Numbered from the whole stretch's first letter, positions 1 through 55,112 are shown. The stretch: 55,112 bases of DNA, filler included, from an uncultured virus (IMG/VR IMGVR_UViG_3300005239_003333) (5 parts of one record of this genome joined end to end with filler, not necessarily neighbours in it); one strand, 5' to 3'. The notes: generated by a model not told the origin, from the letters alone. Translations and numbers: made by a program.

Positions 1-40
1 GGCTACCGACATAACCTTTGCCTAGTATTAGAGTATTCAT
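1..40 (-). CDS. N-terminus of NAD(P)-binding Rossmann protein (possibly sugar-nucleotide epimerase/reductase), runs off window
   Basis: Manual translation MNTLILGKGYVGS has GxGxxG; preceded by TTGACT-16-TATAAT with ATG 6 nt after the -10. Confidence 0.5.
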   Translation of the reverse strand, partial: MNTLILGKGYVGS

Positions 41-70
41 ATGTATATTATATGAACTGTTATGTAAAAG

Positions 71-442
71 TCAACGAATATCTTTCATCGACGACATAAA
101 ATATTGTTGCATATAATGGGATAGAGCGTCAGCTTCGAGATCGTTCATAGCGTAAAAAATAGGTTTAATAGCGTTATTTTCCATATCATATCCCATAATA
201 ATAAAACTCTTCATAAACTCAGCACAAGTTGCTGTCATAGCTTCAACCGCCTTATCTTTATCGATACGGTTTTCGTTGTCTTCGCTAAAAACATCCTTTA
301 GTGCATCTCTAATTAACTCTTGAACCTTAGAGATGTCTTCAGGACCGTTAACTGTTATTTTAGCGCTAGCGGATAGTGAAGGTGTGCTGTTAGCTGGCTC
401 CTTCTTAGGTCGACCCCTCTTTTTTGGAACGTTGTCGGGCAT
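71..442 (-). CDS. hypothetical protein with basic N-terminal KKRGRPKK (AT-hook-like) motif
   Basis: 123-aa ORF co-directional with neighbours; TAAATA just upstream. Confidence 0.6.
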   Translation of the reverse strand: MPDNVPKKRGRPKKEPANSTPSLSASAKITVNGPEDISKVQELIRDALKDVFSEDNENRIDKDKAVEAMTATCAEFMKSFIIMGYDMENNAIKPIFYAMNDLEADALSHYMQQYFMSSMKDIR

Positions 443-446
443 ATAA

Positions 447-845
447 TTATTTAGTTACACTAAAAGGATTATCAGCTGGATCGTTACTTATACCTTTTTC
501 AATTAATGTACTTACCAATACTTCGACACTTTCCGTTTTTACAAAAAAGCCTCTATTAAAATTATTACCACCATCATCAAACTCGAACATTATCTCGTTA
601 ATATTATCTTTATTATGGTAACATGTTAGGTAGATGGAATCAACACCGGGGTTTATTAACACAGTCCATCTCCGCGGGTCAGTTTGATTATAAGCGTTGA
701 ACATCTTGAAGATAACAAATCCGTTGTCTTTCAATCGCTTGATTGTATAACCAGCTGTTTTAAGTTTATTACTTACTTTCTTTTCTTTAAGCTTATCTGA
801 TTTAGCTTCTTGGTAATATCGACTATTTTTCTTAGCGTTAAACAT
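447..845 (-). CDS. hypothetical protein
   Basis: 132-aa ORF abutting the clamp gene. Confidence 0.6.
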   Translation of the reverse strand: MFNAKKNSRYYQEAKSDKLKEKKVSNKLKTAGYTIKRLKDNGFVIFKMFNAYNQTDPRRWTVLINPGVDSIYLTCYHNKDNINEIMFEFDDGGNNFNRGFFVKTESVEVLVSTLIEKGISNDPADNPFSVTK

Positions 846-846
846 A

Positions 847-1584
847 TTAATTAATTAGTGAGGAGATTACATAAATCAATGATGTATCGTCCTTCTTAAA
901 ATCGCAGGTTATAACTCCCATCTCTTGGTTAACTCTAAAATTAACTTCACGACAGCCACTAAAGCTCAATAACCTAAATGAATCAAAGTTTAGAGCCAGA
1001 GCCTTTGCCAGCGAACGGCCTTCATATTCATCACTCAACACGCATACAAAATTGTCTGTATTATGCCTATTTTTATCACCTAGTTCTCCAGATATCTTAT
1101 TATCATCTTCGAATAGGTATAGCTTAGACGTCTCGGTAGTAAACGAACTACCCTTAAAAAGCATAGTTAAATTCTTTTCTGTAATCTTAAAAGTAGTATC
1201 AAATTCGAGACTGTTAACCTTATTAACATTAATGTTAGGTAGTTTAATTATACCGTCGTCCAGGATATGATATTTAAATCTATAACCATCTTTATTATAA
1301 GATATATTATTTTCATTAATCTTAAGCTCAATCTCATTCGACGGTATTATTTCTAACACGCGGGTAAGCTTTTTAATATCAGGTATATTAAGAGTAACTT
1401 CGTTTTCTACATTAGTTTCACACGCTAGATCAGCCTTGCATACAACAGTTGAATCAGCTGCAGCTATAGTACATGTAATATTATTATTACTGATTTTTAA
1501 AACGCACATATCATTTAAGTTAGATATCGGTCCTAAAAAATTACTGACAAGGTCTTTTTTATTTTTTAGTTTTAAATAAGCCAT
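847..1584 (-). CDS. gp45: DNA polymerase sliding clamp (T4 gp45-like)
   Basis: 245 aa with PCNA/gp45-like two-domain pattern (LNIPDIKKLTRVL, FKYHILDD); replication gene context; TTGAAC-17-TATAAT promoter. Confidence 0.7.
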   Translation of the reverse strand: MAYLKLKNKKDLVSNFLGPISNLNDMCVLKISNNNITCTIAAADSTVVCKADLACETNVENEVTLNIPDIKKLTRVLEIIPSNEIELKINENNISYNKDGYRFKYHILDDGIIKLPNINVNKVNSLEFDTTFKITEKNLTMLFKGSSFTTETSKLYLFEDDNKISGELGDKNRHNTDNFVCVLSDEYEGRSLAKALALNFDSFRLLSFSGCREVNFRVNQEMGVITCDFKKDDTSLIYVISSLIN

Positions 1585-1601
1585 ATATATGCTTTATTAT
1601 A

Positions 1602-2180
1602 TTAGGTTTCCCTCTTTGGTTCAACTGATTTTTTTTTTGAGCTCTTTTTAATAGGTAAAGATGTAACTTTACTGTTCTTATCACTCTTTAGTAGATCGTC
1701 AACCTTGCGATGTAGTTTATCTATCCTAGTTGAGATATTTTTAATTAGATCAAATAATTCATCTTTTTCATTTACGTCAAAACTAAATATCATCTGACTA
1801 TCATCCGCTTGCGATTGTTCAACTATTTGTGGTTCTGGTATAATCGGTTGTTGGACTTGAACTTGAGGCTGCTGAACTACTGGCTGAGGGACAGGAGCAG
1901 TCTGCACCGGCTGGGGTACAGACTGCTGAGGCTGAGAAATAACTTGTTCAATTTGTTGTTTAATTTTCTCACTCCGACCTCTACCCAAAGTAGCGGATTC
2001 ACCAACTATGTTACTGTCGAGCTTTTTAGTTTCGCCGTACATACTCCCCATAAAGTTAACTAAAAGATTTTGCTCTTCTTCAGGTGAGAGTTTTTTCTCA
2101 AAAGATTCGGGGGGCGCTCCTCTAGGATCCGGGCCTGCCGGATCAGGCATAGGAATCATTTCTGGTTGTCCGTCAGCCAT
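1602..2180 (-). CDS. hypothetical protein with Q/P-rich linker and C-terminal coiled coil
   Basis: 192-aa ORF between gp32 and clamp. Confidence 0.6.
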   Translation of the reverse strand: MADGQPEMIPMPDPAGPDPRGAPPESFEKKLSPEEEQNLLVNFMGSMYGETKKLDSNIVGESATLGRGRSEKIKQQIEQVISQPQQSVPQPVQTAPVPQPVVQQPQVQVQQPIIPEPQIVEQSQADDSQMIFSFDVNEKDELFDLIKNISTRIDKLHRKVDDLLKSDKNSKVTSLPIKKSSKKKSVEPKRET

Positions 2181-2183
2181 AAT

Positions 2184-3038
2184 CTATACATCTAGGCCTG
2201 CTAGCAAATCTTGAATATCTTCATCATCGCTCTGTGCAGCAACGGTTTTAGTCTCTACTACAGGTTCAGGAGCGGCAGTAGTTACTGCTGCTGGTGTTGC
2301 AACTACTGCAGGTTCAGAGCGCTGGGCGTCAGAATCTTGACAATAGATATGCTCATCAACCATTTGCTTAAGATCATCATACCCCTTAATAGTAAATACA
2401 GAATCTAACTCAATAGCTTTATTGAAGATACCTTCATGGTCATCATCAGTCATACCCTTTACTTCAGTAGGGAAAGAGAACTTTGAAGAAACGTAAGTCG
2501 GAAAGTCACCTTGCTTCTCTACGATAACTTTAAAGTTAACTCCATTAGGGGATAAGTCAAAGATACGAGGACCGAGATCACTAGCATCTTCACCGTCAAT
2601 AGCACTAGCAATAACCTTATGTAATTGCTTACCATACCGTAAAGTCATTACCTTACCGTTATTATCAGGATTTACAGGGTCGTTTACAACATAAACATTT
2701 ACCAACCATTTTTCAGATCTAATAATCTTACTAGCCATTTGCTTCTCTTCATCATTACCACGATATAGCTTATATCGAGTTTCGGCAATCGGATCACGGT
2801 CACCAAACGTTTGAGGAGAAATAGCACTCACATACTGGCCAGTAGAAAAGCTACTCCAGCCATGCTGAAAATAATGGAAGAAGGTCTTAGAAGGATCCTT
2901 CGCGAACGGCAACAAACGAACCGTGTATGTATTACCCGGCTCGGTTCTGAGAATGTCTGCAGGACCGCTAGACTTCTCTTCTGTAGACGCAAGTGCGCCT
3001 TTAATCGATTCAAACATTGAACTTGTTATATTACTCAT
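2184..3038 (-). CDS. gp32: single-stranded DNA-binding protein (T4 gp32-like)
   Basis: VRLLP, NVYVVNDPVNPDNNGKV, YGKQL, FDLS..G.NF, Y.SSKF motifs; acidic C-terminal tail (DDEDIQDLLAGLDV). Confidence 0.9.
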   Translation of the reverse strand: MSNITSSMFESIKGALASTEEKSSGPADILRTEPGNTYTVRLLPFAKDPSKTFFHYFQHGWSSFSTGQYVSAISPQTFGDRDPIAETRYKLYRGNDEEKQMASKIIRSEKWLVNVYVVNDPVNPDNNGKVMTLRYGKQLHKVIASAIDGEDASDLGPRIFDLSPNGVNFKVIVEKQGDFPTYVSSKFSFPTEVKGMTDDDHEGIFNKAIELDSVFTIKGYDDLKQMVDEHIYCQDSDAQRSEPAVVATPAAVTTAAPEPVVETKTVAAQSDDEDIQDLLAGLDV

Positions 3039-3058
3039 ACTACTATTATAGATACTGT

Positions 3059-3280
3059 CTACCTGTTTTCAACGTATTTCCTAAATAAATTAACATTTTT
3101 TTTCATTCGAGTAGATGAATACATTTTTGTTCTAAGATAGTCTATCTTTAACAGTGCAGGCGCTAGTAGTTTTTTTACATCCGGACTTACGCTCTGTACA
3201 ATCTGTTCAAAGTTCGGAAAAGCGAACAGAACATAGACACTTACCTTTCTGTCTTTGATATGACTAAGAAAGAATAATAA
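3059..3280 (-). CDS. C-terminal fragment of a divergent allele of the 3926-4561 gene
   Basis: FLSHIKDRKVSVYVLFAFPNFE...KMYSSTRMKKNVNLF aligns with FLNHLKDRKINIYILFAFKNFE...KMYSSGQMKKNVNLF; truncated by N gap. Confidence 0.75.
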   Translation of the reverse strand, partial: LLFFLSHIKDRKVSVYVLFAFPNFEQIVQSVSPDVKKLLAPALLKIDYLRTKMYSSTRMKKNVNLFRKYVENR

Positions 3281-3300
3281 NNNNNNNNNNNNNNNNNNNN

Positions 3301-3905
3301 TCATGGTCATCATCAGTCATACCCTTTACTTCAGTAGGGAAAGAGAACTTTGAAGAAACGTAAGTCGGAAAGTCACCTTGCTTCTCTACGATAACTTTAA
3401 AGTTAACTCCATTAGGGGATAAGTCAAAGATACGAGGACCGAGATCACTAGCATCTTCACCGTCAATAGCACTAGCAATAACCTTATGTAATTGCTTACC
3501 GTATCGTAAAGTCATTACCTTACCGTTATTATCAGGATTTACAGGGTCGTTTACAACATAAACATTTACCAACCATTTTTCAGATCTAATAATCTTACTA
3601 GCCATTTGCTTTTCTTCATCATTACCACGATATAGCTTATATCGAGTTTCGGCAATCGGATCACGGTCACCAAACGTTTGAGGAGAAATAGCACTCACAT
3701 ACTGACCAGTAGAAAAGCTACTCCAGCCATGCTGAAAATAATGGAAGAAGGTCTTAGAAGGATCCTTCGCGAACGGCAACAAACGAACCGTATATGTATT
3801 ACCCGGCTCGGTTCTGAGAATGTCTGCAGGACCGCTAGACTTCTCTTCAGTAGACGCAAGAGCGCCTTTAATCGATTCAAACATTGAACTTGTTATATTA
3901 CTCAT
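3301..3905 (-). repeat. gp32: second near-identical partial copy of gp32 (duplicates ~2434-3038), probably an assembly haplotype
   Basis: Identical protein over ~200 aa with only a few synonymous substitutions; ends at a 20-N gap. Confidence 0.85.
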
Positions 3906-3925
3906 ACTATTATTATACGTACTGT

Positions 3926-4561
3926 TTATTGATTATCAACGAATTTTTTAAATAAATTAACATTTTTTTTCATCTGCCCTGATGAATACATTTTTGTTCG
4001 TATATAATCTACTTTCATTAATGACGGTGCTAATAGGGTCTTAACGTTTACATCTATATTACGAATTACATTTTCAAAGTTTTTAAACGCGAACAGAATA
4101 TATATGTTAATCTTTCTATCTTTAAGGTGATTCAAAAAAGCATAATATTGATTATCTATCTCCTTGCATATAATATAATCTGAAACTTTTATATTATTTG
4201 ATTTGCAGAAGTTTACTATAAACATTATACTCTCTTTAATTTTTCTATTACTCACTTTACTGTCAGGATTTTCAACTAAAAAGTTATCATTATATCTCGT
4301 ATAAGTAGCAATAGCTTTATGCGTACAGAAAAAGTCTATACTAAAATAATCTTCATTATAAACAAAAAAGGGAGCTTCAAAAAAACTATTAATATTTAAA
4401 TGTCTATGCTTTTTAAAAAATGCTGCTAACTTTTTTACGGCTAGATATTCTGGCTTCTTTTCAAAATTCGTAAAGTCTTTACGCGTTTTAAAAGGTTTAT
4501 TAATAATAGAACGAGAAACTATTAGATATGTATTGTATATTTGTTTTTCGAATTCATCCAC
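3926..4561 (-). CDS. basic helical protein, putative gp59-like helicase loader
   Basis: 211 aa, size and position immediately upstream of gp32 match T4 gene 59; sequence similarity only suggestive. Confidence 0.4.
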   Translation of the reverse strand: MDEFEKQIYNTYLIVSRSIINKPFKTRKDFTNFEKKPEYLAVKKLAAFFKKHRHLNINSFFEAPFFVYNEDYFSIDFFCTHKAIATYTRYNDNFLVENPDSKVSNRKIKESIMFIVNFCKSNNIKVSDYIICKEIDNQYYAFLNHLKDRKINIYILFAFKNFENVIRNIDVNVKTLLAPSLMKVDYIRTKMYSSGQMKKNVNLFKKFVDNQ

Positions 4562-4565
4562 CTTA

Positions 4566-4853
4566 TTATAATAAAGGCGTTTTTAACTTATTCAAGTACT
4601 TTGTTATATATTTACTCTTAGTAATTGATGGCTCAGCTTCTATAAACTTCCGAATAGCCACAAATTCGCTATCTTCGTTTATATGTTTCATATATATTTC
4701 TCGTAGCTTTTTATTTTCGAGAATTTTTAGAAAAACTGTCGGGTAGTTCATTTTTTTACCATTGAGTAGAGAGACAAATGTACAAAAAGATAGAAAAGCA
4801 TGTTGAAATTCAGCATTTTCTATATTTTGGGTTGGTATACCGTCTATTATCAT
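4566..4853 (-). CDS. hypothetical protein
   Basis: 95-aa ORF overlapping upstream gene stop. Confidence 0.55.
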   Translation of the reverse strand: MIIDGIPTQNIENAEFQHAFLSFCTFVSLLNGKKMNYPTVFLKILENKKLREIYMKHINEDSEFVAIRKFIEAEPSITKSKYITKYLNKLKTPLL

Positions 4854-5193
4854 GTTAATGGGTTTAAAAGTTTTGTTAGGTTTAAAATTTTATCGTTGAG
4901 TAAACAGCCTGCTACTGTAGCCTTCCCACCGCCAATCGACAGCTGTTTAGCTAGCTTACCGAGATCCATGTCACATTCCTCATTCTTCCTTAGAATAACT
5001 ATCTCATTTTCGAGATTTATTAATAAAACTATATCTACTACTAAATTATATTTTTTAAAAATATAGTTAGCCAATAAATTGGGATTTTCATTAAAAAATA
5101 CACCAGCCACCCCATAATCCTTGTCACCTAGTGTGATTTTATTGTGAAAAATGTCTCCATCGAAGGTATATTCTTCCAGTAGATTATATTCAT
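4850..5193 (-). CDS. C-terminal part of DHH/DHHA1-family phosphoesterase-like protein (5' truncated)
   Basis: DLGKLAKQLSIGGGKATVAG resembles the DHHA1 GGGHxxAAG motif. Confidence 0.5.
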
Positions 5194-5293
5194 NNNNNNN
5201 NNNNNNNNNNNNNNNNNNNNNNNNNNNNNNNNNNNNNTTAATTAATTAANNNNNNNNNNNNNNNNNNNNNNNNNNNNNNNNNNNNNNNNNNNN
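5194..5293. other. artificial contig linker
   Basis: 100 nt of N with a central TTAATTAATTAA (stops in all frames). Confidence 0.97.
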
Positions 5294-5472
5294 ATTAGCG
5301 ATCCAAAAAAACTTTAATTGGATTAATAGATAAAGTTAGAATGTTAGATAACGATATGATTCGTTTGAATATAAAGCTTAAGATGATTCTTCAAGAAAAA
5401 GAGAGAAGGCAAATACTCGAAGACGCATATAAAAGAAAAGAAGACGAGCTGTTGAAAAAAATTAAAAAGTAG
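5294..5472 (+). CDS. 3' part of small coiled-coil protein directly upstream of csgF (5' truncated)
   Basis: Manual translation from 5311: TLIGLIDKVRMLDNDMIRLNIKLKMILQEKERRQILEDAYKRKEDELLKKIKK*; stop 13 nt before csgF. Confidence 0.55.
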
Positions 5473-5485
5473 ATAAGTAGTTTGT

Positions 5486-5929
5486 ATGAAAAAAGTACTG
5501 CTCTTTGTTATTTTACCGATAACTTTACTCGGGAATGAGCTCAAATTTCAATTTAAGTCTCCGACGTTTACCGGTATTGGATATTCAAGTCATATCTTGA
5601 ATATAGAGAATATTTCCTTTACAAGAAAAACAAATATTACTGAAGAAGCTGAAGCGCTAGCTCTAAGATTATCATTATCAGAATCACGAAAACCTGAAAA
5701 TGTCTTTATGACTAATTTACAGTCACGAATTTATTCTGAACTGACAAAGCAAATTACAGAACAATTATTCTCCGAATCAGGAGCAACCGGTACATTTACA
5801 TTAGAGGATAGTACTATAACCTGGTCGCAAGATTCAGATAATATCTCACTAGAAGTTTTTGATATTTTAACAGGCAGTACGACAACAATTTTAATACCGG
5901 TTGGCTCGCTATATATACCAACCCCATAA
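5486..5929 (+). CDS. csgF: curli assembly protein CsgF-like
   Basis: Signal peptide then ELKFQFKSPTFTGIG (CsgF F.F.NP.FGG); F..NLQSRIYS.L; C-terminal TGSTTTILIP; directly upstream of CsgG. Confidence 0.8.
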   Translation: MKKVLLFVILPITLLGNELKFQFKSPTFTGIGYSSHILNIENISFTRKTNITEEAEALALRLSLSESRKPENVFMTNLQSRIYSELTKQITEQLFSESGATGTFTLEDSTITWSQDSDNISLEVFDILTGSTTTILIPVGSLYIPTP

Positions 5930-5930
5930 T

Positions 5931-6803
5931 ATGAAAGTTTTACTAGTTTTATCAGTTTTATTTGCTTCTGGCTGCGCTACTATGCCGGTTAGAAACGTGC
6001 CGCAAGTTGAGGATATACGAAGATATTCAATTGAAAACGGTAATTTTATTTGGCAAAACCATGAATATCCTAAATTAGTAAAGGGCCCTGTTTTTGTTGC
6101 GCCTTATTCTTTTGCAGATCATACAGGTCAGCGGAAGGAAGGAGACGCCTTTGCAAGCTTCTCCTCCGCAGTAACTCAAGGCGGGTACGCTTGGCTAGTT
6201 GAAGAGTTAATTAACGCTGGTAACGGTCAATGGTTTAGTGTATTAGAGAGAGAAAATATACAAAATGTATTGACTGAAAGAAATCTAATTAAAAGCACAA
6301 GACAAAGCTTCTCAGATGAAAAACTGCCAGATGTTAAGCCCATGCTTTATGCAGGTCTAATTATTGAAGGCGGGATTATATCGTTCGAAAGTAATTTCGT
6401 TACAGGAGGTGCAGGTCTATTTCATAAAGGTATAGGTATAGGGAAGCAATATAGAAAAGACGTTGTTACCGTATCCCTTCGCATGATTAATTCGCAGACT
6501 GGTCAAGTATTAATGTCAACGACGGTTTCTAAAACTATACTAAGTATAGGAGCACATTCAACATATTTTCATTATATCGACCTGGATACCGACCCTCAGT
6601 TAATCGAAGCAGAGTTTGGTGTATCAAATAATGAAAGAAGTTCAATAGCTGTTAGATGTGCAATTGCCGCGGCAATAGTAGATTTAATTAATCAAGGTCA
6701 TGAAAAGGGATTATGGGAGTTAGACATAACTGATGATCACAAGGTTAGCAGTAATGTGAATCTGTTGGATAATGATAATTATCTTATAAAAGTAGATAAA
6801 TAA
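5931..6803 (+). CDS. csgG: curli secretion channel CsgG-like outer-membrane lipoprotein
   Basis: Lipobox LFASGC from Met 5931; F.D.TGQRK, FSSAVTQG, WFSVLERE, NVLTER.LI, IIEGGII.FE, QYRKDVVTVSLR motifs. Confidence 0.9.
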   Translation: MKVLLVLSVLFASGCATMPVRNVPQVEDIRRYSIENGNFIWQNHEYPKLVKGPVFVAPYSFADHTGQRKEGDAFASFSSAVTQGGYAWLVEELINAGNGQWFSVLERENIQNVLTERNLIKSTRQSFSDEKLPDVKPMLYAGLIIEGGIISFESNFVTGGAGLFHKGIGIGKQYRKDVVTVSLRMINSQTGQVLMSTTVSKTILSIGAHSTYFHYIDLDTDPQLIEAEFGVSNNERSSIAVRCAIAAAIVDLINQGHEKGLWELDITDDHKVSSNVNLLDNDNYLIKVDK

Positions 6804-6807
6804 TTAT

Positions 6808-7545
6808 ATGAAACAAATAACACTACTTACACTCTTATTCGCTTCATTATTGCACGCTGATAATGAAATTTACATTGATCAGATCGGCAGTACTGGTAAT
6901 TATACGTTAACACAAATTGGTGACGGTAATCAAATCGGTTCAAGCGATGATATTGCCTATATTAACGGCGATAATAATATTTTTGCAATTACTCAGCTAG
7001 GTAATTCAAATGCTATTATCTGGGATACAGCAGGGGACGAGACATTAGTAGATATTTATACTGAAGGCGATTACAACTTACTCGACGTATATATCAATGG
7101 TGATAAGAACGACTTAGATATCAATCTTCTAGGTGACAGTAACTCGCTTATGATTGAAGGTTATATCGATGGCAACGCAGCCTTAATTTCAAACCAAGAC
7201 TTCGATCTTAATGTTTATGGAGCTGGTAACGCGTTTGATTTCAGCCTCAACGACACCACATTCTCGAAGGTTGATTATAATGTAATGGGTGGATTTAATA
7301 CTGTAACATCAATTCAAGAAGGTAACCCGGGTGGTATCGGACATATACAAATAGTTGATATTGCCGGTGGTAATAACTCAATAGATATACACCAATCAGG
7401 TCTTAATTCACAGGTATTTGAATTAACTCATATTGGTAGCGATGCAACATTTACAGTTATCCAATCAGATGGTTATTATAACACAGCAGATATTACAGCG
7501 CCTATTAACCCAATGGGTAATGGCGGTACAATTATTACTCCTTAA
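6808..7545 (+). CDS. curlin-like (CsgA/CsgB-type) secreted beta-solenoid repeat protein
   Basis: Signal peptide; multiple ~22-aa repeats with Q-x-G-x-x-N (DQIGSTGN, TQIGDGN, TQLGNSN, HQSG); follows csgG. Confidence 0.75.
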   Translation: MKQITLLTLLFASLLHADNEIYIDQIGSTGNYTLTQIGDGNQIGSSDDIAYINGDNNIFAITQLGNSNAIIWDTAGDETLVDIYTEGDYNLLDVYINGDKNDLDINLLGDSNSLMIEGYIDGNAALISNQDFDLNVYGAGNAFDFSLNDTTFSKVDYNVMGGFNTVTSIQEGNPGGIGHIQIVDIAGGNNSIDIHQSGLNSQVFELTHIGSDATFTVIQSDGYYNTADITAPINPMGNGGTIITP

Positions 7546-8521
7546 TTTATTATTAGTTAATTTATGCTTCGGTTCAATTGGTAAGGTAAGTTACCAGTCA
7601 CAGCCAGCGCAGATTACAAGAAGTAGTGAAAAGATATTAACTGAAAAAGGTACTTTAATAGAAATGAACGACGTTGTTGAGACACTCAATGGCGTCGTTC
7701 ATTTAGTGTTCGATGACAATACTAAGGTAAAGATTAAAGAGTATAGTGAATTAGTTATAGATGATTTTGTTTATGAACCTAAAACTAAAAAGGGTAAGCT
7801 TAGTTTAAAAGCCTCTCTAGGTAATATTAGATATACATCTGGTTTAATAGCTAATAAGGAAAATATAAAAATTAATACCCCTACTGCTTCAGTTTCAGTT
7901 AGAGGTACCGATTTCAATGTAACAGTTGCAGAGTCAGGTAAAAGCTCTTTTACTCTTCTACCGTCGACTGATTTAACCGGTAATTCCTATACTGGGCAGA
8001 TCGAGGTTAGTAATATATCCGGAAGCGTTCTCCTAACTATACCTTTTGAAAATACTGTTGTTGCGAGCATGGTATCGCCTCCCACTCCGCCAGTAGTTCT
8101 ATCTCGAACAATTATAAGCAGGATAGAAAAGCAAGAGAAAAAGGATAAGCAGAATGAAGATGACGGCGAGGACGAGGGGAAAGATGAAGGCGAAGATAAT
8201 GATGAGCCGGATGCAGAGCCTGAGCCAGAAGCAGATGGGCAGTCGGATATAGAAGAAAATATTAATGAAGAAGAGTTGGTAGAGAGAGAGGAAGAGATAA
8301 TTAAGATCGACGAAATTATAGTAACTAAAGAAGATGCTGGTTCAATCTTCACCGAGATAGATAATAAAATATATTTTTTAGCTGACGAAAATCAAAATAA
8401 AGTTAGCGTATCTTTCGATTCATCCGCGTCCGTAACTGTAAACTACGAAAATCAAGGCAATATTATATCAGGTAGCCATAACAGCGGTGGACAAGTAATT
8501 ATAAATATTAATCAACAATGA
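7520..8521 (+). CDS. periplasmic FecR-domain protein with acidic linker
   Basis: Signal peptide from Met 7520; D.VET, F.D.T.V.I.E.S.L.ID.F.Y, TPTASVSVRGTDF FecR signature; D/E-rich segment. Confidence 0.85.
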   Translation: MAVQLLLLNLLLVNLCFGSIGKVSYQSQPAQITRSSEKILTEKGTLIEMNDVVETLNGVVHLVFDDNTKVKIKEYSELVIDDFVYEPKTKKGKLSLKASLGNIRYTSGLIANKENIKINTPTASVSVRGTDFNVTVAESGKSSFTLLPSTDLTGNSYTGQIEVSNISGSVLLTIPFENTVVASMVSPPTPPVVLSRTIISRIEKQEKKDKQNEDDGEDEGKDEGEDNDEPDAEPEPEADGQSDIEENINEEELVEREEEIIKIDEIIVTKEDAGSIFTEIDNKIYFLADENQNKVSVSFDSSASVTVNYENQGNIISGSHNSGGQVIININQQ

Positions 8522-10566
8522 AACTAAACAAATTTAAACCATTCCTATACTGTGCAGTAGCGGCAATCTTATTTTCTGCGCTAAGAATATACGACCCATA
8601 TCCTGTTGAAATTTTAAGACTAAAAGGTCTAGACTATTATCAAAAAACGCAGAATATTAGACAGTCTGAGCTCTTTACAATAGTAGAGCTAGATGAAGCT
8701 AGTCTAGAGAAGCACGGCCAATGGCCATGGCATAGAGGAATACTTTCCCATTATATAGAAAAGGCTTATATGAATGGAGCTGCTCTTGTTGTGGTACCAA
8801 TTTTATTTGCTGAAGAAGACAGGCTAGGGGGAGACAATATATTTGCAGATACATTATACAACTACCCTGTAGTTACAGCTCAATCAGCAGCTATACAAGG
8901 TAAAGGTAAGCTCTTATCTCAAAAAATAACTGCTATAGGTTCAGTTGAGCTAACAGATTGGGTATATGACTACCCAAACGGTATAGGACCGATCGATAGC
9001 GTTGGTCTTAACGCGCGAGGTATAGGTATGACCGTTACCGCCCCGGAGCTCGATGGTGTTGTACGCCGGATGCCTTTGATGATACAAGTTAAGGGTGAGG
9101 TATATCCGACACTACCACTTGAAGTGTTAAGAGTTTTAGTTGGTGATACGTCTTATCAGGTAAAGACAGACCATGCAGGTGTTGAAGTTATTCGAATAAA
9201 GAATGTAGGTACATTTGATACAGATGAAAATGCAAGAGTTTGGATAAACTACGATACAGAGTTTGATAAAATATCAGTCGTCGACGAAGATTGGTCAAAA
9301 GTTCAAGACCGTATAGTAGTTATAGCGTTAACAGCTGAAGGTCTATCTAATTCAGTAGCTACCCCAATTAAAGTCAGTAACGGTCACGAGCTCAATATGC
9401 AGGTTATTGAAACTCTTGCTAATGATAATATATTAAACAGGCCAGTCGAATCAACTCTATATGAAATAGTCTTTACATTAGTGCTGAGCTTAGGGTTAAC
9501 GCTATGTGCCCTTAATTTTCTATGGGTTATTAACGCAATACTAATAAGTGCTGTAACTATTACTTTACCGGTATATGGGTTTTGGTTATTTAGTAAGCAT
9601 AATCTTTTAATAGATTTTACTTTTCCTGTTTATAGTTCCTTTATTATATTTACTATAGCAATATTTCTTAGATTTATACATGAATATAAGGGTAAGATGT
9701 TAATTAAGAAACAATTTGAGCATTATTTAGCTCCTGAAATAGTTAAAAAACTTCAAAAGAACCCTAATATGCTAAAACTTGGAGGAGATACACAAGACTT
9801 AACTATATTATTTTCTGATATAAGAGGGTTTACGACTATAAGTGAGCAGTTTAAAGATAACCCCCAAGGGTTAACCTACCTTATTAACCGATATCTAACT
9901 CCTATGACCCGCATAGTAATGGAGTCTGGTGGTACGATAGACAAATATATTGGAGATGCTTTAATGGCATTTTGGAATGCACCTTTACCTGAAGATCAAT
10001 TATCTCATCGAGTAAGAGCAATTGAAGTTGCAATAAAAATGCAATTAGAATTAACTAACCTTAATATCCAGTTAATTGAAGAAGGTAAGAAACCATTAGC
10101 AATAGGTATTGGTATTAATACAGGTAGAGTTGTTGTAGGTAATATGGGTTCAGATCAAAGATTTGATTATACGTGCTTAGGAGATGGAGTTAATTTAGCT
10201 GCAAGACTTGAAGGGCAAACTAAAGCATATGGTGTGGGTATTTTATTAGGTGAAGAAACGGTTAAACTTATTCGTAGTAAATTTAAATTTATAGAATTAG
10301 ATAAAATTGCTGTTAAGGGTAAGAAAGAAGGTATAACAGTCTACACAGTATTAAATGACAAATTCAATTATATACTACATGATACATTCTTAAAGCATTA
10401 TAAAAATCGCGACTGGGTAAAGGCAGATAATACTCTTAATAAATCAATAAAGGAAAATACAGAGTTAGAATTCTACTATAATATGATGAAAGACCGGGTT
10501 GCTGATCTAAAGAGTAACGATCCTGGGGAAGATTGGGATAAGGTTTATAGAGCTACCAGTAAGTAG
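8518..10566 (+). CDS. CHASE2-domain membrane class III adenylyl cyclase
   Basis: TM-CHASE2 (LDEASL..GQWPW.R, DGVVRR.PL)-3TM-cyclase; catalytic FSDIRGFT, DKYIGDA, DYTCLGDGVNLAARLE including adenine-specifying K/D. Confidence 0.93.
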   Translation: MKLNKFKPFLYCAVAAILFSALRIYDPYPVEILRLKGLDYYQKTQNIRQSELFTIVELDEASLEKHGQWPWHRGILSHYIEKAYMNGAALVVVPILFAEEDRLGGDNIFADTLYNYPVVTAQSAAIQGKGKLLSQKITAIGSVELTDWVYDYPNGIGPIDSVGLNARGIGMTVTAPELDGVVRRMPLMIQVKGEVYPTLPLEVLRVLVGDTSYQVKTDHAGVEVIRIKNVGTFDTDENARVWINYDTEFDKISVVDEDWSKVQDRIVVIALTAEGLSNSVATPIKVSNGHELNMQVIETLANDNILNRPVESTLYEIVFTLVLSLGLTLCALNFLWVINAILISAVTITLPVYGFWLFSKHNLLIDFTFPVYSSFIIFTIAIFLRFIHEYKGKMLIKKQFEHYLAPEIVKKLQKNPNMLKLGGDTQDLTILFSDIRGFTTISEQFKDNPQGLTYLINRYLTPMTRIVMESGGTIDKYIGDALMAFWNAPLPEDQLSHRVRAIEVAIKMQLELTNLNIQLIEEGKKPLAIGIGINTGRVVVGNMGSDQRFDYTCLGDGVNLAARLEGQTKAYGVGILLGEETVKLIRSKFKFIELDKIAVKGKKEGITVYTVLNDKFNYILHDTFLKHYKNRDWVKADNTLNKSIKENTELEFYYNMMKDRVADLKSNDPGEDWDKVYRATSK

Positions 10567-10689
10567 TTACTTCTTTTTTCTATCCCTTAAATCTATATAA
10601 ACGTCCTTAAAAAGAAGGTATAATATACCTACACATATAACTGAACCGAAAATTTGAAACAGACTATTGAATATAAATTCAGCTATCAT
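10567..10689 (-). CDS. small single-TM membrane protein (40 aa)
   Basis: Manual: MIAEFIFNSLFQIFGSVICVGILYLLFKDVYIDLRDRKKK; ATGA overlap with upstream gene. Confidence 0.55.
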   Translation of the reverse strand: MIAEFIFNSLFQIFGSVICVGILYLLFKDVYIDLRDRKKK

Positions 10690-11168
10690 CTCTTACCCCC
10701 TGGTGTAAAGTAAAATCCAACTATCGCGCCCAGAGTGGCGATTGATACAAGAGAAATGTGTCCCGTTGTAATCGACGTGGTAATGTCTGCGCCAGAGGGG
10801 AATTTGATGAGCCCGAAGAGGATTGAGATTGCTTCTTTATTTTCTGGTGGGGTGAATGTGACGAGCTCGACTCCAGGGAAGAGGGTGCATAGAATTGAAA
10901 TGACTGCGAAGTTGCACATCCCGATAAGAGCAATGAGCCTGCGAGTACCACGAGTAAAGGCAGACGTGTCCGTGTTGGCTTCGCCGAAGACAGCTTTTTG
11001 GAATTCGATATCTGCTTTACCGAGCTGCATATCTCTAATAAGCTCTCTTCGCGCCGCCATATCTTTGGCGTCTGAAATACCCGAGAAAACGCCGCCAACG
11101 ATTTTGAGCATAGAGCCCATACCTGTTGCGCCGAGTGTTGTAAGTAGCATTGTAATAAGTCCAAACAT
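10686..11168 (-). CDS. membrane protein, possibly 3TM holin-like
   Basis: Three hydrophobic segments, short basic C-terminus (GFYFTPGGKR), late promoter upstream. Confidence 0.45.
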   Translation of the reverse strand: MFGLITMLLTTLGATGMGSMLKIVGGVFSGISDAKDMAARRELIRDMQLGKADIEFQKAVFGEANTDTSAFTRGTRRLIALIGMCNFAVISILCTLFPGVELVTFTPPENKEAISILFGLIKFPSGADITTSITTGHISLVSIATLGAIVGFYFTPGGKR

Positions 11169-11187
11169 GTCATTTTATTTTTTTATA

Positions 11188-11201
11188 TATAAATATTTAT
11201 A
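11188..11201. promoter_or_regulatory. palindromic bidirectional T4-type late promoter
   Basis: TATAAATATTTATA gives TATAAATA on both strands between divergent genes. Confidence 0.65.
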
Positions 11202-11206
11202 CCTAC

Positions 11207-11635
11207 ATGTCTATATTACGGAAACTTTTCAAACAACGCCCATCTACAGATTCTGATATATCTGCAAAAACGATAGCTATGTATCAGAATAAAATCTTAC
11301 TCCTTCAAAATCCAGACCGGTCAATGGAGCTGCCCGGTGGTCATATTAAAATAGGGGAACCATTGATGGTAGGCGCTGCTAGAGAATTTTATGAGGAAAC
11401 CGGATTAACGGTTAATTTAGTAAGAACAATTAAACAGCAGCCTAAGCGGGTCATATACTACGGTAAGTTGATTTCGCGAAATGTTAAAATTAGCGATGAA
11501 CATATTGGCTTTAAGTTTGTTAGTATAAATAATCTATATAAAACTAAGCTAAGTAAGAAAGCTTATAAAGACTTACTATTTTTAAAGACACCAAAAAAAC
11601 GAAAAGAAGATGATGACATTCAAGACATTTCATGA
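11207..11635 (+). CDS. NUDIX hydrolase
   Basis: Nudix box LPGGHIKIGEPLMVGAAREFYEETGL. Confidence 0.9.
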   Translation: MSILRKLFKQRPSTDSDISAKTIAMYQNKILLLQNPDRSMELPGGHIKIGEPLMVGAAREFYEETGLTVNLVRTIKQQPKRVIYYGKLISRNVKISDEHIGFKFVSINNLYKTKLSKKAYKDLLFLKTPKKRKEDDDIQDIS

Positions 11636-11807
11636 AAATTATGCTGATGGTAAAATAAAGGGTAAGAGTAAACCAGGTAGAGTTAAAAAATCTGGAGCTA
11701 GCTGTAAAGGGTCTGTTACTGAATTACGTAAAAAGGCAAAAAAATATGGCGGTGAAAAGGGCAAGATGTATCATTGGTGTGCAAATATGAAAGGTAGTAA
11801 AAAATGA
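11610..11807 (+). CDS. small basic protein, possible internal head protein
   Basis: N-terminus MTFKTFHE resembles the T4 capsid-targeting sequence; Lys-rich. Confidence 0.55.
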   Translation: MMTFKTFHENYADGKIKGKSKPGRVKKSGASCKGSVTELRKKAKKYGGEKGKMYHWCANMKGSKK

Positions 11808-12427
11808 ATTATGATGAATTAGCAGATGTTATTTTAGAAAGCGTCGAAGGTATTAAAGCTATAAAGCTACCTTACGCTTTGGATGCTCTAGAGCCTAGTA
11901 TAGATGCTGAGACGATGAATTTACATTTTAACAAACACTATAAAGGTTATGTTAAAAAATTAAATGCAGCATTACCAGCTACTAATAAGCAAGATTTATT
12001 GTCAATAGTTAAAAGGGCAAAATCTAAAAAAGATGCAATTCGTAATAATGCAGGAGGTGCCTATAATCACCAGTTATTCTGGAGTATGATGTCACCTGAT
12101 AGAAAGGCAATATCTGGTGATATAAAAGACTTAATTGAAAAACAATATAAGAGCGTTGAAGGCTTCAAAGCTAAATTTGTTGAAGAAGCTTTAGCTCATT
12201 TCGGTTCAGGTTGGTTATGGTTAGTTAAGAAGGGTAATAAACTTGAAATGATACCTACCAGCAACCAAGATAACCCTTTAATGGATTCAGACGTAACTAT
12301 ACTACTTGGTATAGATGTTTGGGAGCATGCTTATTATAAAAAGTATGGGCCTAATAGAGAAAAGTATATTAAGCAATTTTTGAAGATAGTTAACTGGGAT
12401 TATTGTAATCTTCAATTAACGCAATAA
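11804..12427 (+). CDS. sodA: superoxide dismutase (Fe/Mn family, Mn-type signature)
   Basis: LPY..DALEP, H..KH, NNAGGAYNH, FGSGW, NQD, DVWEHAYY. Confidence 0.93.
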   Translation: MNYDELADVILESVEGIKAIKLPYALDALEPSIDAETMNLHFNKHYKGYVKKLNAALPATNKQDLLSIVKRAKSKKDAIRNNAGGAYNHQLFWSMMSPDRKAISGDIKDLIEKQYKSVEGFKAKFVEEALAHFGSGWLWLVKKGNKLEMIPTSNQDNPLMDSDVTILLGIDVWEHAYYKKYGPNREKYIKQFLKIVNWDYCNLQLTQ

Positions 12428-13079
12428 CTTCATTCTTCATATAATTCAATCTTATGGGATACCACGTATCGTTAACTTTATTCTTATAGAATACAACCAA
12501 CCCGCTGCACTTTTTGCCGCTCATATTCTCATAAAGCATTGCATATATAGATAACTGTAACGCATATGTATTAAATTCACAGACACCTAAATGATCTAGA
12601 GGGGCTTTGAAAAACTCATTATAATCACTGACGAATCTAAAGGCTTTATTAGTCTTAAAGTCCCCTATATAAAAATGAGTTTTATTCTCATATAAAAGGT
12701 CAGCGGTACCCGCTACATTAATATCAACGTTATTAAGCTGTTCTTCGCACTTAAGCTTCGGAAATTTTTCAAATATATGCTCCCACTTTCTATATGAATC
12801 GTATAGAGATTGAAACTGCTCATCAACCTTACCTTCGGCTAAGAAGTCTTCCATAACTTTGTGAATATCTGTACCGTAATCACAAGCGCGGTTCTTCTCT
12901 CTTTCCCATTCTTCAAGAATAAAATCAACCGATACACCTTCTCGTTTAGCTACACGAGTAGCATTACCCATTTTATCAAATACCGGCTTATACTTACCTA
13001 TTAAGGTAGTTACAGAAATAAGCTCTTTACCAGTTTCTGTATTAATGTACTTATGTTTTTTCTCGTCGAAACTAATCAT
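12390..13079 (-). CDS. PD-(D/E)XK Cas4/RecB-like exonuclease
   Basis: SVTTLI, GT.IH, E, GTADL, DFKT, Y.LQLSIYA motifs. Confidence 0.85.
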   Translation of the reverse strand: MISFDEKKHKYINTETGKELISVTTLIGKYKPVFDKMGNATRVAKREGVSVDFILEEWEREKNRACDYGTDIHKVMEDFLAEGKVDEQFQSLYDSYRKWEHIFEKFPKLKCEEQLNNVDINVAGTADLLYENKTHFYIGDFKTNKAFRFVSDYNEFFKAPLDHLGVCEFNTYALQLSIYAMLYENMSGKKCSGLVVFYKNKVNDTWYPIRLNYMKNEVIALIEDYNNPS

Positions 13080-13087
13080 ATGTCTTT

Positions 13088-13131
13088 ATTATAGTATATA
13101 CCCTTGAAAATTCAAGTCTTTAGTATAAAAT
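13088..13131. promoter_or_regulatory. back-to-back sigma70-type promoters
   Basis: Minus TTGAAT-16-TATAAT and plus TTGAAA-16-TAAAAT; -35 boxes abut in CTTGAAAATTCAAG. Confidence 0.55.
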
Positions 13132-13138
13132 AATATAT

Positions 13139-13963
13139 ATGAGAATTGCAATAAGCGGATCAGGTAACCAAGGTAAATCGACTCTAATAAAAGACTTTTT
13201 AGCAGAGTGGTCTCAGTTTGAGACTGAGAGTCAGACATATAGAGACAAAATTACATCTGAAGATCTTCCCCATAGTATGGAGACCACTAAAGATACACAA
13301 TGGAAAATTCTTAATCATATGATCGACGAGATGCAAACGTTTAAGACAGATGATAATATTATTATGGATAGATGCCCGATTGATAATTTAGTTTATTCGC
13401 TATGGGCCTTTGAAAAGGGCATAGGAGATATCGATAAGGAGTTTATTGATAAGTGTATACCTCTTGTCTGTGAAAGTATGAGACATCTAGATATTATATT
13501 CTTTTTACCGATTACAAAAGCAGCTCCAGTCAAAATCGTCGATGATAAAATGAGAGAGACAGATCCTATGTATATTAAGGAGATTGATAATATTTTTAAA
13601 ATGATTGGCGCGCAGCACCATGAAAATAACGGCAAGAATCCTTTTTTCCCAAAAGATGATGCTCCTGGTTGGATTGAGATTTTTGGCCAACCTCAAGTAC
13701 GTATTGCTATGATTAAACAGTATCTAGATGTAGATGGTGATCTAATCGGTGGGACGGAAGAAAGTATGAACGAGCTTGTAAATCCACATGATGGTCAATT
13801 CCTTAATAAGGATACTCAAACTATGCAAGACCTCATCGATGAGCAAAGACAGACAATGGATTTCGAAAAAGAGCTAGCGCATCAAAAAGATCAGATTAAG
13901 CAAATGCTTGGCGATAAGGATATCGATCAGTTAACAGAAGAGTATAATAAAACTAAACGGTAA
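13139..13963 (+). CDS. P-loop ATPase / nucleotide kinase-like (AAA_28/NadR-type)
   Basis: GSGNQGKST Walker A; DRCPID; D..RE lid motif. Confidence 0.75.
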   Translation: MRIAISGSGNQGKSTLIKDFLAEWSQFETESQTYRDKITSEDLPHSMETTKDTQWKILNHMIDEMQTFKTDDNIIMDRCPIDNLVYSLWAFEKGIGDIDKEFIDKCIPLVCESMRHLDIIFFLPITKAAPVKIVDDKMRETDPMYIKEIDNIFKMIGAQHHENNGKNPFFPKDDAPGWIEIFGQPQVRIAMIKQYLDVDGDLIGGTEESMNELVNPHDGQFLNKDTQTMQDLIDEQRQTMDFEKELAHQKDQIKQMLGDKDIDQLTEEYNKTKR

Positions 13964-13964
13964 A

Positions 13965-14831
13965 TTATACAAATATTTCTTCAATTAATAAGTTCGATAT
14001 ACCGGTCGCGTCATTAGTCCCAGTTGCAGTGGCTCCACCACCGCTATTTTGATAGAAGTCATTACCGGATTCGAACCTTATTACTACTCTTATAAAGATA
14101 TTATTACCCGTTCCAAGGGAGGCTGGCGTGAAAATACCGCTGAAAGCTGAGGTTGCACCCTCATGATTGGTATCGGTACCGAGTATAGAGGTGCCGACTA
14201 CAGCACTACCATTAGTTTCGCCGAGAAAATCAACAACATCAATATAGTTACTATTATTAGGCGATTCTTGTACGACTAAAGCTACAGAATGGTTATCGAT
14301 AGCTGTACCAGGTACAGAAAAACTAACTTTTAATTTAGAATTTGAAGATTTTAAATTTACATTTGTAACTAGGTCCAACCCAACATCAGTAGCTCCATTA
14401 CCAGACCGTCTAGTTACCGGCTTATATATTACCTGGCTAATTGCTGGGTATCCTTTAAATTCATTACCATTAGCACTTAATGATCCTGCTGATAATGTTG
14501 TAAAAACAGCAGCACCATTGGAATCAATATTAAGATTACCTACAGAGCTTTCGAGAGCATCAACTTTTGTCGTCACTGCAGCTATATTACTATTACTAGT
14601 TGTAATACTACTAGCATTAGCTGTACTACGTGTAGTATTAGCTGCAACTGCTGCATCATTAGTGCTAAGCCCTGATAAAACACTAGCAAATGTTGTATTT
14701 TCAAGCCCTATTACAAAATCTTTAAAGTCTAATTTATTAGTCGCGTTTTCCGTCTGGACGATAACAAAATTACCAGATTCGATGCTCGTAATAGTGGGTA
14801 ATTGATCAATACTTTTTTCTGTGCTAGCCAT
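13965..14831 (-). CDS. virion fibre/structural protein
   Basis: IDQLP.ITSI.....VIVQ head motif, S/T/N-rich coiled segment, beta-rich C-terminal domain; TAAATA upstream. Confidence 0.55.
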   Translation of the reverse strand: MASTEKSIDQLPTITSIESGNFVIVQTENATNKLDFKDFVIGLENTTFASVLSGLSTNDAAVAANTTRSTANASSITTSNSNIAAVTTKVDALESSVGNLNIDSNGAAVFTTLSAGSLSANGNEFKGYPAISQVIYKPVTRRSGNGATDVGLDLVTNVNLKSSNSKLKVSFSVPGTAIDNHSVALVVQESPNNSNYIDVVDFLGETNGSAVVGTSILGTDTNHEGATSAFSGIFTPASLGTGNNIFIRVVIRFESGNDFYQNSGGGATATGTNDATGISNLLIEEIFV

Positions 14832-14859
14832 ATTAATTATTTATTATAAAATATATATA

Positions 14860-15693
14860 ATGTCAAAGATAGGAATAGGTATTGTTACATGTAATAGAAA
14901 TGATTTTTTAGATACATGTATTAATGGTATAGATTTGTCGGAAATAGATGAAAAGGTGATAGTTAATGATGGTAATATAGATATCCGTCATAGTCAATTT
15001 CATGTTATTAATAATGATAAAAATATAGGTGTAGGTAAATCGAAAAATAAAATCTTAAAATATCTCTATAAGAAAAATTGTGATTATATATTCATAATTG
15101 AAGATGATACTATTATTAAAGATAATAATGTTTTTAATCAATATATAGAAGCATCAAAAGTAACAGGTATTCAACACTTTAATTACGGGCCAGGTACCCC
15201 TTTTAATAGGAAGCAAAAACAAGAGTTCGATGTACATAACAGACATGAGCTCGATCAAGAATCTGAGCCTAATCCGCGAAAGATTATAGATTACGGTAGT
15301 CTAAAGATATCTCTATATGAACATGTCGCTGGTATGTTTTCTTTCTTTACAAAAAAGGTTATACAAGATGTTGGTTATATAGATGAAGATTTTTATAACG
15401 CGTGGGAGCATGTAGATCATACATATAGAATAATTAAAAAGCATTACCATCCACCTTTTTGGTATTTTGCAGATATTCATAATAGTCATAAATTTTTATC
15501 TGAACATAAGGATGCTATAGAAAAATCAGCTATTAGTAAAAATAGCCAAACATTTATAGATAACGTAAAAGAGGGTGCTAAGATATATTTTGAAAAACAT
15601 GGGCATGCCCCTAATAATCCTCCATATGTATTGGAGTCTGATGTAATTGAAGAGCTAAAAAAGATTAAACATGAAAATAGCATTAGCAGTTAA
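14860..15693 (+). CDS. glycosyltransferase family 2
   Basis: IGIVTCNR, VNDG, N.GVGKSKN, IEDD, GYIDEDF..AWEHVD. Confidence 0.85.
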   Translation: MSKIGIGIVTCNRNDFLDTCINGIDLSEIDEKVIVNDGNIDIRHSQFHVINNDKNIGVGKSKNKILKYLYKKNCDYIFIIEDDTIIKDNNVFNQYIEASKVTGIQHFNYGPGTPFNRKQKQEFDVHNRHELDQESEPNPRKIIDYGSLKISLYEHVAGMFSFFTKKVIQDVGYIDEDFYNAWEHVDHTYRIIKKHYHPPFWYFADIHNSHKFLSEHKDAIEKSAISKNSQTFIDNVKEGAKIYFEKHGHAPNNPPYVLESDVIEELKKIKHENSISS

Positions 15694-16513
15694 TACCTTT
15701 AACACTGATTTAAATCGTTTTAAACTAGCAAATCAATCATATGAAAAGTTAAATTCTTATGATAATGTCGATGTTTTTGATATACAAAAACCAGGTATAA
15801 AAGGTAAGTTTAAAACTATTGATAGAATAGAAAGATATTCCAATGATATTATTGAAGGTTCAACAAAAGAATTACCTTTCGTCAATGACCTGTTTAATAT
15901 AACTGCAGATATAGATTATGATTATTTTATTGTAACTAACGCAGATGTTATGATTAGTCCACGATTAATAAATTATATATTAGAAAAAGATATTACAGCA
16001 ATGTCTTGTTCAAGACTTGATATACAGCCTACAGCAAATATTAAAGATGATATGAAACCTGTAAGATGGGAAGTAGCAGGTCACGACACATTTTGTTTTA
16101 AAACAGATTGGTATAAAAAGCATAGTGTGTTATTTGAAGATTTTTTATTAGGTAAGCCAGCTTATGATCAGCACTATGCAGCGCTAATGAAAATTTTTGG
16201 TAATAATGATAGCTTCGGTAATAAAAACCCTGCATTTTGCTTGCATGAGCATCACGGTATAGCAGCTGTAACTACTAAAGATAAAGAGCAGGAATTTAAT
16301 TTCAAGCAATACGATAATTCAGAATTAGCCCAGACATATAAACATGTTTGGGATGATTATTTAAAAGAAGTCTTACTCAAGCGAACACCGTGGATGAGTT
16401 TTTTAAAAGAAGTAAATAATGAAAAAGAAATTGAAGAAGAATGGTTTGATAAAAAAATATCTAAACTAGCGGGTGTGATTAATAGTCATAAAAAGCAGTA
16501 TAATCTTATATAA
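15671..16513 (+). CDS. putative GT-A fold glycosyltransferase
   Basis: LPFVND, TNADV DxD-like motif, GHDTF, H.HH; in glycosylation cluster. Confidence 0.55.
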   Translation: MKIALAVNTFNTDLNRFKLANQSYEKLNSYDNVDVFDIQKPGIKGKFKTIDRIERYSNDIIEGSTKELPFVNDLFNITADIDYDYFIVTNADVMISPRLINYILEKDITAMSCSRLDIQPTANIKDDMKPVRWEVAGHDTFCFKTDWYKKHSVLFEDFLLGKPAYDQHYAALMKIFGNNDSFGNKNPAFCLHEHHGIAAVTTKDKEQEFNFKQYDNSELAQTYKHVWDDYLKEVLLKRTPWMSFLKEVNNEKEIEEEWFDKKISKLAGVINSHKKQYNLI

Positions 16514-17376
16514 TGAAAGAAAATTTAATTAAATCTAATCAAAAAATTATTGAATTAATAAATTCTAATCAACCTTTTACAGTTGTTCGACTAGGTATAG
16601 GGCCGGAGACAGCTATGTCATACGAGTTTTATAAGACTCATAAACTAAACTCAAACCATTTACATCCAGAGACCCGTACATTATACAATGCAGGTATATA
16701 TACGAGAGACGGAAATTTAGATAAAATGGCGCTGTTTTGCGGTCATTATTTACGAGCGATCAAATATAGTGACGCAATTGCATCCTTTTCGAAATTTATT
16801 GATAATGAAGAGAAATTCTTTAGTGAAGAATTTAATATACCTCAAATTAACTCTCGCTCTGTAGAGCCTTTTTACGCAGTTTTAGAAAATGAAATTCCAT
16901 GGACACATGCATTGAGTGGTAAGAAGGTTCTGGTAATACACCCCTTTATAGAATCATTTAAAAAACAACAGCAAAGTAATTTTCAATTATTTTCTGACTC
17001 TAGACTTTTTTTAGAAGATCAAGAGTTTGAATTTTACAAAACATTTCAAACTATAGCAGGTAATCATATACATAATGATTGGTTTGAAACATATAATATA
17101 ATGTGTAACGAAATTAATAAAATTGATTTTGATATAGCTTTACTCGGCTGCGGAGGGTATGGCTTACCTTTATGTAATTTTATAAAAGAAAAGCTGAATA
17201 AATCCGCGGTATATATTGGCGGTGGATTGCAATTGTTATTTGGTGTAACTGGTAGCCGATGGAATAATAACTTCTGGAAAGAATTGACTGATAAACATAA
17301 TATTAAATTTATTAGACCATCCGGAAATGAGATTTGCAGTAATTTACAAACCATAGAAAATGGATGTTACTGGTAG
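16513..17376 (+). CDS. GT-D fold (DUF1792-like) putative glycosyltransferase
   Basis: PWTHALSGKKVLVIHPF, DFDIALLGCGGYGLPL, IGGGLQLLFG..G.RW. Confidence 0.65.
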   Translation: MKENLIKSNQKIIELINSNQPFTVVRLGIGPETAMSYEFYKTHKLNSNHLHPETRTLYNAGIYTRDGNLDKMALFCGHYLRAIKYSDAIASFSKFIDNEEKFFSEEFNIPQINSRSVEPFYAVLENEIPWTHALSGKKVLVIHPFIESFKKQQQSNFQLFSDSRLFLEDQEFEFYKTFQTIAGNHIHNDWFETYNIMCNEINKIDFDIALLGCGGYGLPLCNFIKEKLNKSAVYIGGGLQLLFGVTGSRWNNNFWKELTDKHNIKFIRPSGNEICSNLQTIENGCYW

Positions 17377-17387
17377 AAAATTTAAAA

Positions 17388-18055
17388 ATGAAAATTAAAG
17401 CATATACTCTCTTTACCCCGTCACATGAAAGATTTTTAAAAGAATATCTTTTAGAATCTTTTGTATATAACCCTAAAATTGAATTAACTATAATTAATAA
17501 GCCGCAACTATGTGATAGTGCAGAATTTGCTTCCGACGGGTGGAATGCTACTATGAGATATAAAGCAGACTGTTTTTATGAAAATCTTAAACGATGTAAT
17601 GAAGATGAGATTTTTATGTTTATTGATCCAGATATTGTAATTTATAAAGATTTTACGGACGATATAATTGAACGAATGAAAGATAAAGATGCGGTATTTC
17701 AAAACGACGGGCCTGGCGGCGTTAATACAGGTTTCTTTGCTGTTAAAATAATAAAAAAACAAGAGCTTTTTTTAATACCGTGCTTGGAAATTTAGAAAAA
17801 TTTGAAGAAGAACAACAGACTACAAATTACCTACTAAGAAATTTAAATAAATTTCCAAGTATACAAATAAAATGGGAGTTCTTACCGAAGGAATATTGGA
17901 CATACGGTGAAATAGCCGGGGGTAGAGGTCATTGGGTTAGTACAGATGAGAGCTTTGAAATACCTAAAGATATTTTTATACATCATGGTAATTGGACCAA
18001 GACAAAGGATGATAAGTATAAAATTTTAGATATTGTTAAGAAAAGAGTGAAATGA
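17388..18055 (+). CDS. nucleotide-diphospho-sugar transferase (GT77-like), split by a probable sequencing frameshift near 17745
   Basis: FIDPDIV, NTGFF; adding one A in the poly-A run gives VKNNKKTRAFFNTVLGNLEKFEEEQ, continuing to HHGNWT. Confidence 0.7.
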
Positions 18056-18846
18056 TAATTAATAAATCTCTCAATCTAATGCAGTTTGACCCGTATATAA
18101 AGACGGAAGAAACGATATGTAAGTTACTGGAAAGAGATAAGGATGATATCTCTGATGATTATACTTTAATGTTTATGCCTCTAACTCATATAATTAACGA
18201 ATTAGGGGTACGTGCTGCAAATCAAGTCATTAATCACGAAAAAGGTGTAGTAAAAGATTCGCGAAGAGTTTTTGTATGTCAACATATTTTTGTTAATCAA
18301 TTAAATTTTTGCGATAGTGATATAGTTTTTACTCCTCATTCTAATATACAAGATAACTTTTATACGATACCTCATTATGCGGTAAATTTTAATAAACCAA
18401 TAGTAGAAAAGAAAGAAGGATTTTCTTTTTTAGGTTCAACCACTACACATTGGACAAGAAAAAAAATTACTGAAGCGTATGATAATTGCTATGATTCAGG
18501 TACACATTGGGGATTAGATAATAACCTTTCAAATGATTTTAAGCAAAAATATATTGACCATACTAATAAATTTAAGTATGCTCTATGCCCTAGAGGTACA
18601 GGTATTTCATCTGTAAGGCTTTTCGAAGCAATGGCAATGAACTGTACACCAATAATTATCGCTGACAATTATAAACTACCACTAGATAATATTATTAACT
18701 GGGGCGATTATATAATAAGAGTACCTGAAAGAGATGTTTTAAAAATAAAAGATTATATAGAACCAAAACGTGATATTTTGCAAATTTATAATAAATATTT
18801 TGCGAACGATAAACTGCACGAAGTTATTAATCATACCCTAAAATAG
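18052..18846 (+). CDS. exostosin-family (GT47) glycosyltransferase
   Basis: FSFLG, KYALCPRGTG..SVRLFEAM...CTPIIIAD...LP....W. Confidence 0.85.
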   Translation: MIINKSLNLMQFDPYIKTEETICKLLERDKDDISDDYTLMFMPLTHIINELGVRAANQVINHEKGVVKDSRRVFVCQHIFVNQLNFCDSDIVFTPHSNIQDNFYTIPHYAVNFNKPIVEKKEGFSFLGSTTTHWTRKKITEAYDNCYDSGTHWGLDNNLSNDFKQKYIDHTNKFKYALCPRGTGISSVRLFEAMAMNCTPIIIADNYKLPLDNIINWGDYIIRVPERDVLKIKDYIEPKRDILQIYNKYFANDKLHEVINHTLK

Positions 18847-18850
18847 ATAT

Positions 18851-19338
18851 ATGGAAGCAAATACACCAAAATTTTGGCCTAGTAAAGGCCATCTTAATTT
18901 AGATCAATATAATTTTATTAAAAATTTATTAAAAGATAAACATATTAAATACGGTTTAGAAACAGGATTTTGTACTGGTAGATCAGCTATCTCTGTTTTA
19001 ACAAATTGCCCGGATTTGAAAAAAATGATATCTATAGAAATTAATCTTGATTATGCTGGTTTAGGTGGAAGAGCTATGTCAAAAGTTCTCTGTGAAAATT
19101 TTAACTGTTATTCTGTAATCGAGTCTAATTCTAAAACGCAATTCTCTTCTAATTNNNNNNNNNNNNNNNNNNNNNNNNNNNNNNNNNNNNNNNNNNNNNN
19201 NNNNNNNNNNNNNNNNNNNNNNATTTACCCGATGTAAATAGGGCATGCGACGATTTTTACGAAAAAAATAAGGATATACTTATTAAGGATGAATGGAATA
19301 AAGATGGTAAAGGTTTTTGTATTTTTATTATAAAATAA
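18851..19338 (+). CDS. class I SAM-dependent methyltransferase (interrupted by N gap)
   Basis: LETGFCTGRSA motif I, ISIE; frame resumes after gap LPDVNRACDDF...IIK*. Confidence 0.65.
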
Positions 19339-19339
19339 T

Positions 19340-19368
19340 TTGATTAAGCTGGGGAACGTTCATATAAT
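19340..19368 (+). promoter_or_regulatory. promoter TTGATT-17-TATAAT containing GGAAC-N5-TATAAT
   Basis: GGAAC GTTCA TATAAT AGGTGT ATG. Confidence 0.6.
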
Positions 19369-19374
19369 AGGTGT

Positions 19375-19965
19375 ATGATAGTTAAAGATATTAAAGTGTA
19401 CGATGGCCCGTTAATTCATAAGAGATTTGCTTATGATTATTTTAGAAACAAGACATTACCTATAGGTAATATTATTGCATTTAGATGTCCGATGGATGTA
19501 AATGTTAGTGGTATGATCGATCAAGAAGACGTTCTCCAAGGTGATTATATTGCTAGTGATGATGCGATTAACTTTTGTTGGGAAATTCCTAACTTAGATA
19601 AGCTTGGCGCAGTCGCGTTTCAACGCTTACTAAATACTCAAATTGCAAATGTACTTTCTTCAAAATATCTTAAGAAGCCTATTGAAGTAGATGGCGATGA
19701 CCTAATGGTACACGACGAGTTTGAAGGTAGTGATGGCACATTACAAAAGGTTGGTAAATGTAGCGTTAGTATTACATATTCAAAAGATAATGTAGCTATC
19801 GGTCATACAGGCCTTAATGTTAATGCGGGTAGAACTGCTCCTAACTTCGCTTATAGCACCAAGCTTAACGATGAAGACGTTGAGCAATTTATGAAAGACA
19901 TTATTGATTTATTTTATGCTATGGTAGATGATATGTTTATTGCAACTACTAAAATTAATCTATAA
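19375..19965 (+). CDS. DUF366-like protein (BPL/LplA-like fold)
   Basis: YDG....FAY, I.F..P.DV..M.D.ED, F..E.P, FQRL, GDDL, K.SVSI, H.GLN pattern. Confidence 0.7.
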   Translation: MIVKDIKVYDGPLIHKRFAYDYFRNKTLPIGNIIAFRCPMDVNVSGMIDQEDVLQGDYIASDDAINFCWEIPNLDKLGAVAFQRLLNTQIANVLSSKYLKKPIEVDGDDLMVHDEFEGSDGTLQKVGKCSVSITYSKDNVAIGHTGLNVNAGRTAPNFAYSTKLNDEDVEQFMKDIIDLFYAMVDDMFIATTKINL

Positions 19966-19983
19966 AAAGTTTAAAAACTTTGG

Positions 19984-20346
19984 ATGAATATATTTCAATA
20001 TATAAACAGCCTTCTCTTTAGTAAAAAGAAAATAGATATTAATAGTGATGATGAATCTCAATTTAATCTTTTTATGCTTAATAGATGGTCTAGTATGTAT
20101 TCAAAAGAGCTCAATGAGTATATAAACGAGACATCGAACAAGTATTGGAATTTATTTGATGATAAGTTATCTCAATATAATTACCTCTATTCGCTAATAC
20201 CGAAATTAAAATATAAGCGTATAACTTATCTTAAGAAGACTAAAAAAGAAAAGAAGGTTAAAGAAGAGAAGCCTATAATTCCAGAATTTTATAGTGAGCG
20301 AGAATATAAACAACTTGTTGAATTAGAAAAATATGCTTGTAAATAG
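19984..20346 (+). CDS. gp62: clamp loader small subunit (T4 gp62-like)
   Basis: F.YINS....K, F..FM.NR..S, NE.N, QY.YL...IPK pattern. Confidence 0.7.
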   Translation: MNIFQYINSLLFSKKKIDINSDDESQFNLFMLNRWSSMYSKELNEYINETSNKYWNLFDDKLSQYNYLYSLIPKLKYKRITYLKKTKKEKKVKEEKPIIPEFYSEREYKQLVELEKYACK

Positions 20347-20351
20347 TTTAT

Positions 20352-20768
20352 ATGGCAGAAGCAAGTGTAGATAGTTTAAAGACAAAGAGAAGTTTAATTG
20401 ACCTGGATGGCCATAGTGATGGCGATTTTGGACTTGGAGATGAATATAATCTATCGTTTGTCTTTGACGATATTATACTAGTAGAGTTTATTGATGAAGA
20501 CTCTGACGGAGCGGGTGACTTAATCCAAAGAGATGGAATCTTCGTACCTACAAACACATTAAGCAAAGCATGGCGGAAGGGTAAAGTTATTTTAGCCGGC
20601 CCTGAAGTTAAATATGCTAAACGGAATGATATTGTTATGTTTCCGAATGATAAAGGTGCAACAGTATCAAATATGGTAATTGAAGGTTATGGCAAAATTG
20701 GTAAAGGTATGTTTTTAAATGAACAGCGCTTATTCGGTATATGTAAACCTATAAAAAAGAAAAAGTAA
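20352..20768 (+). CDS. groES: co-chaperonin GroES-like
   Basis: D.ILVE, GIFVP, GKVILAGP.V......D.V.F, FLNEQR.FG. Confidence 0.8.
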   Translation: MAEASVDSLKTKRSLIDLDGHSDGDFGLGDEYNLSFVFDDIILVEFIDEDSDGAGDLIQRDGIFVPTNTLSKAWRKGKVILAGPEVKYAKRNDIVMFPNDKGATVSNMVIEGYGKIGKGMFLNEQRLFGICKPIKKKK

Positions 20769-21134
20769 ATGCCTAAAATTGGATTAGCTGGATTAAAACA
20801 AACATTACAAAATAATGTATGTGAGATAAGATTTGCAAAAAGGAGAGAGCCGACTTTCCGGACAATGTTATGTACATTGGATCAAAACATATTAAATTCT
20901 GTTAACGGGAGAACGACATTAAACTATAAACCACCATCAAGACCACCGAAGTATAACCCGGAATCTAAAAATCTACTTCTTGTTTGGGATATTTTTATGC
21001 AAGATTGGAGAATGGTGAGTATGGATAATTGCGATCTTATAAAAACTGTTGCCGGGGATGATTTTTGGGAGTATTTTAATACTAATATCTATACTATGAC
21101 AATAGAAGAGAAGAACCAATTTATGGGACGATGA
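20769..21134 (+). CDS. WYL_2/DUF2693-like SH3-fold phage protein
   Basis: L..NVCEIRF.K...RTMLCTL...VWD....WR pattern. Confidence 0.6.
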   Translation: MPKIGLAGLKQTLQNNVCEIRFAKRREPTFRTMLCTLDQNILNSVNGRTTLNYKPPSRPPKYNPESKNLLLVWDIFMQDWRMVSMDNCDLIKTVAGDDFWEYFNTNIYTMTIEEKNQFMGR

Positions 21135-21475
21135 CAAAAATTGAAACTATAGAAAAAGAAATTAATAATTTTCTTTTAAGAGATATTATATTTTTTATCG
21201 AAAACGGTAAGACGGTAAAAAGGGGTAAGTTAATATTGTTTAGGTTTAAAGAATTTCACTTTAACTTTACACTTAAGACAGAAAAGGGTGATCATAAGAT
21301 TTATGAAATACCTTACCCGTATAGACATGAACCAGGTGTTAATTCATTAAAATTCTCGTATGATTTAGATGACTTTACCTTAAAAGATAGTACTTTGTAT
21401 TATACAGCTAAAACGATGAATAGTGATACAGCTAGTAAATTACATGGAGCAAAGCTTGTTTTATCTGCTGTATAA
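21131..21475 (+). CDS. hypothetical protein
   Basis: 114-aa ORF with ATGA overlap. Confidence 0.6.
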   Translation: MTKIETIEKEINNFLLRDIIFFIENGKTVKRGKLILFRFKEFHFNFTLKTEKGDHKIYEIPYPYRHEPGVNSLKFSYDLDDFTLKDSTLYYTAKTMNSDTASKLHGAKLVLSAV

Positions 21476-21491
21476 TATATAATAGAGGTAT

Positions 21492-22432
21492 ATGTCGAAT
21501 ACCTTTCTTTCAAACTTCCCGACTGGTTATGAGCCCAGTAAGCAGCAAACAAAGCTATTAAAGCAGATAGAAGCAGCGTTTCAAGATAATAAGTTTGTAA
21601 TATGTTGCGCACCGACCGGTAGTGGTAAGAGCTTTATATCAAAAACCCTCTCAAATGTATCAGACGACTGCACTAGCAGCTTTAGGGGTATGGTTGAAAA
21701 TTATGATGCTTTTAAAATGGATCAATCTGGAGGTTTCGTATATGAGCAGGAGTGCAGTAACGAGCCACCAGCAGGGGCTTTCGCACTTACTATAACAAAG
21801 ACACTTCAAGATCAATATAAGGATTTATTCGATGATACTAAACTAGTAAAGGGTAAGAGTAACTATCAAAGTACTATAGATTCGAGCATAGATGTAGAGC
21901 TCGAATCTATAATTATACCTAGAAAGATTCTAGAAGATCACAGGCATAGTAATTTATGCCCGTATCATAATGATAGAAATGAAGCACTAGTTAGTAGATT
22001 TTCAGCTCTTAATTATAAAATGTTTTTATCGCTACCAGGCCATATAAAACATAAAAACTATATTATCTGTGACGAAGCATCCGAACTTGAAGATGAGATA
22101 ATTCGTCAATTTTCAATCCTTATTGATATAAAGAAGCTGAGAAAGTTCAACGTTAAGATATTTCCTCTAAACTCTACGAAGCCCGAAACAGTTAGAAAGT
22201 GGGTTGATGAAATACTATCGACAATATCTGAACATATCGGGGATATCCATGATAAGTCGCGCGCGGGATTAACGCAGAGTGAAACTACTAAGTTGAGATA
22301 TTTAAAAAATACTCATCGAACGCTATCTCTAATATCCGAAACTTGGGATAAATGTGAATATATTGTACAAGTCGAAGATAAATTCAATATTAAAGTTACC
22401 CCGCTCAAGGTGGACATGTTAACGAAATACAT
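21492..22432 (+). CDS. DinG/Rad3-like SF2 helicase (3' truncated)
   Basis: Q motif, APTGSGKS, LQDQY, KGKSNY, CPY, DEAS. Confidence 0.8.
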
Positions 22433-22532
22433 NNNNNNNNNNNNNNNNNNNNNNNNNNNNNNNNNNNNNNNNNNNNTTAATTAATTAANNNNNNNNNNNN
22501 NNNNNNNNNNNNNNNNNNNNNNNNNNNNNNNN
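22433..22532. other. artificial contig linker
   Basis: N-TTAATTAATTAA-N. Confidence 0.97.
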
Positions 22533-22633
22533 CTGACCCGTACTTTCCGGAAGTTCTTTTAGCTCGTCTCTTAGTATCGGTAGGTGCTTTAAAATCTTCT
22601 AATATATTTTTAACTAAGCTGTTGAAATCCATA
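22533..22633 (-). CDS. N-terminus of a late protein (truncated)
   Basis: MDFNSLVKNILEDF...; AATAAATA immediately upstream. Confidence 0.4.
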
Positions 22634-22651
22634 TAAATATTTATTATAATT

Positions 22652-23026
22652 ATGTTAATGCCGAGCACACAAAAAATCAAATGTATAATAACTGGTAAAC
22701 AAACAGTATATTCTGGCGACTTCCTACAGAAAAAAATACAAGAATATGGATCCGAAGAAAAACTCAATAAGCTTTATATATGCCGCGAGGTAAAAAGCTT
22801 CTTTAAAAAGGGGTACGGTGTTCAAGATATAAGAAAAATTTTGAATGTTGATGATAATCTACCCCTCCCAGACGAAGCAACTTTAAAAGAAATTGAAGAT
22901 ACGTTTCGAAAAGAGAGTATTTTAAAAGAACATCCGACATTTAACGAGGCATTAACGTCATTTACTTATAATAAGTCAGATCCTGACGTTGAAAAGTTCA
23001 TAAAAGACTATATAATTATATCATGA
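22652..23026 (+). CDS. hypothetical protein
   Basis: 124-aa ORF; TTGAAA-17-TATAAT upstream. Confidence 0.6.
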   Translation: MLMPSTQKIKCIITGKQTVYSGDFLQKKIQEYGSEEKLNKLYICREVKSFFKKGYGVQDIRKILNVDDNLPLPDEATLKEIEDTFRKESILKEHPTFNEALTSFTYNKSDPDVEKFIKDYIIIS

Positions 23027-23241
23027 GTTTAACAGCAAGAATTAAAAATAACGCAGTCGAGATATTCGATGTAAAAACTGGCGGCATACAACGGACACAT
23101 ACGCTACCCCCGGGTAGTTACTCAAGTGTAGTAGTGGTAGGTGACAATGTTTCTGTTACTATTAAGACACAGTATGGTAGCGACAAAATTAGAACTATCA
23201 ATATGAGAACCGGCGCGATCGTAAGTGAGCTAAGCATGTAA
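23023..23241 (+). CDS. hypothetical protein
   Basis: 72-aa ORF, translationally coupled. Confidence 0.55.
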   Translation: MSLTARIKNNAVEIFDVKTGGIQRTHTLPPGSYSSVVVVGDNVSVTIKTQYGSDKIRTINMRTGAIVSELSM

Positions 23242-23759
23242 TGATAGATATATCTTTAGTTGAACAGTCAGTTGATACAGAGTCGTATACCATGTTTAAT
23301 GATGAACGACCTTGTTTATTCTTAGGGTTTGCTGTTAAGAATGAGTATGATAATCAGCGCTTATGTATTTCAGAAACATACAAACCAAAAAAGCAGCTGT
23401 TTGCTTTTAAGCGCGAAGTAGACGGTAAAGTATCTTATGATATGCTACCGCTATATGGATTATTTTTAGATCTAAATGAAGCGGGTAAAAATATTGCCCG
23501 TACATTAGTTGCGCAAGATAAACAACAAATGCATTTAAACTTATATGAAGATATTTTAAATGAATATAATTTTTCCTGTACAGACTCTTATTCGTATCTA
23601 AACAAAGGTATATACCCGTTTGATTTCGAGCATTTTACAGAATTAACTAACGATAAAATAGTTAAGGATAAAAAAATACTACAACATATGTTAGATATCG
23701 ATGATAATAAATTTGATTTTCAAAAATTCGGTGCTTTTAAGCTATTAATATTAGGATAA
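23241..23759 (+). CDS. hypothetical protein
   Basis: 172-aa ORF, TAATG overlap. Confidence 0.6.
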   Translation: MIDISLVEQSVDTESYTMFNDERPCLFLGFAVKNEYDNQRLCISETYKPKKQLFAFKREVDGKVSYDMLPLYGLFLDLNEAGKNIARTLVAQDKQQMHLNLYEDILNEYNFSCTDSYSYLNKGIYPFDFEHFTELTNDKIVKDKKILQHMLDIDDNKFDFQKFGAFKLLILG

Positions 23760-23777
23760 GACTGTAAATAAATTAGT

Positions 23778-25623
23778 ATGAATATTAAGAAAAGAAGCGG
23801 GGAATCTGTCCCATATGATGTGGATAAAATACATAGAGTGGTAAATTGGGCAGTTAATGATATTAAAGGAGTCACAGCTTCAGATATCGAAATAAATGCA
23901 AATTTACAAAAAAGAGAGGGTATGTCTACCGGTGAGATACATAACGTTTTAATTGATTCCGCGGTAAATTTAATAAGCTTAAATAATCCTAATTATCAAT
24001 ATGTTGCATCTAGATTACTTTCATACCAACTGCGTAAAGATGTATGGGGCGGTAAGAATCCTCCTAAGTTATTAGATTTTATTAATAAGAATGTACATGA
24101 GTGCGATGTATATGATGAAGACATCTTAATGCTATATAACAATAGTGAGATTAATAAATTAGACGAATATATAGATCATGAAAGAGATAATCTTTTTACA
24201 TACGCTGGCATGCGTCAGTTATGTGACAAGTATCTAATTCAAGATAGATCCGAGACTAAGATTTACGAAACACCACAATTTGCATATATGATTATTGCTA
24301 TGGTTTGCTTTGGTAAATATAAAGGTGCGCAGCGTATATCTTATGTTAAGAAAGCCTATGATTACTTTTCTAGGTTTAAGATAAATTTACCGACCCCGTT
24401 AATGGCTGGTGTTCGTAGCAAGATAAGACAATATGCATCATGCTGTTTAATCGACATAGATGATACCCTACCTTCTATCTTTTCCTCATCTACAGCTGCC
24501 GGGTACGCAACTGGTTCTCGTTACGGAATTGGTTTAAATATAGGTCGTATACGACCGATTAACTCCCCTATAAGAAAAGGTGAAGTAATGCATACAGGCG
24601 TTATACCCTTCCTCAAGTTAATGGAATCGACTGTTAAGTCATGCCATCAGAATGGTATTAGAGGGGGCTCTGCTACCGTTAACTTTCCTTTCTGGCATTA
24701 CGAGGTAGAAGATATGCTCGTACTTAAAAATAATTCAGGTACTGATGATAATAGAGTTCGTAAGCTTGATTATTGTATTCAGTTTAGTGAACTATTTTAT
24801 AAGAGATTTTTGAAGAACGAAGATATTACTTTATTTTCGCCTTACGAAGCCAAGGAGCTTTATGATGCTTTTGGTCATGAGAACTTTGATGAGTTATATG
24901 AGCAATACGAACGTAAAACTAGTTTAAGATTTAAAAAGACTGTATCTGCAAGAAAGTTAATGTCATTATTCGTAAAAGAAAGAGTAGAGACCGGTAGAAT
25001 ATACTTTATGAATCTCGATCATTGTAATCAGAAGTCCGCTTGGGATGTGGATGTTAAGATGACAAACTTATGCGTTGAAGTATTACATCCAACTAAACCA
25101 TTACAACATACAGATGATAAAGATGCTGAGATAGGTATATGTATACTATCAGCTGTTAATGTCCTTGAGATTCAATCAGATGCAGAAATGGAAAAGGTAT
25201 GTGATATTGTTGTTCGTATATTAGATCAATTGATAGATTATCAGGATTACTTCTTACCTGCTGCTGAAAACTTTACTAAAAATCGTAGATCATTAGGTAT
25301 AGGTATTACTAACTTTGCTGCATATCTCGCAAAACAAGGTGTAAAATATACAGATGAAGATGCGCCGAACGTAGCTGATGAGTTAATGGAAAAGGTTCAA
25401 TATTATCTTTTAAGTTCATCATGCTCTATAGCAGAAGAAAAAGGAGCGTGTCCCAAATTTAGTGATACAAAATATAGTAAGGGTTGGTTACCTATCGATA
25501 ATTATAAGAAAGAAATTGATGAATTCGTAACTAGAAAAAATTCTATGGACTGGGAAGGTTTACGAGCAAGAATAAAAGAGTTTGGCCTCAGGCACAGTAC
25601 TGTATCAGCTATAATGCCCTGCG
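23778..25623 (+). CDS. nrdA: ribonucleotide reductase class Ia alpha subunit (3' truncated)
   Basis: ATP cone, ETPQF, PTP, SCCL, QNGIRGG, TNLCVE, SAIMP. Confidence 0.97.
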
Positions 25624-25723
25624 NNNNNNNNNNNNNNNNNNNNNNNNNNNNNNNNNNNNNNNNNNNNTTAATTAATTAANNNNNNNNNNNNNNNNNNNNN
25701 NNNNNNNNNNNNNNNNNNNNNNN
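25624..25723. other. artificial contig linker
   Basis: N-TTAATTAATTAA-N. Confidence 0.97.
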
Positions 25724-26184
25724 AGATGGAAGGTAATGCTAAAATTATCGGTCTTATTGCAAGAGATGAAAACTTGCATGCTGCTATTACGCAAAATATT
25801 ATCAAGTATTGGAAAGAAAATAAAGATGAAGGTTTCCAGCAAGTAGTTAAAGATAATGAGCAAAAGATTTATGACATGTATGGTCTAGCAGTAGAGAATG
25901 AAAAGAAGTGGGCTGAATATCTCTTCTCGAACGGTTCTTTATTAGGTCTAAATGCAGAAATGTTAAATGGTTATATCGAATGGTTGGCTAATACAAGATT
26001 ACGTTCTTTAGGGTATGATAAGATCTTTGATCAAACAACTAACCCAATTGGTGGTTGGTTAAACGGTTATACCGATAGCTCGAAAGTTCAAGTCGCGCCT
26101 CAAGAAACAGAAATTAGTTCTTATAAAATAGGTGCTAGAGACACAGAAATTAACGAAGAAGAGTTTGAAGGCTTCGATCTTTAG
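25724..26184 (+). CDS. nrdB: ribonucleotide reductase beta subunit, C-terminal part
   Basis: MEGNAKII.LIARDENLH, EKKWAEYLF, QVAPQETEISSY. Confidence 0.95.
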
Positions 26185-26198
26185 TATAAATAATTATT

Positions 26199-26432
26199 AT
26201 GGCAAATTACATTGAAGCAATTAAACAGAAGCTAACAGGTCAGCGTGATATTGAAATATCTGATTTAGAAGTTTACATGACAAACAGAGTCGCTATTGGT
26301 GAACATCCCAATATTGGCGAAGAAATAGAAAAAAAGATCGAGGCTATTGATAGTTTAGATTCTAAGATTGATACAATCGATAAGTATTTTTCTGCACCAG
26401 CGCCAACTGAAGGCGACGTACAAGAGTCTTAG
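26199..26432 (+). CDS. conserved-looking small phage protein
   Basis: VAIGEHPNI motif; TATAAATA at 26185. Confidence 0.6.
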   Translation: MANYIEAIKQKLTGQRDIEISDLEVYMTNRVAIGEHPNIGEEIEKKIEAIDSLDSKIDTIDKYFSAPAPTEGDVQES

Positions 26433-26497
26433 GGGGTAGTTCCTTAAGATAAAAAAAATAGTTGATTATAGTATCCTGTACTATATAATATACGACT

Positions 26498-27244
26498 ATG
26501 ATAAATAAAAAATACATTATCGTTGGGGCTCTGGTAGCTGTTGTCGCATATCTTACGATGTGCGGTAGCAAAGCAGAAGCCCAAGAAACAGAAACTAAAA
26601 GCTGGCAGCTTGATACTGAAGTCGGATACTATGAAAAGCGTATCTCAGGTGGATTGTATGGCGCCCAAGAAGCAGGGTATGTTAAAGCTGCAACAAAGAT
26701 TGGCAATTTTGCCGGTCTAGCGTTTGTTGGTAGTTTTGAATATGTTGACGCTGAAAGCTATCAACTACATAGTACCCTTGGTACTTATCTACAAACACCG
26801 GTCGGTGGTGTCGATACTCGAGTAGTTATCCATTCAGGAGAAGCTGCGGAAACGACATATGAGCTCAACGGAGCTTATGACCTTAATTGGTTCGACTTTG
26901 TAGATACCTCATTAACCGTATCGGTTGAAAATGGTGACGAAGCTGGTGGCGATCTAGGGGTGTATATTACTACACCATCTCTGGTAGTATCTAAGACGGT
27001 CAACTTGAATGAACATTTTGATGTTGTTTTAGGTGGTGAATACGGGCAGACAATTGGTCTCGATGAAGAGATTGATTTTACTCACGTATTCGCTCGTTTA
27101 GAAACAGTAGCAGGTAAATTACCTATATTCGTTCAATGGAACTGGGTTAAGAATAACTTAGCTGTTGAGAACGCATTTTCGTCAGAAGGTACTGATGGTG
27201 AATTTGACGGGTCAATTACCGCTGGTGTAGCGTTTAGTTTCTAA
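26498..27244 (+). CDS. putative outer-membrane beta-barrel protein
   Basis: Signal peptide, alternating amphipathic beta strands, C-terminal beta-signal AGVAFSF; own TTGATT-16-TATAAT promoter and terminator. Confidence 0.7.
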   Translation: MINKKYIIVGALVAVVAYLTMCGSKAEAQETETKSWQLDTEVGYYEKRISGGLYGAQEAGYVKAATKIGNFAGLAFVGSFEYVDAESYQLHSTLGTYLQTPVGGVDTRVVIHSGEAAETTYELNGAYDLNWFDFVDTSLTVSVENGDEAGGDLGVYITTPSLVVSKTVNLNEHFDVVLGGEYGQTIGLDEEIDFTHVFARLETVAGKLPIFVQWNWVKNNLAVENAFSSEGTDGEFDGSITAGVAFSF

Positions 27245-27263
27245 TTAAATAAAAAAACTTACT

Positions 27264-27292
27264 AAGCGCGGCTGAAAAGTCGCGCTTTTTTT
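27264..27292 (+). terminator. Rho-independent terminator
   Basis: AAGCGCGGCT-GAAA-AGTCGCGCTT followed by T-run. Confidence 0.85.
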
Positions 27293-27328
27293 ATGCCTTT
27301 TTAAACTTAGAGAGTAAATATTTTAGTT

Positions 27329-27571
27329 ATGGAAATCCTAATATACACTACAGCTTGGCTTGCAGTTAGCGGAATATTTGCAATGCTTTTATTGTCAAAT
27401 GACCCTTATGTTAAGGCCAAAAAACTTGCTGATATCGCTCTAGAGCGTATCGAAGTACTAAAACATAAGTGGCTTGAATCTGAAAAAGTTGGACATGACA
27501 TTGGTATGGAAAAAGCCAAGAAATCTTGGAAGAAGAACCATGCAAAGAAATGGAAAGCTAGCAGGAAATAA
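27329..27571 (+). CDS. DUF4032-like protein with N-terminal TM helix
   Basis: ERIEVLKHKWLESEKVGHDIG.EKA..SW...H...W motif. Confidence 0.7.
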   Translation: MEILIYTTAWLAVSGIFAMLLLSNDPYVKAKKLADIALERIEVLKHKWLESEKVGHDIGMEKAKKSWKKNHAKKWKASRK

Positions 27572-27598
27572 AGCTGCTTATTAAATTAGAAAATTAGC

Positions 27599-27633
27599 AA
27601 GCCAGTCTCTTAATTGAGGCTGGCTTTTTCTTT
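27599..27633 (+). terminator. Rho-independent terminator
   Basis: AAGCCAGTCTC-TTAATT-GAGGCTGGCTT plus T-run. Confidence 0.8.
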
Positions 27634-27666
27634 GAGTTTTTGAACTCTATAAATAAATATTTTTCT

Positions 27667-28086
27667 ATGACTAAACTAACTACAATGAGAGGGCATACAA
27701 ACCCCATAAATGAACTAGAGCAAGCCTTAAACGGCTTTTTTAACATCGCACCAGTCTTCCATAATTTGGAAGAAGTATATACCACTGGTGATCAAGTACG
27801 ATTCGCCCAACGAGAGGAAGGGCTTACTGTGCAAATCGATGTCCCTGGAGTGAAGAAAGACGACCTAGACTTAAAGGTAGATTCAGAGCGAAGAGATATC
27901 TATATTGAAGGTAAGAGAACTATCCTAACCCATGATAGTCAGAAAACCCAAACATACAATAGAAGTTTTTCTGTTGGTAAAGAGTATGATCTCAATAAAA
28001 TAAAATTCGCATACGCTGATGGTACACTTGAAGTAAGCGTTCCTCGAAGAAAAAAAGAGGAATACATTAAAAAGTATACCATATAA
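27667..28086 (+). CDS. small heat shock protein Hsp20
   Basis: DVPGVKKDDL, NRSF, IKFAYADGTLEVSVP alpha-crystallin motifs; TATAAATA at 27648. Confidence 0.88.
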   Translation: MTKLTTMRGHTNPINELEQALNGFFNIAPVFHNLEEVYTTGDQVRFAQREEGLTVQIDVPGVKKDDLDLKVDSERRDIYIEGKRTILTHDSQKTQTYNRSFSVGKEYDLNKIKFAYADGTLEVSVPRRKKEEYIKKYTI

Positions 28087-28185
28087 CCTAAATAAAAATA
28101 GGTCGGAGCATTCAACAAAAAAATACAGGGGTCGGTTGGTGGGAATTTTTTTGGATAAACGCGTGTACGTATATAAATATCTAAT

Positions 28186-30938
28186 ATGGCGACGTGTTCA
28201 ATAAACAGCAATGAATTAGAAATTATCCTAACAAACGATACTCAAAATACTATTTCAGTAGATTCTGCTATAGAAACATATTCAGATGTATTAGAGTGTA
28301 AAATTCAATCAAAGGATATTATACTTGAAAAAGTAGATAATTCTGTCGTTGTATTAGAGCTTACTATAAACGGTAGTAAATATGTTACTGAAGCTACGTT
28401 AGTTGACGATGAGAATTCTTTCATAAAAATTAATGAAGAAACCTTACATCTAGTAAGAGATAATAAATCAGGCAATAATGTTTTGGAGGAATCTGTCGAG
28501 GAGATAGAGGAGGTAAAAGTTGATGAGCTTACTAAATTTTTAGGGGAGAAGATAGAAGACTTTACGAATCAAAAACTCACTGAAAAGGTAGAAGAAATAA
28601 AAACATTTAGTTCGAATACTTTATATGAAAATCTAGAGACATTTGAAGAGAAGAAAAAGGATCTACTAGAATTAGTTGAAGAGCAGTTTACCAATGTGGT
28701 TGACGGTGTTAAAAGCGATGTTAACAAAAAATTAGATAGGTTTTTTAAGAGAACAGATCTTAATAATAAGACAGCTATTGCTATCGAGACAGATAGACTT
28801 AAAGAAGAAATAACCGAAAAGTATAATTCTTTTCTCGCTGAATTGAATAATAAAAAGAAAAATTTAGAAGAAATTAATGGCGAAAAAGTAAATCAATTAG
28901 TTGAAGATAAGAAAGAAGAAATCACCAACGTCATTAAATTATTTGTCGAGAAGATATATAGCGAATATAAAGAAGAGTTTAATCCTCAACTCAAAAATAT
29001 AATAACTGAAAATAGAGAATTAAACGAAAAGGTTCAACAGTTAGAAGTTATAAAAAAAGATCTTGTAGACAATAAAGTTTATAGTGAAGATATTACAAGA
29101 GCAGAAAATAATTTTAAGAAATTATTAAAAGAGACTAATAAAAAATTTAACAAGGTAAATGAAAAATTAAATTTAATATCTAAAAAAGATAATACTAGAT
29201 ATAACTCTCTTCTGGCGGCGATTAATGATACAGATACAAAAGAATATGAAACTATTTTAAATAACAAAATAGAGCAAGCAGAGCTAGGTCAGATAAAGGA
29301 AGAACTTGAACAGTCAATTACTAGTAATATGCGAAGTGAAGTTACTTCACTTAAAAGATATGTTGAGATGAGCTCTGGCGGCGGCACCAATTCTAAGCAA
29401 TATGCTAATGGTGGTACAATGAACGGTGATTTACATGTAACAGGTACAGTTACAGCCGGCACTCTTCTATCTGCTACTCAAGTAGATTTTGTGAGAGAAA
29501 CAACCGGGTTTAGTGTTGACGGAAATATTGCAGCAAGTGGTAATATATCTAGCGGTAGTTTAACTACACCTGCTTTATCTACAGATGGTATTAATACAGA
29601 ATTTACCGGAAACGCTACAATTAATGGTAAAATACTCGGGGGTAACAATGCTCAGTTTTTACCTGGTGATACTACTTACTCAGTAATATTGGGAGGTACT
29701 ACCAATGTAGTATCTGGTTCAGCAGCTTCAATAGTAGGAGGTATATGTAATACGGTTAGTGGTAACCTCGCTTCAATCTTGGGTGGTAAATGTAATACAG
29801 CTAGCGGGTGTAGAACAGTAATAACTGGAGGTAGTTGTAATATAGCTCACGGTAATAGAACATTTGTCGGTGGTGGTTCGATTAATGCACTAAGCGGTAA
29901 TTGTTCGGCTATTGTAGGGGGGTTACGTAATACAGTAACCGGAGATTACTCATCTATTGTAGGAGGGTTAAGTAGTAAAGCTATCGGCAATCACTCATTT
30001 ATAGGAGGAGGTAATAATAATAAAGCTTGCGGTGTTAGATCAACTATCGGAGGAGGTTCTATTAATATAGCTTCCGGTGACTGTACAACTATCTTCGGTG
30101 GTAAAAATAACGTAGCCAGCGGAAATCAAGCTGGAATTTTAGGCGGTACATCAAACACCGCATCCCATGGTAATTCATTTATTATTGGTGATGGTCTTAC
30201 ATCTGCACAAATTTGTACACGTTCGTTAACAATTTAAGCGCACAATGCTCACTTTATGCAGGTAATGGAGCCACAATTCAAGGTAATATAACATCTAGCG
30301 GAACTATTAAATCTACTGCATACGAAGGTGCTGATTTTCCAGACACTACATCAGTGAGAACAACTGCCGCCTTTAAAGATGACGGTACAATGGTTCAAGA
30401 CGAAAAAGTTATTGTAGTAAAAGTTAGTGGTGCTCGAGCACAAGCAATGACTACAACCGAATCTTCATATCTTGAGCTAATACCTGCTCCTGGTGCGAAT
30501 AAAGTACTTGTCATAAGAGAACTTGAAATATTTATTGATAGAGGCACATGGACGCCAATGAGTGGCGGTACTCTTAGAGGTTGGGGCAATAATTTGCAAC
30601 TAGTAATTGAAACTCCAGCAAATACAGTTTCAGGGTACGGAGATTCCGGTAAGTATAACACGTTCGCCACTTTGCAAAAGAAATTTTTAAACCATACTTT
30701 TAATACTGGTGTGTTTGTTGCAGCCGGCGCAGTCGATACTATTATTGTAAGAGATGCTCCCGCTACTCAAACACGAGCTTATCCTAACAAACCATTATTA
30801 CTTAGACCAGAAGGTACAAATACCTATTCCAATTTTGCTACTTATAGTCAAACATGTGACGATGATTACTATTTCAGAATCACTTATAAGATAATGGATA
30901 TGACTAGTGACTTTACTGCTAATACCTCAATCACATAG
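28186..30938 (+). CDS. long fibre/adhesin-like virion protein, split by a 1-nt frameshift at ~30217
   Basis: Coiled-coil N-terminus, ANGGTMNGDLHVTG hinge, 14-aa S.I.GG..N.ASG repeats; paralogue reads ICTTFVNNLSAQCSLYAG across the break; TATAAATA promoter. Confidence 0.7.
29611..30262 (+). repeat. cassette shared with 34641-35339
   Basis: Near-identical DNA from AACGCTACAATTAATGGTAAAATA to TCACTTTATGCAGGT; second copy has one extra 14-aa unit. Confidence 0.9.
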
Positions 30939-30974
30939 GAGTTTAATTTTAAGTTTAAAGCTATAAATAACTTT

Positions 30975-33900
30975 ATGAGCATGTATTCAATCTTCGGCAC
31001 AAAAATTCAGCCTAAATTTACTAATGATAGTAAGAACATACTTAAGGTTTCTAGTAAGAAAGAGATATTTTTTGATGTATTCGAATGCCAGCTCAATGGT
31101 AAAAACATAGTAGTTGAAAAAACTGGGCAGTATGAAAACACTCCAATAGTAAAATTTGAAATAAAGGATGAAGGTAAAGTGTTTAACTGCGAAGCTTTAT
31201 TGGTAATTGATAAGGAAAATGACCTATATCTTAATGAAAATAATTTAGAGTTCTCGAAAAATATTAAAGTACCTATAGTAGAGAAAACTATAGTAGAAGA
31301 AGTAAAAAAGATTGTACCCACCGATATATTACATGAAGAAAGAGTTCAAAATATATCAGATAAGATAGTAGCGGAAAGCGAAGAGAAGGCTAAACTAATA
31401 CACGAAGCTAAGCTTAAAGAATATGAATTAAAGCAAGAACAAATTATCGAGCAGTCTGAAAATTATCTTAATGGTAAATTTGATGATTATATAAAGGAAA
31501 ATATTCACACCTTGGTAACTGATTCTAATTTAGTGTATGATAAGCTAGTTGAAAATCTTAATAACTTAAATGATGGTGAAATAAAAGATATTCTAGGAGA
31601 AAGAATAAAAAGTATTAACGAAGAGCTAAACCATCAACTTAAAAATGAAGTTACTTCTATGAAGAAGTATGTTGAAATGAGTTCCGGCGGTGGTGGTACC
31701 AACTCTAAACAATATGCTAATGGTGGTACGATGAACGGCGATCTACATGTAACAGGCAAAGTAACAGCTGGTGCTATTGCAGGTGCGACAGAATTAAATG
31801 GTGGTACTATTGACGGAGACTTAACTGTAACTGGCAGTATTAGCGCTGATACTATTATTGCTACCACTCTTCTTAGCGCGAACGAAGTAGATTTTGCAAC
31901 AGAGACAAATAGTTTTACAGTTAGTGGCGACTTTCAAGTTGGTAATAGTGGAGATTCAGCAACTACTACTAATACAAGATTATACGGGCAGACCCAGCAT
32001 AATGGGCGCTTTATAGCTTATAATGATGTACTTTTTGATTATGGTACCTTTTTCCTAGATGCTAGCGAGAATAAAGTAGCTTTCGGTACTCAAGCAACGA
32101 GTAATATGGTAGGTAAGGTAACGATTCATGGTACAGACAAATCTGGAGGGTTATCTTTTAGTCATACCCAAGGAGGTAGTTTTGCGGACCATGTCAATAT
32201 GTACTACCAGGGCGCTGATACAGGTTCGCCGTTTTTAATAAGCCGTGAAGATACTGGAGGCGCTGAAATTGTATTATTCAATAGTGGGGATATTAATCTT
32301 AATGGTGGGTATGGCGGTCAAACAGATTCAAGTTCGTCAGCGAAGACTCTAGACGGAGTTGGTATCGGTGTTAACGCTTCTGCTGTTACCGGAGCTAAAC
32401 CTCAAAATAAATTACATATATATGAATCTCTCGGTTCGATATACAATAATAACGATGACTACACCGCTACCCCATACCTTCAAAACGCACAAGTCCAAAT
32501 CCAAGCAACTGACAAGACTAATAACCCGACTCAGAGCTTCGGTCAATCAAAACAAAGAAGGTTATATTTAGGTGGTGATAATATCTATGCTAATGAATTA
32601 ACTATAGGCACTAATTCCAACGGCATTGATCAAAATGACCAGTACAGTACTAGTACTGCACTAACTAAAAATCCGATTAATTTTAGATCTAGAAATACTT
32701 TAGCTCTTAGAGTTTATGACGGTAAAATTGAAGCCATAGGCTCTTCTAATACAAACGGGGCAGTTACTTCTGAATGGGTTGCAACAAATTTTTCTAACTC
32801 CGACAACCATAAAGAAATAACATCTATTCAATCCCGTGTTAAAACATCAGATAGTAATGCTCAAGACGATTCAGGAGGTCATTTAGTATTTCAAACAAAG
32901 CCCGACGGAGGTTATCCAGCAGCTGATCGAATGATTATTACCAGTACCGGTAATGTAGGTATAGGTACCAGTAATAATAGCGCGAATGGAAAGCTTCACG
33001 TTAAGAATGGTAGCGATCATTTACTCGTGGTTAAAACAACTGGCGAAGTTGGTATCGGTACAGCTTCACCTGCTGAAGCATTAGATGTTGTAGGAAATAT
33101 TAAAGCAAGTGGAAGTTCAGTTTTACAGAGTGATGTAATTATAGGCGTTAATTCGACTTCAACTGAAATATCCGCAGGTACCGATACACGATTTAGCTCT
33201 TTTGTTGAAATTAAAAATGGTAATTCTACAAACACTAGTGATCTAGGAACTGGTGGACAATCACGACTTCACATGGTTGGCGAAAATACTGGTGATGGCG
33301 TTGGAGCTATTGCGTTTTTCAAAACAGGTGAAAACGCATTTGCTGGTATACATGGGTTTAACACCGGTGTAGGTGCAGGTAATTTGCAATTTAAAACAGA
33401 CGATGGTACTACACACAGTACTAAAATGATTATTGAAAGTGGTGGTAATGTAGGTATAGGGACTTCAACTNNNNNNNNNNNNNNNNNNNNTTTTATTACT
33501 GCTAATCAAGATAGTGATTCAAGTGGAGACCATCATTTTATTTTAGACAGAGTTTTTGGCGGAACTGGAGCTAATGATTTTGAAATAAGAAAAGACGGCA
33601 CCGCACAAGTTACTGTTGATACTGATGGTAATGTTGGTATAGGAACTACAACACCCGATAAAATGTTTGTAGTTTCTGGTGCAGATGCCGAAATTGTTAT
33701 AAACGATACAAATTCTACTCCACTGATTAGACTTAGAGAAAATGGAAGCACGAAGTCAGAGATAAAAACTTCAAGCGGATCATTAATATTCAGTTCTGGT
33801 GGCACCACTGAAAGAATGAGTATTAACGCTACAGGTGATGTTGGTGTAGGAGTTACTGCTCCTACTAGTAGATTACATGCAAAAAAGACAAGTGGAGGCA

Positions 33901-35339
33901 ATGTTGTTCGTCAACTTCGAGTACACAATGATTCGACAAGCGCTGGTACTGGTACAGGTATAGCATTTACTAATAGCACATCTGAAACTTTCGAAAGCGC
34001 GACTATAGATTCTGTTAGAGCTACTAGCAACGCGGATGGCAATTTAGTATTCTCTACCGCCTCTTCCGCAAGCTCAGGCCCCATTGAAAGAATGCGTATT
34101 AACCCTACAGGCGAAGTTGGTATTGGTAAGACTGCTACTACAGGGGTTGAATTAGATGTTAGTGGCGATATTGCAGCAAGCGGTTCATTAAGTGCCGTCG
34201 GTTCTAATCCTAATTACTTTGCTGGTAACGTTGGAATAGGGACTTCAACTCCTGATTCTTTACTACATGTTTCATCAGAAACAACTGGAGATGCAAAAAT
34301 AATTATAGAAGCTGATACAGATAACAATAATGAAGATGATAATCCATTTATTATTTTTCGTAAAGATGGAGGTTTAGAAGAGTCAGCTATTTGGAGCGGA
34401 TCTGTTGATGGTAGTGGAACTGAAAATGATAACTCTCTTAATCTTGTTAATGCAACAAGAGGTATAAGTGCTCCGCGTGGAGGTATTAAATTTTTAACTA
34501 CGGATAGTGCAACTGAAAATCCTGAAAGATACCCAGATGCAGTTGAAAGAATGACTATTACACCCGCGGGTAACGTTGGTATAGGAACTACAACACCGTC
34601 TGAAGCATTAACTGTTGTAGGTAATATATCAGGTACTAGTAACGCTACAATTAATGGTAAAATACTTGGAGGTAACAATGCTCAGTTTTTACCTGGTGAT
34701 ACTACTTACTCAGTAATATTGGGAGGTACTACTAATACTGTGAGCGGTTCAGCTGCTGCAATAGTAGGAGGTATATGTAATACAGTTAGTGGTCACCTCG
34801 CTTCAATTTTAGGTGGTAAATGCAATACAGCTAGTGGTTGTAGAACAGTAATAACTGGAGGTAGTTGTAATATAGCTCACGGCAATAGGACGTTTGTTGG
34901 TGGTGGTTCAATTAATGCACTTAGCGGTAATTGTTCGGCCATCGTCGGCGGTTTGCGTAATACAGTAAGCGGAGATTACTCATCTATTGTGGGAGGTTTA
35001 AGTAGTAAAGCTATCGGCAATCACTCATTTATCGGGGGAGGCAATAATAATATAGCTTGCGGTGTTAGATCAACTATCGGTGGAGGTGCTTTTAATACAG
35101 CTTCCGGTGACTGTTCAACTATCGTAGGTGGTAAAAATAATACCACCTCTGGCAACTGTACAATTATCGGAGGTGGTGAATCTAATGTAGCCAGCGGAAA
35201 TCAAGCTGGAATTTTAGGCGGTACATCAAACACCGCATCCCATGGTAATTCTTTTATTATTGGCGATAGCCTTACATCTTCACAAATTTGTACAACGTTC
35301 GTTAACAATTTAAGTGCGCAATGCTCACTTTATGCAGGT
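30975..35339 (+). CDS. long tail fibre-like protein (N gaps, 3' end unresolved)
   Basis: Repeated ERM.I...GNVGIGT..P fibre motifs plus the same hinge and 14-aa repeat cassette; TATAAATA at 30963. Confidence 0.8.
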
Positions 35340-35359
35340 NNNNNNNNNNNNNNNNNNNN

Positions 35360-35835
35360 AAGAGTATCCAATTCTAAAATTTAGTCCCAATACAATGACT
35401 AATAGCAACGCTATATATAGACTGATGTTCGGTAATAGAAGTTTAAAAACTATAACATTTTCAGGGTTTGATGTCGATGAAACTTTTGGAAATGGTGAGT
35501 ACTATCAAATGTTTTATCAAAATTATTTACTAAGCAAAATAGTCGGATTACCTTTTAACGCAGCAAATGACAGCGGAGATTATTCTGGTTTATTTAGTAA
35601 CGCTTATAATGTAGCTCATTTTGAATTTCCAGGGTTATCATCTGATCAAACCGGCTTTAGTCAAAATATTAGTCTAAGATACTGTCCACTAGACTTGGCT
35701 AATATAGAAAATATATTTAGATATCTTATACCTGGTTCAAAAACCATAACTTTAACCAACAACAATTTTGCTGATAATATACCAGCAGAAGTAGAAGCTA
35801 TTGCAACTGATAAAGGCTGGACTGTAACGCATTAA
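35360..35835 (+). CDS. C-terminal part of LRR/BspA-like surface protein (5' in gap)
   Basis: MF....L..I repeats ending AIATDKGWTV. Confidence 0.5.
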
Positions 35836-35850
35836 TTTATATATAATAAT

Positions 35851-36159
35851 ATGAGCACAGAAACTATTAGTCCAAGTACATTTGAAGGGTTTTATATGAA
35901 AGATGGTCCTAGTCCTAGGACAGGTAGAATAATGCTATTCCATGCTAAAAAGGCAATAAAATTCCCTGACGGTAATTCACTATTAAGAGCTAATTATGAA
36001 TCGTATACTTACCCAGTTAGCGGTTGGACTTGGTTTGATAGTTTATCCGATGCTTGTAATGATTATGGTCTTGATATAGAAAAGTATGAAGAAGAGATTT
36101 ACGGACCATATTACACAATATTAACTGGTAAAGAGCCAGGGGAAGAATTAATGGAGTGA
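35851..36159 (+). CDS. hypothetical protein (fibre-associated)
   Basis: YTYPVSGWTWFDS motif; follows fibre genes. Confidence 0.55.
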   Translation: MSTETISPSTFEGFYMKDGPSPRTGRIMLFHAKKAIKFPDGNSLLRANYESYTYPVSGWTWFDSLSDACNDYGLDIEKYEEEIYGPYYTILTGKEPGEELME

Positions 36160-36419
36160 AGATGTTAATTATAGGATGGTTCTACACTATATGCTTTGCT
36201 ATCTGTTATATTCCGCAAATAACTAAAAGTATACGTACAAAAAAAGTAGATGATGTTAGCGTCTCTCTTTTTGTACTATCACTACTCGGATATATAGCAG
36301 CGCTGTTATATACGCTGGGAGACATAGGGTTTAATGCTGTATTAGTAACTAACTATATAATTGGTGCTATTTGTAGTTTAATTATGATTATTACATATTT
36401 ACGCTACCGAGAAAAATAA
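36156..36419 (+). CDS. PQ-loop / SemiSWEET-type 3TM transporter
   Basis: 87 aa, three TMs, YIPQI.KS.RTKK.DDVS, conserved N in TM3. Confidence 0.85.
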   Translation: MKMLIIGWFYTICFAICYIPQITKSIRTKKVDDVSVSLFVLSLLGYIAALLYTLGDIGFNAVLVTNYIIGAICSLIMIITYLRYREK

Positions 36420-36427
36420 ATATAAAT

Positions 36428-36607
36428 GTGGAGGACGGGTTTAAAAAATCTAAAGTATATATAATTTACCGCCAAGAACAGGAGGAAATAAATAAATTAA
36501 AATGGATAGAATCCGAAAAAGAAGGCCGCGATATTGGAAAACATAAAGCGGTTTTTTTATGGACGCGTTACCACCGCGATAAATGGTTAAAAGAATTTAA
36601 CGAGTGA
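36428..36607 (+). CDS. second DUF4032-like protein (59 aa, GTG start)
   Basis: Manual: VEDGFKKSKVYIIYRQEQEEINKLKWIESEKEGRDIGKHKAVFLWTRYHRDKWLKEFNE; TATAAAT directly upstream. Confidence 0.7.
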   Translation: MEDGFKKSKVYIIYRQEQEEINKLKWIESEKEGRDIGKHKAVFLWTRYHRDKWLKEFNE

Positions 36608-36998
36608 GCTGCATTTGACTTCTGAGAAACTCTATATCCTTCTTTATTGAAGTTATTTCTCTTTCTAGTTCTACCATATTTTTTGTTATAACAATCTGAC
36701 CGTCGTTAGTAATAAGCTTAGATATTAAATCTTCCATGCGCTCTATTAATGGTAATATCTTAGCTGTATCACCTTGAATATTTGTAACGGCCCATTTAAG
36801 AGCCTGCGTTTCAGTTTCAAGACTATCTATCTTTAACATAATAATCTGCCTATCTTTTTCGTAAAGTTCAGTACTTACGTAATTACTATTAAGCCATAAA
36901 GCTAGTGTAGCTGCAACTAGTGCTGCAATGAACGGCGCTACCTTAAAATCGCCGAATAATTCGAATAGGGAACTAATGTTTTTCATAGGAATATACAA
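36597..36998 (-). CDS. single-TM coiled-coil membrane protein
   Basis: One TM followed by heptad repeats. Confidence 0.55.
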   Translation of the reverse strand: MYIPMKNISSLFELFGDFKVAPFIAALVAATLALWLNSNYVSTELYEKDRQIIMLKIDSLETETQALKWAVTNIQGDTAKILPLIERMEDLISKLITNDGQIVITKNMVELEREITSIKKDIEFLRSQMQLTR

Positions 36999-37049
36999 TA
37001 AGTATTTATGCCTAGATCAAGTTAAATTGTATATAAAAGTTCAATTATT

Positions 37050-39290
37050 TTACTTCTTTTCGTTATGAGTAGCTTCAGCAACTTTTCTAGATGTACCAGC
37101 GTTTAGATCAGCTGCAGCTGTCGGACATCTACATTACCATCTTTTAATGTCAACGGTAAATTTGCAAACCAATGTTCATGAGAATCGACAATATCACTAC
37201 CCCCATTAATAACTGATATGGTCACGTTAGAGAAACTTACAGTTTGACTAGTGTTATCCACCGTACCAGTACCGTTAATAGATGCAGTCCATGACGCACT
37301 ATCTCTCAAACCTACTTGCGTGGCTTCTGTCCTTTGATATTCTCTAGGTGCTGTAACATGCTGTAAATACGTTTCACCTTCAACATGTAACCCACCTCCA
37401 ATAATAACATTTTTATTAACACCTAAATTATCATCTATATAAATCTGTCTTTGCCTTTTATTTCTAAGCCTTAATATTTCGGCACTTATATTAATAGTTT
37501 TTGCATCTATATTAATTTCATTTTCAGATGCTACATTTACCTGCTCACCAGTAACGTTAGTTACTGTACCTGTTATATTTGTAGGGCCGTAGGATTTAAG
37601 ATTCAACCCACCGGCACCAACCATTACGTTATATCTATTACACACATTTAATGTAGAGGTACCGCCTGGTAAATCTTGAACATGTACATATTCAACTAAA
37701 GGGCTTTCAATTTTATTAACATATACAACATCTCGATCCACCAAAACCTCGTTACTTAAAAGCTTACCAGCATTATCAAATCTGATACTACCAAAATCGT
37801 TCATTAGCATTCCGATAGTTTCTATTTTATGTTTAGTAATTTGAGTAATTTCGCTGCCTCCAATACCTAATTCTTGCTCTATTGCTGTTAATTCTGGTAA
37901 GCTAGCCTCTATTAGCTCTTTAAGCTTATCTTTTCTATCATCTACAAACCAATTACCATCTTTTGTTGATAAGCTCTTACCACCACCGTTAACGAATGTT
38001 TTACCGCTTTGATTTAACCATCTATCTGCATTTGCTGTTCTTGCTGAAGCTCCAGTTTTAGCTGATGTATCATCAGAAGCAATTTCAATTAGCGGCGTCG
38101 ACGGTACACTATTACTGTTATTTTGTAATGCACTATACGTGGTAGTACCGTCAGTTACAGGGTAACTAGCAAACGAACCGTCTTGCTCTTGGAGTAAACT
38201 ATTACGCTTTAAGATTGTAATACCATTAGAGTCCTTTACGCTATTATCTCCGGTTCGTTTTATTTCAAAGAGTTGTTTAAACTCTTGTATACCTGCTACG
38301 AGATCCTTCCATTTTTTAAAATACTCTTCATTTAATGAACCTACTTTTTTGTATTTATCTCTATATACTATCTCGTCTAAATTTTTACCGGTATATTCAT
38401 TCTTAAACCCTCTAACAGTATCATATGAATCATTAAGAGTTAGACCTTGTTTATTTTTAGCGTTAAGTTCGATACTAGTTTGATTATTCATCTCTTTAAA
38501 CGAACCAGAGTAATGTGTCAATCTAACCTTTTCATTTAAATCACTGTTAACAAATTCTAACGTACCGCCTTTTTGATTAATAACATACTTATTCCTGTAA
38601 TTATCGACATTATTATTATATTCAGTTATACTAGCATTTTTATTTTCATATGTACCGGGGTAATCTAAACCTGGTTCGTTTTGCGATTCATATATACCTT
38701 GCCAATCTGATTGACCGAAGCTAGCAGCAAAATAAACCGGGAAGTTTGGATTACCTTCCCTAAAAAATATCCAAACGTGTGCACCAACAGACGGTACGCA
38801 AAATGCGCCTTTAGCTTCATTAGAATAACCATTAGCTTATACTCGTATGATAGCGGATTAGTCTATTTACATTCTCTGATGCGTTAGTAAAAGCGTCTGT
38901 AACACGTGTTGTTTCGTCATAAAAGTTACTAGGTGCAGCTCCCTCCCCTGTTAGAGCAGAAGTTGCACTTGTTATAGTATCTAAGAAGTTACTATCTGAT
39001 ACACTACCTGTTAGATTAAAATTATTAAACCTACCACTAGAGCTTTCACCGACTAAAGGAGCTGCGCAATCAGCCCATGGTGTTATCTTTTTTAAATCAT
39101 CTAAAACCTCAGTCAAATCTTCATTTATATTATTACCTATAAATTTTACAGTTTTATTTTTACCCTTACCCACCCAATTATTATAAATTGTTGAAGATAT
39201 ATGAGGTATAAATATTTTTATCTTACCAGCCTTTTCGGGGTCATTATTTTGAATAACTATACCTATATGATTACCGTAGTATTTTTTCAT
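37050..39290 (-). CDS. gp5: baseplate hub/spike gp5-like protein (frameshifts at ~38850 and ~37120)
   Basis: OB-fold start YYG.HIG.V..N.DP...G.IK..IP, W; other frame continues VPSVGAHVWIFF.EGNPNFPVYF; beta-helix and C-terminal H.H (SHEHWF). Confidence 0.75.
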
Positions 39291-39303
39291 CGTATACTAT
39301 TAT

Positions 39304-40168
39304 TTAAATAAAAATATTTTTTTTATCAACAAGCTCGTTTAAGGAATCTACTGATTTTGTTTGAGCCGCTACTACATCGGCGTCTGTTACCCCTCTCTCA
39401 GCAGCAGCTTTTGCATTAGCAACAACATCACTTGTTATACTCTCTACAGCTTCAAGCTGCTTAGATGCATCGAGATTAAAATCTCTTAATTGAGTATTTG
39501 ATATATTCCCAACACTCAACTTAACATCATCAAACATATTTCCTTGAAAATTTGAAAGCTCATTTGTAGATACCTTTTCTAGATCTATATCGGCCAATTG
39601 ATTATCAACATTAATCTCTTTTTTTAATCTTTCAGCATTTAATTTACTCTTTATATCGCTTAAAGAACTTAGATAATCAGTATTANNNNNNNNNNNNNNN
39701 NNNNNAATTAAAATCTCTTAACTGCGTATTTGATATACCATCAACGCCCGCTTTAACATTTTCAAACATATTACCTTGAAATTTAGATAATTCAGCGGTT
39801 GATACTTTACTAGTATCAATACTATCGAGTTGAGTATCGAAATTTATTTCCTTCTTTACCTTTTCAACGTTTAACTTATTCTGTACATCCCCTAAAGATG
39901 TGAGAGTTGTATCTAATTCCCCTTTCAACTGATCCGTATAAACAGTTTTATCTAAACTAGAAATTTTAATTTCTGGAACGGCACCGGTTTTTATATTTTT
40001 AAAATTCTCTACAGAGTTACTTACCTTATCTTTAATCTGCGCCGCTGAATTATTAATAGTATTATTGATCTCTAATGTTTTAATTTTAGGAGATTTATTA
40101 CCTATAATCGAAGGGTTAATTTTCTTTAACCCTGTGGATAGAGAGTCAGAATTAAATGATGTGGGCAT
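39304..40168 (-). CDS. hypothetical late protein spanning a 20-N gap; ~70-aa segment duplicated
   Basis: KVST.ELS.FQGNMF..VK..V..ISNTQLRDFN occurs on both sides of the gap. Confidence 0.55.
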
Positions 40169-40180
40169 ATAATTATTTAC

Positions 40181-40208
40181 TTGATAATCACTGTTTATAT
40201 ACTATAAT
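40181..40208 (+). promoter_or_regulatory. sigma70-type promoter, leaderless
   Basis: TTGATA-16-TATAAT, ATG 6 nt downstream. Confidence 0.7.
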
Positions 40209-40214
40209 CGATGT

Positions 40215-41003
40215 ATGTTAGTATCTCATGAAAGTCCAATTAGTATATTAGGTGAATCGCGGGATTATAATGATTACGATTATGCGTTAGTGCATTTATT
40301 TGAAACGCATCCGAGTTATTATAATTTCTTTAAACATAGTATAAGTCTCGATAGAGAAGTTTTACTAGATAATAGTATTTTTGAATTAGGCGAATCGTTT
40401 GATTCGGGTAAGTTTGCAAAATATGTAAAGGAATTGAAACCTACGTATTATATTGTACCGGATGTCTTAGAAGATGGTTATCAAACGATTCAACAGTTTA
40501 TAGATTTTAATAAAGAGCATGAAGATCTACCTGGTCTGCAGATTGGAGTCGTGCAAGGTAAGTCATATGACGAGCTGGTCGAATGTTATAAATTTATGTC
40601 AGATCACGCTGATTATATTGCAATTAGTTTTGACTACAGTTATTATATAACAACTGGTAGAGGTAAGAATACACTTGAAAGATGGTGTGATGGTCGTCGT
40701 AAATTTATAGATGATCTTAAAAGAGATGGTATATGGAATAATAATAAACCGCATCACCTTCTAGGATGCTCATTAGCTAAGGAATTCGGACATTATGCAG
40801 ATGATAGAAGTATTAGAACTGTTGATACATCTAACCCGGTTGTCGCTGGTATTAAGGAACTTAAGTATAATGGTGATCTAGGTTTAAAAGAAAAGCCTTC
40901 TATCAAGCTTGCTGATTTAATAGATCATGAAGTTACTGATACACAGATAGAACATATAGATTATAACGTGATTAACTTTAAAAAAATAATTAACAGATGG
41001 TAA
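40215..41003 (+). CDS. TGT/DpdA-like guanine transglycosylase-fold protein
   Basis: LLDNSIFE, PDVL, GVVQG, HHLLG, DTSNP motifs in TGT-barrel order; upstream of queF. Confidence 0.7.
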   Translation: MLVSHESPISILGESRDYNDYDYALVHLFETHPSYYNFFKHSISLDREVLLDNSIFELGESFDSGKFAKYVKELKPTYYIVPDVLEDGYQTIQQFIDFNKEHEDLPGLQIGVVQGKSYDELVECYKFMSDHADYIAISFDYSYYITTGRGKNTLERWCDGRRKFIDDLKRDGIWNNNKPHHLLGCSLAKEFGHYADDRSIRTVDTSNPVVAGIKELKYNGDLGLKEKPSIKLADLIDHEVTDTQIEHIDYNVINFKKIINRW

Positions 41004-41545
41004 TAAGTTTTACAGGAGCTCAAAGTACTGGTAAGTCGACTTTACTTGAAAAGTGTAGAGTTGATGAAAGATTTAAGAAATATAATTTTGAACCTGAAGT
41101 TACACGATGGGTAAAGAAAACCTATGGACTAACTATCAATGAAGAAGGTGACGAAATAACTCAATTAGCTATTCTTAATAGACATTTGCATAATTATCTT
41201 AACTACAGGGGCAAGGATGTTATATTGGATAGGTGTGTATTGGATGGGTTAATTTATACGATGTATCAATATCATACTAAAAAAGTGAGTATAGAGGTAT
41301 ATAGCTATGCGGAGTTATTATTTCAAAAGTTAATTGATAAAATTGATGTAATATTTTATACCGAGCCTGATATCGAATTAGTAGATGACGGTGAGAGAAG
41401 TGTAGATGTAGAATTTAGAGATACAATAGTTAATCTTTTTGAGGAAGCTATTACTCATTTCAATTTAAATGTAATAAGGTTAAGTGGATCAGTTGATAAT
41501 CGTATGAAGACAATTTATAATATAGTAGATAATTATGGCAAATAA
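40997..41545 (+). CDS. P-loop nucleotide kinase/ATPase (AAA_28-like)
   Basis: GAQSTGKST, DRCVLD, DDGER. Confidence 0.8.
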   Translation: MVISFTGAQSTGKSTLLEKCRVDERFKKYNFEPEVTRWVKKTYGLTINEEGDEITQLAILNRHLHNYLNYRGKDVILDRCVLDGLIYTMYQYHTKKVSIEVYSYAELLFQKLIDKIDVIFYTEPDIELVDDGERSVDVEFRDTIVNLFEEAITHFNLNVIRLSGSVDNRMKTIYNIVDNYGK

Positions 41546-42463
41546 AGAATTAGATAATAGTAGAATTAGTAAGCATTTAGGTCAGACGTCTCAATATAAG
41601 AGTGCGTATGATTCTGGATTGCTTGTAAGAGAGCCTCGTAGTAATAACCGAGTATATTTAAATATATTCGATGATGATTTACCTTTCGTAGGATCTGATA
41701 CGTGGAATGCTTATGAATGTTCATTCCTTCTAGATAATGGGCGCCCGGTAACAGGTGTTGTAAAGTGTGTATATCCTTGTAGCAGTAAGTATATTGTTGA
41801 AAGTAAGAGTATTAAGCTATACTTTAATTCCTTTAATATGACTAAAATTGCTGCCGATAAAGATGAAGCTGTTACTGCATTCGAAAATACTGCAAGTAAA
41901 GATCTAAGCAGATTATTACAGACTGACGTTCAAGTTAAATTCCAAGACGGTGATCGTGTTAATAAGAAGTTTGATAGCCCTAATAGTGAGTGGGATATAG
42001 GCGATTATCAAAACGTTGATTTACTCGATGACCATAAAGATTTTGTATATACTCAATATACAGAAGAGCCTGGTCTCTTAGAAGGTGTAAGTCGCGAAAG
42101 AGATTTAGAGCAAAAGTTCTATTCAGGTCTATTGAAGAGTAACTGCCGTGTTACTTCACAACCTGACTGGGGAGATGTATTCATCTATATTAAATCAAAG
42201 ACTGCTGTTGATGCTCATAGTATTAAGAACTATGTTGTATCATATAGAGATGAGTGTCATTTTCATGAAGAGATCTGTGAATGCTTCTATAAAAGATTAA
42301 AAGATGCTTTTGATCCTTCCGAACTATTAGTAATGTGCCTATATGCTCGTAGAGGTGGTATCGATATTAATCCTGTTAGAGCATCAAGTCAAGAACTTAT
42401 TGAGAAGTATGCTGCTAATCTAATCGACCCTGATGCAGTTCATATTAAAACTTCGAAGCAATA

Positions 42464-42464
<1 letters not shown>
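41535..42464 (+). CDS. queF: NADPH-dependent 7-cyano-7-deazaguanine reductase (bimodular QueF)
   Basis: D.WNAYE, VESKSIKLYFNSF, LKSNCRVTSQPDWG, FHEEICE, YARRGGIDINP. Confidence 0.95.
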
Positions 42465-43675
<1,211 letters not shown>

Positions 43676-43677
43676 AT

Positions 43678-43755
43678 GCCCCTATCGTCTAGCCAGGTCT
43701 AGGACACCGCGTTTTCATCGCGATAACCACGGTTCGAATCCGTGTAGGGGTGCCA
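43678..43755 (+). tRNA. tRNA-Glu (TTC)
   Basis: Acceptor GCCCCTA/TAGGGGT, loop TTTTCAT, GGTTCGAATCC, CCA end. Confidence 0.9.
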
Positions 43756-43762
43756 TTTATAT

Positions 43763-43797
43763 AAAAAAAAGCCGTTACGAATAAACGTAACGGCTTT
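43763..43797. terminator. terminator between convergent tRNA and gp23 transcripts
   Basis: A8-GCCGTTACG-AATAAA-CGTAACGGC-TTT. Confidence 0.85.
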
Positions 43798-43828
43798 AAG
43801 TTTGAATAGATACTTATATATCTGATTC

Positions 43829-45370
43829 TTAGAAGTAACGACTTTCTCCGCCAACGGAGAAGTTTTGTCCCAAGCCAGTACAAAGAATCGTGTGGTAATA
43901 TAGGTTAGCACCAAAGATATTATCAACAACGCCATAACGCGTAAGCAAGCCTACACGTGGAGCGAAGTCATTAGGACCAATTGTGCGTNNNNNNNNNNNN
44001 NNNNNNNNNNNNNNNNNNNNNNNNNNNNNNNNNNNNNNNNNNNNNNNNNNNNNNNNNNNNNNNNNNNNNNNNNNNNNNNNNNNNNNNNNNNNNNNNNNNN
44101 NNNNNNNNNNNNNNNNNNNNNNNNNNNNNNNNNNNNNNNNNNNNNNNNNNNNNNNNNNNNNNNNNNNNNNNNNNNNNNNNNNNNNNNNNNNNNNNNNNNN
44201 NNNNNNNNNNNNNNNNNNNNNNNNNNNNNNNNNNNNNNNNNNNNNNNNNNNNNNNNNNNNNNNNNNNNNNNNNNNNNNNNNNNNNNNNNNNNNNNNNNNN
44301 NNNNNNNNNNNNNNNNNNNNNNNNNNNNNNNNNNNNNNNNNNNNNNNNNNNNNNNNNNNNNNNNNNNNNNNNNNNNNNNNNNNNNNNNNNNNNNNNNNNN
44401 NNNNNNNNNNNNNNNNNNNNNNNNNNNNNNNNNNNNNNNNNNNNNNNNNNNNNNNNNNNNNNNNNNNNNNNNNNNNNNNNNNNNNNNNNNNNNNNNNNNN
44501 NNNNNNNNNNNNNNNNNNNNNNNNNNNNNNNNNNNNNNNNNNNNNNNNNNNNNNNNNNNNNNNNNNNNNNNNNNNNNNNNNNNNNNNNNNNNNNNNNNNN
44601 NNNNNNNNNNNNNNNNNNNNNNNNNNNNNNNNNNNNNNNNNNNNNNNNNNNNNNNNNNNNNNNNNNNNNNNNNNNNNNNNNNNNNNNNNNNNNNNNNNNN
44701 NNNNNNNNNNNNNNNNNNNNNNNNNNNNNNNNNNNNNNNNNNNNNNNNNNNNNNNNNNNNNNNNNNNNNNNNNNNNNNNNNNNNNNNNNNNNNNNNNNNN
44801 NNNNNNNNNNNNNNNNNNNNNNNNNNNNNNNNNNNNNNNNNNNNNNNNNNNNNNNNNNNNNNNNNNNNNNNNNNNNNNNNNNNNNNNNNNNNNNNNNNNN
44901 NNNNNNNNNNNNNNNNNNNNNNNNNNNNNNNNNNNNNNNNNNNNNNNNNNNNNNNNNTAACGAAGAGCAAATGCAAGGCCAACAGGACCAGCCATTGGTT
45001 GAACACCAACGATTTCATTTGTAATTAACTCGGGAAAAGTACGTCTAATCATCGGAATCAAGATTTTCGGTAAACGAGCATCGTTAGCTGCATATGTATC
45101 TTGACCAGGGGTACCGGTAGCATTATTAGTGCTTCCTAGTCCTGGATTGTGGGCAGCGGAGCCTAAGGCACCTCCACCAACTGAGCTATCTTCGTTCAAA
45201 CACCATGCTTCTTGGTTTTCCAAAAGCATAGCAGTATTCAAACGAGTATGGCTATCTTCGATAGGTGCAACTGATTTAGATGTGTAGTCCAAAACTGGAG
45301 CCCATTTCTCTAATAGAGCTGAAGCTCTTGATTCATCTATATAAGACTGTGAAGGTCTAATTGAATTCAT
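43829..45370 (-). CDS. gp23: major capsid protein (middle in N gap)
   Basis: LLEKWAPVL, TAMLLENQ, RRTFPELI..EIVGVQPM.GP.GLAFALR, P.VGLLTRYG. Confidence 0.95.
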   Translation of the reverse strand: MNSIRPSQSYIDESRASALLEKWAPVLDYTSKSVAPIEDSHTRLNTAMLLENQEAWCLNEDSSVGGGALGSAAHNPGLGSTNNATGTPGQDTYAANDARLPKILIPMIRRTFPELITNEIVGVQPMAGPVGLAFALRXXXXXXXXXXXXXXXXXXXXXXXXXXXXXXXXXXXXXXXXXXXXXXXXXXXXXXXXXXXXXXXXXXXXXXXXXXXXXXXXXXXXXXXXXXXXXXXXXXXXXXXXXXXXXXXXXXXXXXXXXXXXXXXXXXXXXXXXXXXXXXXXXXXXXXXXXXXXXXXXXXXXXXXXXXXXXXXXXXXXXXXXXXXXXXXXXXXXXXXXXXXXXXXXXXXXXXXXXXXXXXXXXXXXXXXXXXXXXXXXXXXXXXXXXXXXXXXXXXXXXXXXXXXXXXXXXXXXXXXXXXXXXXXXXXXXXXXXXXXXXXXXXXXXXXXXXXXXXXXXXXXXRTIGPNDFAPRVGLLTRYGVVDNIFGANLYYHTILCTGLGQNFSVGGESRYF

Positions 45371-45450
45371 AGTTGTATTTTCCTTTATTTTTATTTCGAC
45401 CCCAAGGGATTTAACCCAGGTTACTCAGGAAAGCCTAATCAATTATAAAA

Positions 45451-46302
45451 TTAATATTTGCTTAGCTCGGACATATAACCGTTATCTGAAACAGGTGTTT
45501 CTACCTTTTCTTCAACGACTCTATCTACCTTAGTAGTGTCCTCTAAAGCTTGCTCCTTTAAGCTCTCAAGTCTGCTTACTTCTTTCTTTTCAAAAAGCTT
45601 TAAAGTATAATCAAAATTCTCAGCAATGAACTCTGCGTCCTTACCTGCTAATACTTTCTTAATATACTTTGCACTTCTCTCATCGAGACTAGCTGTTTTT
45701 TGTTCAATTAATAGATTGGACTTAATAGTATTAAGTTCTTCTTCAACAACAGCCTTCTCTTGAAGGGCAGACTCAAGCTTTGTGGTAGCTTCATTTATTT
45801 GGTTTTTACCGTCTAATACAGCATCTTTAATGCTCTCTTTTTGTAGAGCGCTGTCAACGGCTAAATTTGTACGAAGATCTGCTAGAACTTGAATTGCTTT
45901 CTTATTCTTTACAGCTTCTTTAATCTCTTCAGTAGGAATAGCTTCTTGGATATATTCATCAAGATATGTTGAAATAGATTCAACTAACTCACTTTTAAAA
46001 CTATCAGCATCTTCAGTTAATGTTGTTTCATACTTTTCGACAATAGCCTTAAGCTTACCCGCTCTATCAGCATCTAATGCTTCAACAACTTGTTCTAGCT
46101 TTTTAGTATGGTCAGCATCTAATGCTTCTAATAGCTTTTCTAATTTTGACGTGTATAACTCGTCTTGTTCTAAAAGAGCCTTATCGACATGTAATTGTGT
46201 CTTCTCTTCTAAGCGTTTCTCGAACGCTGTTTCAATTGCAGCAAGAGTTGATTCATCAATTGCCCCGTCAGTTGCTTCTTTTAGTATTTCAGAAATATTC
46301 AT
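45451..46302 (-). CDS. gp22: prohead scaffolding protein
   Basis: Acidic coiled coil, I..YLD, upstream of gp23, ends YMSELSKY. Confidence 0.8.
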   Translation of the reverse strand: MNISEILKEATDGAIDESTLAAIETAFEKRLEEKTQLHVDKALLEQDELYTSKLEKLLEALDADHTKKLEQVVEALDADRAGKLKAIVEKYETTLTEDADSFKSELVESISTYLDEYIQEAIPTEEIKEAVKNKKAIQVLADLRTNLAVDSALQKESIKDAVLDGKNQINEATTKLESALQEKAVVEEELNTIKSNLLIEQKTASLDERSAKYIKKVLAGKDAEFIAENFDYTLKLFEKKEVSRLESLKEQALEDTTKVDRVVEEKVETPVSDNGYMSELSKY

Positions 46303-46304
46303 AA

Positions 46305-46460
46305 TTAAAATAGGTTTATATTATTATTTATAATCTCACGCTTGATTTTCTTGTCTATTGAGCGAGATAAGTTCCCATGAGCTTTACTATAGTTTTTATC
46401 AATAATATTGTTAATAAAACTCTTTATATCTTTCTTTACATCTAACGTCTTATTACTCAT
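46305..46460 (-). CDS. small prohead core-like protein (51 aa)
   Basis: Manual: MSNKTLDVKKDIKSFINNIIDKNYSKAHGNLSRSIDKKIKREIINNNINLF; fills the gap between gp21 and gp22. Confidence 0.55.
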   Translation of the reverse strand: MSNKTLDVKKDIKSFINNIIDKNYSKAHGNLSRSIDKKIKREIINNNINLF

Positions 46461-46468
46461 ATCTATAT

Positions 46469-47137
46469 TTATAAGGATTTAATAAATTGCAACATATGTT
46501 TTCTTAAAAATTCATCTTTTCCTTTAAGAGGCATAGTTGATATAGTTTTTTCAAAATTGTCGTAAGCTTCTTCAAATTGACCGTACTTGTTAACGACATA
46601 TTGCTTACTCTCAAGAATACCGTTAACAAATGCTTTTGGAAAGGATGGATCGGCAACACAGTCAATAGCTACAAGTTTAAAGTCTTTAACTCTATTAATA
46701 CCCTCTTGACCGGATTCAGGTATCAATTGACCTAGAGCTCTAGAACTCATACCAACTCTTACACCATCATTAATAAGAGATCTAACTATCATACCTGTTG
46801 GTGTTGATAATACTTTACTCTTACCGTAGAATACATTACCATCTTGCGACATTTCTGTTACTAAATGACATGCTCTTTCAAGGTCAACATCAGCAGTAGT
46901 GGGGTGATTAAGTTCGCCCATTGCTCTGCCCGTCTTTACCATAAAATTTTCATAACGCTTGATTTCTCTTTGCATTTCTTCTAGAGGATATATACGCTTA
47001 TTACGATTAACTCCCTCTGCCATCATATACGGGCCTTTAATAAAGAAGTTTTTTTGATCTTTTGAATTACCTTCTTCGACAATATATTCAAAAGCTTCCT
47101 TTGGAGCCGGGGTTTCTACTATAAGACTTAAACTCAT
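46469..47137 (-). CDS. gp21: prohead protease
   Basis: NRNKRIYP, GELNHP, TP.G, GMSSRALG, D.VADPS...AFV. Confidence 0.95.
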   Translation of the reverse strand: MSLSLIVETPAPKEAFEYIVEEGNSKDQKNFFIKGPYMMAEGVNRNKRIYPLEEMQREIKRYENFMVKTGRAMGELNHPTTADVDLERACHLVTEMSQDGNVFYGKSKVLSTPTGMIVRSLINDGVRVGMSSRALGQLIPESGQEGINRVKDFKLVAIDCVADPSFPKAFVNGILESKQYVVNKYGQFEEAYDNFEKTISTMPLKGKDEFLRKHMLQFIKSL

Positions 47138-47177
47138 GTACTAATTATTTATTAAGAAAGGAACAATTTCCTAGGTT

Positions 47178-47630
47178 TTAACGTATACCTAGCTCCTTTT
47201 CTGTTAAAATTAAAAATTTACACCCTTTACGATTAGACCATTCTTCCGCGGCCTTCCATTTAGATTGGTTAATAATCCATGTTTTTTGCTCGTATAACAT
47301 GGTTCTTCTTTGTTTACCTTTTTTATTTTCTGGCTTTGCGACCTGTTTACTAGGCTTTATTTCAATTAAAAATTTCTGGGTAGTACCGGTCTTATCTTTA
47401 AACACTATAAAATTATCAACAAAATATCTATGAACTCTACCGTCTAAAGGGCTCGTATATGGTATTACTACATTTTCACTTCCCCATGCTAGTATGTTAG
47501 TATTTGTATCTGCCCACCTGAAAAATTTTAATTCGTAGCTAGATCGATATACCGGGTCATTTTTACCAATATACTTTTCCCGGTGTATGGGTTTAAATAT
47601 TCCTTGCCGATATCTTTTATCTTTTTTCAT
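47178..47630 (-). CDS. gp4: head completion nuclease
   Basis: YRSSYE..F..W.D, W.SE...IPY.SP.D...HRYFVD, EIKP, N..KW.AA, F.ILTEKEL. Confidence 0.9.
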   Translation of the reverse strand: MKKDKRYRQGIFKPIHREKYIGKNDPVYRSSYELKFFRWADTNTNILAWGSENVVIPYTSPLDGRVHRYFVDNFIVFKDKTGTTQKFLIEIKPSKQVAKPENKKGKQRRTMLYEQKTWIINQSKWKAAEEWSNRKGCKFLILTEKELGIR

Positions 47631-47647
47631 ATAGTATAAATATAGTT

Positions 47648-48169
47648 ATGACATTTGAAGAAAAAATCATTAAGAACAGTTCTATAAGGCAAGGGAAATT
47701 AATGAGGCCTGCAAAAATCGCATTTGATAAACCAGATACAGGAGTTACTATCAATAAAAAAGGTGCGTATTATCTAATAAAAGACTCGGCAGATATAACG
47801 ATACAATATCTTGCGCATCTATGTTATGGTAGCTATAATGAACCTATCAACGAGTTGAAGGGTAAGTTTACTCAAAGTGAAATTATTGACTTCGTCGGTA
47901 GGAGTAAAGAAGAAAAAAATACTAATCAGTTATTGAGTATAATTTTAGCTGACCTGGGGTATGTCAGTCAATCTTTCGAGGTAGATGTAATAGATGAAGA
48001 AGAACTAGATCTTACTATAGATGAAGACGAAGATGATGTATACGGTGATTATGAAACTGAAACGACATCTACAGCAAGTAAGTCACCAGCTTCAGAAAGC
48101 GAACCTCTTGATATTAATGACGTTAGCGGAGTTATTCAGAAACTTATCGAAGTATTTGCAGCTAAATAA
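47648..48169 (+). CDS. hypothetical late protein with acidic tract
   Basis: TATAAATA at 47635; 173-aa ORF. Confidence 0.6.
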   Translation: MTFEEKIIKNSSIRQGKLMRPAKIAFDKPDTGVTINKKGAYYLIKDSADITIQYLAHLCYGSYNEPINELKGKFTQSEIIDFVGRSKEEKNTNQLLSIILADLGYVSQSFEVDVIDEEELDLTIDEDEDDVYGDYETETTSTASKSPASESEPLDINDVSGVIQKLIEVFAAK

Positions 48170-48332
48170 TTTGTTTAGCTTCACCTTGGCTCGTACTCAT
48201 AGCCGATCCGATATCAGCCGGAGATATAATCTTATGTATATTATATAAGTCCGACCCTACACCTGATAGATAAGCAGCACTCGTCCCAGTAAATGATGTA
48301 TCTAAATAGTTGTACCCTGCTTCTGGATTCAT
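48162..48332 (-). CDS. small hypothetical protein (56 aa)
   Basis: Manual ORF MNPEAGYNYLDTSF...; TAATG overlap with neck gene. Confidence 0.4.
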   Translation of the reverse strand: MNPEAGYNYLDTSFTGTSAAYLSGVGSDLYNIHKIISPADIGSAMSTSQGEAKQII

Positions 48333-49513
48333 TAGCCTACAAAGAACATTGGCGGTTCTGCGTCGCCTAATCCTGGAGCGCCTTCATATAGAGCAGTTTC
48401 GAGTTTTTCTTTCTCAGCTAATCCCTGGCTCATAAGATCGGACGAATTTAAGCTGCCTCCTCCAAATAGAGTGACGCTCCCATATTTGCCTCTAATATTA
48501 GCAACAGCCATCTTAGTAAGAGCAAGCGTATATTGGTATACCCAATGCTCTTTAATAATATCTCGAATAGGTCTCTCGACATAGCAGCTAACTACCCCGT
48601 AAAACCTTACACCATTTCCTGACGCGTTCGGCTGAGGATACATTCTCATTGTCTGAGTTCTATCATCAAAAGTATAACTGCGTTTAGTTGCTAGAAGTTT
48701 TTCTCTCATCTCTAACCAATCTTTTAAAACGTACCAGCTAACTAGGTCAAAGCCATAATTACCCATCGCATAACTAAAATATGTTTGCTGAGCTAATGTC
48801 TGTTCTATTGTAAAGAGAGTATTAATACCTGTTGTTGAACCTTCCTCGAAGTCCTGAACAGCAATAACCTTGCGATAGTCCATTACATCATAATCAAAGC
48901 TATTCATATATTTGATATCCGCTTGTTCAGTTTTAGAACCCTGCCTAGTAAACCCGTCTTTCTTGCTTGTAATAAACAGTCCAGATAAGCTATTATCGGC
49001 AAATCCAGCAGATAAGCTATTAACGCCCGTTATTGCTTTATATATAGTTTCAGAAAATATTTGATTTTCAAAAACTCCGCTTAGAAGAGGTGCAGATAAT
49101 GCTGATGTTGAAGTAAAATTACTCCCTAGTATTGCGCTTGTTGATATGTAAAGCGTTTCAGGATCTGTTTTATAGTTCGAAAAATCTTCACTCTCGTTAT
49201 TATGTTCGATTTGCTGCGAAAGATTATCAGAATTTTGCAATGAAAAAAGTTGATCTAATCTAATGCCTTTATTTTTCTCATATAGAGCACTATCAAATAA
49301 AAGATACTCTTGTGTATACCCAGCAAATTTTGCGAACATCTCGCAAGCTATGCTAATATTTTCATTCAATGTATCGCTGTGTATCTCAACATTAACAAAG
49401 GGATAACCTAGTGAGCGTAATACCCTGTCACTTAATCTCCCAAAATTATCAATCTTACTATTGAGATTCGTGCTTTGAAAAGCAGAAATCGGTGTTATAT
49501 CGCACTTAGCCAT
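48332..49513 (-). CDS. gp13: neck protein
   Basis: LR.LG.P.VNVE, WVYQY.LAL.K...A..RGKY....L.GG..LN, P.FFVG. Confidence 0.88.
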   Translation of the reverse strand: MAKCDITPISAFQSTNLNSKIDNFGRLSDRVLRSLGYPFVNVEIHSDTLNENISIACEMFAKFAGYTQEYLLFDSALYEKNKGIRLDQLFSLQNSDNLSQQIEHNNESEDFSNYKTDPETLYISTSAILGSNFTSTSALSAPLLSGVFENQIFSETIYKAITGVNSLSAGFADNSLSGLFITSKKDGFTRQGSKTEQADIKYMNSFDYDVMDYRKVIAVQDFEEGSTTGINTLFTIEQTLAQQTYFSYAMGNYGFDLVSWYVLKDWLEMREKLLATKRSYTFDDRTQTMRMYPQPNASGNGVRFYGVVSCYVERPIRDIIKEHWVYQYTLALTKMAVANIRGKYGSVTLFGGGSLNSSDLMSQGLAEKEKLETALYEGAPGLGDAEPPMFFVG

Positions 49514-49567
49514 TATAAAATATTTAATACTCTTAGTATATAACTCACGTTTTTTATAAATATTAAT

Positions 49568-49801
49568 ATGGCATCAGGAGATATACACATTTCAGTAGTA
49601 CCGGCTGTATCAGCGGTCGCACCTTATAATCGCGTAAATGAATACGGCAACACAGTTTCAATGACGACAAAAAGTATTGCAAATGACCAAGCTTTGCTTG
49701 CTGCATATATTAATGGTCAGCAAGCCGCGTCGCCTGCTAAAACCTTAATACAAGTATTAGATGGTAAGAATCGTTTAACGCTAGTACTTAAAGAGTCTTA
49801 A
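49568..49801 (+). CDS. hypothetical late protein
   Basis: TATAAATA at 49555. Confidence 0.5.
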   Translation: MASGDIHISVVPAVSAVAPYNRVNEYGNTVSMTTKSIANDQALLAAYINGQQAASPAKTLIQVLDGKNRLTLVLKES

Positions 49802-49805
49802 ATCT

Positions 49806-51643
49806 TTAAACTGCGGGCTCTGGAGGAGCTTCATCAGCAGCAGGAGCTTCAGCCTCTGCAGCATCAGCTGCACCTGTATCAGCTGGTGCACCGCCAANNN
49901 NNNNNNNNNNNNNNNNNNNNNNNNNNNNNNNNNNNNNNNNNNNNNNNNNNNNNNNNNNNNNNNNNNNNNNNNNNNNNNNNNNNNNNNNNNNNNNNNNNNN
50001 NNNNNNNNNNNNNNNNNNNNNNNNNNNNNNNNNNNNNNNNNNNNNNNNNNNNNNNNNNNNNNNNNNNNNNNNNNNNNNNNNNNNNNNNNNNNNNNNNNNN
50101 NNNNNNNNNNNNNNNNNNNNNNNNNNNNNNNNNNNNNNNNNNNNNNNNNNNNNNNNNNNNNNNNNNNNNNNNNNNNNNNNNNNNNNNNNNNNNNNNNNNN
50201 NNNNNNNNNNNNNNNNNNNNNNNNNNNNNNNNNNNNNNNNNNNNNNNNNNNNNNNNNNNNNNNNNNNNNNNNNNNNNNNNNNNNNNNNNNNNNNNNNNNN
50301 NNNNNNNNNNNNNNNNNNNATATCATATTTTTTCTTTACCCTTTAAGCTCTAGGTGCGTTATAAAACCTCTCTTTAATCCGCTTGCAAATTGCTGTTGTA
50401 ATCTGATAATAAACTTTGCAAATTTAAGCTCTTCGCGGAGGATTTCCTGCCCATCGCTAAATGTGGATTCCGGATTAACTCTATTAGTAGGTACCTTTAA
50501 AGCCTTATATAGCTTATTAACAAAATACATTAAGTCAGTAAGTTCACCTAAATTAGCTCCTCCTTGTAACTGTGTAACATTAGTACCCTCAGAACCAGCT
50601 CTCTTAGCGAACCAGAAAGAGTCAAGCATTGATTGAGGGTTAAATTTTTGAACAGCTCCAGATTGATTAACATCGAATGTCTTCTTCGACCAATATGACT
50701 GCATTAGCTTTCTGAGATAAGCTTCAGCTTTTGGCGGAGACATATTACCAACATCTACATTAAACACTAGACGCTCTGGAGCTCTAACCAACCTGTATAT
50801 AACAATACTATCTTCAACTAGCGATAATTGACGATACGCTCTACGAGCATTTTCGATAAATGGTAATCTAAATGTTTTATCCTGGTTCCATATACCTGAA
50901 TTGACATAAGATATTTGATTATCATCCATCGGTACTAATTCTATCTTATCTATCTTATTTGGCTTATTAGGGTCGAATATTGGCTTACGTAATATAAAGC
51001 CTTTAATAAGCATATTCTGTATATTATCATAAACAGCATCTACCAAGTCCGAAGGAAGATGTACAACACCTAGTATACCCTCGTCGGCGTACTTCTTATG
51101 AATAATATGCTCAAAAAATACTTCACCTTCAATAAGCATTTGTCTAAAATATTCAAAACCTTTTTTCTCTAGATTATAATAATCAATATATTTTTCAAAC
51201 TCAGCTGTTATCTTGCCTTTGTCATTCTCCTCTAAAGTAGTATTTCTAAATTCTAAATTAACGATATTACCATCTTGATCTTTATTAACAACCTCATCGC
51301 AAATTTCATCTAACGCATCAGCAATTTCAGCAAAGGAAGCCATAACACGGTAGTCACGAAGCCTACCAGATTTATTCTCTTCAATATTTGCGTATACTAA
51401 TTCTGCGTATTGAGATTCACTACCGAATTGACCAGGAGCTACATTATTATATTCATTATTATAAAGTACCGATTGATTAGCCAATGCTTCGGTTCTCTTT
51501 ACCCCTGTGTCTTGAAATACTTCATACTTAGGGTTTAAATCGCTCAATAAATCTGCAGCATTTGGTGTTTGATACGGAAGTTTATTGGTAATATTTCTAA
51601 AAATATCTGAATTAAAAAATGATTTTTTATTTTCGTCTGCCAT
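49806..51643 (-). CDS. gp20: portal protein (frameshift at ~50337 and N gap)
   Basis: YR.MA...EI.DA.DEI, QL...EDS.VIYRL.RAPER..F..DVGNM, L.GG.NLGE..D..YF, REELKF; Ala/Pro-rich tail ends at 49806. Confidence 0.93.
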
Positions 51644-51663
51644 GGGTTATTTATATTTAGTAA

Positions 51664-52782
51664 TTAATTAACTTTAATAAAGGTCGTATTGGCACTAAAT
51701 GTTTGTGTCTCTAGAGTATCGTCACTAAACGAGTAACCAGCTTTATTATAAGGTATGAATCTAATACTACCGGTACCACCTGTTAGTGCCGGCATTGACA
51801 GGCTAATAATATTATCATTTATAATAGTAAAGGGTATAGATTGGCCAGAAATTGAAGGCTGTCTTGTTGTTGCTGATAGAGATGTCAACGATGTATACAT
51901 GCTACTATTTGTTGAACTAAATAAGACAGTTTCAGTATTTGCAAAACCTAATCCATTGAGAAGAATAGTACCGGCTCCTGACGAACTTACTTGCGCTGTT
52001 GTTAAATTTACATCGTTATATAATTTAACACCGTTATAAAATATATCTGTTATATGCGGCGACCCAGACAATTCAAATGATTCAGTCGGTACATTGCTAC
52101 CGCTCATACCTTCATAATCACTTAACAAGTTAACAGCGTTAAAGTTCTGATCAATATAAAAAATATTACCGACAGGGTCGTCCTTGTCCTTAAATAACCA
52201 ACCCTTAATAGTAAATGAGGTATCAGCTGTTATACGAGCTTTTTGCGATGCGTTTAATTCTGTCGGGTAGTTTAAACTAACATTACCATCCCATAATACT
52301 TCGGATCTTATTTCTTGATCAACTGATAAATTAAATTTCTTTGGGACTTTCCAAGATATAACAACATACGGATTAGAGAACGGTATAAAGTTACTTAGGA
52401 TCTGATCCATATCGGTTTGATACCTAGATAGAACTGATACGCTAAGATTAATATTAACAGGTACAGGAGCCTTAATATGGCTAGCTGTCTTTTCCTCGCC
52501 ACTAGTACCCGAATAATAAAATCCATCTAATTTATTAAACACTCTGGTAGTATCTCTCGATACACTTTTAATGCTTACAGCTACAACCGGTAATGTAATA
52601 GTTTTATTCTCGTTAATAATATCAAACATTACTCGCTCCTTAGGTGCGTAAACATATCTAACGTTAATCCGATCGAGTTCAGCTCTATTTTTATTATACC
52701 TACCTATAACAATATCATCAAATGCCGCAATAAATTGCGTCACCATGTCTTTAACTTCAAAATGGAATGCTCTACTCTTCAC
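51664..52782 (-). CDS. gp15: tail terminator/sheath stabiliser with C-terminal extension
   Basis: F.A.F.DI.I.R, YAPK.R, PVP.N....S......D.DQI..F.P, FTIKGWLF. Confidence 0.8.
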   Translation of the reverse strand: MKSRAFHFEVKDMVTQFIAAFDDIVIGRYNKNRAELDRINVRYVYAPKERVMFDIINENKTITLPVVAVSIKSVSRDTTRVFNKLDGFYYSGTSGEEKTASHIKAPVPVNINLSVSVLSRYQTDMDQILSNFIPFSNPYVVISWKVPKKFNLSVDQEIRSEVLWDGNVSLNYPTELNASQKARITADTSFTIKGWLFKDKDDPVGNIFYIDQNFNAVNLLSDYEGMSGSNVPTESFELSGSPHITDIFYNGVKLYNDVNLTTAQVSSSGAGTILLNGLGFANTETVLFSSTNSSMYTSLTSLSATTRQPSISGQSIPFTIINDNIISLSMPALTGGTGSIRFIPYNKAGYSFSDDTLETQTFSANTTFIKVN

Positions 52783-52791
52783 TATTAATAT

Positions 52792-53101
52792 TTATTCCCA
52801 CGGGTAGACCAGCCAGTCATCATTCTCAATAATAGATCCATATGCACCATTAGACCACTTCGTATTATATCTCTTCGAGCATGCGCTAAAGATAACATCG
52901 TCGATTTCACCTCTATCAAAGTGGTAGTTTAGATAATTAGCAGCTTCGATAAACGTTCTACCTGAGTCGTTTATATCATCTACCACTAATACATTACCAA
53001 ATAAGACAGGGTTACCGTAAAATTGGGTAGCTTCTACATCTCTAGTCTAACACCTAACTGTTGTAGTTGTTATTATCTAATCTATACGCTAGCATAGTAG
53101 C
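52792..53101 (-). CDS. type I purine phosphoribosyltransferase-like (5' truncated, frameshifted)
   Basis: VLVVDDINDSGRTF PRPP-binding motif; WLVYPWE C-terminus. Confidence 0.8.
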
Positions 53102-53201
53102 NNNNNNNNNNNNNNNNNNNNNNNNNNNNNNNNNNNNNNNNNNNNTTAATTAATTAANNNNNNNNNNNNNNNNNNNNNNNNNNNNNNNNNNNNNNNNNNN
53201 N
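53102..53201. other. artificial contig linker
   Basis: N-TTAATTAATTAA-N. Confidence 0.97.
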
Positions 53202-53300
53202 GTCGCCCGATATCTAAAACGCGTTCTCTATAGTCAGAGAATTCCAATGGCGTGCTCTGAGAGAGCGGGTCTCAGAGAGAGCGGGCCGTTCATAGAGGAA

Positions 53301-53323
53301 CCCCGCCTCATCTAGAAACGGGG
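53301..53323 (-). terminator. GC-rich hairpin downstream of ORF 53355-53591
   Basis: Minus strand CCCCGUUUC-UAGAU-GAGGCGGGG; weak U tail. Confidence 0.4.
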
Positions 53324-53354
53324 AACCTTCTCAACAAACAACTACAACTAGATC

Positions 53355-53591
53355 CTATTCAGGATCGGCAAAGAATGGACGAAGCTTATCGCAGAAGACC
53401 TCACTATCGGTATAGAGATCGCGAATCAAAGTGATAAGCTCAGGGTTAAAGCACTGCTCAACTACACGGCGGAAGGCAGCGGCACTGGCAGCATCCTTGG
53501 CGATGGTGTTGAGGGTGCGCACAGCTTGATCAAGATCGCCAAGAGTGATAGGGCGGGCGGAAGGGACGGTTGGTGTTGTTGTATTTTTCAT
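53355..53591 (-). CDS. small early-type hypothetical protein
   Basis: Preceded by GGAAC-N5-TATAAT-N6-ATG. Confidence 0.65.
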   Translation of the reverse strand: MKNTTTPTVPSARPITLGDLDQAVRTLNTIAKDAASAAAFRRVVEQCFNPELITLIRDLYTDSEVFCDKLRPFFADPE

Positions 53592-53597
53592 ATCTAT

Positions 53598-53613
53598 ATT
53601 ATAGCACAGTTCC
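53598..53613 (-). promoter_or_regulatory. GGAAC-N5-TATAAT promoter
   Basis: GGAAC TGTGC TATAAT ATAGAT ATG. Confidence 0.7.
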
Positions 53614-53615
53614 GG

Positions 53616-54038
53616 CTAGGCTATCTCTAAGCCGTTAGTGATAGGAGCTGGGCCCTCGTACTTGTAGGACGCTTCTAGTTCCTTCTCCTGCTGGCGCGCC
53701 TCGTACTCGGCGTTAGCCTTCGCATAGCACTCCGTCGAGAGCCGATCCCATTCCTCGGCTGACTCATCCTGCCAGTTGGTCCAGCGCGGGCGAATACCCT
53801 CAGCAGACTTATAGGCGTCATAGTACTCCTCCCAGGCCTTGGCTTGATCCCATTCGGCGGGCGTCAGGCAGCGCTCACCCTTGGTGTAGTGCTTACAGTG
53901 AAAGAGGATATCAGCCTCATCGTAGGAACTATACCCGCGGAACTCTCCCTCGGGCGCAGCCTCTGCCCAAGCCTTAGACTCAGCGCAGATACGATTGACA
54001 TGATTGAGAAGCTCGGCAGTGATATTAATAATTTCCAT
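53616..54038 (-). CDS. early-type hypothetical protein
   Basis: YYDAYK...GIRPRW motif; promoter motif upstream. Confidence 0.7.
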   Translation of the reverse strand: MEIINITAELLNHVNRICAESKAWAEAAPEGEFRGYSSYDEADILFHCKHYTKGERCLTPAEWDQAKAWEEYYDAYKSAEGIRPRWTNWQDESAEEWDRLSTECYAKANAEYEARQQEKELEASYKYEGPAPITNGLEIA

Positions 54039-54044
54039 ACCACA

Positions 54045-54060
54045 ATTATAGTACAGTTCC
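54045..54060 (-). promoter_or_regulatory. GGAAC-N5-TATAAT promoter
   Basis: GGAAC TGTAC TATAAT TGTGGT ATG. Confidence 0.7.
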
Positions 54061-54170
54061 GGAAAGGGTGAGCTGGTAGTTATGGTGACTACCTATCGGC
54101 TGCTCGAGAGCCGCTCTGCATTTGTACCGTGGAGGCGATGGCTGCAGAGCCCGTGAGGGTACACCAAGAG

Positions 54171-54323
54171 TTAACCTAAGAGGAATATCAGGAACCCAAT
54201 GCCAATGATCCAGGGAGCGTACTTCCACCCTAGATGGATTGATCCGAAGAGCACTGCCAGGAACACGCCTGTGTAGATGCCTACTTGAATTACTGGTAAC
54301 AACGATTGTATTTGATCTATCAT
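54171..54323 (-). CDS. small two-TM membrane protein (50 aa)
   Basis: Manual: MIDQIQSLLPVIQVGIYTGVFLAVLFGSIHLGWKYAPWIIGIGFLIFLLG. Confidence 0.65.
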   Translation of the reverse strand: MIDQIQSLLPVIQVGIYTGVFLAVLFGSIHLGWKYAPWIIGIGFLIFLLG

Positions 54324-54482
54324 AAAGGTATGAGAAGTTTTAAGACGTACTCAGGTCAACAACACAACAACACTAAAGGGTGGTGGGAACTATCAGCGGA
54401 CTCTGCTCTGAGGTATTTATAATTGTGCTCCGGCTGAAGGTCGTGATAGTTCCCAAAATTAAATTATTCCAATGTCCAAATT

Positions 54483-54752
54483 CTAATCATATTGTTTGCG
54501 GTGACCGGGATCGGACTCGGCGATGGTATAGCCCGCCCAGTAGGCCTCGCGCTGGAGATTGGTCATCCTCTCTTCCCCGATGCGCGTACCCTCGTAGGTA
54601 CCCTCAGGCCAGTAGCTGGGTTCCGGCGGCCGCGCATACCAGGCATCGGCTGCTCCTCGGTCGTAGGGCCCGCCGTGACTCTTAAAGTCGTCATAGCGCC
54701 CGTGCTTGTCCATAAATTCAAATTGCTCGAGTGTGGTATCAGTGGTTGTCAT
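54483..54752 (-). CDS. early-type hypothetical protein (start at 54752 suggested by promoter)
   Basis: HGGPYDRG.AD.WY.RP..P.Y, Y.AGY, K..D motif; GGAAC-N5-TATAAT-N6-ATG. Confidence 0.7.
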   Translation of the reverse strand: MTTTDTTLEQFEFMDKHGRYDDFKSHGGPYDRGAADAWYARPPEPSYWPEGTYEGTRIGEERMTNLQREAYWAGYTIAESDPGHRKQYD

Positions 54753-54758
54753 ACTACT

Positions 54759-54774
54759 ATTATAAGAGGGTTCC
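54759..54774 (-). promoter_or_regulatory. GGAAC-N5-TATAAT promoter
   Basis: GGAAC CCTCT TATAAT AGTAGT ATG. Confidence 0.7.
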
Positions 54775-54854
54775 TTTCCAGTGAAGGCGTAGTGCTCGAA
54801 TGCTTGTGCGTTAGTCATAAGGAACTATGATATAATATAAGAGGTGCCTAGGTC

Positions 54855-55097
54855 CTATGCCCAGCTAGAGTATGTATAAGGCTGCTTAGCTACCGGCGGT
54901 AGATCACTAGTACGAGGCGAATCGGCTCGTGGTGACTTAGGTAGCGGATGTCCTTCGTCTACTAACGACTGGTAGAACTCTGCTACCTGATCTTCTGAGA
55001 GGTACTTGAGAAGGGCTTCTAGTACAGTCTTATTAGTCAAGAGGCCATCGTCGATAGACTCTAGGAGTTGGTTGGTTACTTGGCGTGCGTTGCTCAT
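54855..55097 (-). CDS. early-type hypothetical protein
   Basis: R..TN.LLE.IDDGLL....V..ALLKYLSED.V; TATAAT 6 nt before ATG. Confidence 0.65.
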   Translation of the reverse strand: MSNARQVTNQLLESIDDGLLTNKTVLEALLKYLSEDQVAEFYQSLVDEGHPLPKSPRADSPRTSDLPPVAKQPYTYSSWA

Positions 55098-55112
55098 GCT
55101 ATAATTATACGA

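Follow-up and report, generated by a model that had tools for sequence, protein, structure and literature searches.

A phage copy of the viral curli cassette with a FecR/CHASE2-cyclase pair: a possible sensor of a surface structure

Why would a phage carry, in a single block, a curli-type outer-membrane pore and a receptor-type adenylate cyclase? The question is raised by positions 5486-10566 of a DNA stretch of 55,112 nucleotides (the window), where five intact genes lie densely packed in one direction, and for which a first-pass annotation had proposed a trans-envelope cAMP signalling system. The window was assembled from scaffolds connected through N44-TTAATTAATTAA-N44 linkers, and position 5294, where the reported finding began, is the base directly after such a linker. 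The description of the genes as lying on one contig does not hold for the window, which is a scaffold set, but it does hold for the phage segment 5294-22432, which contains all five genes uninterrupted, its first internal N run being at 19155. Phage origin was substantiated by two isolates, HTVC008M and Melnitz, and by IMG/VR contigs as long as 197 kb, all of which carry the block.

The segment opens with the 3′ fragment (57 codons, 5299..5472, + strand like all genes below) of a gene truncated by the scaffold edge at 5294, whose product is a small membrane protein combining a TM helix at the N-terminus with a coiled coil. Of the upstream coiled-coil gene announced earlier, only the 3′ end is therefore present here. 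In a 97%-identical relative (L003) the gene is complete (103 aa, 4644-4955) and lies downstream of a 119-aa paralogue. By jackhmmer, 105 viral loci were found to contain 200 similar TM/coiled-coil ORFs, and 170 of these ORFs are located at most 600 nt upstream of csgF. The protein matched no Pfam family, and its nearest named clusters in the Atlas, YvrJ (0.86) and Holin_BhlA (0.84), are weak leads, below the tool's own more-than-a-lead level.

Next comes a csgF-like gene (147 aa, 5486..5929; Pfam CsgF E 3.8e-15, phrog_35372 E 3.2e-30). Its product has a hydrophobic leader followed by the motif FQFKSPTFTG, and this N-terminus aligns with ‘tfqfrnpnfgg’ of E. coli CsgF (6l7a_J), the overall phmmer match being merely E 0.25. 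The csgG-like gene (290 aa, 5931..6803; TTG 5901 is also callable as start) encodes an outer-membrane lipoprotein with the lipobox FASGC, and matches Pfam CsgG (E 6.6e-45), phrog_20175 (E 2.1e-55) and, over residues 3-265, E. coli CsgG (3x2r/6l7a, phmmer E 2.6e-40). From structural modelling and synteny, the authors of PMC9004378 argue, in the part of the article available, that CsgG/CsgF make up a gated pore which times lysis, pinholin- or secretin-like. The holin-type name among the Atlas leads of the upstream proteins would go in the same direction, at scores too low to be more than a lead. We nevertheless judge this role very unlikely, as a channel through the outer membrane cannot depolarise the inner one, and as the curlin, FecR and cyclase genes that follow are left unexplained.

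The third gene (245 aa, 6808..7545) was identified at the level of its family. Taken alone, the protein, which has an N-terminal hydrophobic leader, stays below the Pfam threshold for Curlin_rpt (E 0.038, 14.4 bits for a cut-off of 20.7), whereas E <= 0.01 is reached by 6 of 17 relatives. The family profile retrieved Pontibacter CsgA (8c50, E 9.2e-5) as the top PDB entry, and E. coli CsgA (8enq, E 0.074) as the second. AF2 modelled the protein as an all-beta solenoid (pLDDT 82.8), and among 48,161 PDB representatives the best match of this model was again 8c50_A (Z 18.8, 215 residues aligned, 20% identity, rmsd 8.8). Sequence family and model thus support a putative secreted subunit of the curlin-repeat family. 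Invariant residues of the family are concentrated in the first and last coils.

The last two genes encode an exported FecR-domain protein (333 aa, 7520..8521, alternative start callable at TTG 7433; Pfam FecR E 3.4e-10) and a class III adenylate cyclase of receptor type (682 aa, 8518..10566; Pfam CHASE2 E 4.9e-35, Guanylate_cyc E 9.6e-25, phrog_35576 E 7.2e-187). The predicted layout of the cyclase is a TM segment, a periplasmic CHASE2 domain, three TM segments, a cytoplasmic cyclase domain and a C-terminal tail of about 70 aa. CHASE2 (about 25-311) is placed outside the cytoplasm because simple hydropathy gives hydrophobic segments at 6-24, 312-356 and 363-388. All catalytic residues (D434, K476, D480, D550, N559, R563) are there and line up with their counterparts in P. 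aeruginosa CyaB (3r5g).

Most of what had been read from the locus itself stood up. The gene identities are correct, by Pfam matches for CsgF, CsgG, FecR and CHASE2/Guanylate_cyc and by its family for curlin, and the cyclase is catalytically intact. Coordinates and DNA confirm close or overlapping junctions: gaps of 1 nt (csgF/csgG) and 4 nt (csgG/curlin), an overlap of 26 nt for curlin/FecR, given ATG 7520 as start, and an ATGA overlap for FecR/cyclase. Envelope targeting is likewise supported, by leaders in CsgF, curlin and FecR, the CsgG lipobox and the hydrophobic segments of the cyclase, as judged by reading of the sequence and simple hydropathy, without a signal-peptide predictor. Among the window ORFs scanned, Pfam identified no CsgE, CsgB or CsgD, in line with the reported absence of csgE and csgD; nor did these ORFs include a cNMP-binding domain, or a TonB-dependent transducer or ECF sigma gene. 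The lack of CsgE speaks for an ungated pore importing nutrients or cofactors for the phage, as proposed by the authors of PMC7029224 and PMC9599517. We find this proposal hardly credible, since CsgF, the curlin-like subunit, FecR and cyclase, although strictly co-conserved, would have no explanation.

The earlier implication that only csgF and csgG had been noted before in phages has to be dropped. The whole cassette, FecR and cyclase included, is described for pelagiphages as CsgF-CsgG-curlin-FecR-(curlin)-adenylate cyclase in the available text of PMC9599517 (mSystems 2022), and the present block is a further copy of this already published ‘viral curli’ cassette.

Linkage of these genes in phages is very strong. 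We collected 63 cyclase-centred viral loci, 46 with at least 3.3 kb upstream, and in 45 of these 46 judgeable loci CsgF, CsgG, curlin and FecR were all encoded co-directionally, as 25 five-gene and 20 six-gene arrangements. Where upstream sequence was limited to 0.6-3.3 kb, as in 8 loci, each locus starts with FecR or the second curlin gene. A csgG-centred survey, covering the best 80 of at least 591 viral stretches and having some contigs in common with the first, found FecR after the curlin gene in 65/65 stretches with at least 1.9 kb downstream, and the cyclase in 47/47 stretches with at least 4.3 kb downstream. Could the block nevertheless consist of two unrelated modules travelling together, the FecR/CHASE2 cyclase being a self-contained periplasmic sensor that reprograms the host via cAMP, and the curli genes a separate matter? 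In a single viral locus (L048), the cyclase occurs without any of the partner genes, curli regions are sometimes devoid of cyclase according to the accessible part of PMC9599517, and the pair stands alone in bacteria (see below). We nonetheless consider such independence improbable: the genes keep one order, and stop codons overlap start codons, in the same 45/46 and 47/47 judgeable loci, the succession of curlin and FecR knows no exception in the stretches above, two rearranged loci (L192, L184) still keep the cyclase close by, and the FecR C-terminus is similar to a curlin repeat.

In bacteria, FecR and the CHASE2 cyclase form a conserved gene pair, as had been stated in the earlier note. 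Among 80 loci carrying the closest bacterial relatives of the phage cyclase, a FecR-domain ORF was found within 7 kb in 26, and directly upstream on the same strand in 11. Five of the genomes concerned had only 2-4 FecR matches apiece, at 15 places altogether, of which 11 adjoin a CHASE2+Guanylate_cyc gene. No csgG, csgF or curlin gene was near any of the 80 loci; the curli link is therefore specific to phages, and cells offer no model for it. The bacterial FecR partners share a FecR head at the N-terminus, while the remainder varies (cadherin/Big_9/RTX, TPR, FG-GAP, or nothing); built likewise, the phage protein continues its head with an acidic linker and a small C-terminal domain. The bacterial pair is often located in type I secretion or LapG-like adhesin loci. 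In one locus (L120) a FecR-cadherin protein and the cyclase are followed by HlyD, ABC and OEP genes; in another (L075) a Peptidase_C93 (BTLCP) gene adjoins a FecR-RTX protein and the cyclase. We take Peptidase_C93 to be the family of LapG. Overall, HlyD was found in 32 of the 80 loci, an ABC exporter in 31, OEP in 13 and C93 in 9; 50 had at least one of these or FecR, and 30 had none of the neighbours sought, 11 of them being shorter than 10 kb.

The phage FecR protein comprises, judging from its AF2 model and pLDDT profile, a leader (1-18), a folded head (about 21-181), a helix (196-214), an acidic disordered linker (215-274; 34 D/E for 9 K/R over residues 200-275) and a six-strand C-terminal domain (277-332). 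The modelled head superposes on PupR (6ovk_R, Z 15.7, 138 residues aligned, Foldseek E 1.8e-4), and residues 17-111 on 5ix9 (Z 10.6, rmsd 2.2, 73/76 residues aligned). The latter is the periplasmic RIN domain of the adhesin MpIBP, a plug oversized for the TolC pore (PMC5550230, available part), on which the LapA retention module was modelled, an unstructured stretch threading the pore (preprint 10.1101/198937). The predicted phage head thus resembles the periplasmic plug of RTX adhesins. By sequence, it scores 28-67 bits with adhesin-type heads and 67-79 bits with small FecR proteins, and is thus no nearer to the former. By hhalign, the FecR C-terminus could be aligned end to end with the final curlin repeat (score 19.7, equalled in 0/200 column shuffles, P 0.0087), a likeness spanning about 33 columns at P about 0.009; a profile comparison of FecR and curlin over their whole length was insignificant (probability 1.3%). 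FecR probably has a role independent of the cyclase.

We read the cassette as the fusion of a minimal type VIII secretion set (CsgG pore, CsgF, CsgA-like subunit) with the bacterial FecR-domain/CHASE2 cyclase pair, acting as a sensor of a surface structure, and we favour this reading tentatively, with somewhat less than even confidence. In the infected cell, CsgG/CsgF would form an outer-membrane channel exporting the curlin-like subunit. FecR would enter the periplasm by the Sec route, where its folded head would remain, while its linker and curlin-like C-terminus would contact the pore or the fibre. Through this engagement, whether the surface structure is assembled, pulled, bound or lost would be relayed to the periplasmic CHASE2, which would govern cAMP output by the cytoplasmic cyclase. 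The CsgGF channel of Melnitz was modelled with a positive interior (PMC9004378, available part), which would suit an acidic linker. Conservation of the first and last curlin coils, together with the likeness of the FecR C-terminus to the last repeat, would count for sensing, and the bacterial relatives hint that the block may report cell-surface events. All contacts, the topology of FecR across the pore and the effect of cAMP on host or phage are what we infer. The trans-envelope cAMP idea of the first-pass annotation fits these results, binding and signalling being hypothetical. The roles it assigns (pore and curlin as sensor, FecR as relay, cAMP as output), like its suggested control of lysis timing or sensing of superinfection, are speculative.

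Alternatively, the cassette may build a working curli (T8SS) fibre, which would make infected cells sticky or shielded, serve ‘sibling capture’ or exclude competing phages, FecR and the cyclase being regulators (PMC7029224, PMC9599517). CsgG, CsgF and the CsgA-like subunit are all present and conserved, head-to-tail stacking would fit the conserved terminal coils, and each of the 65 GOV2.0 stations, and also metatranscriptomes, yielded the genes (PMC9599517, available part). Against this, Melnitz-infected cells displayed no clumping in cytograms or TEM in the data available from PMC9004378, CsgE, CsgB and CsgD are missing among the ORFs scanned, as is also stated in the accessible text of PMC9599517, and the bacterial pair does without curli genes. 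Moreover, a receptor cyclase with an extracytoplasmic CHASE2 suits an input from outside, not the activation of its own operon. We think this fibre reading rather unlikely; it is compatible with the sensing explanation, as fibres may both form and be sensed.

Comparison with known systems places the sensor reading in context. The pelagiphage viral T8SS (HTVC008M, KC465899; Melnitz, MZ577097) has the same order of small proteins, CsgF, CsgG, curlin-repeat, FecR and cyclase, in the same T4-like marine phage setting, and CsgE and CsgD are absent from both. Amino-acid identity to these two isolates is however just 38-40%, and HTVC008M and Melnitz have a second curlin gene between FecR and cyclase, whereas the present block is five-gene. 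The available text of PMC9599517 does not contain the term CHASE2, and it presents the upstream genes as histidine kinases, whereas here they encode TM/coiled-coil proteins of about 100 aa without Pfam family; we infer that these are the same ‘HK’ genes. With E. coli curli (6l7a, 3x2r, 8enq), the phage block shares a CsgG homologous over almost its full length, lipobox included, the N-terminal FQFxxPxFxG motif of CsgF, and a subunit that is likewise a curlin-type solenoid. It differs by the lack of CsgE, CsgB, CsgC and CsgD, by a subunit of about 16 strands with a conserved ANEIY..Q motif directly behind the leader, and by the addition of FecR and a receptor cyclase.

The S. meliloti cyclases CyaD1, CyaD2 and CyaK have the same CHASE2 plus class III architecture, and the phage enzyme counts rhizobial and Sinorhizobium loci among its closest cellular relatives. 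There, cAMP rises upon sensing of a plant protein via the outer-membrane beta-barrel NsrA (PMC13001267, available part), a published precedent for the outer-membrane partner proposed earlier; CsgG would take its place in the phage. A FecR-domain gene, SMc02177, adjoins cyaD1, and CyaD1 deprived of CHASE2 produces cAMP constitutively (PMC5498481, available part). SMc02177 is reportedly dispensable for signal perception, and output goes via Clr, of which no equivalent was found in the phage window. FecR/PupR anti-sigma regulators (6ovk) share the FecR-domain fold, whereas the phage protein has a leader only, and neither cytoplasmic anti-sigma domain nor membrane anchor. LapA/MpIBP adhesins share with phage FecR the plan of a head (matched by the 5ix9 plug domain), an unstructured stretch and an outer part, and the bacterial cyclase relatives, which adjoin T1SS and BTLCP genes and FecR-headed RTX/cadherin proteins, are found in a similar context. 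Unlike these adhesins, phage FecR carries a Sec leader and lacks any RTX or T1SS signal; the counterpart of their TolC-like pore would be CsgG, and that of LapD, the c-di-GMP receptor which is the inner-membrane partner of LapA, would be the cAMP cyclase.

The window consists of several scaffolds concatenated, not of a single contig: four linkers of the form N44-TTAATTAATTAA-N44 (5194-5293, 22433-22532, 25624-25723 and 53102-53201, with TTAATTAATTAA at 5238, 22477, 25668 and 53146) join them and further runs of N occur, so that segment order and orientation are uninformative. The gene for gp32 lies on the strand opposite to csgF here, and on the same strand in the phage isolates HTVC008M and Melnitz. 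Position 5294, where the region under study starts, is the base directly after a linker. All five cassette genes share the segment 5294-22432, in which the first N is found at 19155. Of the first-pass description of five co-directional genes on one contig, the co-directionality was upheld by ORFs, Pfam matches and junctions; "one contig" is wrong for the window and, for the genes, comes down to one N-free stretch.

The genes, all on the plus strand, are csgF (5486-5929; Pfam E 3.8e-15), csgG (5931-6803, from the ATG giving the lipobox FASGC; E 6.6e-45), a gene for a curlin-like protein (6808-7545; Curlin_rpt E 0.038, under the cut-off), a FecR-domain gene (7520-8521, from the ATG giving a leader as in all relatives; E 3.4e-10) and a CHASE2 cyclase gene (8518-10566; CHASE2 E 4.9e-35 over residues 17-324, plus Guanylate_cyc). 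From csgF to the cyclase, the junctions are a 1 nt gap, a 4 nt gap, a 26-nt overlap and an ATGA overlap. The order csgF, csgG, curlin-repeat gene on one strand is also that of HTVC008M and Melnitz. Pfam backs four of the five genes far over threshold, and PHROGs families exist for the same four; ORF coordinates, Pfam, PHROGs, structure and family profile together confirm the earlier gene-level observation.

No terminator-like site was found in 5294-11300, against 3.2 expected, and the promoter scan returned 31 sigma-70-like sites against 24.1 +/- 5.5 expected. The T4 late-promoter-like motif TATAAATA matched 6 times in the related viral locus L003, against 5.6 expected, which is chance level. 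These counts say nothing on expression timing. One TATAAATA motif lies at L003:7983-7990 (approximately window 8500-8507), 11 nt 5' of the cyclase start and within the end of the FecR gene.

The first-pass annotation had left room for the region being host DNA. It is phage DNA: other window segments carry a T4-type portal, gp15, prohead protease, gp32 and ribonucleotide reductase, and the block is also present in phage isolates. A near-identical block was found on IMG/VR contigs of 36-61 kb, and the sequencing runs containing this DNA are metagenomes from marine samples or seawater, with no RNA run among those listed. When 50,697 phage records were searched by blastn with the 5.3-kb region, no match was obtained, and relatives were reached by protein-level search only. 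The cyclase and CsgG have tblastn matches at 38-40% identity in four Methylophilales Melnitz phages and in Pelagibacter phage HTVC008M; in both isolates, HTVC008M and Melnitz, the annotated order is CsgF, CsgG, curlin-repeat, FecR/hypothetical, second curlin-repeat/hypothetical, cyclase.

Several other genes of the window deserve mention. The gp32-type ssDNA-binding gene is present in two copies (2184-3038 and 3264-3905, minus strand) with identical N-terminal ~200 residues and a 20-N gap (N run 3281-3300); the two copies seem to be one gene duplicated by scaffolding. A TnsA-like endonuclease gene adjoins the prohead protease gene, with the portal gene in the same segment. Just 3' of the cassette are a NUDIX hydrolase (11207-11635) and a complete Fe/Mn superoxide dismutase (Sod_Fe_N and Sod_Fe_C; 11804-12427), the latter a seemingly unusual gene in a phage. 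Auxiliary genes at 41535-43621, 27640-28086 and 47178-47630 encode a QueF-like nitrile reductase, a serine hydroxymethyltransferase (E 1.7e-151) and Hsp20. Two repeat proteins of the "grass antifreeze beta-roll" type (LbR_Ice_bind), of 683 and 1469 aa, are encoded at 28186-30237 and 30975-35384, and the longer additionally matches tail-fibre PHROGs.

A cassette of this kind has been described. PMC9599517 gives the order histidine kinase (one or two genes), CsgF, CsgG, CsgA/B and FecR, frequently with a second curlin gene and then an adenylate cyclase after these; it reports the region in podo- and myoviruses, at 65/65 GOV2.0 stations and in metatranscriptomes, and regards FecR and the cyclase as regulators, the word "CHASE2" being absent from its text. 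The window agrees with this description in the order of csgF, csgG and curlin, in having FecR directly after curlin and the cyclase downstream, and in having a tailed marine phage as carrier. Since PMC9599517 already describes the module, the window block is a new copy of it, in a five-gene variant, and the novelty that the first pass implied for the whole cassette falls away: FecR and the cyclase are part of that published description. PMC7029224 describes a cluster of curli genes in pelagimyophages, of unclear function according to its authors, and PMC9004378 proposes a role in lysis timing and reports no clumping; the words "cyclase" and "FecR" occur in the text of neither.

How constant the association is was seen in two surveys, which have contigs in common. 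The cyclase-centred IMG/VR survey gave 63 loci, of which the 46 with at least 3.3 kb upstream were judged; CsgF, CsgG, curlin and FecR were on the strand of the cyclase in 45 (25 with five genes as in the window, 20 that have an additional curlin gene). The exception, L048:7953-10007 on a viral contig, is a full-length CHASE2 cyclase, 44% identical, with csgF, csgG, curlin and FecR absent within 8 kb; among eight adjoining ORFs scanned, a radical-SAM/SPASM protein alone had a Pfam match. The csgG-centred survey covered the best 80 of at least 591 viral stretches and is biased to the window's own type; among these 80, FecR was present in 65/65 stretches with at least 1.9 kb downstream and the cyclase in 47/47 with at least 4.3 kb downstream. 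The co-occurrence survey proposed at first pass thus found all partners in 45/46 and the cyclase in 47/47 judged viral loci. Two loci are rearranged (L192:564-2615, minus strand; L184:1-1077, plus strand): the cyclase lies upstream of csgF, not after FecR, yet is retained, in L192 on the strand opposite to csgF. That the curli genes and the FecR/cyclase pair merely travel together is improbable in our judgement, as this accounts for fewer of the conserved genes. The same objection applies to the published proposal of lysis timing, which we consider decidedly improbable, and to a function in nutrient uptake, to which we give hardly any credence.

Upstream of csgF, the window holds only a 3' fragment of a gene (5299-5472), the rest having been cut by the scaffold edge. 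In L003 and L004, whose cyclases are 97% identical to that of the window, two paralogous small proteins of 119 and 103 aa are encoded directly before csgF (L003:4285-4955), both containing a coiled coil and a single TM helix, and with no kinase domain and no Pfam family. The upstream coiled-coil gene singled out at first pass proved conserved before csgF: 200 ORFs for such proteins were found in 105 viral loci, 170 of them at most 600 nt upstream of csgF. An Atlas search returned viral hypothetical clusters, with weak YvrJ and Holin_BhlA rows (score < 0.9). We suspect that the small upstream proteins are the "histidine kinases" of PMC9599517.

Window CsgG matches E. coli CsgG with E 2.6e-40, the lipobox being aligned, and the N-terminal motif of CsgF is alignable with 6l7a_J of the E. 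coli curli structure. In bacterial curli systems, the CsgF N-terminal peptide inserts into CsgG; window CsgF keeps the motif, and the same insertion may take place here. For the curlin-like protein, Curlin_rpt was matched at E <= 0.01 by 6/17 of its relatives, and the two top PDB hits of the family profile are CsgA proteins (8c50, E 9.2e-5; 8enq, E 0.074). Foldseek with its model (pLDDT 82.8) found nothing in PDB at E <= 0.001, only weak beta-helix rows. A wider structure search, beyond Foldseek, ranked 8c50_A best of 48,161 PDB representatives (Z 18.8, 20% identity, rmsd 8.8). A CsgB nucleator is not distinguishable here. As noted at first pass, csgE (gate) and csgD (regulator) are not seen, with no Pfam match among the scanned window ORFs, and their absence from viral curli regions is likewise stated in PMC9599517. 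The published reading, in which the cassette makes a fibre, is the main rival to the one that we develop below; it is compatible with signalling, and we hold it to be a possible explanation, on the unlikely side.

The model of the FecR protein (mean pLDDT 74) comprises a beta head (residues 21-181, pLDDT ~90), a helix (196-214), a disordered stretch (215-274) and a six-strand C-terminal domain (277-332, pLDDT ~70); residues 200-275 contain 34 D/E and 9 K/R. The head resembles the PupR cell-surface signalling domain 6ovk_R (Z 15.7; Foldseek E 1.8e-4), and residues 17-111 resemble 5ix9 (Z 10.6, rmsd 2.2, 73/76 residues aligned; Foldseek TM 0.74 on target). PMC5550230 identifies 5ix9 as RIN, a periplasmic domain at the N-terminus of the Marinomonas adhesin MpIBP, and describes this domain as exceeding the TolC pore in size and as a plug holding the adhesin on the cell; a preprint (10.1101/198937) models the LapA retention module on 5ix9, with the flexible stretch after it threaded through the pore. 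At the other end, the final repeat of the curlin family and the last ~33 columns of the FecR family can be aligned from one end to the other (score 19.7, P 0.0087 by hhalign), a score reached by 0/200 column shuffles (mean 9.9, maximum 18.4). This likeness is confined to the C-terminal 60 columns compared, the whole-length hhalign comparison being insignificant (probability 1.3%). The plug, linker and curlin-like layout may be a new lead.

The cyclase has hydrophobic segments at residues 6-24, 312-356 and 363-388, and hydropathy puts the CHASE2 domain outside the cytoplasm and the cyclase domain inside, a predicted topology. By alignment to P. aeruginosa CyaB (3r5g), all the catalytic residues listed at first pass are present: metal Asp D434 and D480, adenine-specifying K476 and D550, and transition-state N559 and R563. 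The set is intact in 14/16 phage homologues. In the other two (L057:7965-10052 and L058:8007-10058), Ser replaces D550 and N559, with metal Asp, Lys and Arg retained; the specificity of these enzymes may differ, or their activity may be weaker.

Bacterial relatives of the cyclase were surveyed as the best 80 of 602 confirmed, with neighbours taken within 7 kb. They are mostly from Alphaproteobacteria, with 30-48% identity in the best segment. A FecR-domain ORF is near 26/80, directly upstream on the same strand in 11. HlyD-type genes are neighbours in 32, ABC exporters in 31, OEP in 13 and Peptidase_C93 in 9; any of these or FecR is found in 50/80, and 11 of the other 30 loci are shorter than 10 kb. 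A relative often stands at the end of an ABC-HlyD(-OEP) type I secretion operon (e.g. L069, L098, L120, L075). In the bacterial FecR partners, the FecR domain lies close to the N-terminus, and the rest of the protein varies: Cadherin/Big_9/RTX (L075, L104, L120), TPR (L108, L127, L129), FG-GAP (L138), or little beyond the FecR domain. L120 has a full HlyD, ABC and OEP set 3' of the cyclase, and in L075 a Peptidase_C93 (BTLCP) gene precedes the FecR-RTX protein. Five such genomes have 2-4 FecR matches each, 15 places in total, of which 11 adjoin a Pfam-confirmed CHASE2 and Guanylate_cyc gene, the other four being L235, L240 and two in L237. Given 11/15, the bacterial pairing is not due to chance, and the association of CHASE2 cyclases with FecR genes stated at first pass is borne out. 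The phage FecR head appeared closer to "unlinked" bacterial FecR heads; this comparison is confounded, as 6/9 "unlinked" places (L236, L238, L239, L241, L242, L243) adjoin other CHASE2 cyclases. Compared with cyclase-linked and "unlinked" heads, the phage head showed no special affinity for adhesin-type bacterial partners. No paper was found tying CHASE2 to LapG or "type I secretion", in a search that left 1.7 million PMC articles uncovered, and the bacterial context of this family may be a new lead.

We tentatively favour, at somewhat less than even confidence, the reading that the cassette combines a minimal T8SS with a bacterial FecR/CHASE2-cyclase pair, FecR being the putative physical link from a surface structure to a receptor cyclase. 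The first-pass idea of trans-envelope cAMP signalling, with pore and curlin as sensor and FecR as relay, agrees with this in general and is sharpened by FecR as putative link. S. meliloti provides a published precedent for a surface-to-cyclase link, since CHASE2 cyclases there answer a plant protein via the outer-membrane barrel NsrA (PMC13001267) and CyaD1 without CHASE2 is constitutive (PMC5498481). Several points count against the favoured reading. Some published curli regions lack the cyclase (PMC9599517); the S. meliloti FecR neighbour is not needed for perception, according to PMC5498481; csgF, csgG or curlin was found beside the cyclase in 0/80 bacterial loci; and no cAMP receptor (cNMP-binding domain) was seen among the scanned window ORFs, mostly of at least 100 aa.

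A more specific version of the link is speculative and, we think, rather unlikely. FecR would be a pore-threaded tether: outside the cell, its curlin-like C-terminus would be incorporated in the phage-made fibre, the acidic linker would occupy the CsgG/CsgF channel, and the plug-like head, kept in the periplasm, would abut CHASE2. The fibre would be an antenna whose state would be converted to cAMP. In a broader form of this idea, a FecR head paired with a CHASE2 cyclase would be a general device by which proteins tethered at the surface, namely T1SS adhesins in Alphaproteobacteria and phage curli, feed into cyclic-nucleotide signalling.

As a sequence finding, the window adds just one more copy of a described module. 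The cassette is nevertheless widespread among phages whose hosts, the most abundant bacteria of the ocean, have no curli genes themselves, and its purpose is left open by PMC7029224, PMC9004378 and PMC9599517. Were it a sensor that reports from the surface to the cytoplasm, infected hosts would gain a new sense organ from their phages, and the same logic would account for the many unstudied bacterial CHASE2 cyclases beside adhesin-secretion genes.

Compared with the bacterial curli T8SS, CsgG and CsgF are present, CsgE and CsgD are not seen among the window ORFs scanned and the subunit itself is under the Pfam cut-off. With FecR-type anti-sigma regulators, the phage protein shares the periplasmic FecR domain; unlike them, it starts with a leader followed by the conserved IGxV and has no cytoplasmic anti-sigma domain or membrane anchor, and neither ECF sigma factor nor TonB-dependent transducer genes were seen in the window ORFs scanned. 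The cyclase follows the CHASE2 receptor plan, with a TM segment, CHASE2, further TM helices and a cytoplasmic output domain. The FecR head matches the 5ix9 plug-domain fold of the LapA/MpIBP retention module, whereas RTX repeats, type I secretion signal and T1SS are absent from the phage protein and the window; these features do occur in the bacterial neighbours of the cyclase relatives. The general device, if real, would mirror the LapD/LapG system, working from the outside in.
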